IMG/VR virus record: IMGVR_UViG_2537562231_000015 | Span: 1-40,123 of that record | Reading direction: 5' to 3' (one strand) | DNA length: 40,123 bases | From: a virus | Taxonomy: Duplodnaviria > Heunggongvirae > Uroviricota > Caudoviricetes | Part shown: positions 1-40,123 of the stretch, piece by piece | Layout: each line of letters starts with the position of its first letter | Position numbering within the stretch: position 1 is the first letter of the stretch | Notes under the pieces: generated by a model | What the model was told of the DNA's origin: nothing | The model's database searches: none | What the model saw: the letters and a program-made list of their open reading frames with translations, nothing else | Program-made: the position numbers and the translations under genes

Positions 1-1188
1 TTATCTGCTCCAACATCTCGTGTTGCGGCGGTCCCTAACTGGAGCGCATTTCGGAAGGCTGATACATCAGAAATATCAGCTCCATTAGCCGATTTCTGCA
101 TAGCTCCGGAGGCTTTATTTATCGTTTCTCCCAAACCAAGGTATGTGAGAAGACCAGCTACATCCTTTCCACTCAAATTAGTCAGCGTATTGTCCAGCGG
201 TTGTTTACCTGCCAGTGCATTAAGCATTGTCGTGGCAAAGTTCGGGTCATTCCCCAGCGCCGCCGCCAGTTCGTTCAGTGTATCCAGTGCCGCAGGTGCA
301 GAACCCACCATTGCCGCAATCGCCGATTTCACAAATGCCGTGGTGGCAATCTGTGTATTGTTGACCGACTGTGCCGCAGTAGGTGCGGTTGGCGTTCCGG
401 TGAGTGCCGGACTCGACAGCGGCGCTTTCAGTGCCAGCGCATTGTTAATGGTGGTACTGAATTTCGGGTCATTGTTAATGGCTGCGGCAATTTCTTTCAG
501 CGTGTCCAGCGTGGCTGGCGCACCATTAATCAGGGTCGTCAGTGCCGCCTGAACAAACGCGGTGGTCGCAAGCTGCGTTGTATTATTCCCCGCCGCTGGC
601 GTTGGCGCTTTGGGGGTTCCGGTAAACGTCGGGCTGTCTTTTGGCGCATACTGTGAATGCGGGTCCGGTGCGGCAAGATGTTTTGCCATCTGATCATCCG
701 CGTACACCTTCAGCTCCAGTACCTTATCATCCACATACTTGCGGGTTGCCAGCACTACGGCAGGGTCAATTTTCAGTGTGATATTGTCCGTACTGCTGGT
801 AATCAGCACCATGCGCACGGTCTGGGTACGCCCGCTGCCTTCAGCCAGTTGCGGTTTATAGCTTTCCGGGCAGTTCCCCACGGCAATCAATGCCCCTGAC
901 TCATCAAACAGGCCCACTTCACGTATCCACCAACCGCCCTCGTTTTCAGGGATCACCTGTTCAGCAATAATCTGGCTGCTATTCTGCGGGTCGATATAAA
1001 GCATATTCAGCGCAGCCCGGCGTTTCTCATTTACCAGTGCCGTCTGCTTTGCGTCCGGCGTTGGCAATACTCCGCCGCCATCGCCCACCGCCATATGGGT
1101 AATTTTTAGCGGCACACCGAGCGCGGCGGCGCTGGCAAGTTTCGCCGCGCCAATATCCGTCAGCAGGGTATAAAATTTTGTGCTCATG
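1..1188 (-). CDS. H: Tail fiber protein (P2 gpH-like), 5' part only; gene continues beyond window start
   Basis: Minus-strand frame open from ATG at 1186-1188 to the window edge; translation MSTKFYTLLTDIGAAKLASAA... resembles P2 gpH N-terminus; lies downstream of gene I as in P2. Confidence 0.8.
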
Positions 1189-1789
1189 GATTCACTCTCA
1201 TTGTGTCAATAACATGGACCGCCCCGCCTTCATGCGCGGTGCCACCGGAAATAATCGTTTCGTTGATATACGGATAGATCGTGATTTCTTCGCCAAGATA
1301 GCTGGCGGCTCCCACCCAATGCGGTCCGCTGGTCTGCAGATTGATGGACATGCCGATCATGTGGCGGCTACATGGTTTGGCATCGCTTATCAGTCGCTCA
1401 AGTTCCAGATAGGTATCTTCAGTGATGCCCTGGTCCTGCACGCCGATATCCAGGCGAAACGTGCCCGGTGCCTCTCCGGTCTGCCACCACTCAATAATGC
1501 GGATCAGAAAGCCGAACGGCTCCACCACCCGCCGCACGGCACTGGTGGTCCCTTTATGCTGATGAATATAAAAAGCATCCTTCACCACCTGGCGCTTGAC
1601 GCTTTCTGTCCAGCCCTCGTCCCAGCGATCCACAGAGAACGCCCAGGCGAGATAAGGCAGGAAACTGACCGGACAGGTTGCCGGATTCCACAAGTCACGA
1701 AGCGGCACCTGCAGATCAGAAATCCCGCTGCAGGTTTGCGCCAGTCGGCGCTCCAGTGGTGTTGAACCCGGTGGCAGCAGACTATTCAT
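1184..1789 (-). CDS. I: Tail/baseplate protein (P2 gpI-like)
   Basis: 201-aa ORF; position between J and H in conserved P2 order; overlaps H start. Confidence 0.8.
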   Translation of the reverse strand: MNSLLPPGSTPLERRLAQTCSGISDLQVPLRDLWNPATCPVSFLPYLAWAFSVDRWDEGWTESVKRQVVKDAFYIHQHKGTTSAVRRVVEPFGFLIRIIEWWQTGEAPGTFRLDIGVQDQGITEDTYLELERLISDAKPCSRHMIGMSINLQTSGPHWVGAASYLGEEITIYPYINETIISGGTAHEGGAVHVIDTMRVNP

Positions 1790-2690
1790 CCGTTCCTCCG
1801 TTGGTTACGCTCCACTGCGTACATGATGCCGCCTGTGTTTTGTTCAGGACCACATCCGCCAGAGGAGAAGCCAGCTCCACACGCTGCACCCCCTCAACAT
1901 GCAGGGCGGCAAAGATGGCGCTACGGCGAATATCCCGACCAAGACGCGTCTGACTGGCGATGTACTTCTGCAGGCTGGCTTTTGCCGCTGCCATTACCGG
2001 CTCTGCTTCCGGTCCAGGATAGAGAAAAATGGTGGCTTCCACGCGATACGGGATGATTTCTGCGCTGCGAACCGTAAGACGGTCAGCCACCGGGCGGACG
2101 TTCTCACTGTTCAGAGCTTTTTCCACCACGTCCAGCAGGTCTTTTTCTGCGGTTCCATCGCCTTCGCGGCTAAGGACAGTCAGCACCACCTCTGCAGGTG
2201 CCGGGCTGGTTGCACTGGCATCCGCCACCCGACCGTCGGCGCTTCGGGCATGAAATTCATAAGCTGCAGTTGGCCCCGCAACTGAAAGCCCTTCAAAGGC
2301 TGCAGGCACACGCAGGCGTAACGCTTCATCGCTTTCCATCACAGCTGCAACGGGCGGCACAGCGTCATTATCAGCAGGCGTCACCGTCAGGCGTTTCACG
2401 TTGTAGTTGGCAGCGAGCTGGTCAAGATCGCTGCCCATCGCGTAAGCCACCATCACAGCCTGCGCGGCTTCGTTAATGCGCTGGCGCAGAAGCAACTCAC
2501 GGTAAGCGTTCTCCTGCAGCAATTTGGTGACGGGTTCAGATTCCAGTTCCAGCGTGCGGATCACTGCTTCCTGCTCATCTTTCGGATGAAGCGCAACAAA
2601 TTCGGCCTTGCGTTCGGCAAGCAGCGTCTCAAAGTCCGGCACATCCACAATCTGCGGCGCAGGCAACTGCGAAAGGTCAATCACTGCCAT
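1782..2690 (-). CDS. J: Baseplate assembly protein J (P2 gpJ-like)
   Basis: ORF 1782..2729; start trimmed to MAVIDLSQLPAP which matches the gpJ N-terminal pattern; synteny W-J-I. Confidence 0.8.
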   Translation of the reverse strand: MAVIDLSQLPAPQIVDVPDFETLLAERKAEFVALHPKDEQEAVIRTLELESEPVTKLLQENAYRELLLRQRINEAAQAVMVAYAMGSDLDQLAANYNVKRLTVTPADNDAVPPVAAVMESDEALRLRVPAAFEGLSVAGPTAAYEFHARSADGRVADASATSPAPAEVVLTVLSREGDGTAEKDLLDVVEKALNSENVRPVADRLTVRSAEIIPYRVEATIFLYPGPEAEPVMAAAKASLQKYIASQTRLGRDIRRSAIFAALHVEGVQRVELASPLADVVLNKTQAASCTQWSVTNGGTDE

Positions 2691-3036
2691 TCTCTGCTCC
2701 AGTTGATACGGAAAGGGAAACAGGCACACCGTTATTACGCCGCCCGCTCAGCGCCACCACCATTGAACCGTCAAAATTGCTGTTAATGGTGATGGAATCC
2801 AGCGTCAGCCGTGGCTCCCAGCGACTCAGCGCCACATACACTGCCGACATGACCTGCAGGCGTAATGCCGGATTTTGTGGCTGGTCTATTAGCGACGACA
2901 GCAGGGAACCATATTCACGACGAGCAATGCGGCTACCCTGCGGCGTCAGCAGAATGTCCCGCACCGACTGGCGCAGATGGTCAATATCAGTAATGACTTT
3001 GCCGCTGGTATTGTTCATCCCGCTATAAAGCGTCAT
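2677..3036 (-). CDS. W: Baseplate wedge protein W (gp25-like)
   Basis: 119-aa ORF, size and position typical of P2 gpW; overlaps J start. Confidence 0.8.
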   Translation of the reverse strand: MTLYSGMNNTSGKVITDIDHLRQSVRDILLTPQGSRIARREYGSLLSSLIDQPQNPALRLQVMSAVYVALSRWEPRLTLDSITINSNFDGSMVVALSGRRNNGVPVSLSVSTGAENGSD

Positions 3037-3611
3037 ACCGGGCCTCCGGTTGTATCGCCGCCTTTCAGGACGCCAGTATGCTGATGCGCATCAACCACGA
3101 TCCCGTTAGAACTCATCGCTCCGCCGCCCTGGGTAACGCCACCATTGATCACCACTTCGCTGTTAATGCGCGTGCGGTCAGCCTCCAGTACAAACTCACT
3201 GGTTTTCATGGTGATGTTGTCAGCGGCCTCAATGACCATTGATTTGATGCCCCTGACATACCAGCGCCCGGTGGCGGGTTCGTATTCAAACCAGCCACCG
3301 TCAGGATGTTCTGTCACGCAGGCGTCCGCCGACGTCGACGGTGGCGCGAACTGATTCGAATAGATGGCGGGTAACGCAAAGGCGGTTTCCAGATTGCCGC
3401 CCAGACTCAGCAGCACCACCTGCTCACCTTCCGATGGTCGCCACCATGTGCGGGCATTCCCGGCACGCAGCGTCAGCCAGCTGATCCAGTTGGTTTCAAG
3501 CTCGCCCGTTTTCACCCGGCAAAGCCAGTTTTCCCTGTCCACTTCGGTGACTACCCCTGTGCGGATCAGGTTGGTGATAAGGCGCATGATTTCGGTTAAT
3601 TGTGCGTTCAT
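3033..3611 (-). CDS. V: Baseplate spike/assembly protein V
   Basis: 192-aa ORF in V position of the P2 gene order. Confidence 0.8.
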   Translation of the reverse strand: MNAQLTEIMRLITNLIRTGVVTEVDRENWLCRVKTGELETNWISWLTLRAGNARTWWRPSEGEQVVLLSLGGNLETAFALPAIYSNQFAPPSTSADACVTEHPDGGWFEYEPATGRWYVRGIKSMVIEAADNITMKTSEFVLEADRTRINSEVVINGGVTQGGGAMSSNGIVVDAHQHTGVLKGGDTTGGPV

Positions 3612-3679
3612 AGGGAAAGGTTGCCATCAGGGGAAGAAAGGCGGCAGTGCTGCAACTTGTATCAGTGCTGATACAAAGA

Positions 3680-4126
3680 TCACCCCGCCAGCCATTGCAG
3701 AATCATGTCGCGGGTCATTGCCTCAACATCATCATTTACACCCAGCAGGCGGCGCTCTGCGTAACGGACCTCCGGTCCTTTGCGACTGACGCGATCACGC
3801 AGGCCGTAATGGTGAACACGGGCAATACGCTGCACCTTGCCTTCAAACTGTACGCTGGCAGAGTCGGCGCTGGCGGCAGTTTTCAGGTATTTTGTGGTGC
3901 GCAGCTTTGCAAACATCTGACGTTTGATGCGCCCCTTCTTGCTGCGTGCTGTTACCCTGCGCGGTTCATAACTGCTGCCATCTGGATTGCGCTGCATCCT
4001 GATATTCTGCTGCTGTGTCCGGCGCAGTTCCTGCGCCAGCTGGCGCATCATGCGGCTTCTCGTGGCTGGTTCCAGATTCGCCAGCAAGGCACTCAGCCAG
4101 TCGTCCACTTTCTGCAGTTCAGCCAC
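3680..4126 (-). CDS. S: Tail completion protein S
   Basis: 148-aa ORF, synteny R-S-V. Confidence 0.75.
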   Translation of the reverse strand: MAELQKVDDWLSALLANLEPATRSRMMRQLAQELRRTQQQNIRMQRNPDGSSYEPRRVTARSKKGRIKRQMFAKLRTTKYLKTAASADSASVQFEGKVQRIARVHHYGLRDRVSRKGPEVRYAERRLLGVNDDVEAMTRDMILQWLAG

Positions 4127-4571
4127 GTTTCACCGTCCACATTTCTTCAGGTTCATCGGGTTCTGCTACAGCTTCAACGCTCGACACACTGCCGTCAGTG
4201 CTGACCAGCACACGTTCCGTCAGTTGCAGGTTAAGACTGATATCACAGACATCGTTGCGCAAAATATCCACATCAAAGGTGAATAGCTTTTCCCGTAACG
4301 CCGGGTTATTGATGGCATCGGGCTGGTTATCCCGCAGCCACAGCAAAACCGGGGCCATAAGCAGATTCTGGTCGCCGCTGAAATCCTCTATCACCACGTT
4401 CAGGGTGTAGCGGTACTCCCATGACATGGAGCTGGCCCCCGTGGCAACCAGCGAACCGTTATCCACAAACAGATGCAGTTTGTCCGGGTTATTGCGGGCA
4501 TAAGGCACCGCTTTATTGAGGGCGTGGCGCAGGGATTGTGGTTTGTTCACTGTTTCGCTCCTGACACGCAA
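4119..4571 (-). CDS. R: Tail completion protein R
   Basis: 150-aa ORF, synteny lysB-R-S, overlaps S start. Confidence 0.75.
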   Translation of the reverse strand: MRVRSETVNKPQSLRHALNKAVPYARNNPDKLHLFVDNGSLVATGASSMSWEYRYTLNVVIEDFSGDQNLLMAPVLLWLRDNQPDAINNPALREKLFTFDVDILRNDVCDISLNLQLTERVLVSTDGSVSSVEAVAEPDEPEEMWTVKRG

Positions 4572-4803
4572 TAATCATGTCCACTTTGTCTGCACAGACC
4601 GCCCAGGCGGCCTCCGTTTCATCCTGCAACGCGTTCAGGTCACCGTTAGTGCGCGGCGCTGCCTGCCCCAGCCGACACGGCGTCACTCGCGGACAACCAC
4701 TGACGGTAAGCTGCACCTCCGGTGAGTGCCGGACGTTCCCGCAGCCGGATAATGTCAGCAGGCAAAGGAGTATCAGCCCAGCGGCGTAAATCCTCGTTCT
4801 CAC
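4513..4803 (-). CDS. lysC: LysC-like o-spanin lipoprotein (Rz1-like), embedded in alternate frame of lysB 3' region
   Basis: 96-aa ORF with lipobox-like LTLSGC near N-terminus; overlaps the lysB ORF out of frame. Confidence 0.5.
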   Translation of the reverse strand: MRTRIYAAGLILLCLLTLSGCGNVRHSPEVQLTVSGCPRVTPCRLGQAAPRTNGDLNALQDETEAAWAVCADKVDMIIACQERNSEQTTIPAPRPQ

Positions 4804-5074
4804 GTTTCAGTTCCTCAATCCGGTGTTGTCGTTGTCTCAGTAGTGCGCTGGTCTGTTCTGCGTCGGCATAGAGTCGCGCCTGCTCCCGGTTGTTGGTTTC
4901 TGTCAGAATGGACAGGCTGATAAGCTGGCTGTTGCTCTTTGCCAGTGCCTGGCTTTTGCTCCGAAGCACATCTGCCTGCATGCTGATGGTCTGGCTGGCA
5001 TCAGCCAGCCGCCACGTCTGCCAGCCCAGCGCCGCCAGTAATAACGCCAGCACAACCAGCAGCAACCGGTTCAT
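4646..5074 (-). CDS. lysB: LysB-like i-spanin (Rz-like)
   Basis: 142-aa ORF with N-terminal hydrophobic segment and coiled-coil-like charged region; follows lysA. Confidence 0.7.
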   Translation of the reverse strand: MNRLLLVVLALLLAALGWQTWRLADASQTISMQADVLRSKSQALAKSNSQLISLSILTETNNREQARLYADAEQTSALLRQRQHRIEELKRENEDLRRWADTPLPADIIRLRERPALTGGAAYRQWLSASDAVSAGAGSAAH

Positions 5075-5448
5075 GCTGCTACCTGTTGCGCCATCTGATT
5101 ACGGGTGATCCAGAAGGCAATAACGGTCAGTAGATAAAAGACCAGGGTAATAGCCCACCCCGTCCAGGCGAGACTGACGACAATCAGCAATCGCATCATC
5201 CAGCTGATAAATACGTTTTCTTTTCGGGTAATTGTCTTCAGCAAAGATGCCCTCAACTCCTGCCAGAGCGGGCCGTTCTTAATTAACGCAGCCAGTGATA
5301 CCGGAATTACTGCCCATGTCAGCAGACAGGCTACCCAGACACCAGATGCTGCCAGTACCGGAAAAATCCCCTGCGGATACACCATTGCGGCGATTAACAG
5401 CGCTATCCATAACATCAGAAACAGCCCGCTGATTACTTTCTTTTTCAT
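5071..5448 (-). CDS. lysA: LysA-like multi-pass membrane protein (lysis timing)
   Basis: ORF 5071..5520; start trimmed to MKKKV preceded by AGGGAG; several hydrophobic helices. Confidence 0.6.
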   Translation of the reverse strand: MKKKVISGLFLMLWIALLIAAMVYPQGIFPVLAASGVWVACLLTWAVIPVSLAALIKNGPLWQELRASLLKTITRKENVFISWMMRLLIVVSLAWTGWAITLVFYLLTVIAFWITRNQMAQQVAA

Positions 5449-5449
5449 T

Positions 5450-5962
5450 TCAGTTTGCTCCCTGTAAGCACCAGGCCATCTCCCGCGCACGGCGGTTATC
5501 CAGCCCCTGATTAAACACACCTTTTACATACACCCAGCGCGGCAACTGTCGGCACGCATCCGCCCAGCGCCGCTGATTGAGCAATTTCACCAGCGTGGAA
5601 CTGCAGGCATTGCCCGTACCCACGTTGAAGGCAAACGACACCGCAGCGTCATACACCTTCTGCGGCGGCTGTTGCTTCACACACCTTTCCAGCGCCCGCT
5701 CCACACGCAGCACGTTGGAGATCAGCCCTTCTGCTGCCTGTCGCTCCGTAATGGTTTTGCCGGGAATGACGCCCGACGTATTACCAATGCCGTCGGTCCA
5801 GACACCCGCGCTGCACTGATACGGCTGCAGACGACAACCTTCGTAATCGGCAATCAATTTCAGCCCTTCCACGGAGGTGTGAAGCTGCTGAAAACCCGGC
5901 AGCGTGGCAGCAATAGCCAGCACGGCCCCGACAAGGCAGCGTTTAACGATTGATGGATTCAT
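5450..5962 (-). CDS. K: Endolysin (P2 gpK-like lysozyme)
   Basis: 170-aa ORF in K position of the P2 lysis cassette; N-terminal signal-anchor-like segment. Confidence 0.8.
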   Translation of the reverse strand: MNPSIVKRCLVGAVLAIAATLPGFQQLHTSVEGLKLIADYEGCRLQPYQCSAGVWTDGIGNTSGVIPGKTITERQAAEGLISNVLRVERALERCVKQQPPQKVYDAAVSFAFNVGTGNACSSTLVKLLNQRRWADACRQLPRWVYVKGVFNQGLDNRRAREMAWCLQGAN

Positions 5963-6158
5963 AGTCCTCCCGCGAGATCTGCCCGTCGCGCAGAAGCTGG
6001 TAGGCTTTGTGTTTGTAGTACCAGTTGATAGCCAGCATCAGCACACCAATCATCAGGCCGCCCAGCGTTGAGGCATCCTTGATGGACAAATCGCCCAGCC
6101 AGGCCAGCACGACGGCGATGCAATACGTGATAAAGGCGCTGATTCGCTCAAGCGTCAT
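5943..6158 (-). CDS. Y: Putative holin
   Basis: 71-aa ORF with two hydrophobic helices and charged C-terminus, directly upstream of endolysin. Confidence 0.6.
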   Translation of the reverse strand: MTLERISAFITYCIAVVLAWLGDLSIKDASTLGGLMIGVLMLAINWYYKHKAYQLLRDGQISREDYESINR

Positions 6159-6161
6159 AAT

Positions 6162-6365
6162 TCAGTCCCATAGCTGGACGGTCTGCACGGTGGTGGTGGT
6201 CGGAATGTCCGGCAACTCCACCTGCAGCCCGTGAGGTAAAAAGGGGCCGTATTCGGCAAGCCCCGGATTTGCCTTCAGTACCTGCTCCGTGACACCCTGC
6301 GTGCGCCCGTAATGACGCCAGCAAAGCGCGTCCACCGTGTCATACTGATGCGCACGCACTTTCAT
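6162..6365 (-). CDS. X: Tail protein X
   Basis: 67-aa ORF in X position of P2 order. Confidence 0.75.
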   Translation of the reverse strand: MKVRAHQYDTVDALCWRHYGRTQGVTEQVLKANPGLAEYGPFLPHGLQVELPDIPTTTTVQTVQLWD

Positions 6366-6829
6366 CAGATAAGCTCCACTGTGCAGTGCGGCGCATCCTG
6401 CACCCGGCTGATGGCCCAGCGGGCGTCACGCCACAAATCACCGCTTGCTTCCGCCAGTTCCTCGCCCCGCTTCACACCGGACGCCGTGGCGTCATAGTCC
6501 TGGTAACGTTCGTTGAGCATGGCGCGTGCCCAGCAGTAAACCGCGTTGAAATAGTGCTGAATGCGCTCACTTTTGCCGTCCAGCTGTTCCGCCGGAACCT
6601 CTGCCAGCGAGGCATACCCCAGCATCTGCTGGCGTCTGCGAAACTCATACAGCTCTGCGTTGACCTCCGAAATTGCCGACAGCGCAACCTGCTTTAAACG
6701 CGGCTGCGTCACCGTGCCGTCAGTGCGCATCACGCTGCGAAACTCCGACAGGTCCACATCAGGCCAGAACGGCGTATTTCTGATGATTTCCGCCTGTTCC
6801 GGTGCCTGTTCTGGCGCAACAAACTTCAT
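6365..6829 (-). CDS. L: Head completion/stabilisation protein L
   Basis: ORF 6365..6892; start placed at MKFV preceded by GGAGAA; synteny M-L-X. Confidence 0.7.
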   Translation of the reverse strand: MKFVAPEQAPEQAEIIRNTPFWPDVDLSEFRSVMRTDGTVTQPRLKQVALSAISEVNAELYEFRRRQQMLGYASLAEVPAEQLDGKSERIQHYFNAVYCWARAMLNERYQDYDATASGVKRGEELAEASGDLWRDARWAISRVQDAPHCTVELI

Positions 6830-6924
6830 GCTGCTTTCTCCTGAAATAAAGGGCGGTGGACGGGGTTTTGATGTGGCAGTGCCTTTCGCCACCCCGTGCC
6901 GCCCGTGCGCGGGGGCACGTTCTG

Positions 6925-7575
6925 TCAGCGGCTGTCATTGCGCAGTCTGCGCTCCAGCTGCTGTTTGTCTTTTTTCACGCCACAGCGGGGATCGAGCTGT
7001 AACGCATGGTTGAGATGATTAAGGGCGGAAGCCGGATTGCTTTCACTCAGGACAGCGCCAATCGCTTTATGCAGACGTGCCCGTGACTGGTCCGGCATAT
7101 CCAGACCGTCTGTCAGCTCCAGCGTCTGCAGCAACAGATCAGCATCAAAGCCGGTGGCGGCAAGCATTGCGCTCTGCGCCGCGTCTGCCATTTCCTCTGC
7201 CAGCACGGTCTGCACGTTGCGGTTACCCAACGGCATCACCCAGCCATGACGCAGGGCGTGACGCCCGATCTCCAGCGCCCCGGCATAATCTCCGGCATCA
7301 ATGCGCCACAGCATCACGTACATCAGCACGTCATCCTGTTGCGCGCCTCCGCCAGCCAGGACACCCTCTGCCCAGGCGGCGTATTTCGGCAGCAGTTCCA
7401 CCTTGATTTCCGCTTTTTTGACCGTGGACTGAACGCCCTTGAGACGGCGGCGGTCTTCCGCCAGTTGCAGCAGCATCAGGTCATAGCCCGACGCGTGGCG
7501 AACACTGCCACCCTCGCGAGCGGCCTGTTCAGCCTGAACGCGCAGGCGATGCTGCCGTGCGGGACTCAGGCTCAT
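6925..7575 (-). CDS. M: Terminase small (endonuclease) subunit M
   Basis: 216-aa ORF in M position. Confidence 0.75.
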   Translation of the reverse strand: MSLSPARQHRLRVQAEQAAREGGSVRHASGYDLMLLQLAEDRRRLKGVQSTVKKAEIKVELLPKYAAWAEGVLAGGGAQQDDVLMYVMLWRIDAGDYAGALEIGRHALRHGWVMPLGNRNVQTVLAEEMADAAQSAMLAATGFDADLLLQTLELTDGLDMPDQSRARLHKAIGAVLSESNPASALNHLNHALQLDPRCGVKKDKQQLERRLRNDSR

Positions 7576-7578
7576 GAA

Positions 7579-8637
7579 TTACACTCCGGTTTCTGCTGCG
7601 GCGGCGCTGAAGTCACCAATCTGGATGTTTTCCACCAGTGCGGCGCAGCGGTAGTCCTCAACCACATAGGCTTCGTTAACGGATTCAAAATTTTCAATCC
7701 GGTCACGTTTCGGGTTGTCGATAACTGAACGGCGGCGGGTATCTTCCTGCCAGTAGATGGACAGGTTATCCAGACGGGTGATCAGCAGCGCATTCGGCGG
7801 GAAGAACGGCGCACGCACGGCCTGCAGGCCACCCATGCGTTTCTGACTGATGATCATATCGGCTGCCAGTTTTTCACTGTTTTCCTGCTCTTTGTTGACC
7901 AGCGGGAAATACTTGTCAGACAGCAGTTCACGACCGCAAATCACCACCAGATCGTCATCGTCCTGGTAGACCACGTCGATAAGCTCATTGACCGCATCCA
8001 TCACAACAGCGTCCAGGTTGGCATATTCGCCACCTTTCCCGACTTTCACCGCACCCGGTGTGGTTTCGCCGCCCGTGGTGGTGCTGCCCATGACGTGATC
8101 CGGTGCATCCTCACGGATTTTCTGCAGCCAGCCTTTGTTCACATCCTGCAGCAGCGGGTTTTCACTACGGTTGGAGGTTTTCGCACGCTTCACGCCGTTA
8201 AAGCCGATCATGATGCGGTCCAGTGCCTGACGTTTCACGATGGCGTCACGGATACGCACCTGGAAATCCTGAAACTTCGCCCACAGGTCCAGCTTCGCGT
8301 AGGTCAGCACCGTGTCAAAGTTGGTCTGCTCGCATTTGTATTCCACATCGACCATCAGCGTCGGATCGACAGGTTCACGCTCTTTCGCGGTGGTGTCAGT
8401 GGTTCCGGCAATGGTGCTGCCAACACCCAGCCCCAGCAGCTGACCGGACTGCTCAGTCACTGGCGTGACGTTAATCAGCGTCAGGAAAGCGGCGGACTGC
8501 TGGATCTGGTCTTCCAGCGTCTGCTGCACAGACGGCTCTACAGTGAACTTGCTGGACAGTTCTTCAACTGCCACACCGTTCAGACGTGCCAGTTGCTGCA
8601 GGTAAGCGTTAAAAGCAAAGCGGGTATTCTTCTTCAT
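7579..8637 (-). CDS. N: Major capsid protein N
   Basis: 352-aa ORF, size and position of P2 gpN. Confidence 0.85.
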   Translation of the reverse strand: MKKNTRFAFNAYLQQLARLNGVAVEELSSKFTVEPSVQQTLEDQIQQSAAFLTLINVTPVTEQSGQLLGLGVGSTIAGTTDTTAKEREPVDPTLMVDVEYKCEQTNFDTVLTYAKLDLWAKFQDFQVRIRDAIVKRQALDRIMIGFNGVKRAKTSNRSENPLLQDVNKGWLQKIREDAPDHVMGSTTTGGETTPGAVKVGKGGEYANLDAVVMDAVNELIDVVYQDDDDLVVICGRELLSDKYFPLVNKEQENSEKLAADMIISQKRMGGLQAVRAPFFPPNALLITRLDNLSIYWQEDTRRRSVIDNPKRDRIENFESVNEAYVVEDYRCAALVENIQIGDFSAAAAETGV

Positions 8638-8653
8638 CAGGTTTTGTGCTCCA

Positions 8654-9487
8654 TCAGCAATTGGTCAGAGTGTCAGCGGGGGCGTTACCGCCTGTTGCAC
8701 GCTGGCGGTAGTCCTGGCGGCTGTCTTCATGACTCAGCTTATTCACCAGTTCGTTAAAGGCGGTTTGCTGCTCCTGCAGAGCAGTCTCCAGCTCAGACAG
8801 GCGTTCTTCCTGCTCAGACAGGGATTTTTCGGTGCGTGCGCTCAGGTTCTGCTGCTCAGTGGCGACCAGCTCCACGGCCTTATGCACATCAGAGAACCGG
8901 GCGTCATCGGACTGCTCTTTTTTGGTAAACAGCGCCGTGACACGGGCAAACAGGGACGGCTTGTCCTCCTGGATTTCTTCCAGTTCGATCACCGTTTCCT
9001 CTGCAGCGGTAAAAAGATTGGCGGGATTCTGCTTGCGGTTTGTCAGCGGGTTATGGGCTGCACTGGCGCTGAATGTCAGCATTTCAGTGCCCAGACTGGC
9101 AGGGTCATCAGTGGCCGCCAGGCCGACCAGGTAGGCTTTGCCCGTATCAGCAAACTTCGGGCTGACTTCCATAGATGTGAATAATTTCTGGCCTTTTTTC
9201 ACCAGCTCCACCAGGGACTCCGTTGGCTCAACGTCGGCATACAGCGCCATCTTGCCCGCCAGCGGACCTTCCGTGATTTCTTCAGCAAACAGCGCCGTCA
9301 CCTTGCCGTAGCGGTTAAAGGTGCTGTCCGGCAGATAAGACTTAATGTGCTCAAGGTTAATCAGCGCGGTATACACCGCCGGGTTGTAGCTGGCTGCCAT
9401 CTGTTCCAGCCATTCACGCTGGATTTCACGTCCGTCGGTAGTGGCACCTTCCACCCCGATGCGAAAACGCTTTGCTTTCACTGTCAT
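8654..9487 (-). CDS. O: Capsid scaffolding protein O
   Basis: 277-aa ORF, acidic coiled-coil-like C-terminus, divergent from P. Confidence 0.85.
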   Translation of the reverse strand: MTVKAKRFRIGVEGATTDGREIQREWLEQMAASYNPAVYTALINLEHIKSYLPDSTFNRYGKVTALFAEEITEGPLAGKMALYADVEPTESLVELVKKGQKLFTSMEVSPKFADTGKAYLVGLAATDDPASLGTEMLTFSASAAHNPLTNRKQNPANLFTAAEETVIELEEIQEDKPSLFARVTALFTKKEQSDDARFSDVHKAVELVATEQQNLSARTEKSLSEQEERLSELETALQEQQTAFNELVNKLSHEDSRQDYRQRATGGNAPADTLTNC

Positions 9488-9564
9488 GAGCCGTGCTCCG
9501 TTAGAAAAAACTTACTGGAGCCTTATGGTTGCGGTGATGGGGGCAGTGAAACAATGCGCGGTAT

Positions 9565-9582
9565 TTGTACCGACAACCACAC
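9565..9582. promoter_or_regulatory. TGT-N12-ACA dyad in O/P divergent intergenic region (candidate Ogr-type late activator site)
   Basis: TGTaccgacaaccacACA between the O and P starts; motif also expected by chance about ten times in 40 kb. Confidence 0.3.
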
Positions 9583-9629
9583 AAACCGCAGGCGGGGAAA
9601 GCCTTCATTCAAGGCTGTAGGTTTGTGCC

Positions 9630-11396
9630 ATGAACACCACACTGACACCCGCAGATCTCGATCCCCGTCGGCAGGCCATGCTGCTGTACTTTCAGGGATA
9701 CCGCGTAGCCCGCATTGCTGAAATGCTGGGCGAGAAAGTTGCAACCGTTCACAGCTGGAAAAAACGCGACAAGTGGGGTGACTATGGGCCGCTGGATCAG
9801 ATGCAGCTCACCACCGCCGCACGCTACTGCCAGCTCATCATGAAGGAGCACAAAGAAGGGAAAGATTTCAAAGAGATTGACCTGCTGGCGCGCCAGTCTG
9901 AGCGCCACGCGCGGATCGGCAAGTTTAACAATGGCGGCAACGAAGCCGACTTAAACCCTAACGTCGCCAACCGCAACAAAGGCCCGCGTCGTCAGCCGGA
10001 AAAGAACGTTTTCACTGATGAACAGATTGAGAAGCTGGAAGAAATCTTCCATTCCTCCATGTTCAACTACCAGCGCCACTGGTGGGAAGCCGGAAAAACC
10101 AACCGCATCCGCAACCTGCTGAAGTCACGCCAGATCGGCGCGACCTTTTACTTTGCCCGTGAAGCCCTGATTGACGCCCTGCTTACCGGACGTAACCAGA
10201 TTTTCCTTTCTGCCAGTAAGGCACAGGCTCACGTCTTTAAGCAGTACATCATCGACTTCGCCAAAGAAGTCGAGGTGGAGCTGAAAGGCGATCCGATGGT
10301 GCTTCCTAACGGGGCCACGCTTTACTTCCTCGGCACCAATGCCCGCACGGCCCAGAGTTACCACGGCAACCTGTATCTGGATGAATATTTCTGGATACCG
10401 AAATTCCAGGAGCTGCGCAAAGTGGCTTCCGGTATGGCTATTCACAAAAAATGGCGACAAACCTATTTTTCCACGCCATCCAGCCTGACCCACAGTGCTT
10501 ATCCGTTCTGGTCCGGTGCGCTGTTCAACCGTGGGCGCAACAAAGCCGATAAGGTGGACATCGACCTGTCCCACAGCAATCTGGCCCCCGGCCTGCTGTG
10601 CGCAGACGGGCAATACCGCCAGATAGTCACCGTGGAAGATGCGGTGCGCGGCGGCTGTAACCTGTTCGACCTTGACCAGTTGCGCATGGAGTACAGCCCG
10701 GACGAATACCAGAACCTGCTGATGTGCGAGTTTGTGGACGATCTCGCGTCCGTGTTCCCGCTCAGCGAACTGCAGGCGTGCATGGTGGACAGTTGGGAAG
10801 TCTGGACCGACTTTCATGCACTGGCCCTGCGCCCGTTTGGCTGGCGCGAGGTGTGGATCGGTTATGACCCGGCAAAAGGTACGCAGAACGGCGACAGCGC
10901 CGGATGCGTGGTGGTGGCACCGCCAGCCGTGCCGGGCGGTAAGTTCCGCATTCTTGAGCGTCACCAGTGGCGCGGGATGGACTTCCGCGCCCAGGCTGAC
11001 GCCATCAAAAAACTGACTGAACAGTACAACGTGACCTACATCGGCATCGACTCGACAGGTGTCGGCCACGGGGTTTACGAGAACGTGAAAGCGTTTTTTC
11101 CAGCCGTCCGGGAGTTTGTCTACAACCCCAACGTTAAAAACGCCCTGGTACTCAAGGCCTACGACATTATCAGTCACCGCCGTCTGGAGTTTGACGCCGG
11201 GCACACCGACATTGCGCAGTCATTCATGGCAATCCGTCGCGCAACCACCGCCAGTGGCAACCGCCCAACCTATGAAGCCAGCCGCAGCGAAGAAGCCAGC
11301 CACGCCGATCTGGCTTGGGCAACGATGCACGCACTGTTTAACGAACCGCTGCAGGGCGAGTCCGCCAATACCAGCAATATTGTGGAGATTTTTTGA
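9630..11396 (+). CDS. P: Terminase large (ATPase) subunit P
   Basis: 588-aa ORF; N-terminus resembles P2 gpP (RRQAMLLY..QG.RV..IAE); divergent from O. Confidence 0.9.
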   Translation: MNTTLTPADLDPRRQAMLLYFQGYRVARIAEMLGEKVATVHSWKKRDKWGDYGPLDQMQLTTAARYCQLIMKEHKEGKDFKEIDLLARQSERHARIGKFNNGGNEADLNPNVANRNKGPRRQPEKNVFTDEQIEKLEEIFHSSMFNYQRHWWEAGKTNRIRNLLKSRQIGATFYFAREALIDALLTGRNQIFLSASKAQAHVFKQYIIDFAKEVEVELKGDPMVLPNGATLYFLGTNARTAQSYHGNLYLDEYFWIPKFQELRKVASGMAIHKKWRQTYFSTPSSLTHSAYPFWSGALFNRGRNKADKVDIDLSHSNLAPGLLCADGQYRQIVTVEDAVRGGCNLFDLDQLRMEYSPDEYQNLLMCEFVDDLASVFPLSELQACMVDSWEVWTDFHALALRPFGWREVWIGYDPAKGTQNGDSAGCVVVAPPAVPGGKFRILERHQWRGMDFRAQADAIKKLTEQYNVTYIGIDSTGVGHGVYENVKAFFPAVREFVYNPNVKNALVLKAYDIISHRRLEFDAGHTDIAQSFMAIRRATTASGNRPTYEASRSEEASHADLAWATMHALFNEPLQGESANTSNIVEIF

Positions 11397-12430
11397 TGGG
11401 AAAGAGTAAGAAAAACCGCACTGCGGCGACGAATCAGATCCAGCATAAAAACCAGACTACAGCCGAAGCATTCAGCTTCGGCGATCCCGTTCCAGTTCTG
11501 GACCGCCGAGAATTACTGGACTATGTGGAATGCGTACAGATGGACCGTTGGTATGAGCCGCCCGTCAGCTTTGACGGACTGGCGCGCACCTTCCGCGCTG
11601 CCGTGCATCACAGTTCCCCGATTGCAGTAAAGTGCAACATTCTGACCAGTACCTATATCCCTCATCCGCTGCTCAGCCAACAGGCTTTTTCGCGTTTTGT
11701 ACAGGACTATCTGGTATTTGGTAACGCCTATCTGGAGAAACGCACGAACCGCTTCGGTGAAGTTATCGCCCTTGAACCTGCGCTGGCAAAATACACCCGA
11801 CGCGGGTTAGACCTGGATACCTACTGGTTTGTGCAATACGGCATGACCACGCAGCCGTATCAGTTCACGAAAGGCAGCATTTTCCATCTGATGGAACCGG
11901 ACATAAATCAGGAGATCTATGGCCTGCCCGGCTATCTTTCTGCCATTCCGTCAGCCCTGCTCAACGAGTCCGCCACGCTGTTCCGCCGCAAGTATTACAT
12001 TAACGGCAGTCATGCAGGCTTCATCATGTACATGACCGATGCCGCGCAGAACCAGGAGGACGTGAACAACCTTCGCAATGCGATGAAAAGCGCCAAAGGA
12101 CCAGGTAACTTCCGCAATCTGTTTATGTACTCGCCTAATGGTAAAAAAGACGGTCTTCAGATTATCCCGTTGTCAGAAGTCGCAGCGAAGGATGAGTTTC
12201 TGAATATCAAAAACGTGAGCCGTGATGACATGATGGCTGCGCACCGCGTGCCGCCGCAAATGATGGGGATAATGCCTAATAATGTTGGGGGTTTTGGGGA
12301 TGTGGAGAAGGCCGCGAAAGTATTTGTTATGAATGAGTTACTACCAATTCAAAAACATATTCTGCAACTTAATGAATGGGCTAAAAAAAACATCATCTCA
12401 TTCAGTGAATACTCTGTGGAGTGTATGTAA
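11393..12430 (+). CDS. Q: Portal protein Q
   Basis: 345-aa ORF overlapping P stop; P2 gpQ size and position. Confidence 0.9.
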   Translation: MMGKSKKNRTAATNQIQHKNQTTAEAFSFGDPVPVLDRRELLDYVECVQMDRWYEPPVSFDGLARTFRAAVHHSSPIAVKCNILTSTYIPHPLLSQQAFSRFVQDYLVFGNAYLEKRTNRFGEVIALEPALAKYTRRGLDLDTYWFVQYGMTTQPYQFTKGSIFHLMEPDINQEIYGLPGYLSAIPSALLNESATLFRRKYYINGSHAGFIMYMTDAAQNQEDVNNLRNAMKSAKGPGNFRNLFMYSPNGKKDGLQIIPLSEVAAKDEFLNIKNVSRDDMMAAHRVPPQMMGIMPNNVGGFGDVEKAAKVFVMNELLPIQKHILQLNEWAKKNIISFSEYSVECM

Positions 12431-12441
12431 ATTGAATAATG

Positions 12442-12460
12442 GCAGGTACTATACCTGCCA
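12442..12460. terminator. Hairpin between convergent Q and the GmrSD-like gene
   Basis: GGCAGGTA-cta-TACCTGCC 8-bp stem; U-rich tract only moderate on either strand. Confidence 0.4.
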
Positions 12461-12466
12461 CTGAAC

Positions 12467-14248
12467 TTATATTTTAGCAAACGTTTCTAACGCCAAGCTA
12501 TCTGTTCTTTCTTTTATTAATGAATCATCCCATTTATGTTCTCTTGCTTCTGACTCACTAACAAACTCTGTAACTAATTTTAAATCAGATTTTTTATAAG
12601 ATTCTATTTTTTTGTGCAACTCATAATTCTTGCAATCTTCATTAAGTGAAAAACAGAGTGGTAGTAAATTACCAATCATACCCACGACTGACTCGTTAGT
12701 TTTGCTTTGAGATGATATGTGTTCCAAAGAAACTATATCCATTTTTAACTCTCGCGTCCCTCGTCTGATACGTTCCAACTTGTCAAAAATATAAACAATC
12801 AACTTCCTTTGCCCAGACTTTTTATTTGTATAAACAATATTCTTTGAAAATGCTTGTTTGAATATATTTTCTGAAGGCCCTTTCTGTGTAAAATAATCTA
12901 ATGCGTCATTAATAACACCCTCAACATCTCTTTTATTTAATGCCTTATTCATTCTTACTGCTAATACAGAATATTTTGCATCGATTCCAGATGGTCTTAG
13001 ACGACATACTGCATTAAACTTAAAGTGAAATGACTCTAAGGACTTCAAACATTCTATCAGCATTGATTGTGTAAGGGCTCTCGGTTTCTCTTTACGTTTT
13101 CTAAGTAATGAGAGTACAAATGGTCGAGGAATACTCACATTAAAAATCTCGAATGCTTTTAACGAGTTGTAAATTTCACGCTGATCAGGTTGAGGCCAGT
13201 CATCTGTATTTGGCGCTATTATTTTACAGTATAATTCAACATCATCATATAATTCGTTCAGAAATGATGCTGATGACAATAAAGTATTCTCATCTTGAAT
13301 CTCACGTTTAAAAGCACGATAAAGTTGATCTTCTCCAATATAATTATACTTAGAAAGCCACCACGTTCTAATATAATCAGCAATAGTGCTATTACTATCC
13401 CTAGACTCAATTTGAGTAACGATATAATCCCATTTTGTTTTTGCAATATCTACCGGATATGTTTGAGTGCAAGTTTGGAATACTTTATTCTTTATCAAAT
13501 CAATTGAACTTAAGTTTATCCCTCGAGCATTCAACACTTCAAAAATATCATAAGCATCATCCTCCTTACCTACAGATATTTTTACCAACTTCAAATAATT
13601 GGTAATCATTCTATATACAGCAGTCAAACAAAATATATAATCTTGGTTATTATAATGTTTTGCACCATCTCGCAACAATGCAGAACAGAGTGATTTCCTC
13701 CCTAGTTTTCTAGAAAGAAAAATTCCTGCATAACTTATACGTACATCCTCTTCACAAGATTCATCAACTTGATGCTCTTCGCGATCTTGATATTTTAACT
13801 TAAAATATGTTCTATCGCTATTTTTTGCTAATTTTTCAATAAATGTCTCACCATTTGAGGCTAATTGGCTTCTGCTAAATGTAGGACTCACAGTAACGAT
13901 ATATGTTTTAAATATATCATCCGCTAATGAATCTTGCCCTAAGGAACGCAATTTACGCGATATTAATGAAAGCAATATAGTAATAACTGAAAATCGTTGT
14001 TGTCCATCAACCACTTCTAATACATCATCACTATCTGCTCCAGAAAGAACAATAGTCCCTATAAAATATTCTGAACACTCCAAGTTCTGTCCATCTTCAT
14101 TCAACCTTATGTTTCTGACAATATCTTGCCATAATTCTTCAAGCTGAAGCTTTTCCCAACTAAACTCACGTTGATTACGTGGAATAACATATCTTTGTTT
14201 TACAGATAGAATGTTTTTTATATTTAGTGGTGTTGCATCAAAATTCAT
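12467..14248 (-). CDS. GmrSD-family (DUF262/ParB-like N-terminal, DUF1524-like C-terminal) putative modification-dependent nuclease
   Basis: 593-aa ORF; N-terminal YVIPRNQREFSW and VVDGQQR motifs typical of DUF262; C-terminal LEHI...GNLLPL resembles the DUF1524 His-Me finger; markedly AT-rich versus flanking phage genes. Confidence 0.65.
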   Translation of the reverse strand: MNFDATPLNIKNILSVKQRYVIPRNQREFSWEKLQLEELWQDIVRNIRLNEDGQNLECSEYFIGTIVLSGADSDDVLEVVDGQQRFSVITILLSLISRKLRSLGQDSLADDIFKTYIVTVSPTFSRSQLASNGETFIEKLAKNSDRTYFKLKYQDREEHQVDESCEEDVRISYAGIFLSRKLGRKSLCSALLRDGAKHYNNQDYIFCLTAVYRMITNYLKLVKISVGKEDDAYDIFEVLNARGINLSSIDLIKNKVFQTCTQTYPVDIAKTKWDYIVTQIESRDSNSTIADYIRTWWLSKYNYIGEDQLYRAFKREIQDENTLLSSASFLNELYDDVELYCKIIAPNTDDWPQPDQREIYNSLKAFEIFNVSIPRPFVLSLLRKRKEKPRALTQSMLIECLKSLESFHFKFNAVCRLRPSGIDAKYSVLAVRMNKALNKRDVEGVINDALDYFTQKGPSENIFKQAFSKNIVYTNKKSGQRKLIVYIFDKLERIRRGTRELKMDIVSLEHISSQSKTNESVVGMIGNLLPLCFSLNEDCKNYELHKKIESYKKSDLKLVTEFVSESEAREHKWDDSLIKERTDSLALETFAKI

Positions 14249-14368
14249 AACTTATCCTCAGAGACAACAAATTGATAATAATGTCCTATTCAAATGGCTA
14301 ATGATATGACATAAAAAAAGAAAAATGCAATGTACTACAAGAATATCAGTAAACGTTTCTAGCGCGCG

Positions 14369-14387
14369 CTCGTATCCCCGCCACGCC
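14369..14387 (-). other. cos site of the P2/186-like prophage (19-nt cohesive-end sequence)
   Basis: Minus strand reads GGCGTGGCGGGGATACGAG flanked by AAAGCGGGC and CGCGCGC, homologous to P2 cos GGCGAGGCGGGGAAAGCAC and oriented toward Q. Confidence 0.6.
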
Positions 14388-14432
14388 TGCCCGCTTTATG
14401 TAGTGGTTTTCATGCAGGTGCATGATCTACGC

Positions 14433-14458
14433 AAAAGCCCGCCAGTTCCGGCGGGCTT
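14433..14458 (-). terminator. Putative intrinsic terminator
   Basis: AAGCCCGCC/GGCGGGCTT 9-bp stem; on the minus strand followed by TTTTG. Confidence 0.4.
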
Positions 14459-14727
14459 CAGCTAAAACGATCCTCAAACGATCATGCGGATTCATGCGGC
14501 ATAGACATGCACCTGTGCGCCTTTAATCAAACATGGAATAATTATTTGTTCAGCGGGAGTAGCAATATAGCGGCGGCTATTGGTTTAGAAGGGCTTATGA
14601 TGACTGTTTTTGGTTAGAGTTTGAACGCCCAACATCGCCGGGCGGTGGTATTACTACATCATGGCAATGAGAAGGGGTGAACCCTTTGCCAGTTTGTCCG
14701 ACGATGATATCCATCCAGAGTAAGCGT

Positions 14728-15387
14728 TTATTCTGTTGAGATTGTAGATATTTCGGCTTGTTTTTTCTCTATGTACATCCGACATTCCGCAAGGCATTTA
14801 CCTACGGCACCACCGAAGTTTGGCCCTGACGAAAGCAGCAATGCATCGACATTCTTGATTGATTCAAAGAAGGAAGGTGAGGTTTCTGGATTAAGGTATG
14901 TCATCAATAACATCCTTGCTGAAAGGGTGCGATGCGATGATGTAATGTAGCTTTCATGCGCTGCATTTCTCTTATCAATAAAATCGTTATTACCCTTAAG
15001 AATGTAATCCATTGCAAGGTTATAATCGTTTTTGTACCTATTAGATTCAAGCGCTAAGGATAGGTACTGGGCACATGATTCCCGCACGTTCCGACATTCT
15101 TCTTTTTTTATCTCAATTTCCGTAGCAATTTGAGTTTGCACTTTCAGTGCTTTGGTTTGCTGCGCAATATTTTTGTCGAATTCAGATGATTGCCGTTTTG
15201 AGGTGATTTCAAATTGGCGGTGTGAACGATTCATAGCCCGCCATGCAACAAAAGCAGTTGCCGCAGCTGGCAGAACAGCTTTTGCGAGGTCAAACCATGG
15301 AGTCAGGGGCTCCTTTTGACTCGCAATTTGTACCGTTACCACGTCTTTAGCGGGCTTCAGTACTTCCAATAACTGAATGATGTCCAT
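14728..15387 (-). CDS. Hypothetical protein with one predicted transmembrane helix (cargo gene in the old/tin position)
   Basis: 219-aa ORF; hydrophobic segment LAKAVLPAAATAFVAWRAM; no family recognised; lies between cos and the tum/DinI module. Confidence 0.5.
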   Translation of the reverse strand: MDIIQLLEVLKPAKDVVTVQIASQKEPLTPWFDLAKAVLPAAATAFVAWRAMNRSHRQFEITSKRQSSEFDKNIAQQTKALKVQTQIATEIEIKKEECRNVRESCAQYLSLALESNRYKNDYNLAMDYILKGNNDFIDKRNAAHESYITSSHRTLSARMLLMTYLNPETSPSFFESIKNVDALLLSSGPNFGGAVGKCLAECRMYIEKKQAEISTISTE

Positions 15388-15588
15388 TGCCTTTTTCCTG
15401 AGAAAAAGAAACCATCATAGCAAAAAGCCTGCCGCTTGCTAGGGGCTTCCCGCGCCTAACCCTTCACGAAATTGAATCCTCTCCGGCCTTTTCGTTATCT
15501 GTCCGCATTGAGGGCGGCTAACGCCTCGCACGGCTCGTTGTTCAACCTTGCTGGCGCCAGAAGCAAGTTCAGACGCCAGCAACGTTTC

Positions 15589-15822
15589 TTAATGCAGCCA
15601 GCTGTCGTCTTCCCACACCTTCTGCATAATTTTCATCACTTGTTTTCTTTCTTCGTCCAGTTGCAGTCCGGTCAGTTCCACACCGTTAGAGCTACCTTTG
15701 CGGATACGAATTACCGTTTTGGGATACAGGGGGCGCAGATTGCGGTAAAGCTCGGATTCAAGGGCGTCCAGGATAGACTGGCTAATCTTCTGCTCTTTAT
15801 CGATCATTATTTCAATGCGCAT
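15589..15822 (-). CDS. DinI-family protein
   Basis: ORF 15589..15894 trimmed to MRIEIMIDK... preceded by GAGGTGA; aligns along its length with E. coli DinI (MRIEV.I.K...IDAL..EL...WE...W). Confidence 0.8.
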   Translation of the reverse strand: MRIEIMIDKEQKISQSILDALESELYRNLRPLYPKTVIRIRKGSSNGVELTGLQLDEERKQVMKIMQKVWEDDSWLH

Positions 15823-15832
15823 AAAAGTCACC

Positions 15833-16021
15833 TCAACTGATGACATCCATTGAGCGGTTGTATTCGTGGGTTCTGATTTTTGCCATGAGTTCATCTGTTA
15901 GTTCAGAAACCCACTGCAAAGCCAGCCCCTTCTCTTCATCACTACACTCACTAGCCGCTACAAGCTTAAGAAAAAAATCAATGCGCTGGAGCTTCAAAGA
16001 CTCCAAAAAATAGTCCTGCAT
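15833..16021 (-). CDS. Small protein, possible Tum-like antirepressor N-terminal module
   Basis: 62-aa ORF starting MQDYF with GGAGGAAAG SD; LexA box immediately upstream; overlaps the DinI-like start by 11 nt in another frame. Confidence 0.45.
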   Translation of the reverse strand: MQDYFLESLKLQRIDFFLKLVAASECSDEEKGLALQWVSELTDELMAKIRTHEYNRSMDVIS

Positions 16022-16064
16022 CTTTCCTCCTATGACACCACAAGAAATACTGTATACATAACCA

Positions 16065-16080
16065 CTGTTTATATTTACAG
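16065..16080. promoter_or_regulatory. LexA box (SOS operator)
   Basis: CTGTTTATATTTACAG fits CTGT-N8-ACAG, about 45 bp upstream of the MQDYF start. Confidence 0.6.
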
Positions 16081-16174
16081 TATATAATAATCTTACTGAT
16101 GTAAAACGTTTTTTTACGTTCATCAGCCTGATATTCCTGGTATTATTAAGAGCACGAATTGTTAACCCGCGTAA

Positions 16175-18589
16175 TTAATACAGGTTCCGCCACTTATCAT
16201 CTTCCCGCAAACGCTGGTTCCGATAGAAGATACGCAAGCCTGCTCCTGACGGAATACTGCCACCGCGAAGGAGCAAATCGACTTCTTTCTCGCTGCCATC
16301 AAATCCTCTGGACTTCAGTTCATAGACGAGCTGCTGATGCTGATGATCTGTAATTCGCTGTTTGTAGTCTTTACGCCGTTTCGGTTTCACCAAGCGCAAC
16401 CTTGCTGCCAGCTCCCGGCGATCTTTTTTGCTCATACTGTGCAGGTAATCGTGCAATTCCTTGTCATCCATGCGGGTAATGTCCGTTCTGGAGCCCCCAT
16501 CAGCTGATTTGTCTTTCCCTTGTTGGTACAAATTTTCAGCAAGGGGACAGTTATTGCCACGAGTCCAAGGGGCGCAAGCGCCCTGGTCGGCTGCCGCCTC
16601 CTGAACGTCAACGGCTTTACGAACCATTTTCCACTTCACTGCATGAGTGCAGATCTTGCCCTCTGCAATGGGTGACCAGATGCCATAAATACGAATACCG
16701 TGATCGCCATAGGCGGTCGGCTCTTCGTTAATTTCATAAGCAGTTCTGATGAGGTGATATTTACGGGGAACCAGTACACCTCCCTGCTTCATGATATAGG
16801 TGGCAAAACAACCAGCATCAGCAGCAGCCAGAATGGCATCAAGGCGCGGGTTATCCAGTACCGGCACACCTGCTTTTTTGTCACCCTGCTGCCTTGCCGC
16901 CTGACCAGCCAGCAATCGCAGTTCACGGTAAGCCTGACGCCCCGGAATGCCAAAGAAGCGGAATTGCTGAACACGATGCAAAGACGCCCAGGCATTCACG
17001 TATTCAGCATTATCACGCAGAGATTTACCCGTTTCCTTGCTGATCTCGCCAGCCAGACCACGCCCGTCAATGTTCTTGCTGATATATTTCGCGATGTAGC
17101 TTGTCGGCGTTCCTTTGCGCGGGTTAATCAACTCAGACTTAAAGCGTGGTCCCGTGTTATTCCCCAGCTCCTCGCGGTCTTCACGAATGGCAAACTTACG
17201 CAACAAAGCAGTAATGGCGCGGCGATCTTTTTTGCGCATAAAACACAACAGGTGCCAGTGAACTGTACCGTCATGATGCGGCTCAGCCACCCGCACGCCA
17301 TACCAGCGCAATCCGGCTTTGTGCATAGCCTTACGAAATGCAGCAAACATGCCGACCAGATAATCGCTGCTTTGTCTTACTGTCGCGTTGGTCCAGGTCG
17401 GGTTTGGCCTGCCGTTATTTAGCGTGGAATGGAAACGTGACGGACAGGTGATGGTGTAGAAAACGGCGCAGTCACCACGCATTTCCGCGATAAGCTCCAG
17501 ACCTTTAACGCAGGCCATCATCTCATTGCGGCGATGCGCCGGGTTGCTGCTGCTGGCGTTTACCACATCCTCCATGTCCAGCATGTCGCCGTCTTCGTTC
17601 ACCAGTTCATGAGAACGGAAAAACTCCAGCGACTTACGGCGCTGCTCACGTTTATGCATCACGGCTTCATAGCTGACATAGGGAGATGCTTTTTTGCTGA
17701 CCAGACAGACAGCACGCAACTGCTCTTCCCGCCATTCGCAACGCATCTTCCATAATTTCCGATACCACCAGTCGGCGCACAGCATACGCGCCAGCGAACC
17801 CGGAATGAGTTCATAGGGCACAGGTTTGCGGCGGTTTCTTTTCCGGCGGAGTTGCTCAAACGCAGGCGGTATGACATCCAGTCGCAGGGTTTCTGCTGCC
17901 ACCTTTTCCCATGTCTTGCGGATTTCTTCCGGCTTAACATCATCGGAGGCGTACAAATCACCACAAGCGGCATCAAGACACATGCTCATATGCGCAGCGA
18001 CAAGGGTGGACAGGCGTTTCACCTGATCCTGACTCATTTCAGGCAGGATCAGCAGACCGTCCAGCCCTTCATGGCTTGCCATAAAACGAAAAGATGCAGA
18101 TAGCTGGCTGTCGCGTACATGCTCCAGTCGTTCCAGGCATGGCTTAATCGTCTCACGCAAATAGCGGGAATAAGCCTTTGGCCTGCCCAGGTTGCTGAAG
18201 TATTTAATACGTTGCATCAGCGGCTTGCTGATATGGGAAGGCTGGGCGTTGACATCCGCCAGAATGACCATATCCGGATTAAAACGCTGCTGCTCATGCG
18301 CCAGCTTTGCCCGGCTAATTAGCTTATCCTGCTCCATTTCGCGCTGGACAGGATCACGGGATTCATTAAAGAAATAACGCTCCCAGACCTGATCACTCAG
18401 TGCCTCGCGGCGCAGTTGTTCCTGCTCGTTATCGGCAGCGTACAGAGTGATCAGGTTTGAAAGCGCAGAAACCGGCGCAACTTCCGCCGGGTCCAGATAA
18501 GGGTTAATGGCCTTTTTCGGGCTGTTCCATGAGAATGCTGCGGCAGCCTCGTTAAAGCCGCAGCAGTTGTTCATATCGGCATGACTCAT
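16175..18589 (-). CDS. A: Replication initiation protein A (rolling-circle nicking endonuclease)
   Basis: 804-aa ORF; contains [19 protein letters not shown] and [12 protein letters not shown] matching conserved P2 gpA motifs. Confidence 0.9.
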
Positions 18590-19443
18590 GCACGTACTCC
18601 GTACACGGCAGAACTGTCCACGCCACGCGAATAATCAAATCCCACCCAGCAGCGCGGCCCGGAAACAGCAATGATTTCTGTTGCTGATTTACCCTCGCCA
18701 GCTGCCACACCGATGCTGCGTTTTGCTTTGATGTAGTGGTGGGTGAAATTGCGATACAACGAACGGATCAGGGATGTGTCACTGTTAGAAACAATGACCG
18801 GATGTCCTTCTGATAACCGATGTTCAAGAACGGATGCCAGGTGATACTGGTCATCTTCAGTGAAACCATCAGTGTGATAGCCGGAAAACGTACCGTCATA
18901 CGGCGGATCGCAATACACCACATCCCCCGCCTTCAACATCGCCAGCGTTTCATCAAAGCTGGCGCAGATAAACGTTGCTCGCTGGGCTTTTTCTGCAAAT
19001 GCGCGAATTTCTTTTTCAGGGAAATACGGATTTTTATAATTACCGTAGGGAATGTTGAAATGCCCGCTCTTGTTATAGCGACATAAACCACGGTAACCGT
19101 GACGATTGAGATACAGGAAATATACCGCTTTCATGAAATCAGTAATTTCAGTTGAGTAATTAAACTCCTGCCTTATGTTGTAATAAGCCACCTCCCTGTT
19201 TGCTTCCTCAAATAAAGCTCTGGCGCGAGATATAAACGATTCACAATCAGCAGCAACCTTTTTATAGAGGTTGATTAAATCAGGATTAATATCCGCAACA
19301 AGATAGCTGGGGTACTCCGTCTCCATCATCACAGCACAGGAACCCGCGAAAGGTTCAACCAGTCGCGGGCCAGCAGGAAGATGCTTTTTCAGTTCGGACA
19401 TAATGGCGGTTTTATTTCCCGCCCATTTCAGGATGGTGCTCAT
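18586..19443 (-). CDS. dam: DNA adenine methyltransferase (Dam-like)
   Basis: ORF 18586..19503 trimmed to [11 protein letters not shown]; Dam-like N-terminus and DPPY motif ([10 protein letters not shown]); ATGA overlap with upstream ORF. Confidence 0.85.
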
Positions 19444-19667
19444 ACAGCACCTCCGTTGTAATGTTTGCCTTTCAGCTCTGCGATTTCCTGACAGGTAATG
19501 CAAAGCTGCACACCCGGAATGGCGCGGCGGCGTGCTGGCGGAATTGGCGCTTCACACTCAATGCAAAGCACGCGGGACACGCCCGGCGTTTTGGCACGGG
19601 CAGAACGGATATGGCGCTGGCGTTCTTCTTCAACGCGCTGCTGTACGAGATCCATTGCATCAGCCAT
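19440..19667 (-). CDS. TraR/DksA-type C4 zinc-finger protein
   Basis: 75-aa ORF with CIECEAPIPPARRRAIPGVQLCITCQ four-cysteine motif. Confidence 0.6.
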   Translation of the reverse strand: MADAMDLVQQRVEEERQRHIRSARAKTPGVSRVLCIECEAPIPPARRRAIPGVQLCITCQEIAELKGKHYNGGAV

Positions 19668-19906
19668 TAGTGGATCTCCTGCGCTTCGTTCTGGATTGCT
19701 TCAGCTGCCACACGCAGCAGTTCAGCCGCTTCAACGTGGTTTAGCTGGCGGGATGTGATATGGCACGCAAGGCTATCAAGGCGAGCTGCCATTGCTTCAG
19801 CTCTTGCCCGGCGTTCTTCCAGACGAGCCTCTGTCAGTAAAATATTAAGCCCTGCATCATCCGGTCCGGTTTTAGTCGTGAGGGTTTCAATATTACGCAT
19901 AATCAA
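19667..19906 (-). CDS. Hypothetical early protein
   Basis: 79-aa ORF co-oriented in the early operon; no family recognised. Confidence 0.35.
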   Translation of the reverse strand: MIMRNIETLTTKTGPDDAGLNILLTEARLEERRARAEAMAARLDSLACHITSRQLNHVEAAELLRVAAEAIQNEAQEIH

Positions 19907-19967
19907 TTCTCCTGAATTTAGCTAAAGGGATACCCGGCGGGTTTACGCCATGAATTTCATTAGTTGG

Positions 19968-20309
19968 TTAATTCGGCATGGTTAGCCGTCTGGGAAATAA
20001 GCTCACCACTGCACGAAAATGATTCATTGCTTTAATCAGCTCCCGCTTTTCGTCAGTGGTCAGCTCATTAATGCTGATGCTATGACGTTCAGCTGGAATT
20101 TTTGCCATAAAGAATATAGCAGCCAGTGCCCGTTTATTTTGTTCATTATTGATATCCCGTGGATCACGCATATCTTTAATAAACCGCTCCAGCTCTGACT
20201 CAATATTCAGGCCAAAAACTTTCGCCCTTAACTCCGCAATATGATTAAGTCCATTCAGGCGTTCACCGGGTCTTAATGGAACAGTCGCCGCAGCGCCTTC
20301 AATAGCCAT
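19968..20309 (-). CDS. Hypothetical early protein
   Basis: 113-aa ORF in early operon; no family recognised. Confidence 0.35.
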   Translation of the reverse strand: MAIEGAAATVPLRPGERLNGLNHIAELRAKVFGLNIESELERFIKDMRDPRDINNEQNKRALAAIFFMAKIPAERHSISINELTTDEKRELIKAMNHFRAVVSLFPRRLTMPN

Positions 20310-20503
20310 TGGTTCCCCCGTTTTTTCGTTGATAGTTCTGCCAGCAATTCATCTTGCGAACGGCACGGATGCCAGCGTTTACCATCCTCACCCATGATCC
20401 AGCCGTGACCGTAGTGCATTGCCGGACTTTGTTTTACCAGCAGCGATGCAAATGATGGTTCTTTCGTCAGCATAAGCACCTCACAGCAAACCGAATGAAG
20501 CAC
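20273..20503 (-). CDS. Hypothetical early protein
   Basis: 76-aa ORF directly after cII; start uncertain. Confidence 0.3.
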   Translation of the reverse strand: MLHSVCCEVLMLTKEPSFASLLVKQSPAMHYGHGWIMGEDGKRWHPCRSQDELLAELSTKKRGNQWLLKALRRLFH

Positions 20504-20990
20504 CGAGGCCAGTCACGGTATCAACTGCACTCGCCATCGCAGGATTAGCCTGTAAACGGGCCTGCAATGAAACAGCAGCCAGCGCCATCAGTCGTGTAAC
20601 AGAGTTAATGCTGCTGATCGCATCACGACGGCCTACACTGGTTTTTACATCGCCAGAAACCGCACCTGCCGCGACACGCCCTATCTCTGCAGTTGCACTC
20701 ATGACGTAATGCGGCAGTTTCTCTTTTGCCACCTCATTAATCGGTACACATGGCAGGCAGTGAATCTGTGCCAGAAAACCGTCTACCAGCGTTGAATCTT
20801 CCGTCAGATCGGTAAGTAGCCAGATATCTGGCGCATTGAGCTGATGCGGTTGATCTGGGTTGAGTTTGTTTCGCAGAGTCTGGACATTCATTCCTGCACG
20901 TTCTGCCAGCTTCGCCATATTGTGACGAAGTGCAAAAGCTCTACAGGCTTCATCAAAATGCGGGTGTTTGGAAATCTTATAATCAAACAT
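20481..20990 (-). CDS. cII: CII-like lysogeny-establishment transcriptional activator (phage 186 type)
   Basis: 169-aa ORF; near full-length similarity to my recollection of 186 CII (...SKHPH.DEACRAFA.RHNMAKLAERAGMNVQTLRNKLNP...). Confidence 0.8.
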   Translation of the reverse strand: MFDYKISKHPHFDEACRAFALRHNMAKLAERAGMNVQTLRNKLNPDQPHQLNAPDIWLLTDLTEDSTLVDGFLAQIHCLPCVPINEVAKEKLPHYVMSATAEIGRVAAGAVSGDVKTSVGRRDAISSINSVTRLMALAAVSLQARLQANPAMASAVDTVTGLGASFGLL

Positions 20991-21022
20991 GCTACCCCCT
21001 TAGAAAGTTCTCATAATTGAAC

Positions 21023-21265
21023 TTACTTACCAACAATGACGCGGAAGTTGGAATGACCGAGGGATTCACGGACCTGATCGGTTTTGTACATTAAATAACG
21101 CAGGCTTACGCGGCCTTTGTTTTTTTCTTTCTTGACCATGTATTTAGCAAGCTGACCATGGTGAATTTTTTGATACACGGAGCCGCGGGAGATACCTTCC
21201 CATTCCGCGAACTCTGCAGGCGTAGCCATCTCTTTTGGTACACGAATTGAAATATCAGTGCTCAT
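21023..21265 (-). CDS. apl: Apl/Cox-like excisionase-repressor
   Basis: 80-aa ORF with helix-turn-helix-like segment, first gene of the lytic operon divergent from cI; GGGAGA SD. Confidence 0.6.
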   Translation of the reverse strand: MSTDISIRVPKEMATPAEFAEWEGISRGSVYQKIHHGQLAKYMVKKEKNKGRVSLRYLMYKTDQVRESLGHSNFRVIVGK

Positions 21266-21324
21266 AGTGCAGTATCTCCCGATTAAGGTTTGGTTTACGT
21301 CGTTTTATCTCGTTTTACTTGATT

Positions 21325-21367
21325 CAATATTTGATACATCGAGATACTACGATCCAATATTTGATAC
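21325..21367. promoter_or_regulatory. Direct repeats in the immunity switch region (candidate repressor operators)
   Basis: CAATATTTGATAC present twice, 30 bp apart, between divergent apl and cI. Confidence 0.4.
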
Positions 21368-21384
21368 GTCAACAGGATTAAAAA

Positions 21385-22017
21385 ATGATACAGGTAAAGG
21401 TTGGAGAGAATACAGGGGGAAGAGAGGCTATCCATAGACTAATGGCAGCCTATGATTTCAAGTCCAGACAGCAACTTTGCGATCACTTAGGCGCATCAAA
21501 AAGCACCATGGCAAACAGATACTTAAGAGATAGTTTTCCTGCAGAGTGGGTGATTCAGTGCGCCTTGGAAACAGGAGTTTCTTTACTGTGGCTAACCACC
21601 GGACAGGGGGAGCCAGGTCCAAACATTGAACCTAAAAAAAATATCAATTCCGTGAACTCCAGCAAGGTTGTACCTCTTTCTGAACTAGTATCTCCTGAAA
21701 TTGACAAGGCGACTCTCAACGGTGGTTTATTGGTCGATGCTGGAAAAGCAATCATTGATAGCAGCATACTCCCCTCAGACTCAAGCAACCTACTGCTGGT
21801 GACTACTTCTGGTGATTCTTATTTAATAGATCGCAACCAAACACCACCAGTAAATGGTATGTGGTTAGTCGATATCGACGGGATAAAAAGCATCGTTAAA
21901 TTGACTCGACTCCCGGGAAACAAATTAGTAGTGCATCAGGATGATTCATCGTTTGAGTGCGGTCTGGATGACATTGAGGTAGTAGGCCGCGCACTGAAAA
22001 TCATTAAGAGCCTTTGA
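21385..22017 (+). CDS. cI: CI-like immunity repressor
   Basis: 210-aa ORF with N-terminal HTH-like segment; followed immediately by int as in 186. Confidence 0.7.
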   Translation: MIQVKVGENTGGREAIHRLMAAYDFKSRQQLCDHLGASKSTMANRYLRDSFPAEWVIQCALETGVSLLWLTTGQGEPGPNIEPKKNINSVNSSKVVPLSELVSPEIDKATLNGGLLVDAGKAIIDSSILPSDSSNLLLVTTSGDSYLIDRNQTPPVNGMWLVDIDGIKSIVKLTRLPGNKLVVHQDDSSFECGLDDIEVVGRALKIIKSL

Positions 22018-22018
22018 T

Positions 22019-23050
22019 ATGACCATCAGAAAACAGCCGAACGGAAAATGGTTGTGTGAGTGCTATCCCAATGGACGCAATGGCAAGCGCGTGCGTAAGC
22101 AATTTGCCACGAAAGGCGAAGCCATTGCGTTTGAAAGCTTCACAATGGAAGAAGTGAATAAAAAACCGTGGTTGGGTGAAAAGGATGATCGGCGACGCCT
22201 ATCAGAATTAATTGAGCTTTGGTATTCCCTGTATGGTCAGACACTCGCAGACCCCAAGCGCCTCATGGCGAAACTTAGAATTATCTGTAATGGTCTAGGC
22301 GACCCCATCGCCTCTGAGCTGACAGCCGGAGACTTTACGAAATACCGCGAAGCACGGTTAAAAGGTGAAATACGAAATGAAGATGGCACGCTTATGTCGC
22401 CCGTTAAGCCCCGCACGGTAAACCTTGAACAGCGCAATCTATCATCGGTGTTCGGTACATTAAAAAAACTAGGACACTGGTCAGCACCAAACCCGCTGGC
22501 AGGACTTCCGACCTTCAAAATTGCCGAAGGTGAGCTGGCTTTTCTTTCCACGGACGAAATCAAGCGCCTGTTGGCGGCATGTGCTGAATCTCAAAGCCCT
22601 AGCTTACTAATGATTGCAAAAATATGCCTAGCTACTGGCGCACGGTGGAGTGAAGCAGAAAATCTGCAGGGCCATCAGTTATCCAAATACCGCATCACTT
22701 ATACCAAGACGAAGGGCAAGAAAAACCGTACCGTGCCAATATCTCAGGATCTTTACAACGAACTCCCTAAAAACAGAGGAAGGCTATTCACCCCATGCAG
22801 AAAAGCCTTTGAACGGGCAGTAAAACGAGCTGGTATTGAACTGCCAGAGGGACAATGCACCCACGTTCTACGCCATACATTCGCCAGCCATTTCATGATG
22901 AACGGCGGAAACATACTGGTACTGCGCGATATTTTGGGCCATGCCGATATAAAAATGACGATGATTTACGCCCATTTTTCTCCAGACCATCTGGAAGATG
23001 CAGTAACGAAAAACCCTTTGAACTTTATATACTTGTCGAATAACATGTAA
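22019..23050 (+). CDS. int: Tyrosine integrase (P2/186 type)
   Basis: 343-aa ORF; C-terminal HVLRHTFASHFMMNGG...LGHADIKMTMIYAHF catalytic motifs. Confidence 0.9.
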   Translation: MTIRKQPNGKWLCECYPNGRNGKRVRKQFATKGEAIAFESFTMEEVNKKPWLGEKDDRRRLSELIELWYSLYGQTLADPKRLMAKLRIICNGLGDPIASELTAGDFTKYREARLKGEIRNEDGTLMSPVKPRTVNLEQRNLSSVFGTLKKLGHWSAPNPLAGLPTFKIAEGELAFLSTDEIKRLLAACAESQSPSLLMIAKICLATGARWSEAENLQGHQLSKYRITYTKTKGKKNRTVPISQDLYNELPKNRGRLFTPCRKAFERAVKRAGIELPEGQCTHVLRHTFASHFMMNGGNILVLRDILGHADIKMTMIYAHFSPDHLEDAVTKNPLNFIYLSNNM

Positions 23051-23072
23051 CTTATAATGTAAGTACACAAAA

Positions 23073-24086
23073 GTGATCTTAATCTTAAATATGAAACCTA
23101 ATTTAATTTCACGTAAACAGTACCAACACCTCAAAAATGAGTTAAATAGACTTGAGAGCTTACCATATAGACGAGGAAACAACCCAACCAACCTCAGAAT
23201 ATTAAAACTAAGAGAAGATCTAACAAACTCTCTTGTTGAATCCAGAAAAAGAAATTCAAAAAAAATTAATAGAGGAAATGTTAGCTGTATAATATGCAAG
23301 AAAAATTTCAAAAGTGCTCATGGCCTATATGAGCACTATCGCGCCAAGCATAGCAATATGATTGAACACCCTACCTCATTGTTTAATAAAGAAATAAATG
23401 GCAATACAACACTGCTTGAAAGCATTTCGCATCCTGTCACAAAAGGTATACCAATAGCAGAACACGATAAAAAAATATCATCCATTACGCTAAACAGGGA
23501 AACTAAATATTTCAATGTAGATGCGTATAATCTGGCATGCCTTTCATTAACAAAAAGTGAAGCAATAAAAATCGCTAAAGATGAATTATTATCAAGGCAG
23601 TTTCTTGGACAAAAAAACATTCTAGAACCTACTCTACCGCCAGTCATATTTATAAATCCCTCTGATACAATTAGTATACCAGTTGTCACAAAAGGCAATA
23701 CTCATCTGCAAACAATATTACAGCGTGACTCTGGCGAACAGGTTGACTTTAAAAAAAGGGTTCTAAAAAACTTCTCAAATGTATGCGCAATAACAGGTTA
23801 CAACCTCCCAGTATTGCAGGCATGTCACCTTGAACCATTTTCTCAGACCCAAAACCATAGAACCAACAATGGAATACCTCTTGAACCTACCCTTCATGCC
23901 TTGCTTGACCGAGGTCTACTAGCCATACATCCAGATAATTTAACTATTCATTTTGCTATCGATTGCTATTACAAAAATATATATGAAGGAAAAAACATCA
24001 AACCTCATAAGATTGATTTAGATAAAAATTCACTGCTAATAATTTGGAAGAACTTTCTTTTGAATGTTAAAAACAGCCAACCGTAA
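23073..24086 (+). CDS. Zinc-finger plus HNH-like nuclease domain protein (cargo gene)
   Basis: 337-aa AT-rich ORF; C2H2-like CIICKKNF..HGLYEHYRAKH near N-terminus; C-terminal CAITGYN...QACHLEPF...NGIPL...HALLDRGLLAI resembles HNH (HNH_2-like) fold. Confidence 0.55.
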   Translation: MILILNMKPNLISRKQYQHLKNELNRLESLPYRRGNNPTNLRILKLREDLTNSLVESRKRNSKKINRGNVSCIICKKNFKSAHGLYEHYRAKHSNMIEHPTSLFNKEINGNTTLLESISHPVTKGIPIAEHDKKISSITLNRETKYFNVDAYNLACLSLTKSEAIKIAKDELLSRQFLGQKNILEPTLPPVIFINPSDTISIPVVTKGNTHLQTILQRDSGEQVDFKKRVLKNFSNVCAITGYNLPVLQACHLEPFSQTQNHRTNNGIPLEPTLHALLDRGLLAIHPDNLTIHFAIDCYYKNIYEGKNIKPHKIDLDKNSLLIIWKNFLLNVKNSQP

Positions 24087-24213
24087 GTTAGCCTAAAATT
24101 GGCGACAACTTGGCGGCAGAGCATTAAAAATGCGTAAAACGGATAAACACAGGATAATAGTAACACACTGTTTTTGAACGCAAACTACTGTTTTCATTGT
24201 ATTAAAAATAGTA

Positions 24214-24258
24214 TGTAGGAATTTCGGACGCGGGTTCAACTCCCGCCAGCTCCACCAC
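24214..24258 (+). ncRNA. ssrA: 3'-terminal fragment of tmRNA gene ssrA (T-arm and acceptor 3' strand ending CCA); attachment-site core
   Basis: ATGTAGGAATTTCGGACGCGGGTTCAACTCCCGCCAGCTCCACCA matches the E. coli ssrA 3' end from memory; upstream sequence is unrelated AT-rich DNA, so only the 3' portion is present. Confidence 0.75.
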
Positions 24259-24283
24259 TTGCTCTTCCGGATACGTCCGGAGA

Positions 24284-24316
24284 AATCCTGAAAGCCCGCA
24301 TAGCACAAGCTCTGCG
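24284..24316 (+). terminator. Intrinsic terminator downstream of ssrA 3' end
   Basis: GCCCGCA...TGCGGGC stem followed by TTTTTTG. Confidence 0.6.
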
Positions 24317-24367
24317 GGCTTTTTTGTGTCTACCGTTGTCCGAGGATATCCAGCTAAATCCAGTGAT

Positions 24368-24417
24368 TATTGGTATACGTTTAGGTATACGGTAGGATGT
24401 ATACCTAAACGCGTATA
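24368..24417. repeat. Integrase arm-type repeats (GGTATACG family), attL side of the P4-like element
   Basis: ATTGGTATACGTTTAGGTATACG plus inverted GTATACCTAAACGCGTATACC; near-identical 23-mer recurs at 38313-38336. Confidence 0.45.
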
Positions 24418-25051
24418 CCAATTCATGAAGGAGCGGCCAAATTGGCAAGAACGACACGCCCCCTGACCAACACAGAAGTACTGCGCGCTAAAGCGTTAGA
24501 AAAGGATCTAACGTTGCATGATGGCGATGGTCTTTTTCTACTCGTTAAAACGAACGGTAAGAAGTTATGGCGTTTCCGTTATCAACGTCCGGCAACAAAG
24601 CAACGGACAATGATGGGGCTAGGAGCCTTCCCAGCCCTTTCACTTGCTGACGCCCGACGCTTAAGAGCGGATTACCTTTCCTTGTTAGCCAACGGAATTG
24701 ACCCGCAAATTCAAGCTGAAATTGCAGAGGAACAGCAGCAAATCGCACAGGACAGTATTTTCTCGACGGTCGCCGCTAATTGGTTTCAGCTCAAAAGCAA
24801 AAGTGTTACCCCTGATTATGCAAAAGATATTTGGCGCTCATTGGAAAAAGATGTATTCCCCGCCGTTGGTGAGATGCCCGTTCAGCAGATCAAAGCTAGA
24901 ACATTGGTCGAAGCACTTGAGCCAGTCAAAGCTCGTGGGGCATTAGAGACTGTACGTCGTCTGGTGCAACGCATTAACGAAATAATGATTTATGCGGTTA
25001 ACACTGGCTTGATTGATGCAAACCCAGCATCAGGTGGGTAATGACTCCAAC

Positions 25052-25555
25052 TTATTGATAGTGTTTTATGTTCAGATAATGCCCGATGACTTTGTCATGC
25101 AGCTCCACCGATTTTGAGAACGACAGCGACTTCCGTCCCAGCCGTGCCAGGTGCTGCCTCAGATTCAGGTTATGCCGCTCAATTCGCTGCGTATATCGCT
25201 TGCTGATTACGTGCAGCTTTCCCTTCAGGCGGGATTCATACAGCGGCCAGCCATCCGTCATCCATATCACCACGTCAAAGGGTGACAGCAGGCTCATAAG
25301 ACGCCCCAGCGTCGCCATAGTGCGTTCACCGAATACGTGCGCAACAACCGTCTTCCGGAGCCTGTCATACGCGTAAAACAGCCAGCGCTGGCGCGATTTA
25401 GCACCGACATAGCCCCACTGTTCGTCCATTTCCGCGCAGACGATGACGTCACTGCCCGGCTGTATGCGCGAGGTTACCGACTGCGGCCTGAGTTTTTTAA
25501 ATGGCGGAAAATCGTGTTGAGGCCAACGCCCATAATGCGGGCGGTTGCCCGGCAT
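25052..25555 (-). CDS. insB: IS1 InsB
   Basis: 167-aa ORF matching IS1 InsB. Confidence 0.9.
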
Positions 25556-25749
25556 CCAACGCCATTCATGGCCATATCAATGATTTTCTGGTGCGTACCG
25601 GGTTGAGAAGCGGTGTAAGTGAACTGCAGTTGCCATGTTTTACGGCAGTGAGAGCAGAGATAGCGCTGATGTCCGGCGGTGCTTTTGCCGTTACGCACCA
25701 CCCCGTCAGTAGCTGAACAGGAGGGACAGCTGATAGAAACAGAAGCCAC
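25474..25749 (-). CDS. insA: IS1 InsA
   Basis: 91-aa [26 protein letters not shown]... matching IS1 InsA. Confidence 0.9.
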
Positions 25750-26411
25750 TGGAGCACCTCAAAAACACCATCATACACTAAATCAGTAAGTTGGCAGCAT
25801 CACCCATCAGGTGTTGGCATGGCCTTCGAAAAGCCAAAAAAACAAAACATGCCGACGCTTCGACCTGAAGAATTACCAAAGCTGATGCGTTCTTTAGTCA
25901 TGTCAAATCTGTCTATCCCGACTCGCTGTCTAATTGAATGGCAACTCCTGACTCTTGTGCGCCCTTCTGAAGCCTCCAGTACTCGGTGGGAAGAAATCGA
26001 TCTTCATGCAAAGCTCTGGACGATTCCTGCCGAACGGATGAAGGCTAAACGGGAACACATAATTCCTCTATCATCTCAGGCATTAGAGATTCTTAATGTG
26101 ATGAAGCCTATTAGTGCTCATCGTGAATATGTTTTTCCGAGTCGGAATGACCCAAAGAAACCAATGAACAGTCAGACTGCAAATGCAGCTTTAAAACGTA
26201 TTGGTTTTGGCGGAAAATTAGTTGCCCATGGATTACGTTCAATAGCAAGTACAGCCATGAATGAAGCTGGATTAAATCCTGATGTTATCGAGTCTGCCTT
26301 AGCCCACAGTGATAAAAATGAAGTTAGAAAAGCATACAATCGTTCTACTTATCTCGTGCAGCGAATTGAATTGATGGATTGGTGGGGAGAATACGTTAAA
26401 AATAAAAGGGG

Positions 26412-28121
26412 TTAGCCCCCCTTTTTTCTATACAATCTCAAGCACTCGTCCAATTCAATAAGTTGTGAATTACTTAATCGTTCTTTTATATAATAAAATA
26501 CATCTTTTACTGAAGCAATTTCTCTCATCGCTCTATTGCCCATTAAAACATAGTCTTGATACATTCCAATTCTGAAGAATGAATTTGCTGCGCAAGCCAA
26601 CATAATTACTTCGGTCATTGCAGGGAGATTTAAACGATTTGGCTTAAATTTATTTTTATCATATTCGTTAAAACAAGACAAAAAGTTTCTCAATGTTTTT
26701 ATATCAGCAATACCATTTGAAACATTAGTAAATGATTTATATAAATATGGAGAGCATGAATACCAATATATATCACAAACAAGTATAGAACTTCGCTTGT
26801 TCGCAAACTCAAGCCATTCACCCTTATTTCCATTATGCATTAAGTTATATAAGAAATAAAAATGCAACAACCCATTTTTATATTCTTTTTTGGATTGATC
26901 ATAGATTATCTCAATTTTGTCCATGATAGACTGCAAATCAGTGACTTCGCCTAAATTTAACATATTTAGGTATTCACTAAACCACTTCGCTATACTTTTA
27001 GCTGTAAATCCGTCTGCATTCCAGAGCCAATATTGTGCAGATATCTCTGCAACCATTACACCCGATGTTTCCATCACCCAATTAACAGACTCTCTTTTTT
27101 GACTGTAGTTTTTACGGCAAAAATTTATTATCACATGGCGAAGAAGTCGAAGCAATCCAGAGTAACTGAAGTGAGGTTCGCCAAAAAGAACCAGACAATC
27201 ACCAACAGGATTGTAGGCTTTCGAGATCATTGCATCAAGTGGCTTAAGCTCATGGACAAAAGAAGACCTGATTTTGTATAAATTATCTAAAGCTCTACTA
27301 AGGAAGCTATAGCGGATTGGATATCTCTCTGTTTCATTGAAATAATTTTCTTCAAGATTTTTCAGTATAAAATCTTTGAACCTTTTTTGTAATCTGAATT
27401 GTTTGCCTTCAATAAGTATTGATTTAATTTTACAAACATCCTCACCAGGCATATGCTCAAATACAGACTCTAATTCACCTCTGGTTTTTTGATCGTAGTC
27501 ATCCCAATCAGACTTATAGTTATCATTTCTTTGAGACAAAGACTCCAAGGCATAGACTAACATGGAATAAGTCAGGTCAAAGTTGGTTGACAATGATTCT
27601 TTTGAATCACTAATTATTTTTAACGCTGCCATTAAAGATTTAAAGGCAGATCTATTTAGATTCACTACATCTTTAATAAAAGCAGAAAACCCAGAGACAT
27701 CATCAAATGAAACTCTTCGATTAATCTCCACTAAATATGGGGCAACTTCAAGCGCAATTTTTGAGTGATGTTTATTAAAATTTGATAATGCACATATTTT
27801 TTTAACCGATTCTTTTTCTACTCTAGCCACACAATCAAAATAGAATTCCCATAATAAAATAAATTGTTGCCTATAATCCTCATCACCAGCCCTAACTACG
27901 ACTCCAGCTTCAATTCGTTCTGGTTTTTCGGTCAGGAGAGTATAGTTTACCACATAACAGTTTATACCATCATGACTTATTTTATTTGCTTTAAAAAGAG
28001 GGGAGGTGTTTTCCACCGAGAAAGACACATCAACATTTGAATAAAAAACAAATGTGCCATCGTGTTTTTCTATTTTATCTAAATCAAAGAACACTCCAGC
28101 TGATATCTGAAACATACTCAT
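26412..28121 (-). CDS. Hypothetical 569-aa protein in the P4 int-cos variable slot (candidate anti-phage defence)
   Basis: Long AT-rich ORF with no recognised family; contains an R-x4-H motif (RSSFVH); sits where P4 carries gop/beta/cII. Confidence 0.6.
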   Translation of the reverse strand: MSMFQISAGVFFDLDKIEKHDGTFVFYSNVDVSFSVENTSPLFKANKISHDGINCYVVNYTLLTEKPERIEAGVVVRAGDEDYRQQFILLWEFYFDCVARVEKESVKKICALSNFNKHHSKIALEVAPYLVEINRRVSFDDVSGFSAFIKDVVNLNRSAFKSLMAALKIISDSKESLSTNFDLTYSMLVYALESLSQRNDNYKSDWDDYDQKTRGELESVFEHMPGEDVCKIKSILIEGKQFRLQKRFKDFILKNLEENYFNETERYPIRYSFLSRALDNLYKIRSSFVHELKPLDAMISKAYNPVGDCLVLFGEPHFSYSGLLRLLRHVIINFCRKNYSQKRESVNWVMETSGVMVAEISAQYWLWNADGFTAKSIAKWFSEYLNMLNLGEVTDLQSIMDKIEIIYDQSKKEYKNGLLHFYFLYNLMHNGNKGEWLEFANKRSSILVCDIYWYSCSPYLYKSFTNVSNGIADIKTLRNFLSCFNEYDKNKFKPNRLNLPAMTEVIMLACAANSFFRIGMYQDYVLMGNRAMREIASVKDVFYYIKERLSNSQLIELDECLRLYRKKGG

Positions 28122-28412
28122 TCCTTAAACTCAATTGGATCAATCTATCTATATTAACGGATATATTAACAGAACAAAATAATCCTATGCAGTAGCCTAG
28201 CTACTCAAACAATTTCATTACGTTTGTAAGCAATACTCTCCCCACTACACCGTCGAAAGGCGGCTATTTACCACTCCCCTCAGAAGCCATCAGCGGCACA
28301 CTTACCAACATTACCGCGCGACGTCAGGCACCTCCCCTATCCCCCCCAGCCCCTTCCCGACGGTGCTCGGGCGCAAAAAACATTAGTAACGAGCACCAAC
28401 CGGGGGCGCGCA

Positions 28413-28431
28413 GTGCTTTCCCCGCCTCGCC
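28413..28431 (-). other. cos site of the P4-like satellite (identical to P2 19-nt cohesive end)
   Basis: Minus strand reads GGCGAGGCGGGGAAAGCAC exactly, within AAAGCGGGCGGGCGAGGCGGGGAAAGCACTGCGCGC. Confidence 0.8.
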
Positions 28432-28532
28432 CGCCCGCTTTGCGGGGCGGTTTTAATGCAGTTGCACTGACACGCTCAGACCGCGCCGGGAATGGCGCGG
28501 TCTGCAGAAAATGAGGCAGGGAAACGCATGCA

Positions 28533-28566
28533 AAGCCATGCACCTTATCGATGCATGGCTTTTTTC
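28533..28566. terminator. Hairpin with flanking A/T runs between cos and psu
   Basis: AGCCATGCA...TGCATGGCT stem followed by TTTTTT on the plus strand and preceded by an A-run (possible bidirectional terminator). Confidence 0.4.
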
Positions 28567-28595
28567 AGTAAAAACGGGCGGATTTTCGGGGAATT

Positions 28596-29168
28596 TTACA
28601 CAGACTGACGTGATGCCAGTTGCGCACTTTTACGCGAAAAAATCATGTTCTGCGCAGGGGTGAATTTTTCACGGCTGTCATCCACCGAAGCCGCGTCAGG
28701 CCTGAATCCGATGGTCGTTAAAATGTCGCTATCCTGTGCGGAATAATTAATTTTTTCACCCTTCGCAAGCCAGGACAGGAGGGCTTCACGCAGGGCATCT
28801 GTGGCACGCTGTATGGCACAGTTTCGGGCAATGGCCGTCAGATCACTGTAGCCCATCAGCTCCGGTGCCAGTGCCGCCGCCAGTGCTGTGCCGTGCTGCT
28901 GCATAAAATCATTCAGCCGGTCGCGGATGCTGATGTGCTGAACGGCTTCATGCGAACGAATATAACGACCGGCGGCCTGATTCACCTGCCATTTTCTGAC
29001 TTCGATAATATTGCGTAATTCGTCCAGGCGACTGACGTTTCTGCCTTCTCCTGACAGAAGCCGCAGATATTCCTGTTCGGCCGCAGCCAGCTCATTTTTG
29101 CGTTGCAGCCATGCTGCTTTGTTATTCTGACAGGTGTCAAAGGCCTGCTGTAAGGCTGTGCTTTCCAT
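28596..29168 (-). CDS. psu: Psu (polarity suppression / capsid decoration) protein
   Basis: 190-aa ORF, same length as P4 Psu, in the sid-delta-psu-cos arrangement. Confidence 0.85.
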   Translation of the reverse strand: MESTALQQAFDTCQNNKAAWLQRKNELAAAEQEYLRLLSGEGRNVSRLDELRNIIEVRKWQVNQAAGRYIRSHEAVQHISIRDRLNDFMQQHGTALAAALAPELMGYSDLTAIARNCAIQRATDALREALLSWLAKGEKINYSAQDSDILTTIGFRPDAASVDDSREKFTPAQNMIFSRKSAQLASRQSV

Positions 29169-29241
29169 CGTTATCTCTTTCTCATCATGCTGAAGAATAA
29201 AAATACGGTGTGTGGCGACGGCCGGTGTTAACCGGCAGCCC

Positions 29242-29742
29242 TCATTCCAGACGCAGCGAATATGATTGTGTTTTTAACCGTACTGGCGGCAGTTCCTGTT
29301 TTTCATGCAGGCGTTCTGCCAGTTCGTCCGGCGTGACCGGGCGGACAATGAAGCGGGTGATGGTCTGAAGCGTTTTAAACACCAGACCACAGCCCGGATC
29401 CGTGCACACATAAAAACGCTCGGTGACTTCCTGAGACAGACGCCGCGATGTTCTTGACAGTGCAAGGCCTTTACATCTCCGACAACAATATCCGGTAACA
29501 AGCATTCTTTTCGGGCGTTTCATACTGCCGGAGGCCGACGTCAGTGAATCGCGGTATCTCTGTTTGCCTGAAATGTATTCCATTCCTGAATCTTTACTGT
29601 CAGAGAAAAAGCTTTCACTCGCTTCAAATGTCGCAGAGCAATAAATATTCCGGCACTGTGCAATCATTATCTTGGTGCCATCGTCCATGAAATGTGCGCG
29701 ACGGGTGTGAGCAACATGTCCACACGACGGGCAGTAAATCAT
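29242..29742 (-). CDS. delta: Delta late-gene transactivator (tandem Ogr-like zinc finger)
   Basis: 166-aa ORF starting MIYCPSCGH with C-x2-C...C-x4-C pattern, a second Cys cluster further on; same length as P4 Delta. Confidence 0.85.
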   Translation of the reverse strand: MIYCPSCGHVAHTRRAHFMDDGTKIMIAQCRNIYCSATFEASESFFSDSKDSGMEYISGKQRYRDSLTSASGSMKRPKRMLVTGYCCRRCKGLALSRTSRRLSQEVTERFYVCTDPGCGLVFKTLQTITRFIVRPVTPDELAERLHEKQELPPVRLKTQSYSLRLE

Positions 29743-30473
29743 GACAGCAGTCCTCTGGCCTTAAGCTCTGCTCCCTGCTGGTCTATTTTGTCCTGCCACA
29801 CCTTGCGCTGTGCCGGTGTGCCTGCCACCTCATAATCCATGTGCGGGAGTGTTGCCGCTGACAGTCCGGTCAGCCGGAGAACCGGCTCGCCGGTGAGGCT
29901 GATTTGCATCTGTTTAATTTTCTGTTCCAGCGATGATTTCACCTGCTGCATGACAGCCTTTTCCGGTGCGACGTAGCCCTGATGGCCGGTGGTGTTGGCG
30001 AGCGGATTTTCCTGTACCAGGATACTCAGATGCATTGCCCGGACAAGCGCCTCACAGGTTTCATTCAGGGCGTGTTCCAGCTCATGCTCTGCATACAGAC
30101 TCAGAAGGTGATGATGTGCCTTCCGGTAGGCGGTGGCCGTGCTGTCACACGCCCCTTTCAGGCGTTCACGTTCAAAATTCAGCACCACGGCCAGATTGTC
30201 ATATTCCTGTACCAGCTCCCGGCGTGCCACGCGCTCAATGTGGCGCTGTTTCAGCTCGTCGCTCAGGACACCACCGGCTGCACGAAAGGCTGTGCGCCAG
30301 TCATCAGCGTCATTTCCGTCGGCCTGCGCCAGCGCATTTTTTTCCTGCTCTGCCCGTTCAATGGCCTTGACGGTCTCATCCATCAGTCGGGCGTTCTCAA
30401 GATGAGCGGCTCTGGCCTTTTCCAGTTGTGCCAGTGCGGGTTGCAGATATTCAGGGATGGTGTTGTCAGACAT
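29739..30473 (-). CDS. sid: Sid capsid size-determination protein
   Basis: ORF 29739..30491 trimmed to MSDNTIPEYLQ (244 aa, P4 Sid length); overlaps delta start. Confidence 0.85.
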   Translation of the reverse strand: MSDNTIPEYLQPALAQLEKARAAHLENARLMDETVKAIERAEQEKNALAQADGNDADDWRTAFRAAGGVLSDELKQRHIERVARRELVQEYDNLAVVLNFERERLKGACDSTATAYRKAHHHLLSLYAEHELEHALNETCEALVRAMHLSILVQENPLANTTGHQGYVAPEKAVMQQVKSSLEQKIKQMQISLTGEPVLRLTGLSAATLPHMDYEVAGTPAQRKVWQDKIDQQGAELKARGLLS

Positions 30474-30516
30474 TTTCCGGCTCCTCGTCACTTCAGATTA
30501 AGAAAATTGTGACGTA

Positions 30517-30573
30517 CACCGGACAACAACACGACGCATTGCAGATGTGCCAGCCCTGACACAGGAGACTCAT
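30517..30573. promoter_or_regulatory. Two TGT-N12-ACA dyads in the sid upstream region (candidate Delta/Ogr sites for Psid and a divergent late promoter)
   Basis: TGTgacgtacaccggACA at 30517-30534 and TGTgccagccctgacACA at 30556-30573. Confidence 0.35.
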
Positions 30574-30639
30574 CCTCAGACCGGCAAGCCAGGAAAAGGT
30601 CGCAGGAAAAACCGGCTTACTGTTTGTTTTTTTATATTT

Positions 30640-30770
30640 TACTGTTCACCTCTGTTCACCATAAGAAAAAAGATAAGTAATACAGTAAGTTAAAGGGTGA
30701 ACAATCGCAGTAATGACTGTTCACCGTCTGTTCACCACTGTTCACCCGCTCATGGACTTTTTGTGCTGTT
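30640..30770. repeat. P4-type replication origin iterons (TGTTCACC octamers)
   Basis: Six copies of TGTTCACC or its complement at 30643, 30653, 30696, 30718, 30729 and 30739. Confidence 0.6.
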
Positions 30771-31025
30771 TACTACTGTTTGTTTTTATTAATTCGCCGT
30801 GAATGAATAAGAAGAAACGATTTGTATTTCACTATAAAAATTACGAATTGCATTAAGTGGCTTTAAATGACTTTAAGTGGGAATGAACAAAAAACACACA
30901 GTCATTGTAAGGCTGCCGGAACAAATCCCCCCTGTTGCGTCTGCCAAAAATATTCACAAAATAAAGCGCTACCCGAAGCCGGACGGACTTATCCGGTGCT
31001 GTATGGACATTAACGAGGTAGCCCG

Positions 31026-31292
31026 ATGCAAGCTGTTTTTTCTTCCCCGTCTCCCGCCCCTGTGACGCCACTGATGCCGCTGCCGGACATCACGCAGGAG
31101 CGTTTTTTACGTCTGCCGGAAGTGATGCACCTGTGCGGCCTGTCACGCTCGACCATCTATGAACTCATCCGTAAGGGGGAATTTCCGCCGCAGGTGAGTC
31201 TTGGCGGTAAAAATGTGGCCTGGCTGCACTCTGAAGTCACCGCATGGATGGCCGGACGCATTGCCGGACGCAAACGGGGGTACGACGCATGA
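31026..31292 (+). CDS. vis: Vis/AlpA-family excision regulator (P4 orf88 equivalent)
   Basis: 88-aa ORF with AlpA-like HTH ([27 protein letters not shown]); GAGGTAG SD. Confidence 0.75.
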
Positions 31293-31325
31293 TGATGCCC
31301 GCTCTGCAAAAACTCCCTTTTTCTG

Positions 31326-31355
31326 GCTTGCCTTTTTCCGGCATTTGCGGATATA
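31326..31355 (+). promoter_or_regulatory. Candidate sigma70 promoter (PLE-like)
   Basis: TTGCCT, 18-bp spacer, TATAGT; upstream of the RNA-immunity region. Confidence 0.35.
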
Positions 31356-31510
31356 GTTTTTCCGCTGCCGCAAAATCGGCAGCCGGGCGTAGGAACCCGA
31401 GTTACTTCAAGGCGACATATGACGCGCCATGCGTCTTTTTTTACGTCGTTGCTTCGGCACACCTGTTTTTCTGGCTGTGGTTTTTAAACCGTAGCCTCTG
31501 TCAGATAATG

Positions 31511-31590
31511 GTGGTCCGGGCGGGGCAGCCTTCGGGCTGGCCGGTTTCCTTGAAGGCCGGTATTCCTACCCCCGTCCGGGCTACCACCCA
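31511..31590 (+). ncRNA. cI: Candidate P4-type CI immunity RNA
   Basis: Structured GC-rich segment containing CCTTGAAGG and TATTCCTAC, complementary to repeated GTAGGAAC...ACTTCAAGG elements at 31385-31412 and 31595-31640. Confidence 0.45.
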
Positions 31591-31645
31591 TGAGCGTAGG
31601 AACTCCAGTGGTAGCTGTAACTGTTACTTCAAGGAGGCTGCCATC

Positions 31646-31843
31646 ATGGCTACAACCCTTACCCCCTCACACCCTGAATTTGTCTTTGTGTTTGCGGCTG
31701 TCCGTCGCGCAGGCCGTCATCCCCGTATCTGTATGCTTCGCACCGTCGCCGGTGATGAACGCAGCGCCCGCCGTTCCCTTGTCCGTGACTATGTGCTCTC
31801 CCTTGCTGCCCGTCTGCCGGTGGTGGAGGTGTCCCGTGCGTAA
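31646..31843 (+). CDS. Small protein downstream of the immunity RNA
   Basis: 65-aa ORF with AAGGAGG SD that overlaps the downstream target repeat. Confidence 0.4.
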
Positions 31844-32100
31844 TAAAAAAGCCCCTCAGACCGTCTCAGCACGTCATGACGCCCGTGAACACCTCAGCAT
31901 TGAGGCTTACCATAAGCTCAACCGCGCCAGCGCCGTATCCCAGTTTGTTGGGGGTGATTTGATTCACCGTGAACTCTCCGGCCTGCATCAGCTCTACATT
32001 CCGCATATTTTCAGCGTAAGCGTAAACTGACCGCCGTATGTAGCCATCAGACGAGAATTGGTAACTTAGACGCCCATCTGATATAGACGGACATCTAAGT

Positions 32101-32526
32101 ATGGAATTACAGGACTGGCGAAAAGAACCTCGTAAAAACTATTCGAATGAATTCAAACTTCGTATGGTGGAACTGGCATCACAACCTGGAGCTTGTGTTG
32201 CACAGATTGCACGTGAAAATGGCGTCAATGATAATGTTATTTTCAAATGGCTCAGGCTCTGGCAGAACGAAGGGCGTGTTTCGCGGCGTCTTCCGGTAAC
32301 GACCTCTTCTGACACTGGCGTTGAATTATTACCTGTAGAAATAACGCCGGATGAGCAGAAAGAACCTGTGGCGGCCATTGCGCCGTCTTTATCCACTTCC
32401 ACTCAGACCAGAGTCAGTGCCAGTTCCTGCAAGGTGGAATTCCGTCACGGTAACATGACGCTGGAAAATCCATCGCCAGAGCTGCTCACAGTGTTGATCC
32501 GTGAACTGACCGGGAGGGGAAGATGA
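32101..32526 (+). CDS. IS66-family accessory protein (orf1/TnpA)
   Basis: 141-aa ORF, first gene of the IS66 three-gene array. Confidence 0.8.
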   Translation: MELQDWRKEPRKNYSNEFKLRMVELASQPGACVAQIARENGVNDNVIFKWLRLWQNEGRVSRRLPVTTSSDTGVELLPVEITPDEQKEPVAAIAPSLSTSTQTRVSASSCKVEFRHGNMTLENPSPELLTVLIRELTGRGR

Positions 32527-32873
32527 TCTCACTCCCATCAGGTACCCGTATCTGGCTCGTTGCCGGCGTTACCGATATGCGTAAATCCTTCAACGGACTG
32601 GGAGAACAGGTACAACATGTGCTGAATGATAATCCCTTCTCCGGTCACCTGTTTATCTTCCGTGGCCGACGGGGTGACACCGTCAAAATTCTTTGGGCTG
32701 ATGCTGATGGTCTGTGCCTGTTCACCAAACGCCTGGAGGAAGGCCAGTTTATCTGGCCTGCGGTACGTGACGGCAAGGTATCCATTACCCGCTCGCAACT
32801 GGCAATGCTCCTCGATAAGCTGGACTGGCGTCAGCCAAAAACATCCAGCCGTAACTCACTGACAATGTTGTAA
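32523..32873 (+). CDS. IS66-family Orf2 (TnpB)
   Basis: 116-aa ORF overlapping orf1 stop; conserved IS66 orf2 size. Confidence 0.85.
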   Translation: MISLPSGTRIWLVAGVTDMRKSFNGLGEQVQHVLNDNPFSGHLFIFRGRRGDTVKILWADADGLCLFTKRLEEGQFIWPAVRDGKVSITRSQLAMLLDKLDWRQPKTSSRNSLTML

Positions 32874-32903
32874 AAAACTCCTGACCGCATTATAAAAACG
32901 GTC

Positions 32904-34517
32904 ATGAGTCAGAAATACCTCATTCGCATCGCAGAGCTGGAAAGGTTGCTCTCTGAGCAGGCTGAAGCCCTCCGTCAGAAAGACCAGCAACTGAGTCTGG
33001 TTGAAGAGACGGAAGCCTTCCTGCGCTCTGCACTGACACGTGCCGAAGAAAAGATCGAAGAAGATGAACGGGAAATAGAACATCTGCGGGCTCAGATAGA
33101 AAAACTGCGCCGGATGCTGTTCGGTACCCGTTCTGAAAAACTGCGTCGTGAAGTTGAACTGGCTGAGGCTCTGCTGAAACAACGTGAACAGGACAGCGAT
33201 CGTTACAGTGGGCGGGAAGACGATCCTCAGGTTCCCCGCCAGTTGCGACAGTCGCGCCATCGTCGTCCGTTACCGGCACACCTTCCCCGTGAAATACACC
33301 GCCTGGAGCCAGAAGAAAGCTGTTGCCCGGAGTGTGGCGGTGAGCTGGATTATCTGGGGGAAGTCAGCGCTGAACAGCTGGAACTGGTGAGCAGTGCCCT
33401 GAAAGTGATCCGCACAGAACGGGTAAAAAAAGCCTGTACAAAATGTGACTGTATTGTTGAAGCACCGGCGCCGTCCCGCCCGATAGAGCGTGGTATCGCG
33501 GGCCCCGGATTACTTGCCCGCGTGTTAACGGGAAAATACTGCGAACATCTGCCACTGTATCGTCAGAGTGAAATCTTTGCCCGCCAGGGTGTCGAACTGA
33601 GCCGGGCCTTACTCTCCAACTGGGTTGACGCGTGCTGCCAGTTAATGACACCGGTGAATGATGCCCTGTACCGTTATGTAATGAACACCCGCAAGGTTCA
33701 CACTGATGACACACCGGTAAAGGTACTGGCACCGGGTCAGAAAAAGGCGAAAACAGGGCGTATCTGGACGTATGTCCGGGATGATCGCAATGTGGGTTCG
33801 TCATCTCCTCCAGCGGTCTGGTTCGCGTACTCGCCGAACCGGCAGGGGAAACACCCGGAGCAACACCTCCGCCCCTTCCGGGGTATCCTGCAGGCGGATG
33901 CGTTCACAGGTTACGACAGGTTGTTCAGTGCAGAACGTGAAGGTGGTGCACTGACAGAAGTTGCGTGCTGGGCCCATGCCCGGCGAAAAATCCACGATGT
34001 ATACATCAGCAGCAAAAGTGCGACGGCAGAAGAAGCCCTGAAGCGAATCAGTGAACTGTACGCCATCGAGGATGAAATACGGGGATTACCGGAGTCAGAG
34101 CGTCTTGCCGTCAGGCAGCAGCGAAGCAAAGTGTTACTGACGTCGCTGCATGAATGGATGGTGGAGAAGAATGGTACGCTGTCGAAAAAATCCAGACTGG
34201 GCGAAGCGTTCAGCTATGTACTGAATCAGTGGGATGCCCTCTGTTATTACAGTGATGACGGTCTGGCGGAGGCGGATAATAATGCTGCGGAAAGAGCGCT
34301 TCGTGCAGTCTGTCTCGGAAAGAAAAACTTTATGTTCTTTGGCAGCGATCACGGCGGCGAGCGTGGAGCACTGTTGTACGGGCTGATCGGCACCTGCCGT
34401 CTGAACGGTATCGATCCGGAAGCGTATCTGCGCCATATCCTGAGCGTACTGCCGGAATGGCCTTCCAACCGAGTTGACGAACTCCTGCCATGGAACGTAG
34501 TACTCACCAATAAATAA
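32904..34517 (+). CDS. IS66-family transposase (TnpC)
   Basis: 537-aa ORF with N-terminal coiled coil, zinc-finger-like CPECGG and C-terminal DDE region. Confidence 0.9.
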   Translation: MSQKYLIRIAELERLLSEQAEALRQKDQQLSLVEETEAFLRSALTRAEEKIEEDEREIEHLRAQIEKLRRMLFGTRSEKLRREVELAEALLKQREQDSDRYSGREDDPQVPRQLRQSRHRRPLPAHLPREIHRLEPEESCCPECGGELDYLGEVSAEQLELVSSALKVIRTERVKKACTKCDCIVEAPAPSRPIERGIAGPGLLARVLTGKYCEHLPLYRQSEIFARQGVELSRALLSNWVDACCQLMTPVNDALYRYVMNTRKVHTDDTPVKVLAPGQKKAKTGRIWTYVRDDRNVGSSSPPAVWFAYSPNRQGKHPEQHLRPFRGILQADAFTGYDRLFSAEREGGALTEVACWAHARRKIHDVYISSKSATAEEALKRISELYAIEDEIRGLPESERLAVRQQRSKVLLTSLHEWMVEKNGTLSKKSRLGEAFSYVLNQWDALCYYSDDGLAEADNNAAERALRAVCLGKKNFMFFGSDHGGERGALLYGLIGTCRLNGIDPEAYLRHILSVLPEWPSNRVDELLPWNVVLTNK

Positions 34518-34655
34518 GCGTCAATACGGTGCTCCGTTGACGCTTACTTTTCAGCTACCTGAATGAAGATATTGATTTTGTGCTGAATGAGCTGAAAGCC
34601 AAAGGCCTGTGCCGCGATTTTCTCGCCCAGCAGAAAGACCGGGGAGACAGGACGC

Positions 34656-35111
34656 ATGTTTGATTTTCCCCAGCCCGGTGAGATTTACCGTTCTGCCGGT
34701 TTTCCCGATGTGGCCGTGGTCGGCATTCTGGAAGACGGTATTCCGTGGGAAATGCCGTACCGCTGCCCGGACATTGTCTGGAACCCGTACCGCCGTAAAT
34801 TCAGTATCCTTGTGCGTATCCTCGCTGACGGGCGCACCACAGACATCCCGCTGGGGCGTTTTCTGCGGGAATTTACCTGTGACCGTCCTGACCTGTTCAA
34901 ACGCAGCCCCGTAAACCGGCATGCGGTACTGAAAGAAATGGCCGGAGACCCGGAATTACAGAAATGGCGGGAGAAATATCTGGATATTTACCCGCAGGAC
35001 ACTGTTCCGGTCAGCCGGGCGGCACCGGTGGCGCGGGAATGGCGGGAAATTCCCCGCACGGAGCCTGACCCGGAAATCACCCCGGATAACAGTTACCGCA
35101 ATTATCTGTAA
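34656..35111 (+). CDS. P4 orf151-like protein
   Basis: 151-aa ORF, same length and position as P4 orf151. Confidence 0.55.
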   Translation: MFDFPQPGEIYRSAGFPDVAVVGILEDGIPWEMPYRCPDIVWNPYRRKFSILVRILADGRTTDIPLGRFLREFTCDRPDLFKRSPVNRHAVLKEMAGDPELQKWREKYLDIYPQDTVPVSRAAPVAREWREIPRTEPDPEITPDNSYRNYL

Positions 35112-35246
35112 TTAAAAAACGACACCCGAAAAATTAAATGTGCGTATTCGCGCAGGGATACGCACGTCTTCAGGAGACGCAGATATGCCTTATCAGTTAA
35201 TGCAACCGGCACGGAATGCAGTCATCTGTCACAGGGAGGAAAGCAA

Positions 35247-35567
35247 ATGAAAACACCCTTACCGCCCGTCTTACGCGCTGCCCTTTACCGTCGCGCTGTC
35301 GCCTGTGCCTGGCTGACCGTGTGCGAACGTCAGCACCGCTACCCGCATCTCACCCTTGAGTCACTGGAGGCGGCCATCGCCGCTGAGCTGGAAGGCTTTT
35401 ATCTGCGCCAGCACGGTGAGGAAAAAGGGCGTCAGATAGCCTGTGCCCTGCTGGAAGATTTAATGGAATCCGGCCCCCTGAAGGCCGCGCCGTCGCTGTC
35501 CTTTCTCGGGCTGGTTGTGATGGATGAACTCTGTGCCCGTCACATAAAAGCGCCGGTACTGCACTGA
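35247..35567 (+). CDS. P4 orf106-like protein
   Basis: 106-aa ORF directly upstream of alpha. Confidence 0.55.
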
Positions 35568-35581
35568 AGGAGAACAACACC

Positions 35582-37915
35582 ATGAAAATGAACGTAACCG
35601 CCACCGTCAGCCATGCGCTCGGCCACTGGCCGCGTATTCTCCCGGCGCTGGGGATTCAGGTGCTGAAAAACCGTCATCAGCCCTGTCCGGTCTGTGGCGG
35701 GAGTGACCGCTTCCGTTTTGATGACAGGGAGGGGCGCGGCACCTGGTACTGCAATCAGTGTGGTGCCGGTGACGGCCTGAAACTGGTTGAAAAGGTGTTT
35801 GGTGTCTCCCCGTCCGACGCGGCCGCAAAGGTGGCTGCCGTGACCGGCAGTCTGCCCCCGGCTGACCCGGCAGTGACGGCCGCCGCCGTTGCTGAAACAG
35901 ACGCTGCCCGGAAGAACGCCGCCGCACTGGCACAAACCCTGATGGCAAAAACCCGTCCCGGAACCGGTAACGCCTACCTGACCCGCAAGGGCTTTCCCGG
36001 CCGGGAATGCCGGATGCTGACCGGCACACACAGAGCCGGTGGCGTGAGCTGGCGCGCCGGTGACCTTGTGGTGCCACTGTATGACGACAGCGGCGAACTG
36101 GTTAACCTTCAGTTAATCAGTGCTGACGGCCGTAAGCGTACCCTGAAAGGCGGACAGGTCAGGGGCACCTGTCACACCCTTGAAGGACAGAATCAGGCCG
36201 GAAAACGTCTGTGGATAGCGGAGGGATACGCGACCGCACTTACCGTACATCACCTGACCGGTGAAACGGTGATGGTGGCGCTTTCTTCCGTGAACCTCCT
36301 TTCTCTGGCCAGCCTTGCCCGGCAGAAGCATCCGGCCTGTCATATTGTCCTTGCTGCTGACCGTGACCTCAGCGGTGACGGCCAGACAAAAGCCGCCGCA
36401 GCCGCAGATGCGTGTGAAGGTGTTGTTGCCCTGCCGCCGGTCTTCGGTGACTGGAATGATGCCTTCACGCAGTACGGCGGGGAAGCCACCCGTAAGGCCA
36501 TTTATGATGCCATCCGGCCACCGGCTGAAAGCCCGTTCGACACCATGAGCGAAGCGGAGTTTTCCGCCATGAGTACCAGCGAAAAGGCCATGCGTATCTA
36601 TGAGCATTACGGCGAGGCGCTCGCGGTCGATGCCAACGGCCAGCTTCTGTCCCGTTATGAAAATGGTGTCTGGAAGGTGCTGCCACCACAGGACTTTGCC
36701 CGGGATGTGGCCGGGCTGTTTCAGCGGCTGCGCGCGCCGTTCTCCTCCGGGAAGGTGGCCTCCGTGGTGGACACCCTGAAGCTGATTATTCCGCAGCAGG
36801 AAGCCCCCTCCCGCCGCCTGATTGGCTTTCGTAACGGCGTGCTCGACACGCAGAGCGGCACGTTCCACCCGCACAGTCCGTCACACTGGATGCGCACCCT
36901 GTGCGATGTGGATTTCACCCCGCCGGTGGAAGGGGAAACGCTGGAAACCCACGCCCCCGCGTTCTGGCGCTGGCTTGACCGTGCCGCCGGTGGTCGTGCG
37001 GAAAAACGCGACGTGATTCTGGCCGCACTGTTTATGGTGCTGGCAAACCGCTACGACTGGCAGCTCTTTCTGGAGGTGACCGGTCCCGGCGGCAGCGGCA
37101 AAAGTATCATGGCCGAAATAGCCACCCTGCTGGCCGGGGAAGATAACGCCACGTCGGCCACCATTGAGACGCTGGAATCCCCGCGTGAACGTGCCGCGTT
37201 AACTGGCTTCTCACTGATACGCCTGCCGGACCAGGAAAAATGGAGCGGCGACGGAGCCGGACTCAAGGCCATCACCGGCGGCGATGCGGTGTCCGTTGAC
37301 CCGAAATACCGGGATGCGTACTCCACGCACATCCCGGCGGTGATTCTGGCCGTGAACAATAACCCGATGCGCTTCACCGACCGCAGCGGCGGCGTGTCAC
37401 GCCGGCGGGTGATTATTCACTTCCCGGAACAGATAGCCCCGCAGGAGCGCGACCCGCAGCTTAAGGACAAAATCACCCGCGAGCTGGCGGTCATCGTGCG
37501 TCACCTGATGCAGAAGTTCAGCGACCCGATGCTCGCCCGGTCACTGCTTCAGTCCCAGCAGAACTCAGACGAGGCGCTGAACATCAAACGGGATGCCGAC
37601 CCGACGTTTGATTTTATCGGCTATCTGGAAACCCTGCCGCAGACCAGCGGCATGTATATGGGGAACGCGAGTATCATCCCGCGCAATTACCGTAAATACC
37701 TCTATCACGCCTATCTGGCCTACATGGAGGCAAACGGCTACCGGAACGTACTCAGTCTGAAAATGTTCGGGCTGGGGCTGCCGGTGATGCTGAAGGAATA
37801 CGGACTGAATTACGAGAAGCGCCATACCAAACAGGGGATACAGACCAACCTGACGCTGAAAGAGGAAAGCTACGGCGACTGGCTGCCAAAATGTGACGAC
37901 CCTGCAACAACCTGA
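35582..37915 (+). CDS. alpha: Alpha primase-helicase (P4 replication protein)
   Basis: 777-aa ORF, same length as P4 alpha; N-terminal zinc-binding primase motif CPVCGGSDRFRFDD...WYCNQCG. Confidence 0.9.
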   Translation: MKMNVTATVSHALGHWPRILPALGIQVLKNRHQPCPVCGGSDRFRFDDREGRGTWYCNQCGAGDGLKLVEKVFGVSPSDAAAKVAAVTGSLPPADPAVTAAAVAETDAARKNAAALAQTLMAKTRPGTGNAYLTRKGFPGRECRMLTGTHRAGGVSWRAGDLVVPLYDDSGELVNLQLISADGRKRTLKGGQVRGTCHTLEGQNQAGKRLWIAEGYATALTVHHLTGETVMVALSSVNLLSLASLARQKHPACHIVLAADRDLSGDGQTKAAAAADACEGVVALPPVFGDWNDAFTQYGGEATRKAIYDAIRPPAESPFDTMSEAEFSAMSTSEKAMRIYEHYGEALAVDANGQLLSRYENGVWKVLPPQDFARDVAGLFQRLRAPFSSGKVASVVDTLKLIIPQQEAPSRRLIGFRNGVLDTQSGTFHPHSPSHWMRTLCDVDFTPPVEGETLETHAPAFWRWLDRAAGGRAEKRDVILAALFMVLANRYDWQLFLEVTGPGGSGKSIMAEIATLLAGEDNATSATIETLESPRERAALTGFSLIRLPDQEKWSGDGAGLKAITGGDAVSVDPKYRDAYSTHIPAVILAVNNNPMRFTDRSGGVSRRRVIIHFPEQIAPQERDPQLKDKITRELAVIVRHLMQKFSDPMLARSLLQSQQNSDEALNIKRDADPTFDFIGYLETLPQTSGMYMGNASIIPRNYRKYLYHAYLAYMEANGYRNVLSLKMFGLGLPVMLKEYGLNYEKRHTKQGIQTNLTLKEESYGDWLPKCDDPATT

Positions 37916-37921
37916 CCCACC

Positions 37922-37947
37922 TGACCGGCATCTGCCGGTCTTTTTTT
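37922..37947 (+). terminator. Intrinsic terminator after alpha
   Basis: GACCGGCA-tct-GCCGGTC stem followed by TTTTTTT. Confidence 0.7.
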
Positions 37948-37954
37948 ATCCCGA

Positions 37955-38270
37955 CCTCCCCCGAAGGTGAACAATCCACTGTTCACCCTTCACCGTATAT
38001 TCACCCGTTATCACACTGAAATTAAAAGAGAAAAATGAAAGGTGAACAGTGTGAACAATCAAATCAAAAAAAACTTTTTTCTCCCTGTGTGATTTCAGTA
38101 CGGGGGATTAATCACCAGTAGGAGTCACACCGGCAGAATGCCGGAGGTGAAGAATCGAATGTTCACCCTTCACCCATTATTCACCACCTATCATACTGAA
38201 ATAAAAGGAGAAAAAAGAAAGGTGAACAGTGTGAACAGTTCTTTCGAAAAAAAATTTTTTTCCTGTACGA
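37955..38270. repeat. crr-like cis replication region: two ~125-bp direct repeats with TGTTCACC/GGTGAACA iterons
   Basis: Units at about 37955-38080 and 38140-38268 align along their length, separated by about 60 bp. Confidence 0.65.
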
Positions 38271-38312
38271 TATAGCATCAATCCAAGTAAAAATGCGCTT
38301 TCATTTCACATT

Positions 38313-38336
38313 AACTTACAGCCATTGGTATACGAT
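38313..38336. repeat. Integrase arm-type repeat, attR side of the P4-like element
   Basis: ATTGGTATACGATTAGGTATACG, one mismatch from the copy at 24368-24390. Confidence 0.45.
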
Positions 38337-38547
38337 TAGGTATACGCACAAAAACTAAATTAAACAAAATCATTAAAAATCAAAGCAATAAAGCATTTAT
38401 TCAAACTCCGCCAGCCAATCATGATTGGACGGTGTAAGGACAACACCAACAAAAACAGGAAGTTAGAAGTCTCAGCAAAACACCGACCAGACGGTGAGGA
38501 GACATAAAAGGATACGCAAAGGAGCCGCGGCTCCTGGTAACATGAAA

Positions 38548-38571
38548 GCCCACAGATGTGGGCTTTTTCGT
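38548..38571 (+). terminator. Putative intrinsic terminator
   Basis: AGCCCACA-gat-GTGGGCT stem followed by TTTTT. Confidence 0.45.
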
Positions 38572-38577
38572 TGATGG

Positions 38578-39353
38578 TCAGAACGACCAGTTCACACCAG
38601 CTACCGCGTTCCACGGGGATTCCACACCGGCACTATGGCTATACCCCACCCCAAGATGCCCGCTTAACGTACTGCTGAATGAGGCTTTAATACCTGCCTG
38701 GTATATTCCACGTCTGCCCGACAAATAATTGACGAAATTACCGTCACTATTCACTTTCACCCGGTTATCATCGACAAATTCTTTGCGCACAGCCGCCTTC
38801 AGCCACGGCTCAACTTCCATACCGTTCCCCAGACGCATGTTGTAACTCAGCGTTGCGCCCAGTTCACGATATATACTGCGGGTATCGACTGATTTCGATT
38901 TCATGCCATTGGATAAATGATATTCGGGGTTATCAGCGGTGAACCCCGTTAACGATGCATACGGCGTCAGGTTCCAGTTACCATCGGTAAATCGCATCCC
39001 GGTTTCAATGTGACCGCCCAGCCCGTTGCTGTGGTAACTGCCATTGGCGGCTCCACCGCTGCTCATTTTACCTGCTACGTTACTTTTAAAACGGTTCAGC
39101 TTCACGACACCGTCCAGATAGAAACCACTTTCATGTTCCCAACTGGCATAGCCGCCCAGAGAATAACTGCCCACACTGCCATGTCCTCCGCGATCAAAAC
39201 CGATATGTGAATGGGAATAGCCCATAAAAGCGCCTAGCGTGGTAATTCCTTCAGGAATATCATTACGGCTGTCGATCCCCACTGTCATTCCGGTCAGCGT
39301 CTGCTCAAACCCGGCACCCGCATCGGTGGTGACATTATTACGGGTGTTATACG
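38578..39353 (-). pseudogene. Autotransporter beta-barrel domain remnant, 5'-truncated by IS66-family insertion
   Basis: Glycine/aromatic-rich beta-strand pattern ending ...GVNWSF; gene upstream is replaced by the IS end at 39354. Confidence 0.55.
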
Positions 39354-40123
39354 GTAAGCGACTCGTCAGAACCGTATTGATATTTACTGAGAGCTCAGAT
39401 CAACTTTCCAGGGCAACAGATCGCGTACCCGGTTTGCCGGCCAGTCCTGGATATGTTCAATGACGTAACGCAGCCACTTTTCTGGCTCCACATTGTTCAG
39501 ACGGCATGTGCCGATCAGCGAGTACAACACCGCCGCATGTTCACCACCGCTGTCGGAACCCGCGAACAGCCAGTTTTTCCGGCCTACGGCCACTCCCCGT
39601 AAGGCGTTCTCTGCGATGTTGTTGTCGATTTCCACCCAGCCATTACTGCAGTACACGTTCAGGGCCTCCCACTGTTTCAGCAGGTATGCGAACGCTTTTG
39701 CCGTATCCGAGTGACGCGACAGTGTTTTCATCTGAGTCTGTATCCAGTCATACAGTGACTGCATCAGTGGCGCAGCTCTGGCTTTTCTTGCTGCCAGACG
39801 CTGTTCTGCTGAACATCCCCGGACTTCTGCCTCGATGGCATACAGTTCACCGATACGCTGCAGGGCTTCCGTGGTGATATCGGTTGGCGCTCTTGCATGC
39901 ACATCGTGGATTTTTCTCCGGGCATGGGCCATACACGCGGCTTCCGTTATTCTGCCGGATTCGTATAACGCCCGGTAGCCACCGTAAGCATCGGCCTGAA
40001 GCACTCCGCTGTAACCGGCCAGGTGATTTTGTGGATGGATGCCTTTCCGGTCCGGGCTGTACGCGAACCAGACCGCCGCAGGCATCTGTGAACCGGCGTT
40101 ACGGTCATCACGGACGTAGACCC
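39354..40123 (-). mobile_element. Second IS66-family element, partial (runs off window)
   Basis: Terminal GTAAGCG... at 39354 located 30 bp beyond the transposase stop, same geometry as the first IS66 copy. Confidence 0.8.
39384..40123 (-). CDS. IS66-family transposase C-terminal portion (partial at window edge)
   Basis: Translation aligns with the C-terminal part of the TnpC at 32904-34517 but is clearly divergent. Confidence 0.85.

Follow-up and report, generated by a model that had tools for sequence, protein, structure and literature searches.

The window analysed here, a stretch of 40,123 nucleotides from a virus of the class Caudoviricetes (record IMGVR_UViG_2537562231_000015), begins inside a tail-fibre gene that encodes two 74-residue units placed head to tail. 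These units are very probably two tandem modules of the fibre shaft that descend from an old duplication, and the number of such units has been changed occasionally in related fibres by in-register recombination.

The first 395 codons of the gene lie in the window, and the remainder extends past the window start. Full-length relatives that are 98-99% identical over all 395 residues have 505 aa, which places ~110 C-terminal residues outside the window. At aa 1-150, the protein matches the whole 150-position profile of PF12571, the Pfam model 'Phage tail-collar fibre protein, N-terminal' (E 4.5e-65, 218.7 bits against a cut-off of 23), and it also matches phrog_327 'tail protein' (E 1.4e-166). 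A gpI homologue is located directly upstream and overlaps the start codon of the fibre gene. The ORFs upstream on the same strand match, in order, Phage_base_V, GPW_gp25, Baseplate_J and Tail_P2_I (gpV, gpW, gpJ and gpI). Three relatives examined at the DNA level (L001-L003) have the identical gpV-gpW-gpJ-gpI order before the fibre gene, and a tail-fibre assembly gene (gpG / Caudo_TAP) follows it in these three and in L009-L013. On the strength of the PF12571 match and of the gpI, gpJ, gpW and gpV neighbours, we assign the gene to the P2 gpH-type tail fibres (Peduoviridae) of a P2-like prophage. A preliminary description of this DNA, made from the letters alone, had already placed a repeat within a tail-fibre gene, and the adaptor domain and the adjoining baseplate genes bear this out. 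According to a 2026 preprint on P2, gpH is a 54-nm homotrimer in which an N-terminal adaptor, the part that binds gpI, is followed by serial domains. The features of the gene and its surroundings are the following.

3..1187, minus strand: tail-fibre gene of the P2 gpH type, with its ATG at 1187 (translation, PF12571, phrog_327).
1184..1789, minus strand: gpI homologue, the baseplate wedge protein holding the fibre (PF09684 Tail_P2_I, E 7.3e-55).
738..1187, minus strand: N-terminal tail-collar fibre or baseplate-adaptor domain, aa 1-150 (PF12571).
426..647, minus strand: repeat unit A, aa 181-254, APKDSPTFTGTPKAPTPAAGNNTTQLATTAFVQAALTTLINGAPATLDTLKEIAAAINNDPKFSTTINNALALK (self-diagonal at an offset of 74 aa; unit HMM positions 1-74).
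537..647, minus strand: N-half of unit A, aa 181-217, of the SP.FTG.P.APT....N.TQ.ATTAFV type (matches to 9k09 and 9cuy; arrays of the N-half only).
426..536, minus strand: C-half of unit A, aa 218-254, of the AP..LDTL.E.A.A..NDP.F.TT type, with short helices predicted (9d93 and 6v8i, tblastn, AF2).
204..425, minus strand: repeat unit B, aa 255-328, APLSSPALTGTPTAPTAAQSVNNTQIATTAFVKSAIAAMVGSAPAALDTLNELAAALGNDPNFATTMLNALAGK (self-diagonal at an offset of 74 aa; unit HMM).
315..425, minus strand: N-half of unit B, counterpart of the N-half of unit A.
204..314, minus strand: C-half of unit B, counterpart of the C-half of unit A.
189..203, minus strand: end of the repeat, QPLDN after unit B, which aligns with the unit-start APLSS (ungapped alignment to aa 259/333).
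3..125, minus strand: start of the exchangeable distal fibre, from ~aa 355 (end of DNA similarity to many relatives).

Several other loci were observed in the window. P2-like phages carry variable anti-phage cargo at a position beside the portal gene, and here the P2-like portal gene adjoins a 593-aa ORF (12467-14248, minus strand) whose GmrSD_N and GmrSD_C domains mark it as a type IV restriction-like nuclease. An ORF with an HNH_2 endonuclease domain lies just past the P2-type integrase (23073-24086, plus strand). Directly beside the P2-like helper prophage is a P4-like satellite (24442-37915), which encodes Psu (28596-29168) and an alpha-type primase-helicase (35582-37915). Its integrase is apparently split, with the arm-binding and central domains at 24442-25041 and the catalytic domain at 25819-26415, and an IS66-family element is inserted in the satellite at ~32101-34517. 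Variable defence genes occur between the integrase and psu in P4-like satellites; in this one, the position is taken by a 569-aa ORF with no Pfam match (26412-28121, minus strand). Near the window end, an autotransporter beta-domain ORF (38578-39288, minus strand) matches only the C-terminal part of the profile.

When the 395-aa translation of the fibre gene was compared with itself, the best ungapped diagonal lay at an offset of 74 aa and paired aa 181-259 with aa 255-333. Its score was 235 (BLOSUM62), against 34.7 +/- 5.1 and a maximum of 57 in 60 protein shuffles. The internal similarity for which the preliminary description had proposed a self-comparison is thus present in the fibre, and its word 'tandem' also holds, as units A and B lie head to tail with zero spacer at an offset of exactly 74 aa. 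The period of ~135 bp given there has to be replaced by 222 nt (74 aa), 135 bp being the length of the best-conserved core: the motif of 45-48 aa that was quoted (TAFV...K.PL) represents only this core in each unit, and the 87 nt between the two cores are also repeated (SP.FTGTP.APT....N.TQ.ATTAFV). Its interval of 228-590 falls inside the repeat (aa 200-320) and covers ~80% of it, the true bounds being 204-647. The similarity continues for five residues past unit B, as far as window position 189. At an offset of 37 aa, which would pair the N-half with the C-half, the self-similarity score was 46, within the shuffle range (maximum 57).

At the protein level, the units are 58% identical (46/79 residues in the ungapped alignment including the trailing residues; 59% in the unit comparison). 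Their DNA is 60% identical (143/237), with a longest exact run of 11 nt. The identity amounts to 66%, 80% and 35% at codon positions 1, 2 and 3, respectively, and the Nei-Gojobori estimates are 0.35 for dN and 1.86, i.e. saturated, for dS. Tandem Repeats Finder reported no repeat at a minimum score of 30, because the copies are too diverged in DNA, and a seed-based repeat finder returned a single family of 19 nt, its members 222 nt apart, and otherwise chance pairs. The DNA of the two copies is, then, less similar than repeat finders and homologous misalignment demand of a DNA-level tandem repeat or VNTR. By these measures, A and B appear to be an ancient duplication kept by purifying selection on the protein, not a tandem repeat at the DNA level. 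Two plus-strand ORFs that run over the repeat (145-552 and 201-656) were rejected as antisense artefacts; the codon-position identity and all homologues favour the minus-strand frame.

The two halves of the unit have separate relatives among solved structures. Sequence matches in the PDB to the N-half were 9k09 and 9cuy, both tail fibre proteins, and they were confined to profile positions 1-37. The C-half was matched at profile positions 27-70 by 9d93, 'tail collar fibers gp4' (E 8.7e-12), and by 6v8i, the FibU protein of 80alpha. Each of these four solved fibres contains one half of the unit by sequence, and the full 74-aa unit is present in none of them. The paper on 80alpha FibU left the region that matches the unit unresolved in its map (6v8i). 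Minor tail proteins of mycobacteriophages, Gordonia phages and others likewise matched the C-half only in tblastn searches. An AF2 monomer model of the two units, built from a 19-row alignment, was of low confidence (mean pLDDT 58, pTM 0.25) and too weak for a fold search, so its secondary structure alone was used, as weak evidence: the N-half is extended and non-helical, and each C-half has three short helices. No Pfam or NCBIfam model covers aa 181-328. Matches to Acyl-CoA_ox_N (E 0.063) and DUF2523 (E 0.014) were below the cut-offs and were taken as spurious. PF03406 'Phage tail fibre repeat', which we take to be the short repeat of P2 gpH and Mu S, gave no match to the fibre at E<=1, and the motif string LDTLNELA gave no result in the literature searched. 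Our conclusion is that the unit serves as a module of a trimeric fibre shaft, which each further copy would lengthen by a fixed amount.

The module is widespread. A profile built from units A and B was searched against 1.84 billion protein cluster representatives, of which 45,873 matched at E<=1e-3 and 13,879 at E<=1e-10. Among the best 150 profile matches, arrays contain as many as 9-11 full units, consecutive ones being most often 74 aa apart, and the N-half alone (~35-39 aa) forms arrays of up to ~21 copies. Proteins with 9-11 full units include P0122 (1,039 aa) and P0121 (6,556 aa), and N-half-only arrays of ~20 copies were seen in P0123 and P0126. The unit is also embedded in dozens of PHROG tail-fibre families.

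Among phage genomes, a tblastn search with the two units found the pair in the S gene of phage P1, with 79.7% identity over 148 aa. The match coincides with two features of GenBank record AF234173, 'repeated element b1' (223 nt) and 'repeated element b2' (222 nt), which cite locus PP1RP / M81956. As with b1 and b2, there are two adjacent units here with a 222-nt period, the first b1-like and the second b2-like: at the amino acid level, unit A is 77% identical to b1, 58% to b2 and 59% to unit B, and unit B is 82% identical to b2 and 68% to b1. Since A is closer to b1, and B to b2, than they are to one another, homogenisation between A and B is not ongoing. This correspondence also means that the A-then-B pair either predates the divergence of the genes or moved between them as a block. 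The pair is best regarded as the counterpart of P1 b1/b2 and as a feature of an already known kind. In P1 S, the two units belong to the constant part, Sc, where they stand head to tail and N-proximal, upstream of the exchangeable or invertible distal part and with the A-type unit (b1) first, and the fibre described here has the same layout. The N-termini differ, being of the P2 gpH type (PF12571) in this fibre, whereas P1 S has its own N-terminus and extra 'a0/a1' repeats. A Cin-invertible C segment follows b1/b2 in P1; the window ends before the corresponding position.

A single B-type unit was found in P2 gpH, P88 and lambda Stf (81%, 81% and 76% aa identity to unit B, respectively). With P2 gpH, the fibre shares this unit, the PF12571 N-terminal adaptor and the V-W-J-I-H gene order, but canonical gpH has one unit instead of two and a different C-terminal receptor-binding part. 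P2 gpH also carries two copies of another short repeat (TAKGFTQLSSATNSTSETLAATPKAVK type) before its unit, which the fibre here lacks; the place of that short repeat is occupied in this fibre by the 74-aa units. Lambda Stf and P88 have the module in common with unit B, in one copy only and on unrelated virion architectures. Mu S shares with the fibre the segment just after the unit, LGL.ETVN.ASGA.Q...NGADI. A preprint on a tailocin 'fibre length haplotype' has a subject other than repeats.

Downstream of the units, the DNA similarity to many relatives breaks sharply at ~aa 354 (window ~126), immediately past the motif YLGLGE. In megablast, the matches of 34 phage records and many of those of E. 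coli reach no further than query nt 1061-1065, corresponding to window positions ~123-127. Beyond the break, the C-terminal domains of the relatives differ, being PF21882 (Gp53-like_C), PF07484 (Collar), other or none. The break marks the boundary at which the distal receptor-binding part is exchanged; in phage fibres, receptor specificity is expected to reside in the C-terminal part. In L001 (E. coli CP182004.1), a resolvase/invertase gene (Resolvase + HTH_7) is located at 4035-4601, just past the fibre-assembly gene, and L009 and L013 have second fibre-assembly and gp53-like genes in inverted orientation. Invertible fibre ends of the Cin/Gin type are suggested for this prophage group, the corresponding region lying outside the window.

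The number of units was then compared among relatives. An HMM of the unit, applied to the 120 best close homologues, detected two units in 106, three in 14 and four in 1, always in exact 74-aa register. In seven of the 14 three-unit proteins (a 543-aa group), the third unit is a different, diverged one inside another C-terminal module, and the remaining three-unit proteins have an extra chimeric unit between A and B. The DNA was read for three relatives with three units (L001, L002 and L003) and for one with a single unit (L013, from E. coli KFu015), and chimeras were scored at every site where the gene's own A and B units differ. The middle unit of L001 is B-type at 62 consecutive diagnostic sites and A-type thereafter, with 87 of 88 sites fitting one switch, which falls inside an 8-nt shared stretch (ACACTGAA). 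Its left 149 nt are identical to unit 3 of the same gene, and its right part equals that gene's unit 1 with one mismatch. In L003, eight B-type sites are followed by 81 A-type sites, and all 89 fit one switch inside AGTCCG. The switch in L002 lies at ~nt 87-90, with 70 of 85 sites consistent and more later substitutions, which points to an older event. All three middle units are therefore B-left/A-right chimeras with three different switch points, the product expected when unit B of one copy undergoes unequal exchange, in register, with unit A of another. Conversely, L013 has a single unit whose A-type sequence extends to nt 210 and whose B-type sequence starts at nt 217, the chimera expected of a contraction. 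The L013 fibre gene is an intact 427-aa ORF (2001-3284 in NZ_CP147130.1). Its short length relative to the reference proteins is the apparent reason why PGAP labels it as a pair of 'incomplete' pseudogene fragments. At least four independent unit-number events can thus be counted, all in register and with switches within 2-8 nt of microhomology. As these junctions show, the units have served in relatives as in-register recombination substrates that changed fibre length. The parents of such intragenic-type exchanges could have been two co-resident prophage copies.

To gauge how common the variants are, the 540 nt before unit A were joined to the 78 nt after unit B and searched against 5,426 complete RefSeq E. 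coli genomes; the frequencies given here refer to 60 rows spread evenly down the ranking, together with the 120 best protein clusters, and are a sample, not a census. In every one of the 37 sampled rows with a match to both flanks, the span is exactly 1,062 nt, which corresponds to two units. Five sampled rows were without the 3' flank: two units, joined to a different distal sequence, are present in four of them, and a single unit in the fifth (KFu015). Exactly two units were consequently present in 41 of 42 sampled E. coli prophage loci, and one unit in the other. Probes of 64 nt across the three expansion junctions detected no credible three-unit junction and no credible full-length match in the same 5,426 genomes. 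Repeat number among related prophages, a comparison advised in the preliminary description, does vary, from one to four units, but rarely.

The chimeric junction units and the series of one to four units among close relatives could also be taken as marks of an active recombination hotspot or contingency locus, at which frequent unequal crossing-over would quickly vary the length of the fibre and with it the host range. This is improbable in view of the 60% nucleotide identity, the longest exact run of 11 nt and the saturated dS, the two units in 37 of 37 sampled genomes with both flanks, and the lack of a credible three-unit junction in the 5,426 complete RefSeq E. coli genomes. In addition, A and B are closer to P1 b1 and b2 than to one another, which argues against concerted evolution. 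Copy number is commonly polymorphic among close relatives at a VNTR-type contingency locus; here, variants exist but are rare. The predominance of two units and the absence of A/B homogenisation indicate that the two-unit state is stable, and that the length changes now and then in evolution instead of being switched fast. The preliminary claim that the repeats are recombination substrates altering fibre length is accordingly upheld by the junctions and the unit series, and has to be tempered as regards frequency and the window's own copies: with 60% identity and no exact match above 11 nt, A and B are poor substrates for ordinary homologous recombination.

Alternatively, the one-, three- and four-unit alleles could have been acquired horizontally, as whole fibre segments traded with other phages that have P1, lambda or Mu-type fibres. 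In favour of this stand the mosaic nature of tail-fibre genes, the presence of the module in P1 S, lambda Stf and P2 H, and the abrupt loss of similarity at ~aa 354. Import is nevertheless very unlikely, because the chimeric units of L001 and L003 match the flanking units of their own gene almost perfectly, with a single switch (89/89 sites in L003), and the single unit of L013 passes from A-type to B-type after nt 210.

An imperfect repeat of roughly 100-200 bp together with a phage tail-fibre gene is also reminiscent of a diversity-generating retroelement that targets the fibre, with one copy as template and the other as variable repeat. This reading is excluded by the kind of mismatches and by how the copies are arranged: instead of being confined to adenine, the 87 mismatches involve all four bases (A/C/G/T = 31/23/22/11 in unit A), and the two copies are in-frame neighbours within the gene, well away from its C-terminal end. 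Moreover, the pair is conserved in P1, and no reverse-transcriptase domain was found in the 20 large ORFs scanned against Pfam across the window, a set that includes only some of the ORFs under ~190 aa. Finally, a compositional artefact of a low-complexity stretch, which the richness of the region in Ala, Thr and Pro and the silence of DNA repeat finders might suggest, is excluded by the shuffle test (a self-score ~39 standard deviations above composition-preserving shuffles) and by thousands of specific homologues, with an exact 74-aa register in 120 of them and 45,873 cluster representatives matching the two-unit profile.

The reading that we favour, two tandem shaft modules of ancient origin with an occasionally changing unit number, places the pair in the proximal shaft of a trimeric P2-type fibre, after the baseplate-attachment domain (aa 1-150) and before the exchangeable receptor-binding end. 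Each module would combine an extended, Pro/Thr-rich N-half (SP.FTG.P.APT....N.TQIATTAFV) with a short-helix C-half (AP..LDTL.ELA.AL.NDP.F.TT...AL..K) and contribute a fixed increment of rigid shaft, and the number of units would set the distance of the receptor-binding tip from the baseplate. In relatives, in-register recombination between diverged units, at microhomology of a few bases, has given rise to the chimeric junction units and to the series of one to four units. Candidate pathways are RecA-independent microhomology events, replication slippage and events mediated by a phage recombinase. In-register products may be the sole ones seen because selection removes the others.

Host range, which the preliminary description also named, may conceivably be affected as well: it is plausible that shaft length helps the fibre to reach receptors through O-antigen or capsule. 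That unit number acts as an evolutionary length dial, fitting the reach of the tip to the thickness of the host O-antigen or capsule through rare, microhomology-mediated in-register changes, is a more specific proposal, which we put forward tentatively and consider rather doubtful. If true, it would provide a route to host-range change that is independent of receptor-binding-domain swapping.

The module is present in ~46,000 cluster representatives without a Pfam or NCBIfam model and is, as a result, left unlabelled by annotation pipelines. Automatic annotation can also mislabel length variants of the fibre, as in the case of E. coli KFu015. For fibre engineering, the natural series of one to four units, with its mapped junctions, indicates where the shaft can be lengthened or shortened in register while the protein stays intact.

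Follow-up and report, generated by a model that had tools for sequence, protein, structure and literature searches.

In the P2-like prophage studied here, the late genes O and P diverge from a short intergenic region that carries a single activator-type dyad, raising the question of whether one symmetric element can serve two promoters that face in opposite directions. The DNA analysed, referred to below as the window, is the whole stretch of 40,123 nt that makes up IMG/VR virus record IMGVR_UViG_2537562231_000015. The reading at which we arrive, and to which we assign a probability of about 0.85, is that the O/P dyad is a shared Ogr/B/Delta-type activator site for both divergent late promoters. 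Judged by its sequence, the region is an ordinary representative of the Ogr/B/Delta-dependent late-promoter class, of the bidirectional PO/PP subtype: all features that mark this class at the sequence level were found, namely the dyad itself, a site before each of P, O and V, a single site midway between the divergent genes, and conservation in relatives.

The P2-like prophage fills the left 24 kb of the window and is oriented opposite to the P2 map. Its genes are arranged in the order I, J, W, V, S, R, lysis genes, X, L, M, N, O, P and Q, followed after Q by replication genes, cII, apl, cI and then int (22019–23050); the immunity region is of the CI/Apl/CII type. Gene O (8654–9487, minus strand), which encodes the capsid scaffold/protease (Pfam Phage_GPO, E-value 9e-114), heads the O operon, while gene P (9630–11396, plus strand) encodes the large terminase (Pfam Terminase_5/6N/6C). 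Further to the left lie V (3033–3611, minus strand; Pfam Phage_base_V plus Apex) and S (3680–4126, minus strand; from the ORF list). The database records that come closest are those of Escherichia phage Cartapus (Elveevirus) and 500465-1, with 98–99.6% identity around the O/P spacer; next come many Klebsiella P2-like phages at about 98% and then, at lower identity, Felsduovirus phages (SEN8, 95%; SopEPhi, 89%). The variable cargo slot just past the portal gene Q is occupied by an ORF for a 593-residue GmrSD-type (type IV restriction-like) protein (12467–14248, minus strand; Pfam GmrSD_N plus GmrSD_C; PADLOC HEC-06/Orf5), where Cartapus has another gene. Another cargo ORF (23073–24086, plus strand; 337 residues, weak HNH match) adjoins the prophage int. 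Scanning for tRNA genes as attachment sites gave none within the window.

Together, the ORF list and the sequence delimit the O/P intergenic control region to the 142 bp from 9488 to 9629, in which two divergent late promoters are predicted; the same spacer length is found in Cartapus, Fels-2, SopEPhi and SEN8. Within it lies an exact match to TGT-N12-ACA, TGTACCGACAACCACACA, at 9566–9583 (centre 9574.5), a putative Ogr/B/Delta-type activator site. The preliminary description had placed this dyad at 9565–9582; the dyad is indeed present, one base further along. It extends to TTGT-N12-ACAA at 9565–9584, with half-sites TTGT at 9565–9568 and ACAA at 9581–9584. When the spacer was searched for a second activator site with at least five of the six TGT/ACA bases, only a shadow of the same dyad, shifted by 2 nt, was recovered; this bears out the earlier count of one activator-type dyad, and P2 and 186 also annotate one each. 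The dyad centre lies 55.5 nt from the P ATG and 87.5 nt from the O ATG, and the window, Cartapus, Fels-2, SopEPhi and SEN8 all have one TGT-N12-ACA at these same two distances. Moreover, a promoter scan of 9400–9720 found no sigma-70 consensus-like promoter, which fits activator dependence.

A dyad-anchored comparison of the spacers of the window, Cartapus, Fels-2, 186, PSP3 and P2 revealed a single site in each. The P2 record (AF063097) carries one "activator binding site; pO, pP promoters" at 3057–3087, whose centre is separated by about 55.5 nt from the start of the P transcript (3016) as well as from that of the O transcript (3127). Similarly, the 186 record (NC_001317) carries one "B protein" site at 3798–3817, for "activation of pV and p12 promoters". 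Across P2 and 186, the annotated start-to-site-centre distances range from 55 to 58.5 nt. As one site is thus annotated for both promoters in P2 and in 186, the single dyad in the window is not anomalous; one dyad for two promoters is the documented design of the family. The proposal that the O/P region is a divergent PO/PP late-promoter region agrees with these homologous P2 and 186 sites and with conservation in relatives, and the comparison with P2 PO, PP and PV suggested in the preliminary description finds the dyads at homologous positions and distances. By BLAST, the spacer DNA gave no alignment to P2, and P2-type records matched only the P coding part of the query.

Several other elements in and around the spacer were considered and set aside. 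An exact TGT-N12-ACA at 9624–9641, spanning the P start codon, is not conserved (variants read TGG or TGA) and was taken as a chance or coding coincidence. The inverted repeats CACAAACC (9580–9587) and GGTTTGTG (9620–9627) lose their pairing in relatives, as do AGCCTT (9600–9605) and AAGGCT (9611–9616). Of two terminator-like matches, one (9559–9572, minus strand) is not conserved in SEN8, and the other (9669–9683, plus strand) falls within the P coding sequence.

Conservation was examined in 79 IMG/VR loci of the window's lineage, which yielded 57 distinct spacer variants. Invariant in all 57 are TTGT, ACAA, the TA...T of the predicted PP hexamer, the A and T at key positions of the predicted PO hexamer, and the ATG. 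The N12 and the flanks vary, all spacings are fixed, and there are zero indels between the dyad and the ATG. The dyad is conserved in Elveevirus, Felsduovirus and Gegevirus relatives, and a Klebsiella Gegevirus shares the window layout provided that P is taken to begin at an in-frame ATG further upstream. On the annotation side, the P start of Klebsiella phage ST258-KPC3phi16.1 (positions 627–638) is probably placed 9 nt too far downstream; starting from an in-frame ATG that lies three codons further upstream brings the protein into line with other gpP N-termini, and this ATG occupies the 55.5-nt position. In a Yersinia phage, the dyad lies 56.5 nt from the P ATG.

On the P side, dyad-anchored alignment with P2, in which the PP start is mapped, and with 186 points to TAGGTT (9618–9623, plus strand) as the −10-like hexamer of PP. 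This hexamer, which reads TATGTT in relatives, aligns under the PP −10 TAGCCT of P2 and 186 at an equal distance from the dyad; nothing resembling a −35 element of PP was seen in the window. TAGGTT is followed by six bases and then by the P ATG at 9630, so that the A of the ATG is the predicted PP +1. An in-frame stop codon, TAG at 9618–9620 within the hexamer, bounds the P ORF, and the gpP N-terminus aligns from this ATG with those of P2, 186, Yersinia and Ralstonia, including a conserved DPRRQA at residues 11–16. ATG 9630 is therefore the sole possible start of P. No conserved Shine-Dalgarno sequence precedes P in the 57 variants, the TAGG of the window being TATG or TATT in relatives. On the basis of this layout, we consider it moderately likely that the P mRNA of the window is leaderless and starts at the A of the AUG. 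In E. coli, leaderless mRNAs are as a rule translated inefficiently, which makes such an arrangement slightly odd for an essential terminase gene. P2 itself is among the phages with a leaderless gene (PMC4633059). In the P2 GenBank record, the V transcript start is the first base of the V CDS.

Upstream sequences of P were then surveyed across P2-like prophages, which were retrieved from IMG/VR and from a set of one genome per species by searching with the gpP N-terminus and fell into 58 P-upstream clusters; the IMG/VR scan with the N-terminus of the window P gave close relatives only, and RSA1-ordered and P2-ordered scans added diversity. Thirty of the 58 clusters have a TAnnnT that begins at −12 relative to the P ATG, in a further 12 it begins at −13 or −14, and about 30–42 of the 58 share the hexamer-to-ATG geometry of the window. 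TAnnnT at −35 or −34 together with a Shine-Dalgarno sequence, the P2/186 type, is found in only about seven, and a P leader of 22–23 nt is confined to a minority of clusters that includes P2 and 186. Perfect dyads cluster at 55–58 nt from the P ATG. TGT-N13-ACA is the form used in many distant lineages, and in both spacing classes the proximal half-site ends 47 nt from the P ATG. Distant prophages belonging to at least 10 genera show the same succession of hexamer, six nucleotides and ATG. These observations suggest that P is probably leaderless not only in the window prophage but also in most beta- and gamma-proteobacterial P2-like prophages, in which case the leader of P2, 186 and PSP3 would be a derived insertion. 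In prophages of Cupriavidus, Ralstonia, Chromobacterium, Halomonas, Burkholderia, Pectobacterium, Photorhabdus and others, P mostly starts 6 nt past TAnnnT, and the centre of TGT-N13-ACA is mostly 56–57 nt from that start.

The main rival to a leaderless P holds that transcription starts a few bases from the ATG or that a short leader has gone unrecognised. Put more fully, the dyad would be real but the P mRNA would start further upstream or from another promoter, with GTAGG at 9617–9621 as a weak ribosome-binding site. Such an arrangement could draw on the AGG that precedes the ATG of the window by 8 nt, on the 23-nt leader with GAGG that P2 and 186 use, and on the spread of 55 to 58.5 nt in their site-to-start distances, which indicates that the geometry is not rigid. 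However, for GTAGG to be exposed in the transcript, the start would have to lie so far upstream that the activator site would fall at about −40 or closer, a position seen in no mapped promoter of the family. Moreover, GTAGG is not conserved, reading GTATG or GTATT in close relatives, whereas the TA...T hexamer 6 nt before the ATG is conserved and the same layout returns in the distant genera of the survey. We therefore regard a leadered P as unlikely.

On the O side, the sequence offers a −35-like hexamer, TTGTTT (9549–9554, minus strand), as a putative PO element; on the plus strand its ACAA is invariant in the 57 variants. The −10-like hexamer AACCAT (9525–9530, minus strand), 18 bp past the −35-like element, was assigned by dyad-anchored alignment, in which it falls under the PO hexamer GAAACT of P2 and 186. 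A Shine-Dalgarno sequence of O, GGAG (9496–9499, minus strand), lies 8 nt before the ATG at 9487. Taken together, these elements would place the PO start near 9516–9519, with an O leader of about 30 nt. The choice of PO hexamer (AACCAT, CAACCA or CATAAG) shifts the predicted start by up to 4 nt, and the core promoter elements are weak matches, so that exact starts are uncertain by a few bases. In distant P2-like prophages, a conserved CAAC or CAAT flanks the dyad on its O side at a distance of about 10 nt, in a position like that of the TTG of a PO −35.

The elements on the two sides also bear on whether the dyad might serve only one of the promoters, the other having a cryptic, degenerate site or being activator-independent. 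PO has a recognisable −35-like TTG and might thus have basal activity, and degenerate sites are known in the family, as in the 11-bp spacing of P2 pV and the P2 and 186 PO/PP sites with five of six bases. Nevertheless, we consider this arrangement improbable, given that the spacer holds no second site at five or more of the six bases, that the two −10-like hexamers lie at nearly equal distances on either side of the dyad, their starts being 43.5 nt (PP) and 44.5 nt (PO) away from its centre, and that the curators of P2 and 186 gave both promoters one site.

A related dyad lies upstream of V. The 68-bp gap between S and V contains a perfect 20-bp palindrome, TTGTATCAGTGCTGATACAA, at 3657–3676 (core 3658–3675, centre 3666.5), the predicted PV activator site; it is unique in the window, with 0 expected. 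The perfect palindrome reported earlier upstream of V, at 3658–3675, is thus confirmed, that range being the TGT-N12-ACA core of the 20-mer. In the window, Cartapus and Fels-2, the centre of the PV dyad lies 55.5 nt from the V ATG, which equals the annotated site-to-start distance of P2 pV. The −10-like hexamer CAACCT (3618–3623, minus strand), also present in Cartapus and Fels-2, is positioned 6 nt before the V ATG at 3611, the predicted +1. Cartapus has a different PV dyad (TGTGTCATTTACCACACA) at an unchanged distance of 55.5 nt from the ATG. Its S-V interval (9255–9785, vs 3612–3679 in the window) holds an extra reverse-strand ORF, like P2 orf30, where the window has only the 68-bp gap. The palindrome was also considered as an intrinsic terminator of the O operon and rejected, as no T-run follows it. 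The remaining late operon (F...D) is not part of the window; in Cartapus and Fels-2, a site precedes FI.

Bare TGT-N12-ACA is not enriched in the window (10 matches, vs 9.85 ± 2.8 in shuffled sequences), so that the count alone is no evidence and it is position and conservation that give the motif meaning. Both dyad centres lie exactly 55.5 nt from an ATG, that of P at 9630 and that of V at 3611; by our own arithmetic, with about 2.5e-4 matches per position and about 45 genes, some 0.01 such placement coincidences are expected. That the TGT-N12-ACA of the spacer is a chance match without function, as the unremarkable count and the chance-like exact match nearby at 9624–9641 might suggest, is highly improbable in view of half-sites that stay invariant in the 57 variants while their neighbours vary, a position homologous to the annotated P2 and 186 sites, and a distance to the start codon that is identical for P and V.

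As for the protein that would bind these sites, the window encodes no ogr of its own prophage, since its left end falls in the tail-fibre region and ogr lies beyond. Cartapus, which is 97–99% identical, encodes a 72-residue Ogr_Delta protein (PF04606) after gene D. The only Ogr/Delta-family activator encoded within the window is the Delta protein of a P4 satellite (29242–29742, minus strand), which has 166 residues and two tandem Ogr-like domains, recovered as two tblastn hits with Cartapus Ogr and matching the transcriptional regulator family phrog_603. Between 28432 and 38260, the window matches P4 (NC_001609) at 98% identity over the stretch that runs from cos to crr, and it contains intact psu (28596–29168), delta (29242–29742) and sid (29739–30473), as well as ORF88 (31026–31292), orf106 (35247–35567) and alpha (35582–37915). 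Three of the ten TGT-N12-ACA matches are P4 late-promoter sites, located at 30508–30525 and 30546–30563 (Psid) and at 30906–30923 (PLL, upstream of ORF88). Upstream of sid, the two sites are separated by 38 bp and centred 43.5 and 81.5 nt away from its ATG, a geometry identical to that in P4. Late-gene expression in P2 and P4 is promoted by Delta as well as by Ogr (PMC8628076), so that the O/P and V dyads may plausibly be targeted by the resident satellite too, with Delta as a candidate trans-activator of the PO/PP and PV sites.

The satellite region shows further peculiarities. An IS66-family element (32016–34547; ORFs 32101–32526, 32523–32873 and 32904–34517, transposase phrog_688) interrupts P4 epsilon, which acts in helper derepression; the insertion flanks match P4 positions 7996 and 8003, and a second, truncated copy of the IS66 transposase lies at the right end of the window (39384–40085). 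The P4-type integrase, 35–37% identical to P4 Int, is split into two parts (24442–25041 and 25819–26415) with about 0.8 kb of inserted DNA between them. It begins about 200 bp past the last P2-like homology (at about 24257), indicating that prophage and satellite lie in tandem. The P4 cos-proximal slot, in which P4 has gop, beta and cII, is taken up by a cargo ORF of 569 residues (26412–28121, minus strand) with a weak ApeA-like match.

Returning to the shared dyad, we suggest that late in infection a small C4 zinc-finger activator of the Ogr/B family, or the Delta protein of the satellite, would bind the dyad centred at 9574.5. In P2, the bound activator recruits RNA polymerase via the C-terminal domain of the alpha subunit. 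Both core promoters would be weak alone, with the dyad about 55–56 nt upstream of each. Being symmetric and midway, the dyad would allow the activator to serve PO leftward as well as PP rightward. Rightward transcription from PP would cover P and Q, and leftward transcription from PO would cover O, N, M, L, X, the lysis genes, R and S, while the sister site at 3657–3676 would act likewise for V, W, J and I. The functional part of this scheme, comprising activator binding, activator dependence and start sites, is one that we infer by homology and geometry.

The analysis assigns a late-promoter architecture to widespread P2-like prophages of Escherichia, Klebsiella and Salmonella (Elveevirus, Felsduovirus), whose records are without regulatory features. 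The constrained bases of PO/PP, that is TTGT/ACAA, the TA...T of each −10 and the fixed spacing, present a target for mutagenesis of how one activator serves two polymerases. If the prediction for P holds true, the terminase gene would be a second conserved leaderless late gene among the few in enterobacterial phages, and two of the four late operons in this lineage, P-Q and V-G, would begin leaderless, hinting at translation-level control or timing. An intact Delta gene is also found beside a helper-type prophage within 40 kb, and this proximity suggests that the sites described here are likely a point of satellite-helper cross-talk in the strain.

Compared with known systems, the region most resembles P2 in its divergent O and P genes, in one partially symmetric site midway between them and about 55 nt from each start, in a PP −10 of the TAG..T type at equal distance from the site, and in a sister site 55.5 nt before a leaderless V. 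Unlike the P2 site, which is imperfect (TGG...ACA / TGT...CCA), that of the window is a full TGT-N12-ACA, and the spacer measures 142 bp as opposed to 173 bp in P2. The P2 dyad is 95.5 nt from the O ATG, vs 87.5 nt in the window, 186 and PSP3. In P2, 186 and PSP3, the dyad centre lies 78.5 nt from the P ATG, corresponding to 55.5 nt plus a 23-nt leader with GAGG, whereas in the window it lies 55.5 nt away; in P2, P thus has a 23-nt leader with GAGG and O a 40-nt leader, while the P ATG of the window sits at the predicted +1 and its O leader would be about 30 nt. P2 V provides the closest parallel for that start: as in V of the window, and by geometry in P, the predicted +1 is the A of the ATG; a −10-like hexamer precedes it by 6 nt, and a Shine-Dalgarno sequence is lacking. 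Unlike P2 V, the leaderless P of the window is a prediction only, and P2's own P is leadered.

With 186, the window shares one site for both divergent promoters, a distance of 87.5 nt from the site centre to the ATG of the O homologue, and a CI/Apl/CII-type immunity region. It differs in that the 186 site has five of six bases (TGG...ACA), in the 23-nt leader on the P homologue orf12, and in the −10 hexamers, which are TAGCCT and GAAACT in 186. A literature search for published transcription-start maps covering Fels-2 or SopEPhi gave none usable. In Smp131, PP' and PO' have been described on the same 18 bp (PMC3931495). The P4 promoters Psid and PLL, which are Delta/Ogr-dependent, depart from the O/P arrangement of the window in being unidirectional and having leaders, and Psid has two sites, 38 bp apart. 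These paired Psid sites are reportedly the −55 and −18 sites. In common with the O/P region, both P4 promoters have the same TGT-N12-ACA type of site and belong to the same cross-activating regulon.

Follow-up and report, generated by a model that had tools for sequence, protein, structure and literature searches.

Several described proteins share the architecture of the one analysed here. HEC-06, a single polypeptide in which a DUF262 domain, a linker and a DUF1524 domain are joined, is experimentally anti-phage: it blocks T4, and mutants in its DGQQR motif (Q, R) or in the E and H residues of its nuclease motif lose defence (bioRxiv 10.1101/2024.01.29.577857). A homologue, HEC-06_Bact, restricts T-even phages and does not restrict unmodified T4-GT7. 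GmrSD of E. coli CT596 and BrxU (PDB 7P9K) are classical type IV enzymes acting against glucosyl-hmC/hmC DNA, and five further GmrSD variants were active in PMC12373910, scored on T-even phages, the sole panel used there. DndI (PDB 9JFL) and SspE (PDB 6JIV/7DRS) are phosphorothioate (PT)-sensing DUF262-DUF1524 nickases and the nearest solved structures; DndI is not modification-dependent, and phosphorothioate on self DNA restrains it. The genomic setting also has precedents. The gpA-gpQ hotspot of P2-like phages was defined in Rousset et al. 2022 (PMC9122126), and the interval between cosL and Q has, according to PMC5694545, been recognised as a hotspot for foreign genes since the 1990s (phiCTX ctx; Dodd & Egan 1996, Nakayama et al. 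1999, cited therein).

The prophage studied here lies in a window of 40,123 nt (the whole stretch of DNA that was analysed), in which the portal gene Q, one large AT-rich gene, cos and the replication gene A follow one another (Table 1). The large gene thus sits between Q and A, at the same locus as the P2 hotspot, where cargo for lysogenic conversion or defence is likewise exchangeable (PMC9122126 and, for cosL-Q, PMC5694545), except that old and tin of P2 lie on the opposite side of cos, whereas this gene is on the portal side. We consider it most likely, with a probability of roughly 0.6, that the gene encodes a stand-alone HEC-06-like enzyme of the GmrSD superfamily, carried as lysogenic-conversion cargo by a P2-like (Fels-2/186-type) E. 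coli prophage and acting as a type IV restriction enzyme, a reading drawn from sequence comparison and from analogy with HEC-06.

Table 1. Features of the Q-A interval and of the nuclease it carries (positions are those of the window)
Feature	Position	Strand	Basis
Portal gene Q, left border of the hotspot, convergent with the nuclease gene	11393..12430	+	Pfam Phage_portal 4.6e-16
AT-rich 3' end of Q, final ~39 codons, part of the swapped cassette	12314..12430	+	GC, end of similarity
Hairpin between convergent Q and nuclease gene, 11-bp stem	12438..12462	.	Terminator scan and folding
GmrSD-like (DUF262, helical linker, DUF1524) nuclease gene, 593 aa	12467..14248	-	Identical to WP_001008289.1
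C-terminal DUF1524 His-Me finger nuclease domain, aa 458-586	12491..12877	-	Pfam GmrSD_C
His-Me catalytic core E509-H510, N527, N536	12641..12724	-	Alignment and model
N-terminal DUF262/ParB-like NTPase domain, aa 10-257	13478..14221	-	Pfam GmrSD_N
DGQQR motif, D81-R85	13994..14008	-	Alignment of homologues
AT-rich stretch upstream of the nuclease gene, 113 bp, GC 0.28	14249..14361	-	Sequence read and GC
Conserved 150-bp cos island	14362..14512	-	Similarity to relatives
Second variable cassette beyond cos, with 219-aa ORF at 14728..15387	14513..15516	-	Presence/absence
Replication gene A, right border of the gpA-gpQ hotspot	16175..18589	-	Pfam Phage_GPA 2.2e-127

The first-pass annotation, made from the sequence alone, had described a single large gene in AT-rich DNA, and the open reading frame is real: it is intact, starts with ATG 6 nt after a GAGGA ribosome-binding site (14255-14259), and has a GC content of 0.32 compared with about 0.55 in its flanks (0.31-0.33 over 12501-14000, against 0.52-0.63 in the late genes). 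This foreign base composition, together with the failure of a consensus scan to find a sigma-70 promoter in the 113-bp upstream region, could be taken to mean that the gene is a decaying, non-functional remnant of acquired AT-rich DNA, a reading that we rejected on the conservation evidence as having next to no probability. A run of 593 stop-free codons would arise by chance at this base composition with P of about 9e-24, the catalytic residues are invariant, and the DNA is at least 99.5% identical among the 30 carrier genomes listed of the 50 found. Comparison with an 83% identical allele gave a pN/pS of 0.16, the measure reported because synonymous sites are saturated and dS is not computable, and this ratio shows, at the level of coding sequence, that the gene is under purifying selection. 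The upstream region differs even among alleles of the gene, and an Rfam search revealed no RNA element in or around the locus.

Profile searches placed the protein, which is 100% identical to WP_001008289, in the GmrSD superfamily. Both DUF262 and DUF1524, which had been proposed for an HMM search, scored above the curated Pfam cut-offs: GmrSD_N (PF03235) at 2.1e-32 (113.3 bits against 33.2, profile positions 1-199 of 199) and GmrSD_C (PF07510) at 1.1e-11 (45.2 bits against 23, positions 2-136 of 138). The DGQQR and His-Me-finger-like motifs noted in the first-pass annotation were all found, as VVDGQQRF (D81-R85) and as E509-H510, N527 and N536, and all are invariant across 27 homologues of 36-82% identity. 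In an AF2 model (pLDDT 85.5), the nuclease core forms a beta-beta-alpha fold (strand 506-510, strand 528-532, helix 533-539), and Foldseek comparison of the model with the PDB returned DndI (2e-16, TM 0.64), SspE (3e-15) and BrxU (8e-6, TM 0.33) as the sole significant matches, the next having an E value above 0.1. By profile, motif and fold, the protein is thus shown to be a GmrSD superfamily member with intact and conserved catalytic motifs, and the original call of a GmrSD-like nuclease holds.

Within the superfamily, the best full-length matches were the PADLOC models of HEC-06 (PDLC04154, 7.4e-75 over aa 3-587; PDLC04157, 2.7e-73; PDLC04155, 2.6e-65), a relation that reflects profile matching and not direct pairwise identity. 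The PADLOC 'Orf5' models come close (5.8e-66), so that assignment to the HEC-06 clade is not exclusive. PHROG 21165 also matches the protein, and NCBIfam holds no named family for it. HEC-06 likewise joins DUF262, linker and DUF1524 in a single polypeptide, with DGQQR and an E-H nuclease motif that reads EHICP there and EHISS in the present protein; neither protein has the RLFDS motif of BrxU. They differ in setting, HEC-06 being embedded in Hma systems and the present gene being prophage cargo beside cos. GmrSD of CT596 and BrxU share the superfamily, architecture, motifs and, as we propose, mode of action, but are distant in sequence (PADLOC mREase_IV, 2e-14, short stretches only). The RLFDS nucleotide-binding motif of BrxU was not found in the protein sequence, and the protein falls in GmrSD cluster CLS_026 of Silas et al. 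2025, unlike the canonical GmrSD/BrxU clade, which corresponds to CLS_006 and CLS_010. PMC12373910 examined 20 GmrSD clusters and drew its tested systems from them; CLS_026 is not one of these 20.

The structural matches raise the alternative that the protein is a DndI/SspE-like component that senses phosphorothioate, cuts PT-free DNA and depends on host dnd or ssp genes. DndI is the closest solved structure by both sequence (phmmer 9e-12, followed by SspE at 8e-6) and fold, has the same domain order, DGQQR motif and nearly the same length (596 versus 593 aa), and PADLOC models of SspE also match the protein. Identity to either is nevertheless 17% or less (17% for DndI), and the PT-sensing tyrosine (Y25 in DndI, Y30 in SspE, within a P-x-Y-Q-R patch) is replaced by Asn25 (P23-R24-N25-Q26-R27), the position being occupied by Asn in 14, Phe in 8 and Tyr in 5 of the 27 homologues. 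Moreover, the linkage to dnd or ssp genes typical of these enzymes is missing: no dndBCDE or sspABCD gene was detected among the searched ORFs of the window, which matched phage, satellite or IS genes or nothing, nor were dnd or ssp genes found next to the homologues examined. The gene is solitary and moves among hosts on phages and plasmids, where a DndI-type enzyme would be toxic in hosts without PT. These observations make a PT-dependent role improbable. The first-pass annotation had described GmrSD, BrxU and SspE relatives as modification-dependent type IV enzymes; SspE, like DndI, senses phosphorothioate on self DNA and does not act by cutting modified DNA.

The type IV reading instead suggests the following course. 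The prophage would express the gene in the lysogen, and NTP binding and hydrolysis by the ParB-like domain, which carries DGQQR, would license the His-Me nuclease on incoming phage DNA, with host and prophage DNA being spared. Hypermodification of a base, as in the glucosyl-hmC of T-even phages, would most likely serve as the discriminator, and the protein would then be a type IV restriction enzyme. The analogy with HEC-06 makes modification dependence plausible and also leads us to expect that anti-phage activity would rely on the DGQQR and EH residues. We regard restriction of Dam- or Dcm-type methylated DNA as unlikely, given E. coli hosts and a Dam-like methylase gene on the prophage itself. 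Against the type IV reading count the closeness to DndI and the specificity in the GmrSD superfamily, which is known to range widely.

A less probable but appreciable alternative is that a defence nuclease of this same family responds to a cue other than base modification, for example a phage protein, DNA ends, intermediates of replication or changes in nucleotide pools, or that it acts as an abortive-infection effector. The logic of discrimination differs among family members, most other occupants of the slot are of the Abi type (AIPR, TIR, KAP, PIN), and the full phage range of HEC-06 is not stated in the bioRxiv text (10.1101/2024.01.29.577857), all of which leave room for such a cue. Against this, the only direct tests of HEC-06-type proteins pointed to T-even specificity, with defence lost on unmodified T4-GT7, and the five active variants of PMC12373910 were scored on T-even phages, although no other panel was used in that study.

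Analysis of the borders revealed that the foreign segment begins within Q rather than after its stop codon. The 3' tail of Q has a GC content of 0.316, similar to that of the nuclease gene, compared with 0.52 for the remainder of Q, and DNA similarity to RE-2010, 813R9 and 500465-1 stops within Q at 12313-12340. Portal C-termini vary by cassette while retaining a NELxPxQ..LN.W pattern, and RefSeq labels Q as 'phage portal protein' at the identical locus of strain EC16. Folding of the hairpin that separates the convergent genes gave dG values of -14.6 and -16.2 kcal/mol and z-scores of -3.9 and -3.7; none of 200 shuffled sequences was equally stable. It is likely a bidirectional terminator, and the annotated tQ/tW terminators of P2 and 186 occupy a matching relative position.

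On the other side, alignment to the annotated cos sites of 186 and P2 identified the prophage cos as GGCGTGGCGGGGATACGAG (14387..14369, minus strand). The sole match to the P2 19-mer, at 28413-28431, was rejected as the prophage cos, as it belongs to a neighbouring P4-like satellite. The distance from the Q stop (12430) to cos is 1938 bp, in agreement with the 1.9 kb first estimated, compared with 167 nt after the 19-nt cosL in P2 (given in the first-pass annotation, roughly rightly, as about 150 bp), 176 nt in 186 and 179 nt in L028, an E. coli relative whose cos is the same and whose site is empty. Within the conserved island, the 19-nt cohesive-end sequence (14369..14387) is adjoined by 7 nt towards Q and, on its other side, by some 125 bp of right-arm recognition sequence; TGCAT repeats and AAAACC..AAAGCGGGC in this right arm also occur in P2, 186 and the P4-like cos. 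RE-2010, 813R9 and 500465-1 match at 89-94% over 14361/2..14510/12 only, and five loci lose conservation at exactly 26 nt from the 5' end of cos.

Occurrence of the gene speaks to its role. It is present in 50 of 5426 complete E. coli genomes, in the same context between portal gene and cos in every one of the 50. Among 42 sampled E. coli relatives, one had an empty slot and 41 carried other cargo; occupants seen in relatives include AIPR, Hypoth_Ymh, TIR, KAP, SieB, DprA, PIN, HIRAN and another GmrSD. Since the slot is hypervariable and filled with other genes in nearly all relatives, the gene is, as judged from these comparisons, defence cargo without a packaging role. The contrary view, that it serves the phage's own cycle in cos processing, packaging or host DNA degradation, draws its sole support from position, the gene having the cos cleavage site 120 bp away and the portal and terminase genes next to it. 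We rejected it as very improbable and largely refuted by the comparative data: P2, 186 and L028 have nothing in the slot, 41 of the 42 sampled relatives carry unrelated genes there, the gene lies outside the cos island, the conserved packaging signal, and homologues also occur on plasmids, in lambdoid prophages and in chromosomes. A gene universally present here with a packaging role, which the first-pass annotation had named as a finding that would overturn its proposal, is thus not what we observed.

Homologues were found in P2-like prophages, an IncFII plasmid, a lambdoid nin region and an Aeromonas chromosome, and in every context examined the gene or its homologue was solitary, without dnd, ssp or methylase partners. 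Together with the other defence-type genes that fill the slot, this is consistent with the proposed single-gene defence module on the prophage. A tblastn search of 50,697 deposited phage genomes matched nothing closer than Listeria phages at 23% identity, and the gene is therefore known from prophages and not from isolated phages. The gene is not new: WP_001008289 is listed as DUF262/DUF1524 for the P2 gpA-gpQ hotspot (Table S5A in Rousset et al. 2022, PMC9122126), and it thus ranks among the ordinary occupants, already on record, of a known hotspot for defence genes. The pan-immune repertoire of E. coli gains one more prophage-borne restriction-type gene, whose frequency predicts an extra GmrSD-family barrier in about 1% of E. 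coli strains, and perhaps in 10% of this prophage lineage when other GmrSD-like alleles are included, a prediction with bearing on phage therapy and T-even phage ecology.

Beyond cos lies the second variable cassette, at the position of old/tin in P2 and orf97 in 186. It was found in only 3 of 5426 genomes and is missing from EC16, which carries the same GmrSD-like gene, indicating from its distribution that it assorts independently of the portal-side cargo. Its 219-aa ORF had no match in Pfam, PADLOC, NCBIfam or PHROGs. Two independently assorting cassettes therefore border the cos island, and the portal-side cassette extends from within Q (about 12314, codon ~307) to exactly 26 nt from the cos end. 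Related phages probably swap this cassette through two recombination events, one within the portal gene and the other at or beside cos. Speculatively, and with rather low probability, the CLS_026 clade may sense a DNA feature beyond T-even cytosine hypermodification or target rival P2-like phages or P4-like satellites, and cos itself may be one of the two crossover points for the cassette. In that case, annealing of cohesive ends between co-infecting genomes and a single crossover in Q would suffice for the swap, and exchange anchored at cos, if true, would account for the P2 and P4 hotspots both hugging cos. Knowing the exact borders of the cassette, one inside the portal gene and one 26 nt from cos, is of practical use for hotspot mining and engineering.

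Analysis of the interval between portal gene Q and cos showed that the ORF noted there is real, with an ATG start and a ribosome-binding site (GAGGA) 6 nt upstream; the chance probability of an open frame this long at its base composition is ~9e-24. The P2-like prophage lies in reversed orientation relative to the P2 map. The sole match to the P2 cohesive-end 19-mer was rejected as the prophage's cos, as it is part of the neighbouring P4-like satellite; the prophage's own cos is GGCGTGGCGGGGATACGAG, of which the first 13 bases and the following GCGCGC agree with the annotated cos of phage 186. This location of cos places the GmrSD-like gene between Q and cos, as the first-pass annotation had proposed, and the distance from the Q stop to the cos 19-mer, estimated there at ~1.9 kb, measured 1938 bp. 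The short gap given there for P2 (~150 bp) was roughly borne out: the distance is 167 nt for P2 and 176 nt for 186, and L028, an empty-site E. coli prophage that shares this cos, has 179 nt. The insert is indeed AT-rich, with a GC content of 0.31-0.33 across the gene versus 0.52-0.63 in the flanking late genes.

Features of the P2-like prophage and adjoining P4-like satellite
Feature	Position	Strand	Remarks
Scaffold gene O	8654-9487	-	
Terminase gene P	9630-11396	+	
Portal gene Q	11393-12430	+	
P and Q genes (block)	up to ~12313-12340		conserved
Cassette A	12314-14361		variable
Probable convergent-terminator hairpin	12438-12462		dG -14.6 and -16.2 kcal/mol, z ~-3.8
GmrSD-like gene	12467..14248	-	593 aa
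cos island	14362-14512		150 bp, conserved
Prophage cos	14387..14369	-	
Cassette B	14513-15516		variable
ORF in cassette B	14728..15387	-	219 aa, hydrophobic N-terminal segment
DinI-like gene through gene A (block)	from ~15517-15591		conserved
Replication gene A	16175-18589	-	right of DinI-like gene and small ORF
Dam-like orphan methylase	18586-19503		
P2-like integrase	22019-23050		
HNH_2 endonuclease gene	23073-24086	+	337 aa, AT-rich, directly downstream of integrase
Satellite integrase, N-terminal part	24442-25041		
IS1 transposase	25052-25555		
Satellite integrase, catalytic part	25819-26415		
ORF in P4 hotspot	26412-28121	-	569 aa, GC ~0.31, between integrase and cos
Satellite cos	28413-28431		exact P2/P4 19-mer
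psu	28596-29168		satellite
C4 / isrK / c4-a1b1 immunity RNAs	31351-31591		satellite
IS66-family transposase	32904-34517		satellite
alpha primase-helicase	35582-37915		777 aa, satellite

The predicted protein almost certainly belongs to the GmrSD superfamily. Both domains suggested from motifs alone gained profile support above the Pfam cut-offs: GmrSD_N/DUF262 (aa 10-257, E 2.1e-32, 113 bits, cut-off 33) and GmrSD_C/DUF1524 (aa 458-586, E 1.1e-11, 45 bits, cut-off 23). The top PADLOC matches were full-length: the GmrSD-like defence family HEC-06 scored 7.4e-75 and models labelled 'Orf5' scored 5.8e-66, with far weaker matches to SspE and type IV REase models. The DGQQR and His-Me-finger-like motifs proved invariant in an alignment of 27 homologues (36-82% identity), in which Q26, R27, S30, W31, D81-G-Q-Q-R85, E509, H510, N527 and N536 were all retained. 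The GmrSD-type architecture is complete, with NTPase and nuclease residues conserved. In an AlphaFold2 model (mean pLDDT 85.5), a long helical linker joins an N-terminal alpha/beta domain to a C-terminal strand-strand-helix unit bearing E-H, N and N. The model's only significant PDB matches were DndI (9JFL, E 2e-16, TM 0.64), SspE and BrxU (next match E > 0.1), and the nearest solved chains by sequence were likewise DndI (9e-12) and SspE (8e-6). Relative to an 83%-identical allele, synonymous sites were saturated (pS 0.77) while pN was 0.12, which indicates strong purifying selection. The comparative and conservation data effectively rule out a pseudogene as well as a packaging role.

Aligned at the DNA level with Salmonella phage RE-2010, Escherichia phages vB_EcoM-813R9 and 500465-1 and E. 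coli EC16, the region resolves into three conserved blocks, with a variable cassette in each of the two gaps between them. Cassette A consists of the last ~39 codons of Q (12314-12430), the hairpin, the GmrSD-like gene and the 113-bp region upstream of it. The Q codons have a GC content of 0.316, equal to the cargo, versus 0.52 for the rest of Q, and portal C-termini vary from cassette to cassette while keeping a NELxPxQ..LN.W pattern; thus, each cassette supplies a portal C-terminus of its own. At the cos end, the limit of conservation among five loci lies precisely 26 nt from the 5' nucleotide of the cohesive end, even between alleles of one cargo gene. TGCAT repeats and an AAAACC...AAAGCGGGC box, recognition motifs also present in P2, 186 and the P4-like cos, lie in the right arm of the island, which accounts for the conservation of that arm and for the freedom of the left side to vary. 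The cassettes assort independently, as EC16 carries the same GmrSD-like gene with a different cassette B. The window's cassette B, placed like P2 old/tin and 186 orf97 on the opposite side of cos, was found in only three of 5426 E. coli genomes, and its ORF, which had no match in Pfam, PADLOC, NCBIfam or PHROGs, is a candidate exclusion or defence gene. These cassette A borders, one within the portal gene and the other at cos+26, the recoded portal C-terminus that moves with its cargo, and the two independently assorting cassettes flanking a 150-bp cos island are modest additions to what is known.

The finding is otherwise ordinary and already catalogued. The gpA-gpQ region, in which the gene lies, is a published cos-proximal defence hotspot of P2-like phages, where 1,650 arrangements of genes are recorded across 18,150 E. 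coli loci (PMC9122126), and the narrower cosL to Q-homologue interval of these phages had been termed a foreign-gene hotspot, exemplified by ctx of phiCTX (PMC5694545, citing Dodd & Egan 1996 and Nakayama et al. 1999). The protein is 100% identical to WP_001008289.1, which is entered as 'DUF262/DUF1524' in Table S5 of PMC9122126 and which Supplementary Dataset 6 of PMC12373910 assigns to GmrSD cluster CLS_026, a cluster outside the 20 examined and sampled for testing there; therefore, gene kind, locus and exact protein are all on record.

Far from universal at this position, the gene occurs in 50 of 5426 complete E. coli genomes, every time between portal gene and cos, and the slot otherwise holds other cargo or is empty. 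Related phages carry an AIPR (RE-2010), Hypoth_Ymh (813R9) or TIR (500465-1) gene there. Of the 1294 E. coli records matching Q and cos, 60 were sampled at even spacing, and the portal and cos island could be joined in 42 of these: three had the window gene, 38 other cargo (~0.6-2 kb) and one was empty. Annotated cargo in these 42 included P-loop/KAP NTPase, AIPR, TIR, SieB, DprA, PIN, HIRAN, STAS-like, DUF4145, S1 peptidase, ATP-dependent nuclease and ImmA/IrrE genes, a 69%-identical DUF262 allele and a GmrSD-annotated protein unlike the window protein by BLASTP. The slot of L026 (E. coli 88-3493, 2570-4351) holds a different 593-aa protein annotated with a GmrSD restriction endonuclease domain but lacking BLASTP similarity to the window protein; this position has recruited at least two GmrSD-superfamily lineages that are unrelated to each other. 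P2-like prophages of Enterobacter, Klebsiella and E. coli hold alleles of 83% and 69% identity in this slot. Remoter homologues stand alone on an IncFII plasmid, within the nin region of lambdoid prophages of Klebsiella and on an Aeromonas chromosome. No dnd, ssp or methylase partner lay beside any homologue examined in these prophage, plasmid and chromosome contexts. Solitary, and seated where related phages hold defence-type cargo, the gene is very probably defence cargo. A portal-cargo-cos arrangement of the same type was seen in a 55.5-kb E. coli plasmid record (NZ_CP148585.1, 11736-14040), which may be a P2-like phage-plasmid or episomal prophage.

We favour, with a probability of about 0.6, a GmrSD-family enzyme that is carried as defence cargo and acts as a type IV system, an interpretation that the present analysis supports. 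By analogy with its relatives, modification-dependent action is itself somewhat favoured: in the lysogen, the enzyme would cut incoming DNA bearing hypermodified bases and spare host and prophage DNA. HEC-06 protects E. coli from phages, and mutations in its DGQQR (Q79A, R80A) and nuclease (E471A, H472A) residues abolish activity (bioRxiv 10.1101/2024.01.29.577857). HEC-06 reportedly blocks T4, and a 22%-identical HEC-06 homologue restricted T-even phages yet had no such effect on T4-GT7, whose cytosine is unmodified (bioRxiv 10.1101/2025.02.28.640651). Diversity among the GmrSD variants of E. coli is extreme, and their inhibition by T4 internal proteins is subtype-specific (PMC12373910). The enzyme must tolerate Dam and Dcm methylation, given that it resides in E. 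coli and that a Dam-like orphan methylase is encoded by the prophage. Specificity is the main uncertainty of the mechanism, and a defence nuclease with a trigger other than DNA modification is a real, if rather improbable, alternative. DndI, structurally the closest characterised protein, cuts DNA whether or not phosphorothioate (PT) modification is present; PT sensing by Y25, equivalent to Y30 in SspE, releases the enzyme from self DNA (PMC11662687). A PT-sensing enzyme of this type is nevertheless very unlikely here, since the equivalent residue is Asn25, no PT genes lie near the window gene and hosts without PT would be poisoned by a DndI-type enzyme. L012, an Enterobacter prophage with the 83% allele, carries a PAPS-reductase-family gene (DndC-like fold family; 1017-2027) between a Dam-like methylase and gpA that could be a DNA-modification gene; it is missing from the window and from locus L011 and is therefore not linked to the nuclease.

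Elsewhere in the window, the HNH_2 gene occupies the minor int-att defence position mentioned in PMC13586616, with matches to PADLOC HNH (4.6e-9) and PHROG 20585 and a sub-threshold NCBIfam match to a PT-DNA-binding restriction endonuclease. The 569-aa satellite ORF, present in 20 of 5426 E. coli genomes, had no match in Pfam, NCBIfam or PHROGs and a weak PADLOC match to Cas13-ApeA (7e-6), and is a candidate uncharacterised satellite-borne defence gene. The P4-like satellite (~24.4-40.1 kb) adjoins the prophage; the cohesive ends of the two differ, that of the satellite being GGCGAGGCGGGGAAAGCAC, and the right-arm recognition motifs are in common. The satellite bears two IS insertions, an IS1 that splits its P4-type integrase gene (24442-26415) and one of the IS66 family.

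Follow-up and report, generated by a model that had tools for sequence, protein, structure and literature searches.

Sequence comparison identifies the 19 nucleotides GGCGTGGCGGGGATACGAG at 14369-14387 as the genuine cohesive-end site (cos) of a P2-family prophage that resembles Fels-2. This sequence has a single exact match in the window, the term used here for the whole 40,123-nucleotide stretch of DNA analysed. The first-pass annotation had stated that this 19-mer differs at five of 19 positions from the P2-type 19-mer of a neighbouring satellite, GGCGAGGCGGGGAAAGCAC, and had suggested that, if terminase specificity follows these differences, the resident prophage may not be the helper to which the satellite is adapted. 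The five differences were confirmed at positions 5 (A in the satellite, T in the prophage), 14 (A, T), 16 (G, C), 17 (C, G) and 19 (C, G) and, judged by the survey of cos sites presented below, they mark a distinct cos family and do not stem from damage to, or drift of, this particular copy. Taking the evidence as a whole, we favour with moderate confidence a reading in which a Fels-2-family cos co-varies with the terminase clade, and in which the P4-proper satellite that neighbours the prophage at ssrA would not be adapted to this prophage.

The cohesive-end site of the prophage

The prophage occupies bases 1 to about 23,050 of the window (Table 1) and shares approximately 96% identity with Escherichia phage Cartapus and with Klebsiella Kp48xx prophages, relatives that belong to the Peduoviridae, genus Elveevirus, near Fels-2. 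Each visible gene of the prophage is full length, with 94-100% identity to its counterpart in Cartapus. The order of genes around cos is portal gene, hotspot gene, cos and gpA. The hotspot gene encodes a GmrSD-type nuclease in a region with a G+C content of 0.33-0.38, and its location agrees with the cos-proximal hotspot described in PMC9122126; the position of the HNH-nuclease-like gene, between integrase and att site, is also a described hotspot (PMC13586616).

Table 1. Features of the prophage, the satellite and their junction (positions in the window)
Feature	Position	Strand	Basis
Small terminase subunit TerS (gpM homologue), Fels-2 clade, 216 aa	6925..7575	-	Pfam Phage_term_smal
Capsid (gpN)	7579..8637	-	
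Large terminase subunit TerL (gpP homologue), Fels-2 clade	9630..11396	+	100% identical to Cartapus
Portal protein (gpQ homologue)	11393..12430	+	
GmrSD-type (HEC-06) nuclease, defence cargo in cos-proximal hotspot, low G+C	12467..14248	-	Pfam GmrSD_N, GmrSD_C; PADLOC HEC-06
Prophage cos core, nick flanks and tgcatgaaaacc...aaagcgggca block	14360..14426	-	Conserved in phage and satellite alignment
Putative 19-nt cohesive-end sequence of prophage, Fels-2 type (GGCGTGGCGGGGATACGAG)	14369..14387	-	Exact match; same in named phages
GC-rich hairpin followed by T run, terminator-like, between distal GCATG motifs and cos core	14433..14459	-	Sequence read; function inferred
Distal GCATG motifs, candidate terminase-binding elements	14483..14510	-	Computed positions; binding role inferred
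Replication endonuclease gpA of prophage	16175..18589	-	Pfam Phage_GPA; 98% identical to Cartapus
186-type CI repressor	21385..22017	+	Pfam Phage_CI_repr, Phage_CI_C
Prophage integrase	22019..23050	+	Pfam Int_N, Phage_integrase
HNH-nuclease-like cargo gene between prophage integrase and att site	23073..24086	+	Pfam HNH_2; PADLOC HNH
ssrA (tmRNA) 3' remnant at the prophage-satellite junction, att site	24168..24257	+	Rfam tmRNA
Satellite integrase interrupted by IS1 (25035-25804), with N-terminal part at 24442-25041 and catalytic part at 25819-26415	24442..26415	+	
Satellite hotspot cargo, 569 aa, function without assignment, G+C 0.34	26412..28121	-	Weak PADLOC ApeA-like match
Satellite cos 19-mer, P2/P4 type (GGCGAGGCGGGGAAAGCAC)	28413..28431	-	Exact match; P4 homology from 28432
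Satellite psu	28596..29168	-	98% identical to P4
Satellite delta	29242..29742	-	98% identical to P4
Satellite sid	29739..30491	-	98% identical to P4
IS66-family element in P4 epsilon, upstream of alpha	32016..34547	+	Pfam HTH_Tnp_1, TnpB_IS66, DDE_Tnp_IS66
Satellite alpha primase-helicase, ORF intact, 777 aa	35582..37915	+	98% identical to P4

Comparison with P2, 186 and related phages assigned the prophage 19-mer to the Fels-2/SEN8/Cartapus type and the satellite 19-mer to that of P2. The same 19 nucleotides are present in Fels-2, SEN8, Cartapus, phage ST437-OXA245phi4.1 and a Gegevirus, and Klebsiella phage 4LV2017 is one base away. In the group formed by Fels-2, SEN8 and Cartapus (Felsduovirus/Elveevirus, Peduoviridae) the flanks are also near-identical, the position is the same and the terminase belongs to the clade of the prophage enzyme (TerL 99.7-100% identical), so that nothing material differs except the adjoining cargo gene, which is of the GmrSD type here. 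The SEN8 record begins exactly at the 19-mer and has its bases 1 to 19 annotated as 'putative cos site', and the Cartapus record has cos annotated at 1 to 59, with the 19-mer inside. The prophage cos is an already described site, the ordinary cos of these phages, and it is not novel. In addition, a scan of IMG/VR revealed the exact 19-mer in at least 120 viral contigs; among those listed, it was invariably located between the portal/terminase genes and gpA, and none of these copies adjoined psu, sid, delta or alpha.

The resemblance between the two 19-mers (14 of 19 positions) was dropped as stand-alone evidence for a cos site, since three sites with no more than five mismatches from the P2 19-mer were found in the window and composition-preserving shuffles gave 1.4 on average, which places such a similarity at chance level. 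This fact, together with the 'putative' status of the ends of the Fels-2 clade in database records, would fit a site that does not function as cos and either arose by chance or survives as a relic of a defective prophage, but we regard this explanation as highly improbable. It is the context of the 19-mer, and not the 14/19 match, that stands out. When a 67-bp core was defined as the 19-mer plus its flanks, from -40 to +8 beyond the 19-mer, the prophage core matched the P4 core at 48 of 67 positions, with the next-best segment anywhere in the window reaching 32 of 67. The earlier identification of both sites as cos proved correct. The sequences that flank the 19-mer, aaagcgggc[a/g] on the left and [c/t]gcgcgc on the right, align without gaps between the prophage site and the cos of the satellite and the P2 family. 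In a gap-free alignment with P2, P4, 186 and SEN8, the prophage cos keeps the overhang start GGCG.GGCGGGG and the flanks gcgggc. and.gcgcgc.

The strongest argument for a real prophage cos is provided, in terms of sequence comparison, by unrelated satellites that share just this block with the prophage: in the satellite of E. coli LR-45 and in that of IMG/VR contig L377, the sole DNA homology to the prophage is the segment 14360-14426, with 97% and 91% identity, respectively, over 65-67 bp. The relation of P2 to P4 is of the same kind, with cos as the sole homology between phage and satellite (PMC9122126). A chance match or relic is also at odds with the canonical position of the site, with the recurrence of the same 19-mer in the contigs and named phages listed above, and with the full-length state of the visible prophage genes and their identity to those of Cartapus, whose virions contain genomes protected from DNase (PMC9928086).

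Upstream of the core, the distal GCATG motifs of the prophage are placed at -123, -110 and -100 from the left nick, and the spacing is identical upstream of the P4 cos. Alignments revealed that these motifs are conserved across phages and satellites of both cos families, and that the hairpin has an equivalent position in Fels-2-like phages, satellites and P4. Since the hairpin and the motifs are common to phages and satellites of both families, the functional cos site of the prophage probably spans about 14360-14510.

Two cos families and their packaging genes

The survey pooled approximately 480 non-redundant cos sites, which were classed by the marker genes nearest to them. The sites were retrieved from IMG/VR by scanning with three 19-mers, a degenerate pattern and Psu, and six GTDB loci were added. 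The survey consists mainly of IMG/VR contigs, which were sampled by cos pattern or Psu and not at random, and three of the scans yielded at least 120 matches each. Two families were distinguished by the end of the overhang. In the GCA family, which includes P2, 186, P4, pro483 and ENT90, the overhang ends in A[A/G/T]AGCA[C/T] and is followed by T; in the CGA family, formed by the Fels-2 group, it ends in [A/C/G]TACGAG and is followed by C. The prophage overhang end, ATACGAG followed by c, fits the CGA-family pattern (.TACGA. and then C). The differences between families cluster at the right-hand nick, where four of five bases differ (GCAC/T in the GCA family vs CGAG/C in the CGA family, with the slash at the nick).

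The cos family followed the clade of the terminase and portal genes in all 126 informative loci listed, including gpA recombinants. Among the loci listed, a CGA-type cos was present in 97 of 97 with a Fels-2-clade TerL, and a GCA-type cos in 32 of 32 with a TerL of the P2/186 clade. Seven of the phages listed combine packaging genes of the P2/186 clade with a gpA closer to that of the window than to that of P2 (83-84% identical to the window's gpA in the listed examples), and these have a GCA-type cos; conversely, 21 listed phages with Fels-2-clade packaging genes and a different gpA have a CGA-type cos. The pairing of cos and packaging genes holds despite the fast-changing hotspot between cos and the portal gene, a rapidly exchanging region described in PMC9122126. 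Nevertheless, simple linkage could account for the association of cos with terminase clade.

The terminase that would act on the prophage cos is itself divergent from that of P2. The prophage TerS is 94.9% identical to that of SEN8, 48.8% to P2 gpM and 49.1% to 186 R, and the corresponding values for TerL are 99.7% (SEN8), 64.1% (P2) and 63.2% (186); for reference, P2 and 186 are 70.2% identical in TerS and 88.5% in TerL. Furthermore, both P2 gpM and 186 R have a basic C-terminal tail of about 30 residues, with an AT-hook-like KRGRP motif, and the Fels-2-clade TerS of the prophage is devoid of this tail.

According to Ziermann and Calendar (1990), as cited in PMC9122126, the cohesive ends of P2 and P4 are 19-nt 5' ends. 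As in the prophage, the P2/P4 cos has a 19-nt frame starting at GGCG.GGCGGGG, the flanks gcgggc. on the left and.gcgcgc on the right, and, upstream, the tgcat.aaaac block, the hairpin and the GCATG motifs. On the other hand, the prophage differs from the P2/P4 cos in five of the 19 overhang bases, in the base after the right nick and in a block at about -20 to -10 (actacat in the prophage vs gccccgc in P2/P4), with 47-48 of 67 core positions identical. The gap to the P4 core, 48/67 for the prophage as opposed to 56/67 for either P2 or 186, is a matter of degree. The cos of 186, GGCGTGGCGGGGAAAGCAT, resembles that of the prophage in the T at position 5 and the 'a' before the left nick, and 186 also shares with the prophage a CI-type repressor and SOS-type regulation. 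Unlike the prophage, 186 keeps a GCA-type right half with T as the next base and encodes a terminase of the P2 clade; the 186 and prophage sites are identical at 15 of 19 positions in the 19-mer and 53 of 67 in the core.

These comparisons bear on an alternative in which the two families are the product of neutral lineage divergence, the Fels-2-clade terminase uses the elements that both share and cuts P2-type cos with sufficient efficiency, and Fels-2-like prophages help P4-proper satellites. We consider this alternative somewhat unlikely. The nick flanks GCGGGC and GCGCGC, the tgcat..aaaac block and the spacing of the GCATG motifs are common to both families, so recognition could be shared, and the cores of P2 and 186 (52/67) are as unlike as those of 186 and the prophage. 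Both P2 and 186 serve P4 as helper phages. Neutral divergence is less easily reconciled with a pairing of cos family and packaging clade that is without exception among the 126 loci listed, with the changes at the right-hand nick, and with a prophage TerS that is 49% identical to that of P2 and lacks the basic tail.

Packaging specificity in lambda resides in cosB and in TerS-binding repeats, and not in the overhang; in this respect the visible differences between the prophage and P2-type cos, which lie in and beside the overhang, are unlike the determinants of lambda. The lambda-like phages lambda, 21 and N15 form packaging groups in which terminase and cis site co-vary (PMC4669245), and they offer an analogy for the possible behaviour of the P2 family.

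Satellite cos families and the helper question

The satellite 19-mer has one exact match in the window and agrees at every position with the cohesive end of P2 (record L130). It is located 14,044 bp from its prophage counterpart, both 19-mers being on the minus strand, and the adjoining segment 28432-38260 is 98% identical to P4. Prophage and satellite are adjacent because both integrated at ssrA, and not on account of a functional pairing; ssrA is the integration site of Fels-2 and SopE-phi (PMC3448106). The same tandem of prophage and satellite recurs in other E. coli genomes, and in E. coli strain 2020N21-246 it has the same pair of cos sequences.

Analysis of the satellites in the survey revealed a marked partition by cos family. 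All GCA-family satellites among the sites listed were of the P4/Psu type (150 of 150), and a CGA-type cos was found in none of the P4-proper satellites listed (0 of 150), despite frequent co-residence. The variant GGCGTGGCGGGGAGAGCAT was present in 81 of the GCA-family satellites listed and in 16-18 listed phages of the P2/186 clade. The exact ATACGAG type was found in 107 phages and in no satellite among the sites listed. A sequence one base from the prophage 19-mer (C for A at position 13), GGCGTGGCGGGGCTACGAG, was found with the prophage-type flank in 10-12 listed satellites of a divergent P4-like lineage, which includes L377 and that of E. coli LR-45, and also in about 99 listed phages with a TerL 82-95% identical to that of the window.

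The LR-45/L377-type satellites, which are absent from this window, have the gene order of P4 (int, hotspot, cos, sid/psu-like, delta, alpA, ash, DUF5375, alpha) and, unlike P4, a Sid-like protein without significant match to P4 Sid. In L377 and in the LR-45 satellite (L531; NZ_AP027532, about 795,000-807,200), this is a Sid/Psu-like protein of 270 aa, with a sequence unrelated to that of P4 Sid. The LR-45 satellite is located at a tRNA-Ser gene and has DRT3 in its hotspot.

We propose that the prophage cos would be cut by the terminase encoded by the prophage itself (TerS and TerL in Table 1), that satellites would carry the cos family of the helper clade they exploit, and that the Fels-2-clade terminase may discriminate against a P2-type cos, in which case the prophage would not be the adapted helper of this satellite. 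The suggestion of the first-pass annotation on this point was thus partially sustained. It gained from the agreement between cos family and terminase clade (126 of 126 loci listed), from the confinement of the CGA-type cos to the other P4-like lineage, and from a terminase further from that of P2 than the 186 enzyme is (TerS 49% vs 70%, TerL 64% vs 88.5%); it was weakened by the nick flanks and GCATG layout that both families share and by the equally modest similarity of the P2 and 186 cores. Because its cos family differs from the P2 type of the satellite, the prophage is probably not the natural helper, a conclusion to which we give a degree of confidence a little above even. Full-text searches of the literature, on help given to P4 by Fels-2 and on variation in cos, returned no relevant report either way.

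Prevalence data were obtained from 5,426 complete E. coli genomes. A Fels-2-clade TerL was detected in 1,177 of them (22%), a P2-clade TerL in 1,595, the P4 psu-cos block in 1,039 and the satellite lineage with a Fels-2-family cos in only eight. The abundance of Fels-2-clade prophages and the rarity of satellites with their cos type leave room for P4-proper satellites to use those prophages, as neutral divergence would have it, and the repeated finding of P4-type satellites in tandem with Fels-2-like prophages points the same way. However, under neutral divergence the lack of CGA-type cos in the co-resident P4-proper satellites listed would not be expected, nor would the acquisition by a dedicated satellite lineage of exactly the Fels-2-family core.

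A mismatch between the satellite and this prophage might also reside outside cos, in repressor type, late-gene transactivation or the fit between Sid and the capsid, with the cos difference being incidental. Pfam analysis indicated that the prophage repressor is of the 186 CI type and not of the P2 C type, the C type being needed only for derepression by P4, and the P4 epsilon protein acts on the P2 C repressor. Moreover, the prophage capsid protein gpN is about 60% identical to that of P2, and the Sid-like protein of the satellites with a Fels-2-family cos, as noted above, does not match P4 Sid. Even so, phage 186, with its CI-type repressor and with 75.5% capsid identity to P2, is a helper of P4. 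A mismatch outside cos is compatible with cos specificity and not exclusive of it, and it leaves the Fels-2-family core of the alternative satellite lineage unexplained. We judge it unlikely that such a mismatch is the explanation and retain cos specificity as the preferred reading.

In the P2/P4 hotspot literature examined, including PMC9122126, 'the' cos is treated as a single shared signal, and a helper range set by cos seems not to be addressed there. The sequences compared raise the possibility that a satellite of the P2/P4 system is restricted in its helpers by cos family; the prophage cos site as such is routine. A broader proposal, which we put forward tentatively and rate somewhat below even, is that enterobacterial P2-family phages form at least two packaging groups defined by GCA or CGA cos and terminase clade, that P4-proper satellites pirate only the P2/186 group, and that Fels-2-like prophages are largely immune to them and parasitised instead by a rare P4-like lineage with a captured Fels-2-family cos. 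If this were true, the helper that a satellite can use could be predicted from its cos type, as read in the sequence. Were cos type to restrict the range of helpers, pairs of helper and satellite would be predictable from genome sequence alone. This would help to explain the spread of P4-like satellites and their defence systems in E. coli, Klebsiella and Salmonella, and would also explain how a satellite can adjoin a P2-family prophage that does not mobilise it.

Some contigs of the survey showed unusual arrangements. The 13.5-kb IMG/VR contig L035, which is of satellite size, was considered as a satellite with a Fels-2-type cos and rejected, since a lambdoid-type early region, not P4-like, lies beside its cos; it may be a hybrid phage with P2-type packaging. 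Its cos (1475-1493) adjoins genes for an integrase, RecE/RecT, a CII-like protein, DnaD/DnaC-like loaders and a ParB-like protein. Satellite contig L207 contains two P2-type cos 19-mers, at 4741 and 5075 (334 bp apart), L076 contains two Fels-2-type 19-mers in opposite orientation (3447-3465 and 6704-6722), and the satellite in L406 has two copies of sid.

State of the satellite and other features of the locus

The satellite in the window retains the psu-delta-sid module, the alpha primase gene and cos, with intact ORFs, but it is disabled by the insertion of IS1 in int and of an IS66-family element in epsilon. The IS1 element, 99.4% identical to the IS1 of phage P1, separates the arm-binding and central domains of the integrase (Pfam Arm-DNA-bind_3 and Phage_int_M, on the first ORF) from the catalytic domain (Phage_integrase, on the second). 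An intact 397-aa homologue of this integrase is encoded in L212, from a related E. coli genome. The IS66-family insertion is bordered by an 8-bp target duplication that corresponds to P4 positions 7996-8003 in the mapping of P4 onto the window, within epsilon (P4 7888-8175), and it interrupts the left operon (cI, epsilon, orf151, alpha). With the integrase lost and an IS in the replication operon, the helper question is largely moot at this locus. Likewise, a failure of prophage induction to package this satellite would be uninformative, because the two insertions cripple it. Other IS elements (IS1203 and ISEc12) are present in the same satellite operon in L212.

The ssrA remnant at the junction was recognised by Rfam with an E-value of 3e-12, below the gathering score since the match is partial. 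A search for tRNA genes in the whole window with ARAGORN returned none, and the ssrA remnant was likewise not called. Three low-G+C cargo genes occupy known hotspots of the locus (12467-14248, 23073-24086 and 26412-28121). The GmrSD/HEC-06 nuclease is type IV restriction-like; the 569-aa protein of the satellite hotspot gave no match in the Pfam search and only the weak ApeA-like match in PADLOC.

Paired 11-mers, ATTGGTATACG and TTAGGTATACG, are located near both satellite ends, at 24369-24391 and 38324-38346, with an inverted copy at about 24400-24425; these are likely candidates for arm-type binding sites of the integrase or AlpA. To the right of the satellite, the flank at 38578-40085 appears degraded, with an autotransporter beta-domain fragment (38578-39288) and a truncated IS66-family transposase (39384-40085).

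Follow-up and report, generated by a model that had tools for sequence, protein, structure and literature searches.

Which function is served by a gene without a known family that lies between the replication genes and the cohesive end of a 186/P2-like prophage, in a place where phages of this group keep exclusion genes? The question is raised by a reading frame for a 219-amino-acid protein in the window, that is, in the whole stretch of 40,123 nucleotides analysed here (IMG/VR virus record IMGVR_UViG_2537562231_000015, Caudoviricetes). The prophage in this stretch is 186/P2-like and is seen in reverse orientation, with Dam coming after the replication endonuclease gene gpA (Table 1). A first-pass annotation made from the letters of the DNA had pointed out the reading frame, and the coordinates and length that it gave agree with the ORF list, where the frame is on the minus strand and starts with ATG. 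Near-identical copies are filed in RefSeq as "hypothetical protein" (WP_097331330.1 and WP_326390007.1). In comparison with orthologues from Enterobacter and Klebsiella that are 86–88% identical, pS is about 0.35 and dN/dS is 0.13–0.15. The reading frame is therefore a real coding gene under purifying selection.

The cassette and its slot

Experiments have established the interval from gpA to gpQ as a hotspot where exclusion and defence genes are found (PMC9122126). The first-pass annotation had assigned the gene to the exclusion-gene position of this interval, an assignment that is borne out and can be narrowed to the segment from tum to cos, where phage 186 has orf97. In a prophage of E. coli STEC308 the sequences equivalent to 14337–14513 and 15517–16200 are joined with 5 bp between them. 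Because the flanks are contiguous in this empty site, the gene sits on an insertion of 1003 bp. In strain L3452210II, which has the same GmrSD gene, this very slot is filled, with the same junctions, by a gene for an HNH endonuclease. The cassette gene was found in 3 of 5,426 complete E. coli genomes, while its flanks match about 1,270; the flank on the far side (about 150 bp, 14361–14513) is common to more than 1,000 E. coli genomes and to Peduoviridae of Klebsiella, Yersinia and Salmonella. We take a moron, in the sense of Hendrix, to be an autonomous accessory transcription unit in a temperate phage. The insertion has precise boundaries and is missing from closely related phage genomes, as in STEC308, and the locus is best explained as a self-contained moron cassette, made up of a putative promoter, leader and gene, that is placed after tum/DinI and before cos in a 186/P2-like prophage.

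Table 1 Features of the locus and of the 219-aa protein. Nucleotide positions are those of the window; segments of the protein are given as residues.
Feature	Position	Strand	Basis or remark
Terminase	9630–11396	+	Gene list
Portal	11393–12430	+	Gene list
GmrSD-like type IV restriction enzyme, 593 aa	12467–14248	-	Pfam GmrSD_N and GmrSD_C; PADLOC HEC-06/Orf5, 7e-75
cos cohesive end GGCGTGGCGGGGATACGAG	14369–14387	-	First 13 bases identical to the annotated 186 cos
Backbone intrinsic terminator (predicted)	14435–14459	-	11-bp GC stem and UUUUG; fold -27.1 kcal/mol, z = -3.9
Mobile cassette, 1003 bp	14514–15516	-	Absent from an otherwise collinear empty-site prophage
CDS, 219 aa	14728–15387	-	ORF list; ATG start
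Acidic N-tail	residues 1–24		Highly conserved; followed by a linker
Hydrophobic helix	residues ~34–52		Hydropathy, alignment
Basic juxtamembrane segment and stalk	residues 53–105		
Four-helix-bundle head (predicted), variable	residues ~96–216		
Shine-Dalgarno-like sequence AGGAAAAAGG	15390–15399	-	Read from sequence; pyrimidine-rich 5' leader TTTCTTTTTCTC
Putative cassette promoter, T-tract and extended -10 (TTTTT-G-C-TATGAT), TTTTTGCTATGAT	15414–15426	-	About 30 nt upstream of the ATG
Backbone hairpin after tum/DinI, no U-run	15550–15580	-	Fold -26.2 kcal/mol, z = -5.7
tum/DinI-like gene	15589–15894	-	Pfam DinI 2.5e-22; backbone, upstream neighbour, not part of the cassette
Perfect LexA box CTGTTTATATTTACAG	16065–16080	-	Pattern search; upstream of the small orf and tum/DinI, p95-like SOS promoter
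Small phrog_698 orf	between DinI/tum and gpA		Gene list
Replication endonuclease gpA	16175–18589	-	Gene list

Read in phage orientation, the slot has the order gpA, p95/LexA box, small orf, tum, t95a-like hairpin, cassette, t95b-like terminator, cos, GmrSD-like gene and portal. From this reconstructed layout it follows that the gene lies inside the interval of the SOS operon, that the hairpin downstream of it is the backbone's and that the GmrSD-like gene stands beyond cos. The position of cos is indicated by 14453–14375, which can be aligned, at 81%, over the point where the two ends of the phage 186 genome, right and left, are joined. The predicted terminator lies 270 nt past the stop codon, in the backbone segment of about 14361–14513 that is kept in prophages without the gene, and it was retained in all compared prophages, whatever cargo they carry. 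It has the position of the annotated 186 terminator t95b, just before cos, with t95b itself falling outside the aligned 186 block, and is the predicted counterpart of t95b, which would end both p95 and cassette transcription. The terminator-like hairpin that had earlier been credited to the gene as its own consequently belongs to the phage backbone, as its conservation in gene-less prophages and its t95b position indicate.

On the other side of the cassette, the hairpin after tum/DinI stands where 186 has t95a, a partial terminator according to its annotation, and it is within the flank that is kept in empty-site prophages. The LexA box corresponds to the p95 and LexA-site annotation of 186. 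RefSeq homologues of the tum/DinI-like gene begin at the position equivalent to 15822. The first-pass annotation had described the gene as separate from the LexA-controlled tum/DinI module, a separation that is not a clean one, with the gene standing between the hairpin at the t95a position and the t95b-like terminator. The cassette is thus placed inside the LexA/p95 transcription interval, and SOS read-through, in addition to transcription from its own putative promoter, is plausible.

The promoter element recurs in the family. In nearly every family locus that was read, an element of the form TTTTT(T)G-N-TA(T/A)NAT is found about 30–37 nt 5' of the ATG, and it is followed by a leader motif, TTTCTTT, that likewise recurs in homologous loci. 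The loci with the element are 186/P2-like, lambdoid, plasmid and chromosomal, and their proteins are only 25–57% identical. Since it is retained across proteins of 25% identity and in unrelated contexts, the element appears to be a part of the mobile unit. A generic sigma-70 scan in which both hexamers were required gave no promoter at the 219-aa gene, as expected for a promoter of the extended -10 type. Most of the relatives' loci also have a GC hairpin directly before the element, whose U-run is the same T-tract, and an intrinsic terminator 3' of the gene. The order of these putative signals, terminator, promoter, gene, terminator, would be the classic moron layout. The copy at 14514–15516 has only a degenerate hairpin upstream (z = +1.2), and the terminator that follows it belongs to the backbone; it is because of this degenerate hairpin that read-through from p95 seems plausible.

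The 3' region of the cassette (14514–14727, 214 bp) is not conserved in the orthologous loci of Enterobacter and Klebsiella, its fold is no more stable than that of shuffled sequence (z = -0.7), and a functional element in it was rejected. Rfam gave no RNA family within 12300–16300.

The GmrSD-like gene is on the same strand as the 219-aa gene, 480 bp from it and in the same hotspot, so that the two could be read as the components of one two-gene system. Between them, however, lie cos and a strong terminator, and the restriction gene is on the portal side of cos as a separate cargo outside the cassette. The same GmrSD gene is seen with the HNH gene in place of the 219-aa gene, and the 219-aa gene is seen with other cargos on the portal side: a STAS-like gene and a 324-aa gene in strains PSS-15 and B27, a type IX retron (retron IX) in strain PSJ-12, an AAA_15/AAA_21 gene with DUF3226 in Enterobacter vonholyi and three unknown genes in K. 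aerogenes. In one IMG/VR contig (L030) it occurs with no cargo beyond cos at all. As five different cargos or none accompany the gene, it is not part of any neighbouring cargo system, and the distribution, together with the cos in between, effectively excludes a two-gene system with the GmrSD-like enzyme.

The protein and its relatives

The structure prediction that the first-pass annotation had proposed was run, and it gave an all-helical model with a single hydrophobic helix. The AlphaFold2 model, built from 45 sequences, has a pLDDT of 83.5; residues 1–26 are below 50 and were not modelled. One continuous helix runs from residue 29 to residue 130. Helices 134–164, 171–186 and 191–216 pack on the distal part of this long helix and form a four-helix bundle with pLDDT above 90, and residues of about 53–95 are left as a solitary stalk helix in the monomer.

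The transmembrane helix named in the first-pass annotation is marginal in the window copy. Its Kyte-Doolittle maximum over 19 residues, 1.24, falls short of the usual cut-off of 1.6, and the Hessa energies add up to +7 kcal/mol. The same segment aligns with an unambiguous transmembrane helix in more distant relatives, where about 20 hydrophobic residues reach 17-residue means of 2.0–3.05. The assignment is partly borne out, and the protein is predicted to be very probably membrane-anchored. The weakness of the hydrophobic helix in the window copy is a point against exclusion.

Lysine and arginine are distributed unequally around the helix, with 56 in the 15 residues before it and 140 in the 15 residues after it, summed over the 45 members. 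Every one of them has a net acidic N-tail, and their cysteine counts range from 1 to 6 without a bias towards even numbers. Taken together, the charge asymmetry, the acidic N-tail and the lack of an even cysteine bias point to a predicted N-out, C-in topology with the bundle in the cytoplasm. A head that is predicted to be cytoplasmic fits the sensing of an intracellular phage product, as in abortive infection, at least as well as a block of entry.

Conservation differs strongly along the chain. Mean pairwise identity is 0.61 in the N-tail (1–24), 0.50 in the stalk (70–105), 0.42 in the transmembrane helix and only 0.19–0.24 in the head (106–190). Because synonymous changes are frequent in the N-tail, its conservation must be at the level of the protein. 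A conserved membrane part combined with a diversifying head is what would be expected of a membrane-acting part joined to a part that sets specificity. The polar residues Q77, K95 and R102 are nearly invariant and follow a 3–4 heptad register on the unpacked stalk, and the transmembrane helix has a small-xxx-small spacing of Ala, Gly and Thr (PAAATAGVAW). Cysteines 98, 105, 198 and 202 are invariant or nearly so in close relatives; family-wide, only C202 is nearly invariant. A periplasmic disulfide-bonded domain and a Cys4 metal site were both dropped as candidates, given that cysteines are lost singly and that their counts have no even bias.

The description of the gene as family-less was confirmed. 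No match to the 219-aa protein was found in Pfam, NCBIfam, PHROGs, PADLOC or BFVD, and a sequence-profile search of the PDB gave none either. All 5,027 defence-protein HMMs of PADLOC-DB v2.0.0 were without a match to it. When 30 family members were run against PADLOC, only scattered matches appeared, each in one or two members and with E of at least 5.6e-4. HMM scans of the 30 relatives taken singly gave scattered noise as well, with at most four members per model (Gliadin, DUF7935; lone matches to SLATT or gop), and the matches to SLATT and 2TM-effector models were seen in single members at E of about 0.001–0.04. In tblastn searches the protein had no match among 50,697 phage records (E ≤ 0.01) and none among 72,556 plasmids (PLSDB), and none of three family members used as queries against phage isolates was carried by any sequenced isolate. 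The protein thus resembles none of the known exclusion or defence proteins, a point that speaks against exclusion.

The family is small. A single-sequence search with the 219-aa protein gave 27 clusters at 90% identity among 5.8 billion proteins, a family-profile search of the same collection gave 37 clusters, and an exhaustive phmmer/HMMER pass gave 29 representatives at 50% identity among 1.84 billion proteins. In total the family comprises about 60 clusters among the 5.8 billion proteins, and its members are all without a name and without a Pfam domain. Wherever the organism of a member is named, it is one of the Enterobacterales (Escherichia, Enterobacter, Klebsiella aerogenes, Buttiauxella). 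When the N-terminal module was searched as a profile against the 5.8-billion-protein collection, it recovered fragments of the same family only and no fusion to other domains. No distant annotated relative came from the single-sequence, full-length-profile, N-terminal-module or phmmer searches. This remote homology search had been suggested in the first-pass annotation, which had named strong homology to a replication or packaging accessory protein as the finding that would count against its proposal; no such kinship was found. Neither the accessions nor the N-terminal peptide were found in the text or supplements of the hotspot papers or of DefensePredictor.

The relatives occupy other accessory slots of temperate phages. 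A copy with 41% identity is the sole gene between primase and ogr/portal in another P2-like prophage, and a copy with 40% identity adjoins a TIR gene in a P2 remnant. The distant relatives (25–35% identity) that were looked up, four out of four, lie between Q and the holin/lysis genes of lambdoid prophages, and these Q-holin copies are associated with several unrelated types of lysis cassette. Most of the IMG/VR loci seem to be Q-holin-like, as judged from ORF sizes alone (an ORF of 229–230 aa upstream and size-matched ORFs downstream). Single relatives were found on an IncFII plasmid, next to the terminase genes of a Buttiauxella prophage, beside phiX-like genes and beside cusCFBA in a plain chromosomal context. 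The occurrence of some relatives in such plain chromosomal contexts without defence neighbours, of which cusCFBA is an example, is a further observation against exclusion.

Comparison with known proteins

The closest positional counterpart of the gene is orf97 of phage 186 (NP_052294.1), which is the distal gene of the 186 SOS (p95) operon and likewise stands between tum and cos, with t95a on one side and t95b on the other. The insertion points within the interval differ. A note in the 186 record states for orf97 that "expression from plasmid blocks 186 infection". Orf97 has 243 aa as against 219, and it resembles the 219-aa protein in having an N-terminal membrane anchor with a soluble domain of about 170–190 aa and in having no Pfam family. 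Nevertheless, the two proteins show no sequence similarity (the best BLASTP segment is 18 residues, E = 0.097), Orf97 has two N-terminal hydrophobic helices and the 219-aa protein one, and orf97 is without an annotated promoter in the 186 record, in contrast to the 219-aa gene with its own putative one.

The tin and old genes of P2 are prophage accessory genes of the same gpA-cos hotspot, with expression in the lysogen. Their products are both soluble, in contrast to the 219-aa protein with its predicted membrane anchor. Old has an ABC-type ATPase domain and a TOPRIM nuclease domain, neither of which was found in the 219-aa protein by Pfam, NCBIfam or PADLOC or in its all-helical model. Homology to Tin was looked for with tblastn against the 50,697 phage records, in which P2 is assumed to be included, and no match was obtained at E ≤ 0.01.

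P22 SieA, T4 Imm and HK97 gp15 are small inner-membrane proteins of phages or prophages that have no enzymatic domain and act at genome entry. SieA has a conserved motif on the cytoplasmic side (PMC10883804). Its sequence is unrelated to that of the 219-aa protein and it has three predicted transmembrane helices, and none of the three proteins has the long stalk and four-helix-bundle head of our model. The bundles of Tar, Tsr, PcaY_PP, TorS and NarX/NarQ resemble the model in fold only, with Foldseek E values above 0.05 and in a mixture with de novo designed bundles, and the Pfam 4HB_MCP model had no match to the 219-aa protein or its relatives. These chemoreceptor and sensor-kinase bundles are periplasmic and come with a second transmembrane helix and a signalling module; the 219-aa protein has neither of the latter two, and its head is predicted to be cytoplasmic.

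The family, its architecture and its travelling promoter are new and undescribed, while the kind of element is a known one, a prophage moron for a small membrane protein in an exclusion slot.

Possible functions of the cassette

Some anti-phage role of the protein has, in our estimate, an even chance. It is favoured because the slot and the hotspot are tied to exclusion and defence, because the distribution is patchy and mobile, and because a conserved module is combined with a hypervariable head, a design typical of anti-phage proteins. A point against exclusion is that many P2-hotspot genes without a known function are not predicted to be defensive: PMC13586616 reports that 15–32% of such proteins score as antiviral, and that in 19% of P2-like elements the main defence loci hold nothing but unknown genes. 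The most far-reaching reading, with a probability of roughly 0.3, is that the protein would be the founding member of a new single-gene anti-phage family, on a promoter-equipped cassette of 186/P2-like prophages, lambdoid prophages and plasmids of Enterobacterales, in which the periplasmic N-tail, transmembrane helix and stalk would form an oligomeric module, the rapidly diversifying cytoplasmic head would set phage specificity, and the outcome would be a block of genome entry or a collapse of the membrane. The specific mechanism that we prefer, tentatively, is superinfection exclusion at the inner membrane; the autonomy of the cassette, the relatives at other accessory positions, the promoter that travels with the gene and the topology signals count in its favour. 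The short, acidic and conserved N-tail of a single-pass inner-membrane protein would face the periplasm, and the cytoplasmic side would hold the basic stalk next to the membrane as well as the variable head with its four-helix bundle. A low level of protein would be made in the lysogen from the cassette's own extended -10 promoter and could be raised by read-through, either from the LexA-controlled p95 on induction or, in lambdoid hosts, from Q-antiterminated late transcription. An incoming phage would be stopped at or just after genome entry, and the resident phage would be unharmed.

The conserved N-tail, transmembrane helix and stalk, set against the hypervariable head, would also suit an abortive-infection protein, in which the head recognises a phage protein and the other three parts oligomerise, depolarise the inner membrane and kill the cell. 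The small-xxx-small spacing of the transmembrane helix, the register of Q77, K95 and R102, which suggests an oligomer, and the solitary residues 53–95 of the monomer model are in line with this, and membrane proteins of hotspot systems are usually read as suicide effectors (PMC9122126). Known transmembrane effectors, however, normally come with a separate sensor, and the 219-aa protein is encoded by a single gene; nor do the SLATT and 2TM-effector matches, confined as they are to single members, extend to the family. Moreover, the SOS or late transcription of the phage itself can read into the gene. Such read-in during the phage's own induction or late phase would be tolerable for a block of entry and risky for a suicide effector, which is why we prefer exclusion over abortive infection and consider the latter rather unlikely.

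A contribution to the host, as in lysogenic conversion or a fitness moron that acts in envelope stress, metal or redox handling or colonisation, would agree with the several solitary chromosomal or plasmid copies that have no defence neighbours, and the Q-to-S and cos-proximal sites also hold non-defence morons. The nearly invariant C202 could bind metal or act as a redox sensor, and one copy abuts cusCFBA. On the other hand, the cus adjacency is one case, cysteines are lost singly in many members, one of which retains a single Cys, and the gene is confined to mobile contexts and is very patchy, as the three carriers among the complete E. coli genomes illustrate. We give this explanation a low probability. 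An accessory role in the phage's own lytic cycle, for instance as a modulator of lysis timing or of the holin that is expressed on induction, appears quite improbable. It would account for the location directly between Q and the holin/lysis genes in several unrelated lambdoid lysis-cassette types and for the location downstream of the SOS-induced tum operon, with only the U-run-less hairpin at the t95a position in between. Yet most related prophages do without the gene (3 carriers as against about 1,270 flank matches in E. coli), it has its own putative promoter, usually with a terminator before it, plasmid and chromosomal copies exist without lysis genes, and in the P2-like context it is far from them.

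New immune systems have been found time and again in the hotspots of P2 and P4, and a considerable part of what these sites carry has no annotation yet. The cassette described here is unusually easy to test, being a single-gene unit of about 1 kb with a native promoter, natural controls in the form of the empty site and of other cargos, and homologues at the Q-holin position. Without exclusion, it would be one more orphan moron. If phage exclusion holds true, the cassette would add a new protein family and a new architecture to the few proteins of exclusion and defence that act at the membrane, and the tum-cos slot of 186-like phages, the site of orf97, would be a swap site distinct from the slot between cos and portal.

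Two cargo slots around cos

In the window, the segment 14361-14513 is conserved backbone; it carries the prophage cos and a terminator, and separates two cargo slots. The gpA-gpQ 'hotspot' is therefore two distinct slots that flank cos. On the portal side, between cos and the portal gene, lies a gene for a GmrSD-like type IV restriction enzyme, with a GC content of about 32%, versus about 53% in the phage backbone. Its stop codon and that of the portal gene are only 36 bp apart.

On the other side of cos, a different gene occupies the tum-cos insertion point in a second prophage. In E. coli L3452210II (NZ_CP076527.1; locus L018, 4271-4990) a gene encoding a 239-aa HNH endonuclease is found at the same insertion point as the 219-aa gene cassette, with junctions that agree within 3 bp. 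The shared point suggests a recurrent swap site. PADLOC returned no match for the 239-aa HNH protein.

A P4-like satellite (24442-39300) directly adjoins the prophage.

Coordinates of features in the window
Feature	Position	Strand	Remarks
GmrSD-like type IV restriction enzyme, 593 aa	12467-14248	-	Pfam GmrSD_N + GmrSD_C; PADLOC HEC-06 at 7e-75
Prophage cos GGCGTGGCGGGGATACGAG	14369-14387	-	inside conserved segment
Terminator in 186 t95b position	14435-14459		inside conserved segment
C202 codon, 219-aa protein	14782-14784
C198 codon, 219-aa protein	14794-14796
C105 codon, 219-aa protein	15073-15075
C98 codon, 219-aa protein	15094-15096
Prophage integrase	22019-23050
HNH_2-domain protein, 337 aa	23073-24086	+	between prophage integrase and P4-like element
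Integrase, split in two	24442-25041 + 25819-26415		P4-like satellite
Family-less gene, 569 aa	26412-28121	-	P4-like satellite, int-psu defence hotspot
Exact P2-type cos GGCGAGGCGGGGAAAGCAC	28413-28431	-	P4-like satellite
Psu	28596-29168	-	P4-like satellite
IS66 transposase	32904-34517		P4-like satellite
Alpha primase	35582-37915		P4-like satellite

Cysteines of the 219-aa protein

The protein has cysteines at residues 98, 105, 198 and 202, which fall, in the structural model, on helix 1 (C98, C105) and helix 4 (C198, C202) within the predicted bundle. All four are invariant or nearly so among close relatives. Across the whole family only C202 is nearly invariant; it and R203, which is itself conserved in most members, make up a CRxYI motif. 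C98, C105 and C198 are each lost singly in various members.

Genomic neighbours of the relatives

A 186-like prophage of Klebsiella aerogenes (L029) that also carries the 219-aa gene encodes, next to its CI repressor, a protein of 558 aa (8-1684) in which SNIPE, T5orf172 and MUG113 domains are combined. In L011 (1290-6714) and L012, two assemblies that may come from one sample, the homologue P0013 directly adjoins a complete phiX-like microvirus gene set (A, H, G, F, J, D, C, B). Either a bullavirus-like prophage has integrated there, or the sequence is chimeric with a phiX spike-in.

In the IMG/VR loci L033-L046, the family member has an ORF of 229-230 aa upstream. Many of these loci have, downstream of the family member, an ORF of 350 aa and then ORFs with the sizes expected for a holin and a lysozyme. 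The 350-aa ORF equals in length the N6_N4 methyltransferase of another locus, L025. If the identification of these ORFs holds, the Q-to-holin interval would be the site of a two-gene accessory block.

What the first reader, a model, noticed from the sequence alone, without database searches (positions are those of the whole stretch)
15589..16080. LexA-boxed operon with a DinI-like gene and a separate upstream small ORF (possible split Tum)
A CTGT-N8-ACAG LexA box precedes a 62-aa ORF that overlaps, in a different frame, a clear DinI-family ORF. In phage 186 the SOS-induced tum antirepressor is, as I recall it, a single gene with a DinI-like C-terminal part. Here the parts are separate, which could be a frameshifted pseudogene, a programmed frameshift, or a genuinely bipartite arrangement.
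Basis: partly seen in the sequence, partly recalled or inferred. Interest (0 to 1): 0.45.

Follow-up and report, generated by a model that had tools for sequence, protein, structure and literature searches.

The report
Split Tum antirepressor SOS operon (known)
This is the DNA-damage switch of a P2/186-family prophage, in which a LexA-repressed promoter drives a small antirepressor gene and a separate DinI-like gene; the same two-gene layout is already described for phages Fels-2 and PSP3, so it is ordinary.

Summary
The features are real, on the minus strand just downstream of the replication gene A. A LexA box (20-mer at 16082..16063, 17/20 to consensus) overlaps the -10 of a promoter laid out like 186 p95. 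It precedes a 62-aa ORF (16021..15833) and a 77-aa DinI-family ORF (15822..15589).

The reported overlap is an artefact of the longest possible ORF. The DinI gene starts at its own Shine-Dalgarno-preceded ATG, 10 nt after the ORF1 stop.

ORF1 is 98% identical to Fels-2 STM2728. Profile comparison shows it is homologous to residues 5-49 of 186 Tum (hhalign 97%, E 1.7e-11). ORF2 is 41% identical to Tum 71-145 and 77% identical to PSP3 TumB.

So this is a genuinely two-gene "split Tum". It is not a pseudogene or a programmed frameshift, because the frame offset between the genes varies (+1, +2, 0) among relatives.

The split is already in the literature for Fels-2 and PSP3 (Lemire 2011, citing Bunny 2002) and is annotated as tumA/tumB in the PSP3 GenBank record. 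The locus occurs in about 21% of complete E. coli genomes. The prophage also carries the matching 186-type CI repressor, which has no S24 peptidase domain.

Verdict: correct reading, already known, low interest.

The parts
16100..16105 (-). Putative -35 hexamer TTTACA of the SOS promoter (counterpart of 186 p95).
   Evidence: Read from the sequence. It lies 17 nt upstream of TACTGT; the annotated 186 p95 has TTCACA, an 18-nt spacer and TACTGT. TTTACA is an invariant island in a promoter alignment whose flanks have diverged. The consensus promoter scan did not call it, because TACTGT matches only 3 of 6 positions.
16063..16082 (-). LexA operator 20-mer TACTGTAAATATAAACAGTG. Its first six bases, TACTGT (16082..16077), double as the putative -10.
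   Evidence: Exact CTGT-N8-ACAG. 17/20 to consensus, the only such site in the window, 0 in 100 shuffles. A LexA box is present at the same position in 11 of 11 related loci, including 186, PSP3 and Fels-2. In 186 the equivalent site is annotated as the LexA site overlapping the p95 -10.
16048..16067 (-). Conserved extra element CAGTGGTTATGTATACAGTA. It has one perfect LexA half-site (ATACAGTA) and a degenerate partner half, and it overlaps the main box by 5 nt.
   Evidence: Read from the sequence. The GGTTATnTnTACAGTAT block is conserved among Fels-2-like relatives whose neighbouring sequence has diverged. It is absent from 186. Function not tested.
16026..16031 (-). Shine-Dalgarno sequence AGGAGG of ORF1.
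   Evidence: Read from the sequence. Invariant in the promoter alignment.
15833..16021 (-). tumA-like gene: 62 aa, predicted antirepressor, homologue of the N-terminal part of 186 Tum.
   Evidence: 98.4% identical to Fels-2 STM2728 and 100% identical in many Klebsiella and E. coli P2-like phages. phrog_698 at E 3.6e-38. hhalign to the Tum-N family: 97.3%, E 1.7e-11. AlphaFold2 predicts a two-helix hairpin, pLDDT 88. No Pfam, NCBIfam or PADLOC family.
15823..15832 (-). 10-nt spacer GGTGACTTTT between the two genes. The ORF2 Shine-Dalgarno sequence GAGGTGA spans the ORF1 stop codon and the start of this spacer.
   Evidence: Spacer length varies among relatives: 3 nt (PSP3), 10 (Fels-2), 11 (SopEPhi, ST437phi4.1), 12 (MLG42), which gives different frame offsets. 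A weak 6-bp hairpin covers the stop codon and the Shine-Dalgarno sequence, but the junction sequences of SopEPhi, ST437phi4.1 and MLG42 differ, so it does not look conserved (judged by eye, not folded).
15589..15822 (-). tumB/dinI-like gene: 77 aa, DinI family.
   Evidence: Pfam DinI at E 1.3e-22. phrog_189 positions 71-148. 41% identical to 186 Tum 71-145. 77% identical to PSP3 TumB. Below the NCBIfam cut-off for the chromosomal DinI equivalog (42 bits against 111).
15544..15586 (-). Strong hairpin (11-bp core stem) immediately after the dinI-like stop codon, with no U-tract. Possible partial terminator or RNA-stabilising element.
   Evidence: Found in the RNA fold of 15385-15600. Not called by the terminator scan. 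It occupies the position of the partial terminator t95a in 186. Function inferred only.
21385..22017 (+). cI: 210-aa 186-type immunity repressor, the presumed target of the antirepressor.
   Evidence: Pfam Phage_CI_repr (E 5.4e-31) plus Phage_CI_C (E 5.6e-28), with no S24 peptidase domain. 34% identical to 186 CI and 58% to Fels-2 CI. Flanked by an Apl/Cox-like gene (21265..21023, minus), a CII/CP76 gene (20990..20481, minus) and int (22019-23050, plus).

Best explanation
This is the SOS-induction module of a Fels-2-like (P2/186-family, Peduoviridae) prophage, in the two-gene 'split tum' form.

Proposed mechanism:
1. In an undamaged cell, host LexA binds the operator that overlaps the -10 of a promoter lying between the replication gene A and the small genes. 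The operon stays off.
2. DNA damage activates RecA, LexA cleaves itself, and the promoter fires.
3. The first gene makes a 62-aa two-helix protein, homologous to the N-terminal part of 186 Tum and equivalent to PSP3 TumA.
4. That protein binds the prophage's 186-type CI repressor, which cannot be cleaved through RecA, and stops it binding its operators. This switches the prophage to lytic growth.
5. The second gene makes a free-standing DinI-family protein, equivalent to PSP3 TumB and to the truncated Tum products of 186. It most likely modulates the RecA filament or SOS signal, or the strength of induction.

Shown here: the sequence features, their conservation, the homologies and the gene context. 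Inferred from 186, PSP3 and Fels-2: LexA binding, CI binding and the modulatory role of the DinI-like protein.
For: LexA box: 17/20 to consensus, unique in the window. It sits in the same promoter layout as the annotated 186 p95. It is conserved in 11 of 11 related loci, and together with the -35 it forms a conserved island in otherwise diverged flanks.

ORF1: 98.4% identical to Fels-2 STM2728 and homologous to Tum 5-49 at profile level.

ORF2: DinI family, homologous to Tum 71-145 and to PSP3 TumB.

Annotation and literature: the PSP3 GenBank record names tumA 'similar to 5' end 186 tum; UV induction of prophage' and tumB 'similar to dinI and 3' end of 186 tum'. Lemire et al. 2011 (PMC3121763) state that Fels-2 and PSP3 have tum split in two, and that the upstream PSP3 gene carries the antirepressor activity. 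The 186 record annotates an internal GTG-initiated 76-aa DinI-like product that 'modulates SOS induction'.

Context: the same prophage encodes a 186-type CI without a peptidase domain, plus Apl/Cox and CII. The position is the same as in 186, Fels-2 and PSP3: after gene A and before the cargo region and the portal gene.
Against: There is no experimental evidence for this particular prophage.

ORF1 has no pairwise BLAST similarity to 186 Tum or to PSP3 TumA, so the link rests on profile methods and on identity to the Fels-2 gene.

The antirepressor activity of the upstream gene was reported for PSP3 only as a personal communication. PSP3 TumA is only about 19% identical to ORF1.

Phages carrying a 98-100% identical ORF1 have CI repressors only 40-58% identical to this one. 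That is unexpected for a tightly repressor-specific antirepressor.
Confidence: 0.85

Rival explanations
1. Frameshifted pseudogene: a single 186-like tum gene was broken by an indel, or by a sequencing error, near 15822-15835.
For: 186 tum is a single 146-aa gene covering both parts. The two ORFs here are in different frames, and the spacer contains a T4 run.
Against: The same two-ORF structure, with an identical junction, is found in Fels-2, an independent record. ORF1 is at least 99% identical in 39 phage records. The locus is in 1125 of 5426 complete E. coli genomes. Both ORFs have their own Shine-Dalgarno sequence and start codon. None of 66 diverse representatives of the ORF1 family has room for a fused DinI domain after the ORF1-like match. 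The family is conserved as a roughly 60-75-aa protein down to about 32% identity. Some relatives carry the tumA-like gene with no dinI at all.
Confidence: 0.02
2. Programmed +1 frameshift or stop-codon readthrough joins ORF1 to the DinI-like ORF, producing a Tum-like fusion alongside the separate products.
For: The ORF2 reading frame is open upstream to 15894, overlapping the end of ORF1. A +1 shift at the AGU-UGA stop would read ...VEVTF-MRIEI... in frame. In PSP3 and MLG42 the two ORFs are in frame and separated by a single TAG.
Against: The frame relation is not conserved: +1 in the window and Fels-2, +2 in SopEPhi and ST437phi4.1, 0 in MLG42 and PSP3. I found no recognisable slippery site in the sequence: GCA AAA AUC is not an X XXY YYZ heptamer, and AGU UGA is not a prfB-like CUU UGA with an upstream Shine-Dalgarno sequence (my reading). 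ORF2 has its own conserved Shine-Dalgarno sequence and ATG. 186 itself makes the DinI part separately from an internal start.
Confidence: 0.03
3. The operon is SOS-regulated, but ORF1 is not the antirepressor of this prophage's CI. It may have another SOS-linked role, or act on a different repressor, and the prophage may be non-inducible or induced by another route.
For: ORF1 has no annotated function in Pfam, NCBIfam or PADLOC, and PGAP calls it a hypothetical protein. An identical ORF1 is found with CI proteins only 40-58% identical. The functional evidence for the split form is indirect.
Against: ORF1 is homologous to the N-terminal part of Tum. It always sits under a LexA box in phages with 186-type CI. 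Tum-N-like genes persist without dinI in several phages, which fits the N-terminal part being the essential induction function. CI has no S24 peptidase domain, so some antirepressor is needed if the prophage is SOS-inducible.
Confidence: 0.1

Closest known systems
Fels-2 (Salmonella LT2) STM2728 / STM2726.1, the split tum locus
   Same: ORF1 is 98.4% identical to STM2728. Gene sizes are the same (189 and 234 bp), the 10-nt spacer and +1 offset are the same, the LexA 20-mer is identical, and the position after gpA is the same. The split is described in the literature.
   Different: The CI repressor is only 58% identical (NTD 80%, CTD 51%). The downstream cargo differs: Fels-2 has a 243-aa ORF and a 565-aa ORF, while this prophage has a 219-aa unknown ORF plus a GmrSD-type enzyme.
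PSP3 tumA / tumB
   Same: LexA box, then a gene of about 60 aa similar to the 5' end of tum, then a 77-aa DinI-like gene. TumB is 77% identical to ORF2. The GenBank record annotates tumA as needed for UV induction.
   Different: TumA is only about 19% identical to ORF1 and gives no pairwise BLAST hit. The PSP3 genes are in frame and separated by TAG plus 3 nt.
Coliphage 186 tum (p95 SOS operon)
   Same: Same promoter and LexA-box layout, same genomic position, and homologous N-terminal and DinI-like parts. 186 also makes a separate DinI-like product from an internal GTG with its own Shine-Dalgarno sequence.
   Different: In 186 the two parts form one 146-aa reading frame. orf97 follows in 186 and is unrelated to the 219-aa ORF here. 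186 lacks the extra conserved LexA half-site downstream of the box.
Gifsy-1/2/3 dinI-gfoA/gftA operons (Lemire et al. 2011)
   Same: A LexA-controlled prophage operon encodes a DinI homologue together with a small antirepressor that acts on a non-cleavable repressor.
   Different: The gene order is reversed (dinI first). Lemire et al. describe these as lambdoid phages with a different repressor family; I did not compare GfoA or GftA with ORF1.

Membership tests
186 Tum-type SOS antirepressor module, split tumA/tumB form (Fels-2 / PSP3) | A LexA operator overlaps the promoter immediately upstream. | tested here: met
   20-mer at 16082..16063, 17/20 to consensus, unique in the window, conserved in 11 of 11 relatives, same layout as the annotated 186 p95.
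186 Tum-type SOS antirepressor module, split tumA/tumB form (Fels-2 / PSP3) | The first gene is homologous to the N-terminal (non-DinI) part of Tum. | tested here: met
   hhalign 97.3%, E 1.7e-11 against the Tum-N family. 94.5%, E 7.6e-8 against 186 Tum alone. PHROG cross-hits. 98.4% identity to Fels-2 STM2728. Pairwise BLASTP to 186 Tum and to PSP3 TumA is negative.
186 Tum-type SOS antirepressor module, split tumA/tumB form (Fels-2 / PSP3) | A separate DinI-like gene lies directly downstream with its own start. | tested here: met
   77-aa ORF at 15822..15589 with Shine-Dalgarno GAGGTGA. 77% identical to PSP3 TumB.
186 Tum-type SOS antirepressor module, split tumA/tumB form (Fels-2 / PSP3) | Located after replication gene A, in a P2/186-family prophage that has a 186-type (non-S24) CI repressor. 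| tested here: met
   gpA-like 804-aa ORF at 16175..18589. CI with Phage_CI_repr plus Phage_CI_C. Apl/Cox, CII and int nearby.
186 Tum-type SOS antirepressor module, split tumA/tumB form (Fels-2 / PSP3) | The protein binds CI and blocks operator binding, and the prophage is induced in a LexA-dependent way. | not testable with these tools
   Known for 186 Tum (Shearwin 1998, cited in PMC3121763 and PMC7708051). Reported for PSP3 and Fels-2 through Bunny 2002, as cited.
DinI family (Pfam PF06183) | Sequence match above the Pfam gathering threshold. | tested here: met
   80.4 bits against a 24.2-bit cut-off, E 1.3e-22, covering profile positions 1-63 of 63.
Chromosomal DinI (NCBIfam NF007893 equivalog) | Score above the equivalog cut-off. 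| tested here: not met
   42 bits against a 111-bit cut-off. It is a phage DinI-family paralogue, not the host dinI orthologue.
Programmed ribosomal frameshift gene pair | A conserved frame relation and slippery site, with no independent initiation of the downstream ORF. | tested here: not met
   The frame offset varies among relatives (+1, +2, 0). The downstream ORF has its own conserved Shine-Dalgarno sequence and ATG. I saw no recognisable slippery motif.

The most novel reading that the evidence does not exclude
The TumA-like antirepressor may not be immunity-specific. Phages carrying a 98-100% identical TumA have CI repressors that are only 40-58% identical overall, with the HTH N-terminal domain kept at 62-80% and the C-terminal domain at 30-51%. 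This TumA type may therefore recognise a conserved surface of the CI DNA-binding domain, which would let it cross-induce co-resident P2-like prophages of different immunity.

Two further features could make this operon differ from 186 p95. The conserved extra LexA half-site could give a two-dimer operator. Read-through past the U-less hairpin could place the downstream defence cargo (the 219-aa unknown ORF plus GmrSD) under SOS control.
Probability: 0.15. Interest if true: 0.35.

Novelty: already known. Interest (0 to 1): 0.1.

Why it matters
It matters little beyond annotation. The 62-aa gene is labelled 'hypothetical protein' by PGAP in more than a thousand E. coli genomes and has no Pfam or NCBIfam model. 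It is nevertheless the probable SOS antirepressor that decides whether these very common P2/Fels-2-like prophages are induced. Recognising it as tumA-like would improve predictions of prophage inducibility. The mismatch between identical TumA proteins and diverged CI repressors hints at prophage cross-talk and could be tested cheaply.

Tried and rejected
- Pairwise BLASTP of ORF1 against 186 Tum and against PSP3 TumA gave no alignment. Homology only became visible with profiles.
- The word-indexed homologue search returned only relatives above 80% identity in its listed top 120, so it was useless for profile building. The exhaustive representative search supplied the diverse set.
- Foldseek of the AlphaFold2 model of ORF1 against the PDB gave only generic two-helix hairpins (best E 0.49: ExoVII small subunit, Get1, designed proteins), so it is uninformative.
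- The consensus promoter scan found no sigma-70 promoter, because the -10 is the weak TACTGT inside the LexA box. I placed the promoter by analogy with the annotated 186 p95 and by conservation.
- The small hairpin over the ORF1 stop and ORF2 Shine-Dalgarno sequence was considered as a translational-coupling device. The junction sequences of SopEPhi, ST437phi4.1 and MLG42 differ, so I do not rely on it; I judged this by eye and did not fold those junctions.
- The 219-aa downstream ORF was compared with 186 Orf97 and Fels-2 STM2726. It is unrelated to both.
- Bunny, Liu and Roth 2002 (PMC151935) is not held in the library, so it is cited only through Lemire 2011.
- A search for 'TumA/TumB' in papers returned only unrelated hits.

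Full report
**What is in the sequence.** All features lie on the minus strand, directly downstream of an 804-aa P2/186-type replication gene A (16175..18589). Read on the minus strand, the intergenic region contains, in order:
- a hairpin (16127..16095) that overlaps a TTTACA hexamer (16105..16100);
- a 17-nt spacer;
- TACTGT (16082..16077), which is the first six bases of the 20-mer TACTGTAAATATAAACAGTG (16082..16063);
- a second element, CAGTGGTTATGTATACAGTA (16067..16048);
- AGGAGG (16031..16026);
- the ATG at 16021.

ORF1 runs 16021..15833 (62 aa). After a 10-nt spacer (GGTGACTTTT), whose start together with the ORF1 stop codon forms a GAGGTGA Shine-Dalgarno sequence, ORF2 runs 15822..15589 (77 aa). 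A strong hairpin without a U-tract follows at 15586..15544.

**Checking the observation.** The bare motif has one other hit in the window, at 4900 with a GC-rich spacer, and about 0.44 hits are expected by chance. The full 20-mer is the only site within 3 mismatches of the LexA consensus, against none in 100 shuffles.

The 62-aa ORF and the DinI-family ORF are real (Pfam DinI, E 1.3e-22). The "overlap in a different frame" is an artefact of taking the longest ORF (101 aa, from the ATG at 15894). DinI homology begins at the Met at 15822, and all annotated homologues start there. So the genes are adjacent, not overlapping. ORF2 is in the +1 frame relative to ORF1.

**What it is.** The window is a P2/186-family prophage. 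It has:
- a 186-type CI (21385-22017; Pfam Phage_CI_repr plus Phage_CI_C, no S24 peptidase domain);
- an Apl/Cox-like gene;
- a CII (CP76) gene;
- an integrase;
- a Dam-like methylase;
- gpA, portal and terminase.

ORF2 is 41% identical to residues 71-145 of 186 Tum (E 9e-25) and 77% identical to PSP3 TumB.

ORF1 gives no pairwise BLASTP alignment with 186 Tum or PSP3 TumA, but three lines of evidence link it to Tum:
- It is 98.4% identical to Fels-2 STM2728, and 100% identical to the corresponding ORF of many Klebsiella and E. coli P2-like phages.
- It belongs to phrog_698, which 186 Tum residues 1-70 also hit (E 5.9e-6). Both sequences also hit phrog_8554 and phrog_1993.
- A profile of 28 diverse ORF1 relatives (from, aligned) matches an alignment of Tum-N sequences (186, ENT90, Yen06.16-2, PSP3 TumA). 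The hhalign probability is 97.3% and E is 1.7e-11, pairing ORF1 residues 5-48 with Tum residues 5-49. Against 186 Tum alone the values are 94.5% and E 7.6e-8.

The same Yersinia phage ORFs are hit weakly by both ORF1 and Tum-N in tblastn. ORF1 is therefore a homologue of the N-terminal, non-DinI part of Tum. AlphaFold2 predicts a two-helix hairpin (pLDDT 88). The fold search was uninformative.

**Promoter and operator.** In 186, the annotated p95 promoter has -35 TTCACA, an 18-nt spacer and -10 TACTGT, and the LexA site starts at the -10. The window has the same layout, with TTTACA, 17 nt and TACTGT.

A LexA box lies upstream of the tumA-like gene in all 11 loci examined: the window, Fels-2, PSP3, SopEPhi, ST437phi4.1, MLG42, 186, ESSI2_ev015, ESSI-2, Yen06.16-2 and ENT90. 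In an alignment of six Fels-2-like promoter regions with diverged flanks, four conserved islands stand out: the -35, the LexA box, the downstream half-site element and the Shine-Dalgarno sequence.

**Pseudogene or frameshift?** Neither is supported.
- The split form is conserved in independent records with an identical junction (Fels-2), and ORF1 is at least 99% identical in 39 phage records.
- The locus is present in 1125 of 5426 complete E. coli genomes, where PGAP annotates 'hypothetical protein' plus 'DinI-like family protein'.
- The spacer length differs between relatives, and so does the frame offset: +1 (window, Fels-2), +2 (SopEPhi, ST437phi4.1), 0 with a TAG stop (MLG42, PSP3). A programmed shift would need a conserved frame relation.
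- Each gene has its own Shine-Dalgarno sequence.
- Several phages keep only the tumA-like gene under the LexA box and have no dinI (ESSI-2, ESSI2_ev015, ENT90, Yen06.16-2).
- None of 66 diverse representatives of the ORF1 family has room for a fused DinI domain after the ORF1-like match.
- 186 itself is annotated as producing a separate 76-aa DinI-like product from an internal GTG, preceded by AAGGAGG, which 'modulates SOS induction'.

**How it most likely works.** LexA represses the promoter. After DNA damage, LexA self-cleaves and the operon is transcribed. The TumA-like protein binds CI and prevents operator binding, as shown for 186 Tum (Shearwin 1998, cited in PMC3121763 and PMC7708051). 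The DinI-like protein acts as a modulator. The CI here has no peptidase domain, so an antirepressor route is the expected path to SOS induction. LexA binding, CI binding and the modulator role are inferred, not shown here.

**Comparison with what is known.** Lemire et al. [quoted passage not shown] E. Christie. The PSP3 GenBank record names the genes tumA and tumB. The window's locus is essentially the Fels-2 allele.

**Side observations.**
- Phages with a 98-100% identical TumA carry CI proteins that are only 40-58% identical to this one. The N-terminal HTH domain is more conserved (62-80%) than the C-terminal domain (30-51%). This suggests that this TumA type is not tightly immunity-specific and may target the DNA-binding domain.
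- Homology with related phages ends at about 15517. Beyond that lies cargo in the classic P2 variable region before the portal gene. It consists of a 219-aa ORF with no hit in Pfam, PHROGs, NCBIfam or PADLOC, whose DNA is absent from the 5426 E. coli genomes, followed by a GmrSD-type enzyme.

**Verdict.** The 'split Tum' interpretation is supported in its bipartite form. Novelty: already known. Interest: low.

Noticed in passing
window 16048-16067 (minus strand CAGTGGTTATGTATACAGTA): An extra perfect LexA half-site (ATACAGTA) with a degenerate partner half lies just downstream of the main box and overlaps it by 5 nt. It is conserved among Fels-2-like relatives with diverged flanks and is absent from 186. 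It could be a second, cooperative LexA site or a 5'-UTR element.
   Followed up: partly
window 21385-22017 (cI) compared with 15833-16021 (tumA-like); loci L012, L013, L014: Phages with a 98-100% identical TumA have CI repressors only 40-58% identical to this one (N-terminal domain 62-80%, C-terminal domain 30-51%). The antirepressor does not co-vary with immunity type, which hints at broad specificity or cross-induction.
   Followed up: partly
window 14728-15387 (minus strand): A 219-aa ORF lies directly downstream of the SOS operon on the same strand, in the position of 186 orf97. It has no hit in Pfam, PHROGs, NCBIfam or PADLOC and is unrelated to 186 Orf97 and Fels-2 STM2726. Its DNA is not found in any of 5426 complete E. 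coli genomes, although the neighbouring gene is. It is a candidate novel cargo or defence gene.
   Followed up: partly
window 12467-14248 (minus strand): A 593-aa GmrSD-type (DUF262/DUF1524) type IV restriction-like enzyme (PADLOC HEC-06/'Orf5', E 7e-75) lies between the unknown ORF and the portal gene, in the variable cargo region of P2-like phages.
   Followed up: partly
window 15544-15586 (minus strand): A strong hairpin with an 11-bp core stem lies right after the dinI-like stop codon, with no U-tract. It sits where 186 has the partial terminator t95a. Whether transcription reads through into the cargo genes is unknown.
   Followed up: no
window 16095-16127 (minus strand): A palindrome between the gpA stop and the SOS promoter overlaps the -35 (z-score -3.2 against shuffles for the folded 16083-16180 stretch that contains it). 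Lemire et al. noted terminator-like palindromes preceding the LexA boxes of the Gifsy phages.
   Followed up: no
locus L013 (Klebsiella phage ST258-KPC3phi16.2, 104-982): The annotated CI of this phage is 292 aa and contains two tandem copies of the CI HTH domain, an unusual duplicated repressor. The phage carries a TumA identical to the window's.
   Followed up: no
loci L005, L006, L010, L011 (Yen06.16-2, ENT90, ESSI2_ev015, ESSI-2): These P2-like phages have a LexA-boxed tumA-like gene and no DinI-like gene, so the DinI module is dispensable and the N-terminal part is the conserved core.
   Followed up: partly
window 4900-4915: This is the only other CTGT-N8-ACAG match in the window (CTGTCAGAATGGACAG). 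It has a GC-rich spacer and lies inside the structural-gene region, so it is probably a chance match.
   Followed up: no

Follow-up and report, generated by a model that had tools for sequence, protein, structure and literature searches.

When a satellite prophage carries insertion sequences (ISs) in its integrase and helper-derepression genes and its cargo gene is untouched, has it been fixed in the chromosome for the sake of that cargo, or is it simply beginning to decay? This question is raised by a P4-like element at positions 24214-38415 of a viral record of 40,123 nt (hereafter the window, meaning the whole stretch of DNA that was analysed). The original prediction described it as a satellite immobilised as an island by two recent and simple insertions, one of IS1 in the integrase and one of an IS66-family element in an epsilon-like gene, with its cargo kept.

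A P4 satellite behind a P2-family prophage

The core proteins, all 98%-100% identical to those of phage P4, show that the element is, as far as sequence can identify it, a genuine P4 satellite prophage. The markers are found together in the order of P4 (integrase, psu, delta, sid, alpA/vis, epsilon, the Ash-family ORF, and alpha), with seven genes at 98%-100% identity and with the integrase and epsilon genes present, both interrupted (Table 1). The predicted ends proved accurate, since position 24214 falls in the 3' copy of ssrA (attL) and position 38415 in the attR core. The satellite is located at this copy of the ssrA 3' end, which was left by a P2-family prophage integrated directly upstream. 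A scan for tRNA and tmRNA genes found nothing in the window because ssrA is represented there by no more than its final 48 bp; the site was recognised using annotated relatives. A P4 satellite with IS-interrupted genes is an ordinary finding, already known in kind.

The modules of P4 biology thought to be intact are so. The Sid, Delta, and Psu proteins, like those of alpha, orf106, orf151, and vis, are full length and 98%-100% identical to their P4 counterparts, and cos, ori, and crr could all be located. The cos region (146 bp) is 97.9% identical to the P4 cos junction and has the 19-nt end of both P4 and P2, which makes it compatible with the terminase of a P2-type helper. The iteron of the origin occurs 14 times in the window, compared with 1.4 expected, in clusters at 30643-30746 and 37966-38228, so both elements of alpha-dependent replication, ori and crr, are present with their iterons. 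The immunity is of the RNA-based type, with a cI/C4 RNA and targets of the seqA/seqC type: the Rfam models of C4 (86.1 bits), isrK (73.4 bits), and c4-a1b1 (49.6 bits) all matched above their gathering scores.

The prophage at 1-24209 had been overlooked. It was assigned to the P2 family from its matches to Phage_cap_P2 (3.5e-152) and Phage_GPA (2.2e-127), its gpP-type terminase, and a gene order that follows that of annotated relatives. The cos end of this prophage differs at 5 of 19 positions, and the small subunit of its terminase shares about 50% identity with that of P2. A repressor of the C type of P2, on which epsilon is known to act, was not found in this prophage (1-24209). Its repressor is a 186-type CI (210 aa, PF07022 and PF16452), with genes encoding CII, Apl, and a DinI/Tum-like protein (antirepressor) alongside. 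P4 transactivates a 186 prophage but is not known to derepress it. Since the neighbour has a 186-type CI and a DinI/Tum-like gene, the loss of epsilon may be of no consequence there.

Table 1. Features of the satellite and of its surroundings in the window.
Feature	Position	Strand	Details
P2-family prophage, right-hand part	1-24209		186-type regulatory circuit; tail, lysis, capsid, terminase, and portal genes; outside the satellite
Prophage GmrSD cargo	12467-14248		
Prophage cos	about 14362-14422		
Prophage DinI/Tum-like gene	15589-15894		
Prophage gpA	16175-18589		
Prophage CI	21385-22017		
Prophage Int	22019-23050		intact
Prophage HNH cargo	23073-24086		
ssrA (tmRNA) 3'-end copy	24210-24257	+	shared att site: attR for the prophage, attL for the satellite
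Satellite attL core	24235-24250		TTCAACTCCCGCCAGC
Left-arm integrase arm-type repeats	24372-24419		GGTATAC motifs, two direct and two inverted
Integrase, 5' part	24442-25036	+	codons 1-198; arm-binding and central (core-binding) domains
IS1	25037-25804	-	768 bp; insA/insB on the minus strand
Integrase, 3' part	25814-26415	+	catalytic domain
Cargo gene	26412-28115	-	567 aa; conserved family, function uncharacterised; int-cos hotspot
cos region	28406-28551	-	19-nt cohesive end GGCGAGGCGGGGAAAGCAC at 28413-28431
psu	28596-29168	-	190 aa, 98.9% identical to P4
delta	29242-29742	-	166 aa, 98.2% identical to P4
sid	29739-30473	-	244 aa, 99.2% identical to P4
ori	30643-30746		six type-1 iterons TGTTCACC
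vis/alpA (P4 orf88)	31026-31292	+	88 aa, 98.9% identical to P4
Ash-family ORF	31244-31843		matches PF10554
Immunity region	31328-31591	+	PLE-like promoter 31328-31357; isrK and a1b1 target RNAs 31351-31441; cI/C4 RNA 31504-31591
epsilon, 5' part	31836-32015	+	codons 1-60
ISEc23-type IS66-family element	32016-34547	+	2532 bp; tnpA 32101-32526, tnpB 32523-32873, tnpC 32904-34517
epsilon, 3' part	34556-34663	+	codons 61-95 and stop codon
orf151	34656-35111	+	99.3% identical to P4
orf106 (DUF5375)	35247-35567	+	100% identical to P4
alpha primase-helicase	35582-37915	+	777 aa, 99.0% identical to P4
crr	37961-38260		two 120-bp repeats with iterons
Right arm	38327-38415	+	arm-type repeats 38327-38345; attR core TTCAAACTCCGCCAGC 38400-38415
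Second IS66-family element (ISCro1-like)	39354-40123	-	interrupts autotransporter gene ypjA; runs off the window; outside the satellite

The insertions in the integrase and epsilon genes

The integrase is split as predicted. The inserted element has the features of IS1, namely a length of about 768 bp, imperfect terminal inverted repeats (ends GGTAATGACTCC.../...GCAGCATCACC), ORFs for InsA and InsB of 91 and 167 aa, and a perfect 9-bp target duplication (CATCAGGTG, at 25028-25036 and 25805-25813). When IS1 and one copy of the repeat are removed in silico, the reading frame is whole and encodes a protein of 398 aa identical to WP_000124719.1. The break follows codon 198, in the linker between the core-binding and the catalytic domains. 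Tyrosine integrases of the lambda/P4 type generally require the arm-binding and the catalytic domains on one chain for recombination. Judged from the structure of the gene, a cut at this place makes it very likely that the satellite has lost self-catalysed excision, and leftover activity from the two fragments is unlikely. The integrase family consists of one unbroken piece in essentially all of the 60 rows that were sampled (342 genomes carry it).

The gene interrupted by the IS66-family element, previously called epsilon-like, turned out to be the true epsilon of P4. Removal of the IS and of one copy of its perfect 8-bp duplication (TTTTCAGC, at 32008-32015 and 34548-34555) restores the frame of a protein of 95 aa that is identical to WP_001244665.1 of Escherichia coli SCPM-O-B-12142, shares 94 of its 95 residues with P4 epsilon (NP_042039.1), and matches Pfam PF25738 ('Derepression') over its full length. 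The IS itself shows the tnpA-tnpB-tnpC organisation, GTAAGCG... termini, and 8-bp duplication of the IS66 family; its proteins match the Pfam profiles HTH_Tnp_1, TnpB_IS66, and DDE_Tnp_IS66, and the NCBIfam profile transpos_IS66 (1.5e-135). The name ISEc23 is the one that PGAP gives to the same element in strain RM9387. The view that mobility and helper-derepression genes were knocked out together holds in that int and epsilon are both interrupted, but epsilon acts as an antagonist of the C repressor of P2 and has no mobility function, being required only for waking a P2-type prophage (PMC7552001, PMC9942202). As a side observation, the Pfam 'Ash' marker that satellite finders take as 'epsilon' is intact here and the true epsilon is broken, a mismatch that calls for caution in the automated calling of satellites.

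The alpha ORF is full length, as originally predicted, but the ISEc23-type element separates alpha from the only promoters known for it (PLE/PLL), and the right end of the IS combines a strong hairpin with a UUUU tail (folding energy of -20.3 kcal/mol, z = -3.8). An insertion of 2.5 kb at this place and with such an end is likely to have a polar effect on the replication genes.

Recent decay, residual mobility, or domestication

The original prediction proposed a comparison with related strains, and this identified IS-free alleles of the satellite at ssrA in E. coli SCPM-O-B-12142 (NZ_CP144928) and in about 14 other complete genomes, including PSS-08-2. In these alleles int, epsilon, and ypjA all lack an IS. 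The allele of SCPM-O-B-12142 has the same cargo, att sites, and ypjA flank as the present one, and abuts ssrA directly with no intervening prophage; PSS-08-2 has the tandem of prophage, ssrA', and satellite observed here. Once restored, our region is 99.94% identical to NZ_CP144928 over 11.8 kb (two substitutions and three small indels, all intergenic), and the restored Int and epsilon proteins are identical to those of SCPM-O-B-12142. The insertions can thus be regarded as recent and simple, as had been suggested, because the target duplications are perfect and the remainder of the satellite is coding-identical to the IS-free allele.

A third IS, the ISCro1-like element in ypjA, was inserted 0.9 kb past the end of the satellite. 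None of the three junctions (int, epsilon, and ypjA) is present among 5,426 complete E. coli genomes. The only full-coverage match to the IS66 junction, in RM9387, is due to a separate insertion. It belongs to a P4-like element other than ours, located at a tRNA-Leu gene, and in this related satellite ISEc23 lies between orf151 and orf106. Similarly, the only match to the IS1 junction, in strain 600055, is an independent insertion, 3 bp off. We also ruled out a composite transposon made of the two IS66-family copies, since one is ISEc23 and the other ISCro1-like, with different termini. A transposase is listed under the match in 6 of the 25 closest matches to the satellite.

A third private IS in ypjA, together with the absence of the junctions elsewhere, argues for random hits in an IS-active genome: the three insertions fit lineage-specific IS activity better than selection on the satellite, and there is no sign of the element having been tamed (domesticated). 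We consider it quite probable that the locus shows a mobile element at an early stage of neutral decay in such a genome, and not an evolved or selected arrangement. Three ISs have moved into this 16-kb stretch in one lineage, IS1 into the linker of int, ISEc23 into codon 60 of epsilon, and the ISCro1-like element into ypjA. Deprived of a contiguous Int, the satellite would be unable to excise and circularise by itself, and would consequently neither replicate as an episome nor serve as a substrate for a terminase of the P2 type, an enzyme that requires cos DNA in circular form. Epsilon, cut at residue 60 of 95, would no longer derepress a P2-type prophage. Transcripts from PLE/PLL can reach orf151, orf106, and alpha only through the 2.5-kb IS, which probably lowers the expression of these replication genes. 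Neither IS of the satellite touched the att sites, cos, ori, crr, the cI RNA, or the sid-delta-psu operon, and Int provided in trans would probably rescue the element. The cargo would have been spared merely because it was not struck.

Could the satellite still be mobile? This would require Int in trans from an element of the same type elsewhere or its reconstitution from the fragments, a dispensable epsilon, and expression of alpha by read-through or from an outward promoter borne by the IS, a combination that we regard as unlikely. Much of the machinery is in place, with attL, attR, the arm repeats, vis, cos, ori, and crr all intact, an ISEc23 oriented like the operon, and an epsilon needed only to wake P2-type prophages. 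The integrase was broken in an interdomain linker, and its catalytic fragment retains an in-frame ATG (at 25819) with AGGTG ahead of it. These observations must be weighed against the one-chain requirement of such integrases, the hairpin and U-tract at the IS end, and the frequency of this int type, with no more than one or two copies in a genome (median of 1 place). The original prediction named an intact second integrase acting in trans as a reason to abandon immobilisation. There is one, that of the prophage, encoded 1.2 kb upstream of the satellite and using the same ssrA site, but its sequence comparison with the satellite Int revealed no significant similarity (E = 0.03-0.05). The only other integrase of the window would differ in arm-site specificity and, being unrelated in sequence, is unlikely to substitute for the satellite Int.

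The notion of an immobilised island that keeps its cargo thus stands as regards the split Int and the very likely loss of self-excision, but the intact cargo is uninformative. The cargo gene makes up ~16% of the 10.9-kb element, two random insertions would miss it with a probability of ~0.71, and the same gene is interrupted by IS1 in the sister strain SCPM-O-B-7615. Its product is a candidate defence protein: 21 homologues all keep the R283-x4-H288 motif unchanged, a homologue at 43% identity bears the UniRef name 'Apea-like HEPN domain-containing protein', and there is a weak match to the Cas13-ApeA profile of PADLOC (23.9 bits, E = 7e-6), above which nothing was found among the defence models of PADLOC, Pfam, and NCBIfam. 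It is not DARNA/PD-T7-3, which has 456 aa and an N-terminal HEPN at R117/H122.

One could nevertheless propose that the ISs were selected because they lock a useful defence gene in the chromosome, preventing excision or the waking of the helper, and that selection keeps the cargo intact. The position of the cargo in a known P4 defence hotspot (PMC9122126), its conserved motif, and the fact that the two insertions struck int and epsilon and not elsewhere are in line with this domestication. We find it very unlikely, given the chance sparing of the cargo and the IS1 within it in SCPM-O-B-7615, the restriction of the junctions to one genome, the lack of any divergence accumulated after the insertions, the third IS in an unrelated neighbour gene, and the wholeness of int in nearly all other carriers. 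Strain 600055 can be invoked on both sides. Its independent IS1, 3 bp away and in the same orientation in a homologous integrase only ~85% identical, could be taken as a sign of selection, but after this insertion the strain lost the whole island, cargo included.

The same pair of insertions hints at a broader reading, in which IS insertion in the int of tmRNA-borne P4 satellites would be a recurrent and site-preferred way of fixing defence genes beside P2-family prophages in E. coli. The window would then capture domestication under selection at its outset. The independent insertion in 600055 shows that the IS1 site in int is not a random target; a target preference of IS1 explains two nearby insertions equally well, and we give this broader reading little credence. 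Finally, an assembly artefact, in which IS copies were misplaced by the collapse of repeats, can be practically dismissed: multi-copy IS1 and IS66 elements often confuse or break short-read assemblies, but each IS has the exact duplication typical of its family (9 and 8 bp) at both junctions, which a misjoin would not create, and the flanks, once joined, match the IS-free allele perfectly.

Significance and comparison with known systems

On its own, this case is of small importance. As the neutral decay that we favour, it offers a clean and datable example of the onset of decay in a phage satellite, with the IS-free ancestor allele at hand for comparison. It is also a natural construct for studying the need of P4 Int in cis for mobilisation, the polarity on alpha of an IS in the left operon, and the role in defence of the 567-aa R-x4-H cargo family.

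The cargo resembles ApeA, a single-protein HEPN abortive-infection tRNase (Gao et al. 2020; bioRxiv 10.64898/2026.01.26.701840), in that both are large single proteins in which an R-x4-H motif is invariant. The split HEPN domain of ApeA is at the C-terminus (catalytic R502/R521), whereas the motif of the cargo is central (R283/H288) and followed by ~280 residues of helical repeats. The location matches the hotspot of P4-like satellites, where int is separated from cos/psu by variable cargo, reported to include HEPN-domain genes (Rousset et al. 2022, PMC9122126; Moura de Sousa & Rocha 2021, PMC8628076). These studies describe type B and type C variants with missing or pseudogenised core components; here, components were lost by IS insertion, a route that the two papers do not discuss (neither uses 'transposase' or 'insertion sequence').

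The closest known system is satellite phage P4 itself (NC_001609 / X51522), with which the element shares the order of psu-delta-sid, ori, vis, PLE/cI RNA, epsilon, orf151, orf106, alpha, and crr, as well as the six iterons of ori, the two repeats of crr, and an identical 19-nt cos end. It differs from P4 by its integrase, just 38% identical, and by its target, the 3' end of ssrA. The attachment site of P4 is leuX. In the satellite, one 567-aa gene takes the place of the gop/beta/cII cargo of P4, and int and epsilon carry ISs.

A P4 copy and a P2-family prophage at ssrA

The element at 24214-38415 of the window is a copy of satellite phage P4 in the prophage state. Comparison with the P4 reference (NC_001609) gave protein identities of 99.0% for alpha (777 aa), 100% for orf106, 99.3% for orf151, 98.9% for vis/orf88, 99.2% for sid, 98.2% for delta, and 98.9% for psu, and the DNA aligns with P4 4291-8003 and 8608-11624 at 98.1-98.4% identity. 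The satellite differs from P4 in its integrase, which is only 38% identical, and in the 'hotspot' between int and cos, where it carries one 567-aa gene (the cargo) and P4 carries gop/beta/cII. Its att sites, arm repeats, cos, ori, and crr are unbroken, as is the sid-delta-psu operon. The P4 comparison agrees with the original prediction that, outside the genes hit by insertion sequences (ISs), alpha, sid, delta, psu, cos, ori, and crr look intact.

Positions 1-24209 hold about two-thirds of a P2-family prophage, its right-hand part, with a control region of the 186 type (CI with PF07022/PF16452, CII, an Apl-like gene, and a DinI/Tum-like gene). Prophage and satellite are arranged in tandem at the tmRNA gene, since one copy of the ssrA 3' end serves both. 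GGTATAC arm repeats are present on both satellite arms. Islands in tandem are well known from tRNA and tmRNA genes (PMC10111431). Among 5,426 complete E. coli genomes, 21 share the prophage-satellite junction, one of them PSS-08-2, which has the same satellite without any IS. The prophage also carries two accessory genes (see table), of which the one encoding a 337-aa HNH-domain protein is unlike the gene found in the same place in related prophages. In strain ET734 (NZ_CP100922, 1740-49218), the related prophage of the P2 family is apparently present twice in tandem at ssrA, and many of the genes are frameshifted; this could be a genuine tandem duplication or an artefact of assembly or sequencing quality.

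Features of the prophage, the satellite and their flank (window coordinates)
Feature	Position	Strand	Details
Prophage accessory gene	12467-14248	-	GmrSD-type (type IV restriction) protein; between portal gene and cos
Prophage cos	14362-14422		end GGCGTGGCGGGGATACGAG
Prophage integrase	22019-23050		343 aa, intact
Prophage accessory gene	23073-24086	+	HNH-domain protein; between int and attR
ssrA 3' end copy	24210-24257		48 bp; attR of prophage and attL of satellite
IS1	25037-25804		768 bp; CATCAGGTG at each flank
Cargo gene	26412-28115	-	567 aa
Satellite cos junction	28406-28551		146 bp at 97.9% identity to P4; exact 19-nt end GGCGAGGCGGGGAAAGCAC at 28413-28431
ori	30643-30746		six iterons
PF10554 ORF	31244-31843		199 codons, intact
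cI/C4 RNA, isrK, a1b1 target	31351-31591		Rfam; cI/C4 RNA 86 bits
epsilon, split	31836-34663		Pfam family PF25738
IS66-family element	32016-34547		2532 bp; GTAAGCG termini; tnpA/B/C by Pfam and NCBIfam; TTTTCAGC at each flank
crr	37961-38260		two repeats
Satellite att core	38400-38415		imperfect repeat
ISCro1-like IS66-family element	39354-40123	-	interrupts autotransporter gene ypjA, 0.9 kb past attR; runs off window

Insertions in int and epsilon

Removing in silico each IS with one copy of its target duplication restored, in frame, a 398-aa integrase and a 95-aa epsilon, both identical to their counterparts in E. coli SCPM-O-B-12142 (NZ_CP144928), which carries the satellite at ssrA free of IS. 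The 95-aa protein matches P4 epsilon at 94 of 95 residues and is covered over its full length by the Pfam family 'Derepression' (PF25738). The IS1 break in Int follows residue 198 and falls exactly into the gap between the central (107-198) and catalytic (213-377) domains; the IS66-family element, named ISEc23 by PGAP where it occurs in strain RM9387, breaks epsilon after codon 60. Over 11.8 kb, the restored sequence and the IS-free allele differ by two substitutions and three small indels, all intergenic. This confirms in full the observation that the two elements split these genes with clean duplications, and indicates that the insertions are recent. IS-free alleles, which the original prediction proposed for comparison, were found in about 15 complete genomes. 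The junctions of all three ISs in the window are absent from the 5,426 complete E. coli genomes.

Satellite-finding pipelines use the Pfam 'Ash' family (PF10554) as 'epsilon' marker (PMC8628076). This profile has no match in the true epsilon and matches instead the intact ORF overlapping the cI RNA region; such pipelines would call the satellite epsilon-positive despite its broken epsilon.

Expected effects on mobility

Because lambda/P4-type tyrosine integrases require the arm-binding and catalytic parts on a single chain, the satellite should have lost self-excision, and because P2-type terminases package circular cos DNA, it should not be packaged. Int provided in trans should rescue it, since all other cis elements and the sid-delta-psu operon are intact. 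An intact second integrase, envisaged in the original prediction, does exist in the neighbouring prophage, but it has no sequence relationship to the satellite integrase (best BLASTP E = 0.026) and would be a poor candidate for such rescue. The ISEc23 copy sits between PLE/PLL and orf151-orf106-alpha, and at its end lies a hairpin of -20 kcal/mol with UUUU after it (z = -3.8); the alpha ORF is intact but is probably poorly expressed downstream of this IS.

The epsilon gene is indeed broken, but it is not a mobility gene: the one function known for it is binding of the P2 C repressor to wake a P2 prophage (PMC7552001, PMC9942202), a role also given by Liu et al. 1997/1998 as relayed in PMC1904268. 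The neighbour lacks a repressor of the C type; the CI of 186 and the C of P2 are different kinds of protein (PMC1904268). Judging from its sequence, the neighbouring prophage might be unable to serve this satellite as helper: its head and terminase proteins share 48-64% identity with their P2 and 186 counterparts alike, with only ~50% for the terminase small subunit against either phage, and its cos end differs from that of P4/P2 at 5 of 19 positions. The two cos sites share one orientation and lie ~14 kb apart.

Cargo retention and known satellites

Homologues of the cargo number 54, the most distant at 31% identity, and come from Enterobacterales, Vibrionaceae, Aeromonas, and other taxa; R283 and H288 (R-x4-H) are invariant in 21 aligned members. 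The cargo has no match in Pfam, NCBIfam, or PHROGs; PADLOC gave a weak Cas13-ApeA match (E = 7e-6), and UniRef names one homologue 'Apea-like HEPN'. Its architecture is unlike those of ApeA, which has its HEPN domain at the C-terminus (bioRxiv 10.64898/2026.01.26.701840), and DARNA, which has it at the N-terminus. On this thin HEPN evidence, the cargo can be classed only as a candidate defence gene of the HEPN type.

We do not think that the pattern of cargo kept and mobility lost is meaningful. The cargo occupies ~1.7 kb of the 10.9-kb element, and two random insertions would both miss it with a probability of ~0.71. In the sister strain SCPM-O-B-7615, IS1 lies within the same cargo gene, and int and epsilon are intact. 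A transposase is annotated under the match in 6 of the 25 closest matches, and the int family is unbroken in essentially all sampled carriers (60 rows sampled from 342 genomes). The IS pattern, including the ypjA insertion and the absence of the three junctions from other complete E. coli genomes, is consistent with transposition at random in a lineage with active ISs. Slightly against this reading, strain 600055 (NZ_CM129037, 2526-3830, compared with 25028-25060 of the window) has an independent IS1 only 3 bp away from the insertion site of the satellite; it is another IS1 variant with the same orientation, and its host integrase is only ~85% identical to that of the satellite. The paired sites suggest that the interdomain linker of the integrase may be a preferred IS1 target. 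The remainder of that island is lost, cargo too.

Another argument against a meaningful pattern comes from RM9387 (NZ_CP009104, 10210-12886), where a different P4-like satellite, at a tRNA-Leu gene, has the same ISEc23 between its orf151 and orf106. The orientation is the same, and this is a second independent ISEc23 in the P4 left operon.

The original description of an immobilised island keeping its cargo holds for the split int and the expected loss of self-excision, but cargo survival is uninformative and the phrase exceeds what the evidence permits. Earlier work has described P4-like satellites, the defence hotspot between their int and cos, and variants in which core genes are missing or pseudogenised (PMC9122126, PMC8628076, PMC10085698); the present case is an ordinary event, correctly described and already known in kind.

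Follow-up and report, generated by a model that had tools for sequence, protein, structure and literature searches.

The 45-nt segment at 24213-24257 of the window (the whole stretch of 40,123 nucleotides of viral-record DNA analysed here) is very probably the boundary shared by a P2-family prophage and a P4-like satellite in a tandem array at the tmRNA gene ssrA. This segment is the attR of the prophage and simultaneously the core of the satellite attL. The complete array would begin with ssrA, beyond the window, and run through the P2-family prophage, the 45-nt copy, the P4-like satellite and the degenerate core to native DNA and ypjA; each element has a tyrosine integrase of its own, and its attP takes in the ssrA 3′ end. 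Since the attP includes this end, integration would rebuild the gene with element-borne sequence and an element-borne terminator, and the former ssrA 3′ end would be displaced to the far side of the incoming element. When tyrosine recombinases integrate elements into tRNA or tmRNA genes, the copy in attP makes the gene whole and displaces the original 3′ end (Reiter 1989; Williams 2002, 2003). The features of the window are collected in Table 1.

Table 1. Features of the window, with their positions, strands and the evidence or remarks that go with them.
Feature	Position	Strand	Evidence or remarks
186/Fels-2-like P2-family (Peduoviridae) prophage, right-hand ~24 kb (two thirds)	1-24212		95-96% identity to the MARGA_3 prophage
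Prophage tyrosine integrase, P2/186 type, 343 aa	22019-23050	+	Pfam Int_N and Phage_integrase
HNH endonuclease-domain cargo gene	23073-24086	+	Pfam HNH_2 8.7e-11; PADLOC HNH 4.6e-9
Conserved prophage att arm, ~115 nt	24100-24212	+	Adjoins the 45-nt block on its left; alignable with the attP arm of Cartapus
Orphan ssrA 3′ fragment	24213-24257	+	Acceptor-proximal helix part, T-arm, acceptor 3′ strand with CCA; 45/45 ssrA identity
P4-like satellite, 10.8 kb plus 3.3 kb of IS insertions	24258-38398		PHROG, Pfam and Rfam matches; identity to NS-NP030 and ATCC 8739
Satellite-supplied intrinsic terminator	24291-24327	+	Inverted repeat 24291-24304/24309-24322, then T-run
Direct repeat ATTGGTATACGTTTAGGTATACG, 23 nt	24369-24391	+	Partner at 38324-38346 near the other satellite end, 96% identity
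Satellite P4-type integrase gene	24442-26415	+	Halves 24442-25036 and 25814-26415; split by IS1
IS1, 768 bp	25037-25804	-	NCBIfam transpos_IS1; sequence read
psu	28596-29168		phrog_6366 7.6e-101
delta	29242-29742		phrog_603 1.6e-67
sid	29739-30491		phrog_6165 8.4e-116
AlpA/Vis-type excisionase/regulator	31026-31292		2.3e-17
c4-a1b1	31351-31403		Rfam, above gathering score
isrK	31364-31441		Rfam, above gathering score
C4 antisense RNA (CI RNA)	31504-31591		Rfam, 86 bits
IS66-family element (tnpA, tnpB, tnpC)	32016-34547	+	NCBIfam IS66 TnpA, TnpB and transposase; 8-bp duplication TTTTCAGC
alpha primase-helicase	35582-37915		Pfam domains
Degenerate ssrA-like core, satellite attR	38399-38417	+	TTCAAACTCCGCCAGC-----CA; aligned with ET734, MARGA_3, K-12 and ATCC 8739
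Native ssrA-downstream DNA, ATCATGATTGGACGG...	38418-39353		Includes the 3′ part of ypjA, minus strand; autotransporter barrel match

The 45-nt ssrA fragment

Compared with the 363-nt ssrA of strain NS-NP030, the segment (atgtaggaatttcggacgcgggttcaactcccgccagctccacca) is identical at every one of its 45 positions to nt 319-363 of the E. coli gene, that is, to the T-arm, acceptor 3′ strand and CCA at the 3′ end of the host ssrA, with the terminal CCA closing at 24257. The original prediction had recognised these 45 nt as the ssrA 3′ end but had placed them at 24214-24258, one base away from their true position. Similarity to ssrA breaks off sharply at 24212, and the identical suffix is exactly 45 nt long. 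When the whole ssrA was used as a blastn-short query against the 40-kb window, nt 319-363 were matched with E=1.4e-20, and the rest of the gene was absent, the other matches being 11-14-mers with E of at least 0.04. A 26-nt core, with up to 3 mismatches allowed, occurred once in the window as against 0/100 shuffles. Moreover, prophage-only genomes align up to 24257 and satellite-only genomes align from 24210, and the fragment gives the exact borders of both elements, with 24257 as the last base of the prophage and 24258-38417 as the extent of the satellite.

The prediction had also held that nothing but the 3′ end of ssrA is present, and had proposed a tmRNA model and BLAST as the check; with both now run on the window, the homology stands and no complete ssrA had been misread. 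ARAGORN reported 0 tmRNA and 0 tRNA in the 40-kb window, Rfam at the gathering score returned no tmRNA there (matching only C4, isrK and c4-a1b1 at ~31.35-31.59 kb), and BLAST found nt 319-363 alone, so the fragment is not a full-length tmRNA by either RF00023 or ARAGORN, and a full or split tmRNA in the window was rejected. A permissive local Rfam scan did align tmRNA to 24168-24257 at 35.5 bits (gathering score 47), with canonical pairing restricted to the T-arm and the acceptor 3′ part. We rejected the 5′ extension of this alignment to 24168, which consists of gaps and non-canonical pairs and has no ssrA identity. Sub-threshold Rfam matches at 24190-24500 to IsrM, permuted tmRNA and several miRNA families were likewise discarded, as they reflect only the terminator hairpin, the T-arm or GGTATACC palindromes.

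It is therefore extremely improbable that the fragment is a chance similarity, an assembly chimera or a complete ssrA that was misread. Apart from the sub-threshold full-model alignment just described, which is full of non-canonical pairs, such a reading could appeal to a 177-nt 'ssrA' called by PGAP in strain PSS-08-2, but it would have to account for the perfect identity and its E value, for the shuffles, for the lack of any ssrA similarity 5′ of 24213, and for the recurrence of the same junction in 311 independently finished genomes. The fragment itself would have no tmRNA function, its sole expected activity being that of a recombination site for prophage excision.

The PGAP call, a 'tmRNA ssrA' at 5982-6158 of E. 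coli PSS-08-2, lies at the equivalent prophage/satellite junction and seems to be spurious, a partial call triggered by the 45-nt fragment. Annotation pipelines can therefore miscall a partial tmRNA at such junctions.

The prophage and the satellite on either side

Window position 1 falls inside the prophage. The genes present comprise baseplate/tail, lysis, capsid, terminase and portal genes, a cargo hotspot, a DinI-like gene and replication gene A (endonuclease), followed by Dam, CII, Rha/Apl/Cox-like genes, CI, integrase, HNH cargo and the att arm. This is the gene-module content of the P2-family 186/Fels-2 type, as judged by nucleotide identity to the annotated MARGA_3 prophage and to phage records; the Klebsiella phage Kp48xx records match the prophage with 83% coverage and 95.8% identity, and the prophage ORFs equal their annotated homologs in length. 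The integrase homologs of MARGA_3, ET734 and Cartapus bear the annotation site-specific integrase.

As had been predicted, prophage cargo precedes the fragment, in the form of the HNH gene that follows the P2-type integrase. What fills the slot between integrase and att varies, other strains having GapS1, a RES-domain protein or hypothetical genes there; TOK-001, PSS-08-2 and 1002W03, for instance, have the same junction but different cargo there (GapS1 or hypothetical genes). The att arm is kept whatever the cargo, since matches to genomes with the tandem array begin at ~24093-24100 irrespective of the upstream gene.

A second cargo slot, at 12467-15387 between the portal and replication genes, encodes a 593-aa protein that matches PADLOC HEC-06/Orf5 (7e-75) and, more weakly, SspE and Type IV restriction enzyme models; the 219-aa ORF beside it has no family match. 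This slot is probably an anti-phage defence locus in a P2 hotspot.

The prophage side of the junction can be read directly in a free phage. The genome of Escherichia phage Cartapus (NC_070909, Peduoviridae) contains the identical 45-nt block, and its order is CI, integrase, cargo, arm, 45 nt, terminator, BRCT/exonuclease gene and ogr. Because the block stands between the integrase/cargo/arm side and the terminator/BRCT/ogr side, it is the Cartapus attP, and the DNA to its right is the DNA that follows intact ssrA in MARGA_3. An attP containing the ssrA 3′ end is thus found in a free-phage genome; it follows that phages of this type have these 45 nt of ssrA in their attP, and that in the window the block is the attR. 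ET734 has this integrase, HNH gene, arm and 45-nt block as well, and there native DNA and ypjA come straight after the block.

On the other side, at least 220 nt from 24258 onwards are 100% identical to the DNA that comes right after intact ssrA in NS-NP030 and ATCC 8739, and the satellite as a whole is 98-99.9% identical to the elements adjoining intact ssrA in these two strains, the two IS insertions apart. The idea that two elements use one ssrA 3′ end is thereby borne out from both directions, by the Cartapus attP with its same 45 nt and by a satellite flank that equals post-ssrA DNA. The terminator hairpin in this flank is also found after intact ssrA in NS-NP030, ATCC 8739 and K-12; it serves ssrA in satellite-only strains, whereas in the window it is preceded by the orphan fragment only. 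The direct repeats near the two satellite ends (24369-24391 and 38324-38346), a family with an inverted copy at 24378-24411, are candidate arm-type Int-binding sites.

The satellite order is terminator, integrase, hotspot ORF, psu, delta, sid, ori-like iterons, alpA/vis and CI-RNA immunity region, and then icd-like, disrupted epsilon, orf151-like, DUF5375 gene, alpha primase-helicase and crr-like iterons. The region at 31351-31591 is the P4-type CI-RNA immunity region of the satellite. The octamer TGTTCACC occurs 14 times in the window (1.4 expected), with clusters at 30643-30746 (6 copies) and 37966-38228 (5 copies), which we take to match the P4 alpha-protein iterons of ori and crr; a 120-nt direct repeat is present at 37961-38080 and 38141-38260. 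The satellite has the P4-like core set in its conserved order (Moura de Sousa & Rocha 2021) and lacks capsid and tail genes, the integrase and epsilon being present but IS-interrupted.

The hotspot between integrase and psu contains, on the minus strand at 26412-28121, a 569-aa ORF with no Pfam, NCBIfam or PHROG family and a weak PADLOC match to Cas13-ApeA (7e-6). The gene is also present in NS-NP030 and ATCC 8739, and its product is a candidate uncharacterised defence protein.

The P4-type integrase had been placed about 185 bp beyond the fragment, and its gene indeed starts 185 nt past the CCA end; what had been overlooked is that IS1 splits it, that an IS66-family element has entered the satellite too, and that arrays of this kind are common and already on record. 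The N-terminal half matches Arm-DNA-bind_3 and Phage_int_M, and the C-terminal half matches positions 202-395 of NCBIfam PRK09692. The IS1 target duplication is the 9-bp CATCAGGTG, at 25028-25036 and 25805-25813. Once IS1 and one duplication are removed, a 398-aa Int is restored that is 100% identical to the NS-NP030 integrase WP_000124719.1; the insertion is therefore recent, and Int was functional until recently. The IS66-family element cuts the epsilon-like derepression gene after ~60 of its 95 codons, as placed by the breakpoints relative to NS-NP030 and by translation. Since integrase and epsilon are both disrupted, the autonomy of the satellite is doubtful: it has probably lost the ability to excise or to derepress a helper by itself, and in this strain it would be locked in place, with the helper-derepression gene lost.

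At the right end of the satellite, where a degenerate core had been predicted near 38399-38415, alignment located one at 38399-38417. Its letters are TTCAAACTCCGCCAGCCA, which align to ssrA as TTCAA(+A)CTCC(-C)GCCAGC(-TCCAC)CA, and MARGA_3 and ATCC 8739 have the same attR form with the five-base deletion (Delta5). The sole exact identity between the attL and attR cores of the satellite is the 8-nt CCGCCAGC. Strand exchange would take place there, 5′ of the deletion, as required by the published Delta T357 outcome of CP4-57 excision (PMC10107115).

The native DNA that begins at 38418 is the one that ET734 has behind its ssrA block, without a difference, and its ypjA part is 99.9% identical to the ypjA regions of many E. 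coli. The ypjA homology stops at 39353, and ypjA is truncated there by a second IS66-family element, which runs from 39354 and encodes a transposase C-terminus of that family (minus strand, 39384-40085).

Order of arrival in the array

The whole array can be followed in E. coli MARGA_3. Its left part reads recN, bamE, ratA, smpB, intact ssrA, BRCT gene, ogr, D and prophage, and its right part CI, integrase, HNH, 45-nt fragment, P4-type integrase, alpha, degenerate core and ypjA. By analogy with this syntenic genome, an intact ssrA would lie, as had been presumed, at the far end of the prophage, beyond the window; the left copy of the prophage repeat, inside intact ssrA, is visible only in MARGA_3. 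The window itself has the right prophage copy and both satellite copies of the repeat, perfect at 24213-24257 and degenerate at 38399-38417, and each element has its own integrase beside its att site, P2-type at 22019-23050 and P4-type, split by IS1, at 24442-26415. Each element is also found alone, the prophage in ET734 and the satellite in NS-NP030 and ATCC 8739.

To place the junction among genomes we used megablast with at least 80% coverage on 5,426 complete E. coli genomes, which yields counts that depend on the threshold and ignore kinship: the arm, the 45 nt and the P4-type integrase occur together in 311 (~6%), intact ssrA with the satellite integrase in 385, and the arm and the 45 nt joined to native DNA in 28. 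A synthetic-junction query for the reverse order (satellite end, core and the ogr-side arm of the prophage) matched 0 of the 5,426. Intact ssrA adjoins the prophage arm in at least 172 genomes, a count obtained with one version of the variable gene-proximal arm. We make no claim that helper and satellite are enriched next to each other, since that arm is too variable (172 vs 311) to provide a reliable denominator.

Beyond E. coli, we considered 80 species-representative loci with close relatives of the satellite Int, from Enterobacterales and two Alteromonadales. An intact tmRNA gene ends ~185 nt upstream in 60 of them, and most of the remaining 20 have perfect or Delta T-type fragments in its place.

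Tandem arrangements of other kinds were seen as well. In Colwellia sp. MB3u-41 (3512-7182) a P2-type integrase 47% identical to that of the window lies ~1.5 kb upstream of a P4-type integrase, with a tmRNA-3′-like fragment at 5815-5839 between both, which suggests the same prophage-plus-island layout outside Enterobacterales. At ssrA of ET734 (28900-32400), two P2-family prophages that share one type of integrase lie in tandem, and NS-NP030 (28890-30300) has two P4-integrase islands in tandem at ssrA, joined by TTCAAACTCCGCCAGCCCAC.

With moderate confidence, we favour an order in which the satellite came first and the prophage second. The satellite would have been resident at first, as in ATCC 8739, the prophage would then have integrated into intact ssrA upstream of it, and IS1 and the IS66-family element would later have disabled the satellite integrase and the derepression gene. 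ATCC 8739 has the same 10.9-kb satellite, with the same Int protein and Delta5 attR, between intact ssrA and ypjA, and the window equals this state plus the prophage and the IS insertions. Since ATCC 8739 is the likely pre-prophage state, the prophage is probably the second arrival. The two IS insertions in the satellite, as against prophage ORFs of homolog length, are a further point for satellite first. The Delta5 attR lacks the 5′ part of the 45-nt block and therefore offers the prophage no target, leaving the live gene as the only one, from which the order ssrA, prophage, satellite follows.

The same array could have been built in the opposite order, the prophage arriving first and the satellite then entering the prophage attR (the block plus native DNA) and not the live gene, although we judge this unlikely. 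The 45-nt block with its whole T-arm and 3′ end, next to native DNA as in ET734, would be a complete target for a P4-type integrase, and the satellite Int is undamaged except for the very recent IS1 insertion. Satellites that arrive second should however sometimes give the order ssrA, satellite, prophage, of which there are 0 examples against 311 of the observed order, which argues that satellites are seldom second at the gene-proximal copy. In addition, satellite-only genomes with identical ends exist (ATCC 8739 and the 385 with intact ssrA and integrase), and a prophage arm joined to native DNA is seen in only 28 genomes.

There is also a modest chance, well short of even, that the array was imported whole, or that one of its elements was swapped, by homologous recombination between flanking core genes or shared element DNA. 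Different parts of the window resemble different genomes, which makes it a mosaic: ET734 is the match for the prophage end (99.5%), NS-NP030 and ATCC 8739 for the left end of the satellite (99.9%), and SCPM-O-B-9504 for its right end together with ypjA (99.9%). For the 1-kb junction, no complete genome by itself gives a match above 90%, and the cargo slots differ among otherwise similar prophages. On this reading the fragment would record integrations that took place in another strain, but its identity would be unchanged, and the junction would still have been born of site-specific integration.

Comparison with known elements at ssrA

The arrangement is a member of the known tandem arrays of integrative elements at ssrA, ordinary and already described; in E. 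coli and Salmonella, the tmRNA site ranks among the two prophage hotspots with the greatest diversity (PMC3603311). Among the P4-integrase islands at ssrA in Table 1 of PMC10107115, for which Williams 2003 and Wang 2009 are the sources given there, CP4-57 is entered as 'CGCCAGC-CCACCA', whereas the attR class 'CGCCAGC-----CA' comprises Eco48X, OI108 and the Stm27X of Salmonella LT2; the entries for the P2-integrase phages Fels-2 and SopE-phi have them leave a perfect ssrA end. By its letters, the attR of the window satellite belongs to the published class 'CGCCAGC-----CA'.

The cryptic P4-like element CP4-57 of K-12, with its integrase IntA, resembles the window satellite in its site at ssrA, in the downstream DNA ATCATGATTGGACGG... 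with ypjA, in the terminator hairpin supplied to ssrA, and in the ssrA-like attR core TTCA(A/G)ACTCCGCCAGC common to both. The K-12 attR, annotated as pseudogene psaA, is TTCAGACTCCGCCAGC-CCACCA before the same downstream DNA, and lacks one base (Delta T357) where the window attR lacks five. The two also differ in IntA and in cargo, and K-12 has no prophage between ssrA and the island. CP4-57 excision inactivates tmRNA (PMC10107115), whereas the satellite attL of the window lies outside the live ssrA gene. The window thus has the imperfect attR of this 'rescue switch', as do Stm27X, Eco48X and OI108, but it has no attL within live ssrA: the attL is the orphan 45 nt, the prophage intervenes and the integrase is disrupted. 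It follows from this geometry that, unlike in K-12 CP4-57, the imperfect attR of the satellite should no longer be able to mutate live ssrA directly, although such shielding by the prophage is moot in this strain because the satellite integrase is broken. This consequence of a prophage lying between ssrA and a P4-type island is not stated in the literature examined.

We give little credence to two further readings, namely that prophage insertion rewires the CP4-57-type switch into a two-step, helper-gated one, or that the 311-to-0 bias and the frequent adjacency reflect selection for a satellite in cis beside its helper and not mere hotspot sharing. If the switch were rewired, satellite excision would put the 5-nt-deleted 3′ end into the prophage attR and not into live tmRNA, and live ssrA would acquire the defect only through a later excision of the prophage with a crossover 5′ of the deletion. 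The minor idea of ssrA shielding aside, the window raises no new question and is one more case of ssrA as a long-known integration hotspot.

Fels-2 and SopE-phi are P2-family phages that integrate at ssrA (Pelludat et al. 2003, via PMC3630104 and PMC10107115). These two and Cartapus share with the window prophage the order of CI, integrase, cargo, attP with the ssrA 3′ block, terminator and ogr/D late genes. They differ in that the cargo of the window prophage is of the HNH and HEC-06/Orf5 types and in that identity is only 85-90% from integrase to att.

The P4 family (PMC8628076; Rousset et al. 2022, PMC9122126) has integrase, hotspot, psu, delta, sid, alpA, CI RNA, epsilon and alpha in the order found in the window satellite, which also resembles it in having TGTTCACC iterons at ori-like and crr-like positions. 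Unlike P4, the window satellite sits at ssrA and not at leuX, and with integrase and epsilon disrupted by IS elements it is probably no longer autonomous. These two papers on P2/P4 defence hotspots make no mention of ssrA or of tandem or helper-adjacent placement.

A comparable case is Salmonella Typhimurium LT2, with Fels-2 (P2 integrase) and Stm27X (P4 integrase) both at ssrA. In LT2 as in the window, the ssrA 3′ end is the integration site of a prophage of P2 type and of an element with a P4 integrase; the former leaves the gene end perfect, and the attR class of Stm27X (Table 1 of PMC10107115) is exactly that of the window satellite. The host species and the element variants are different.
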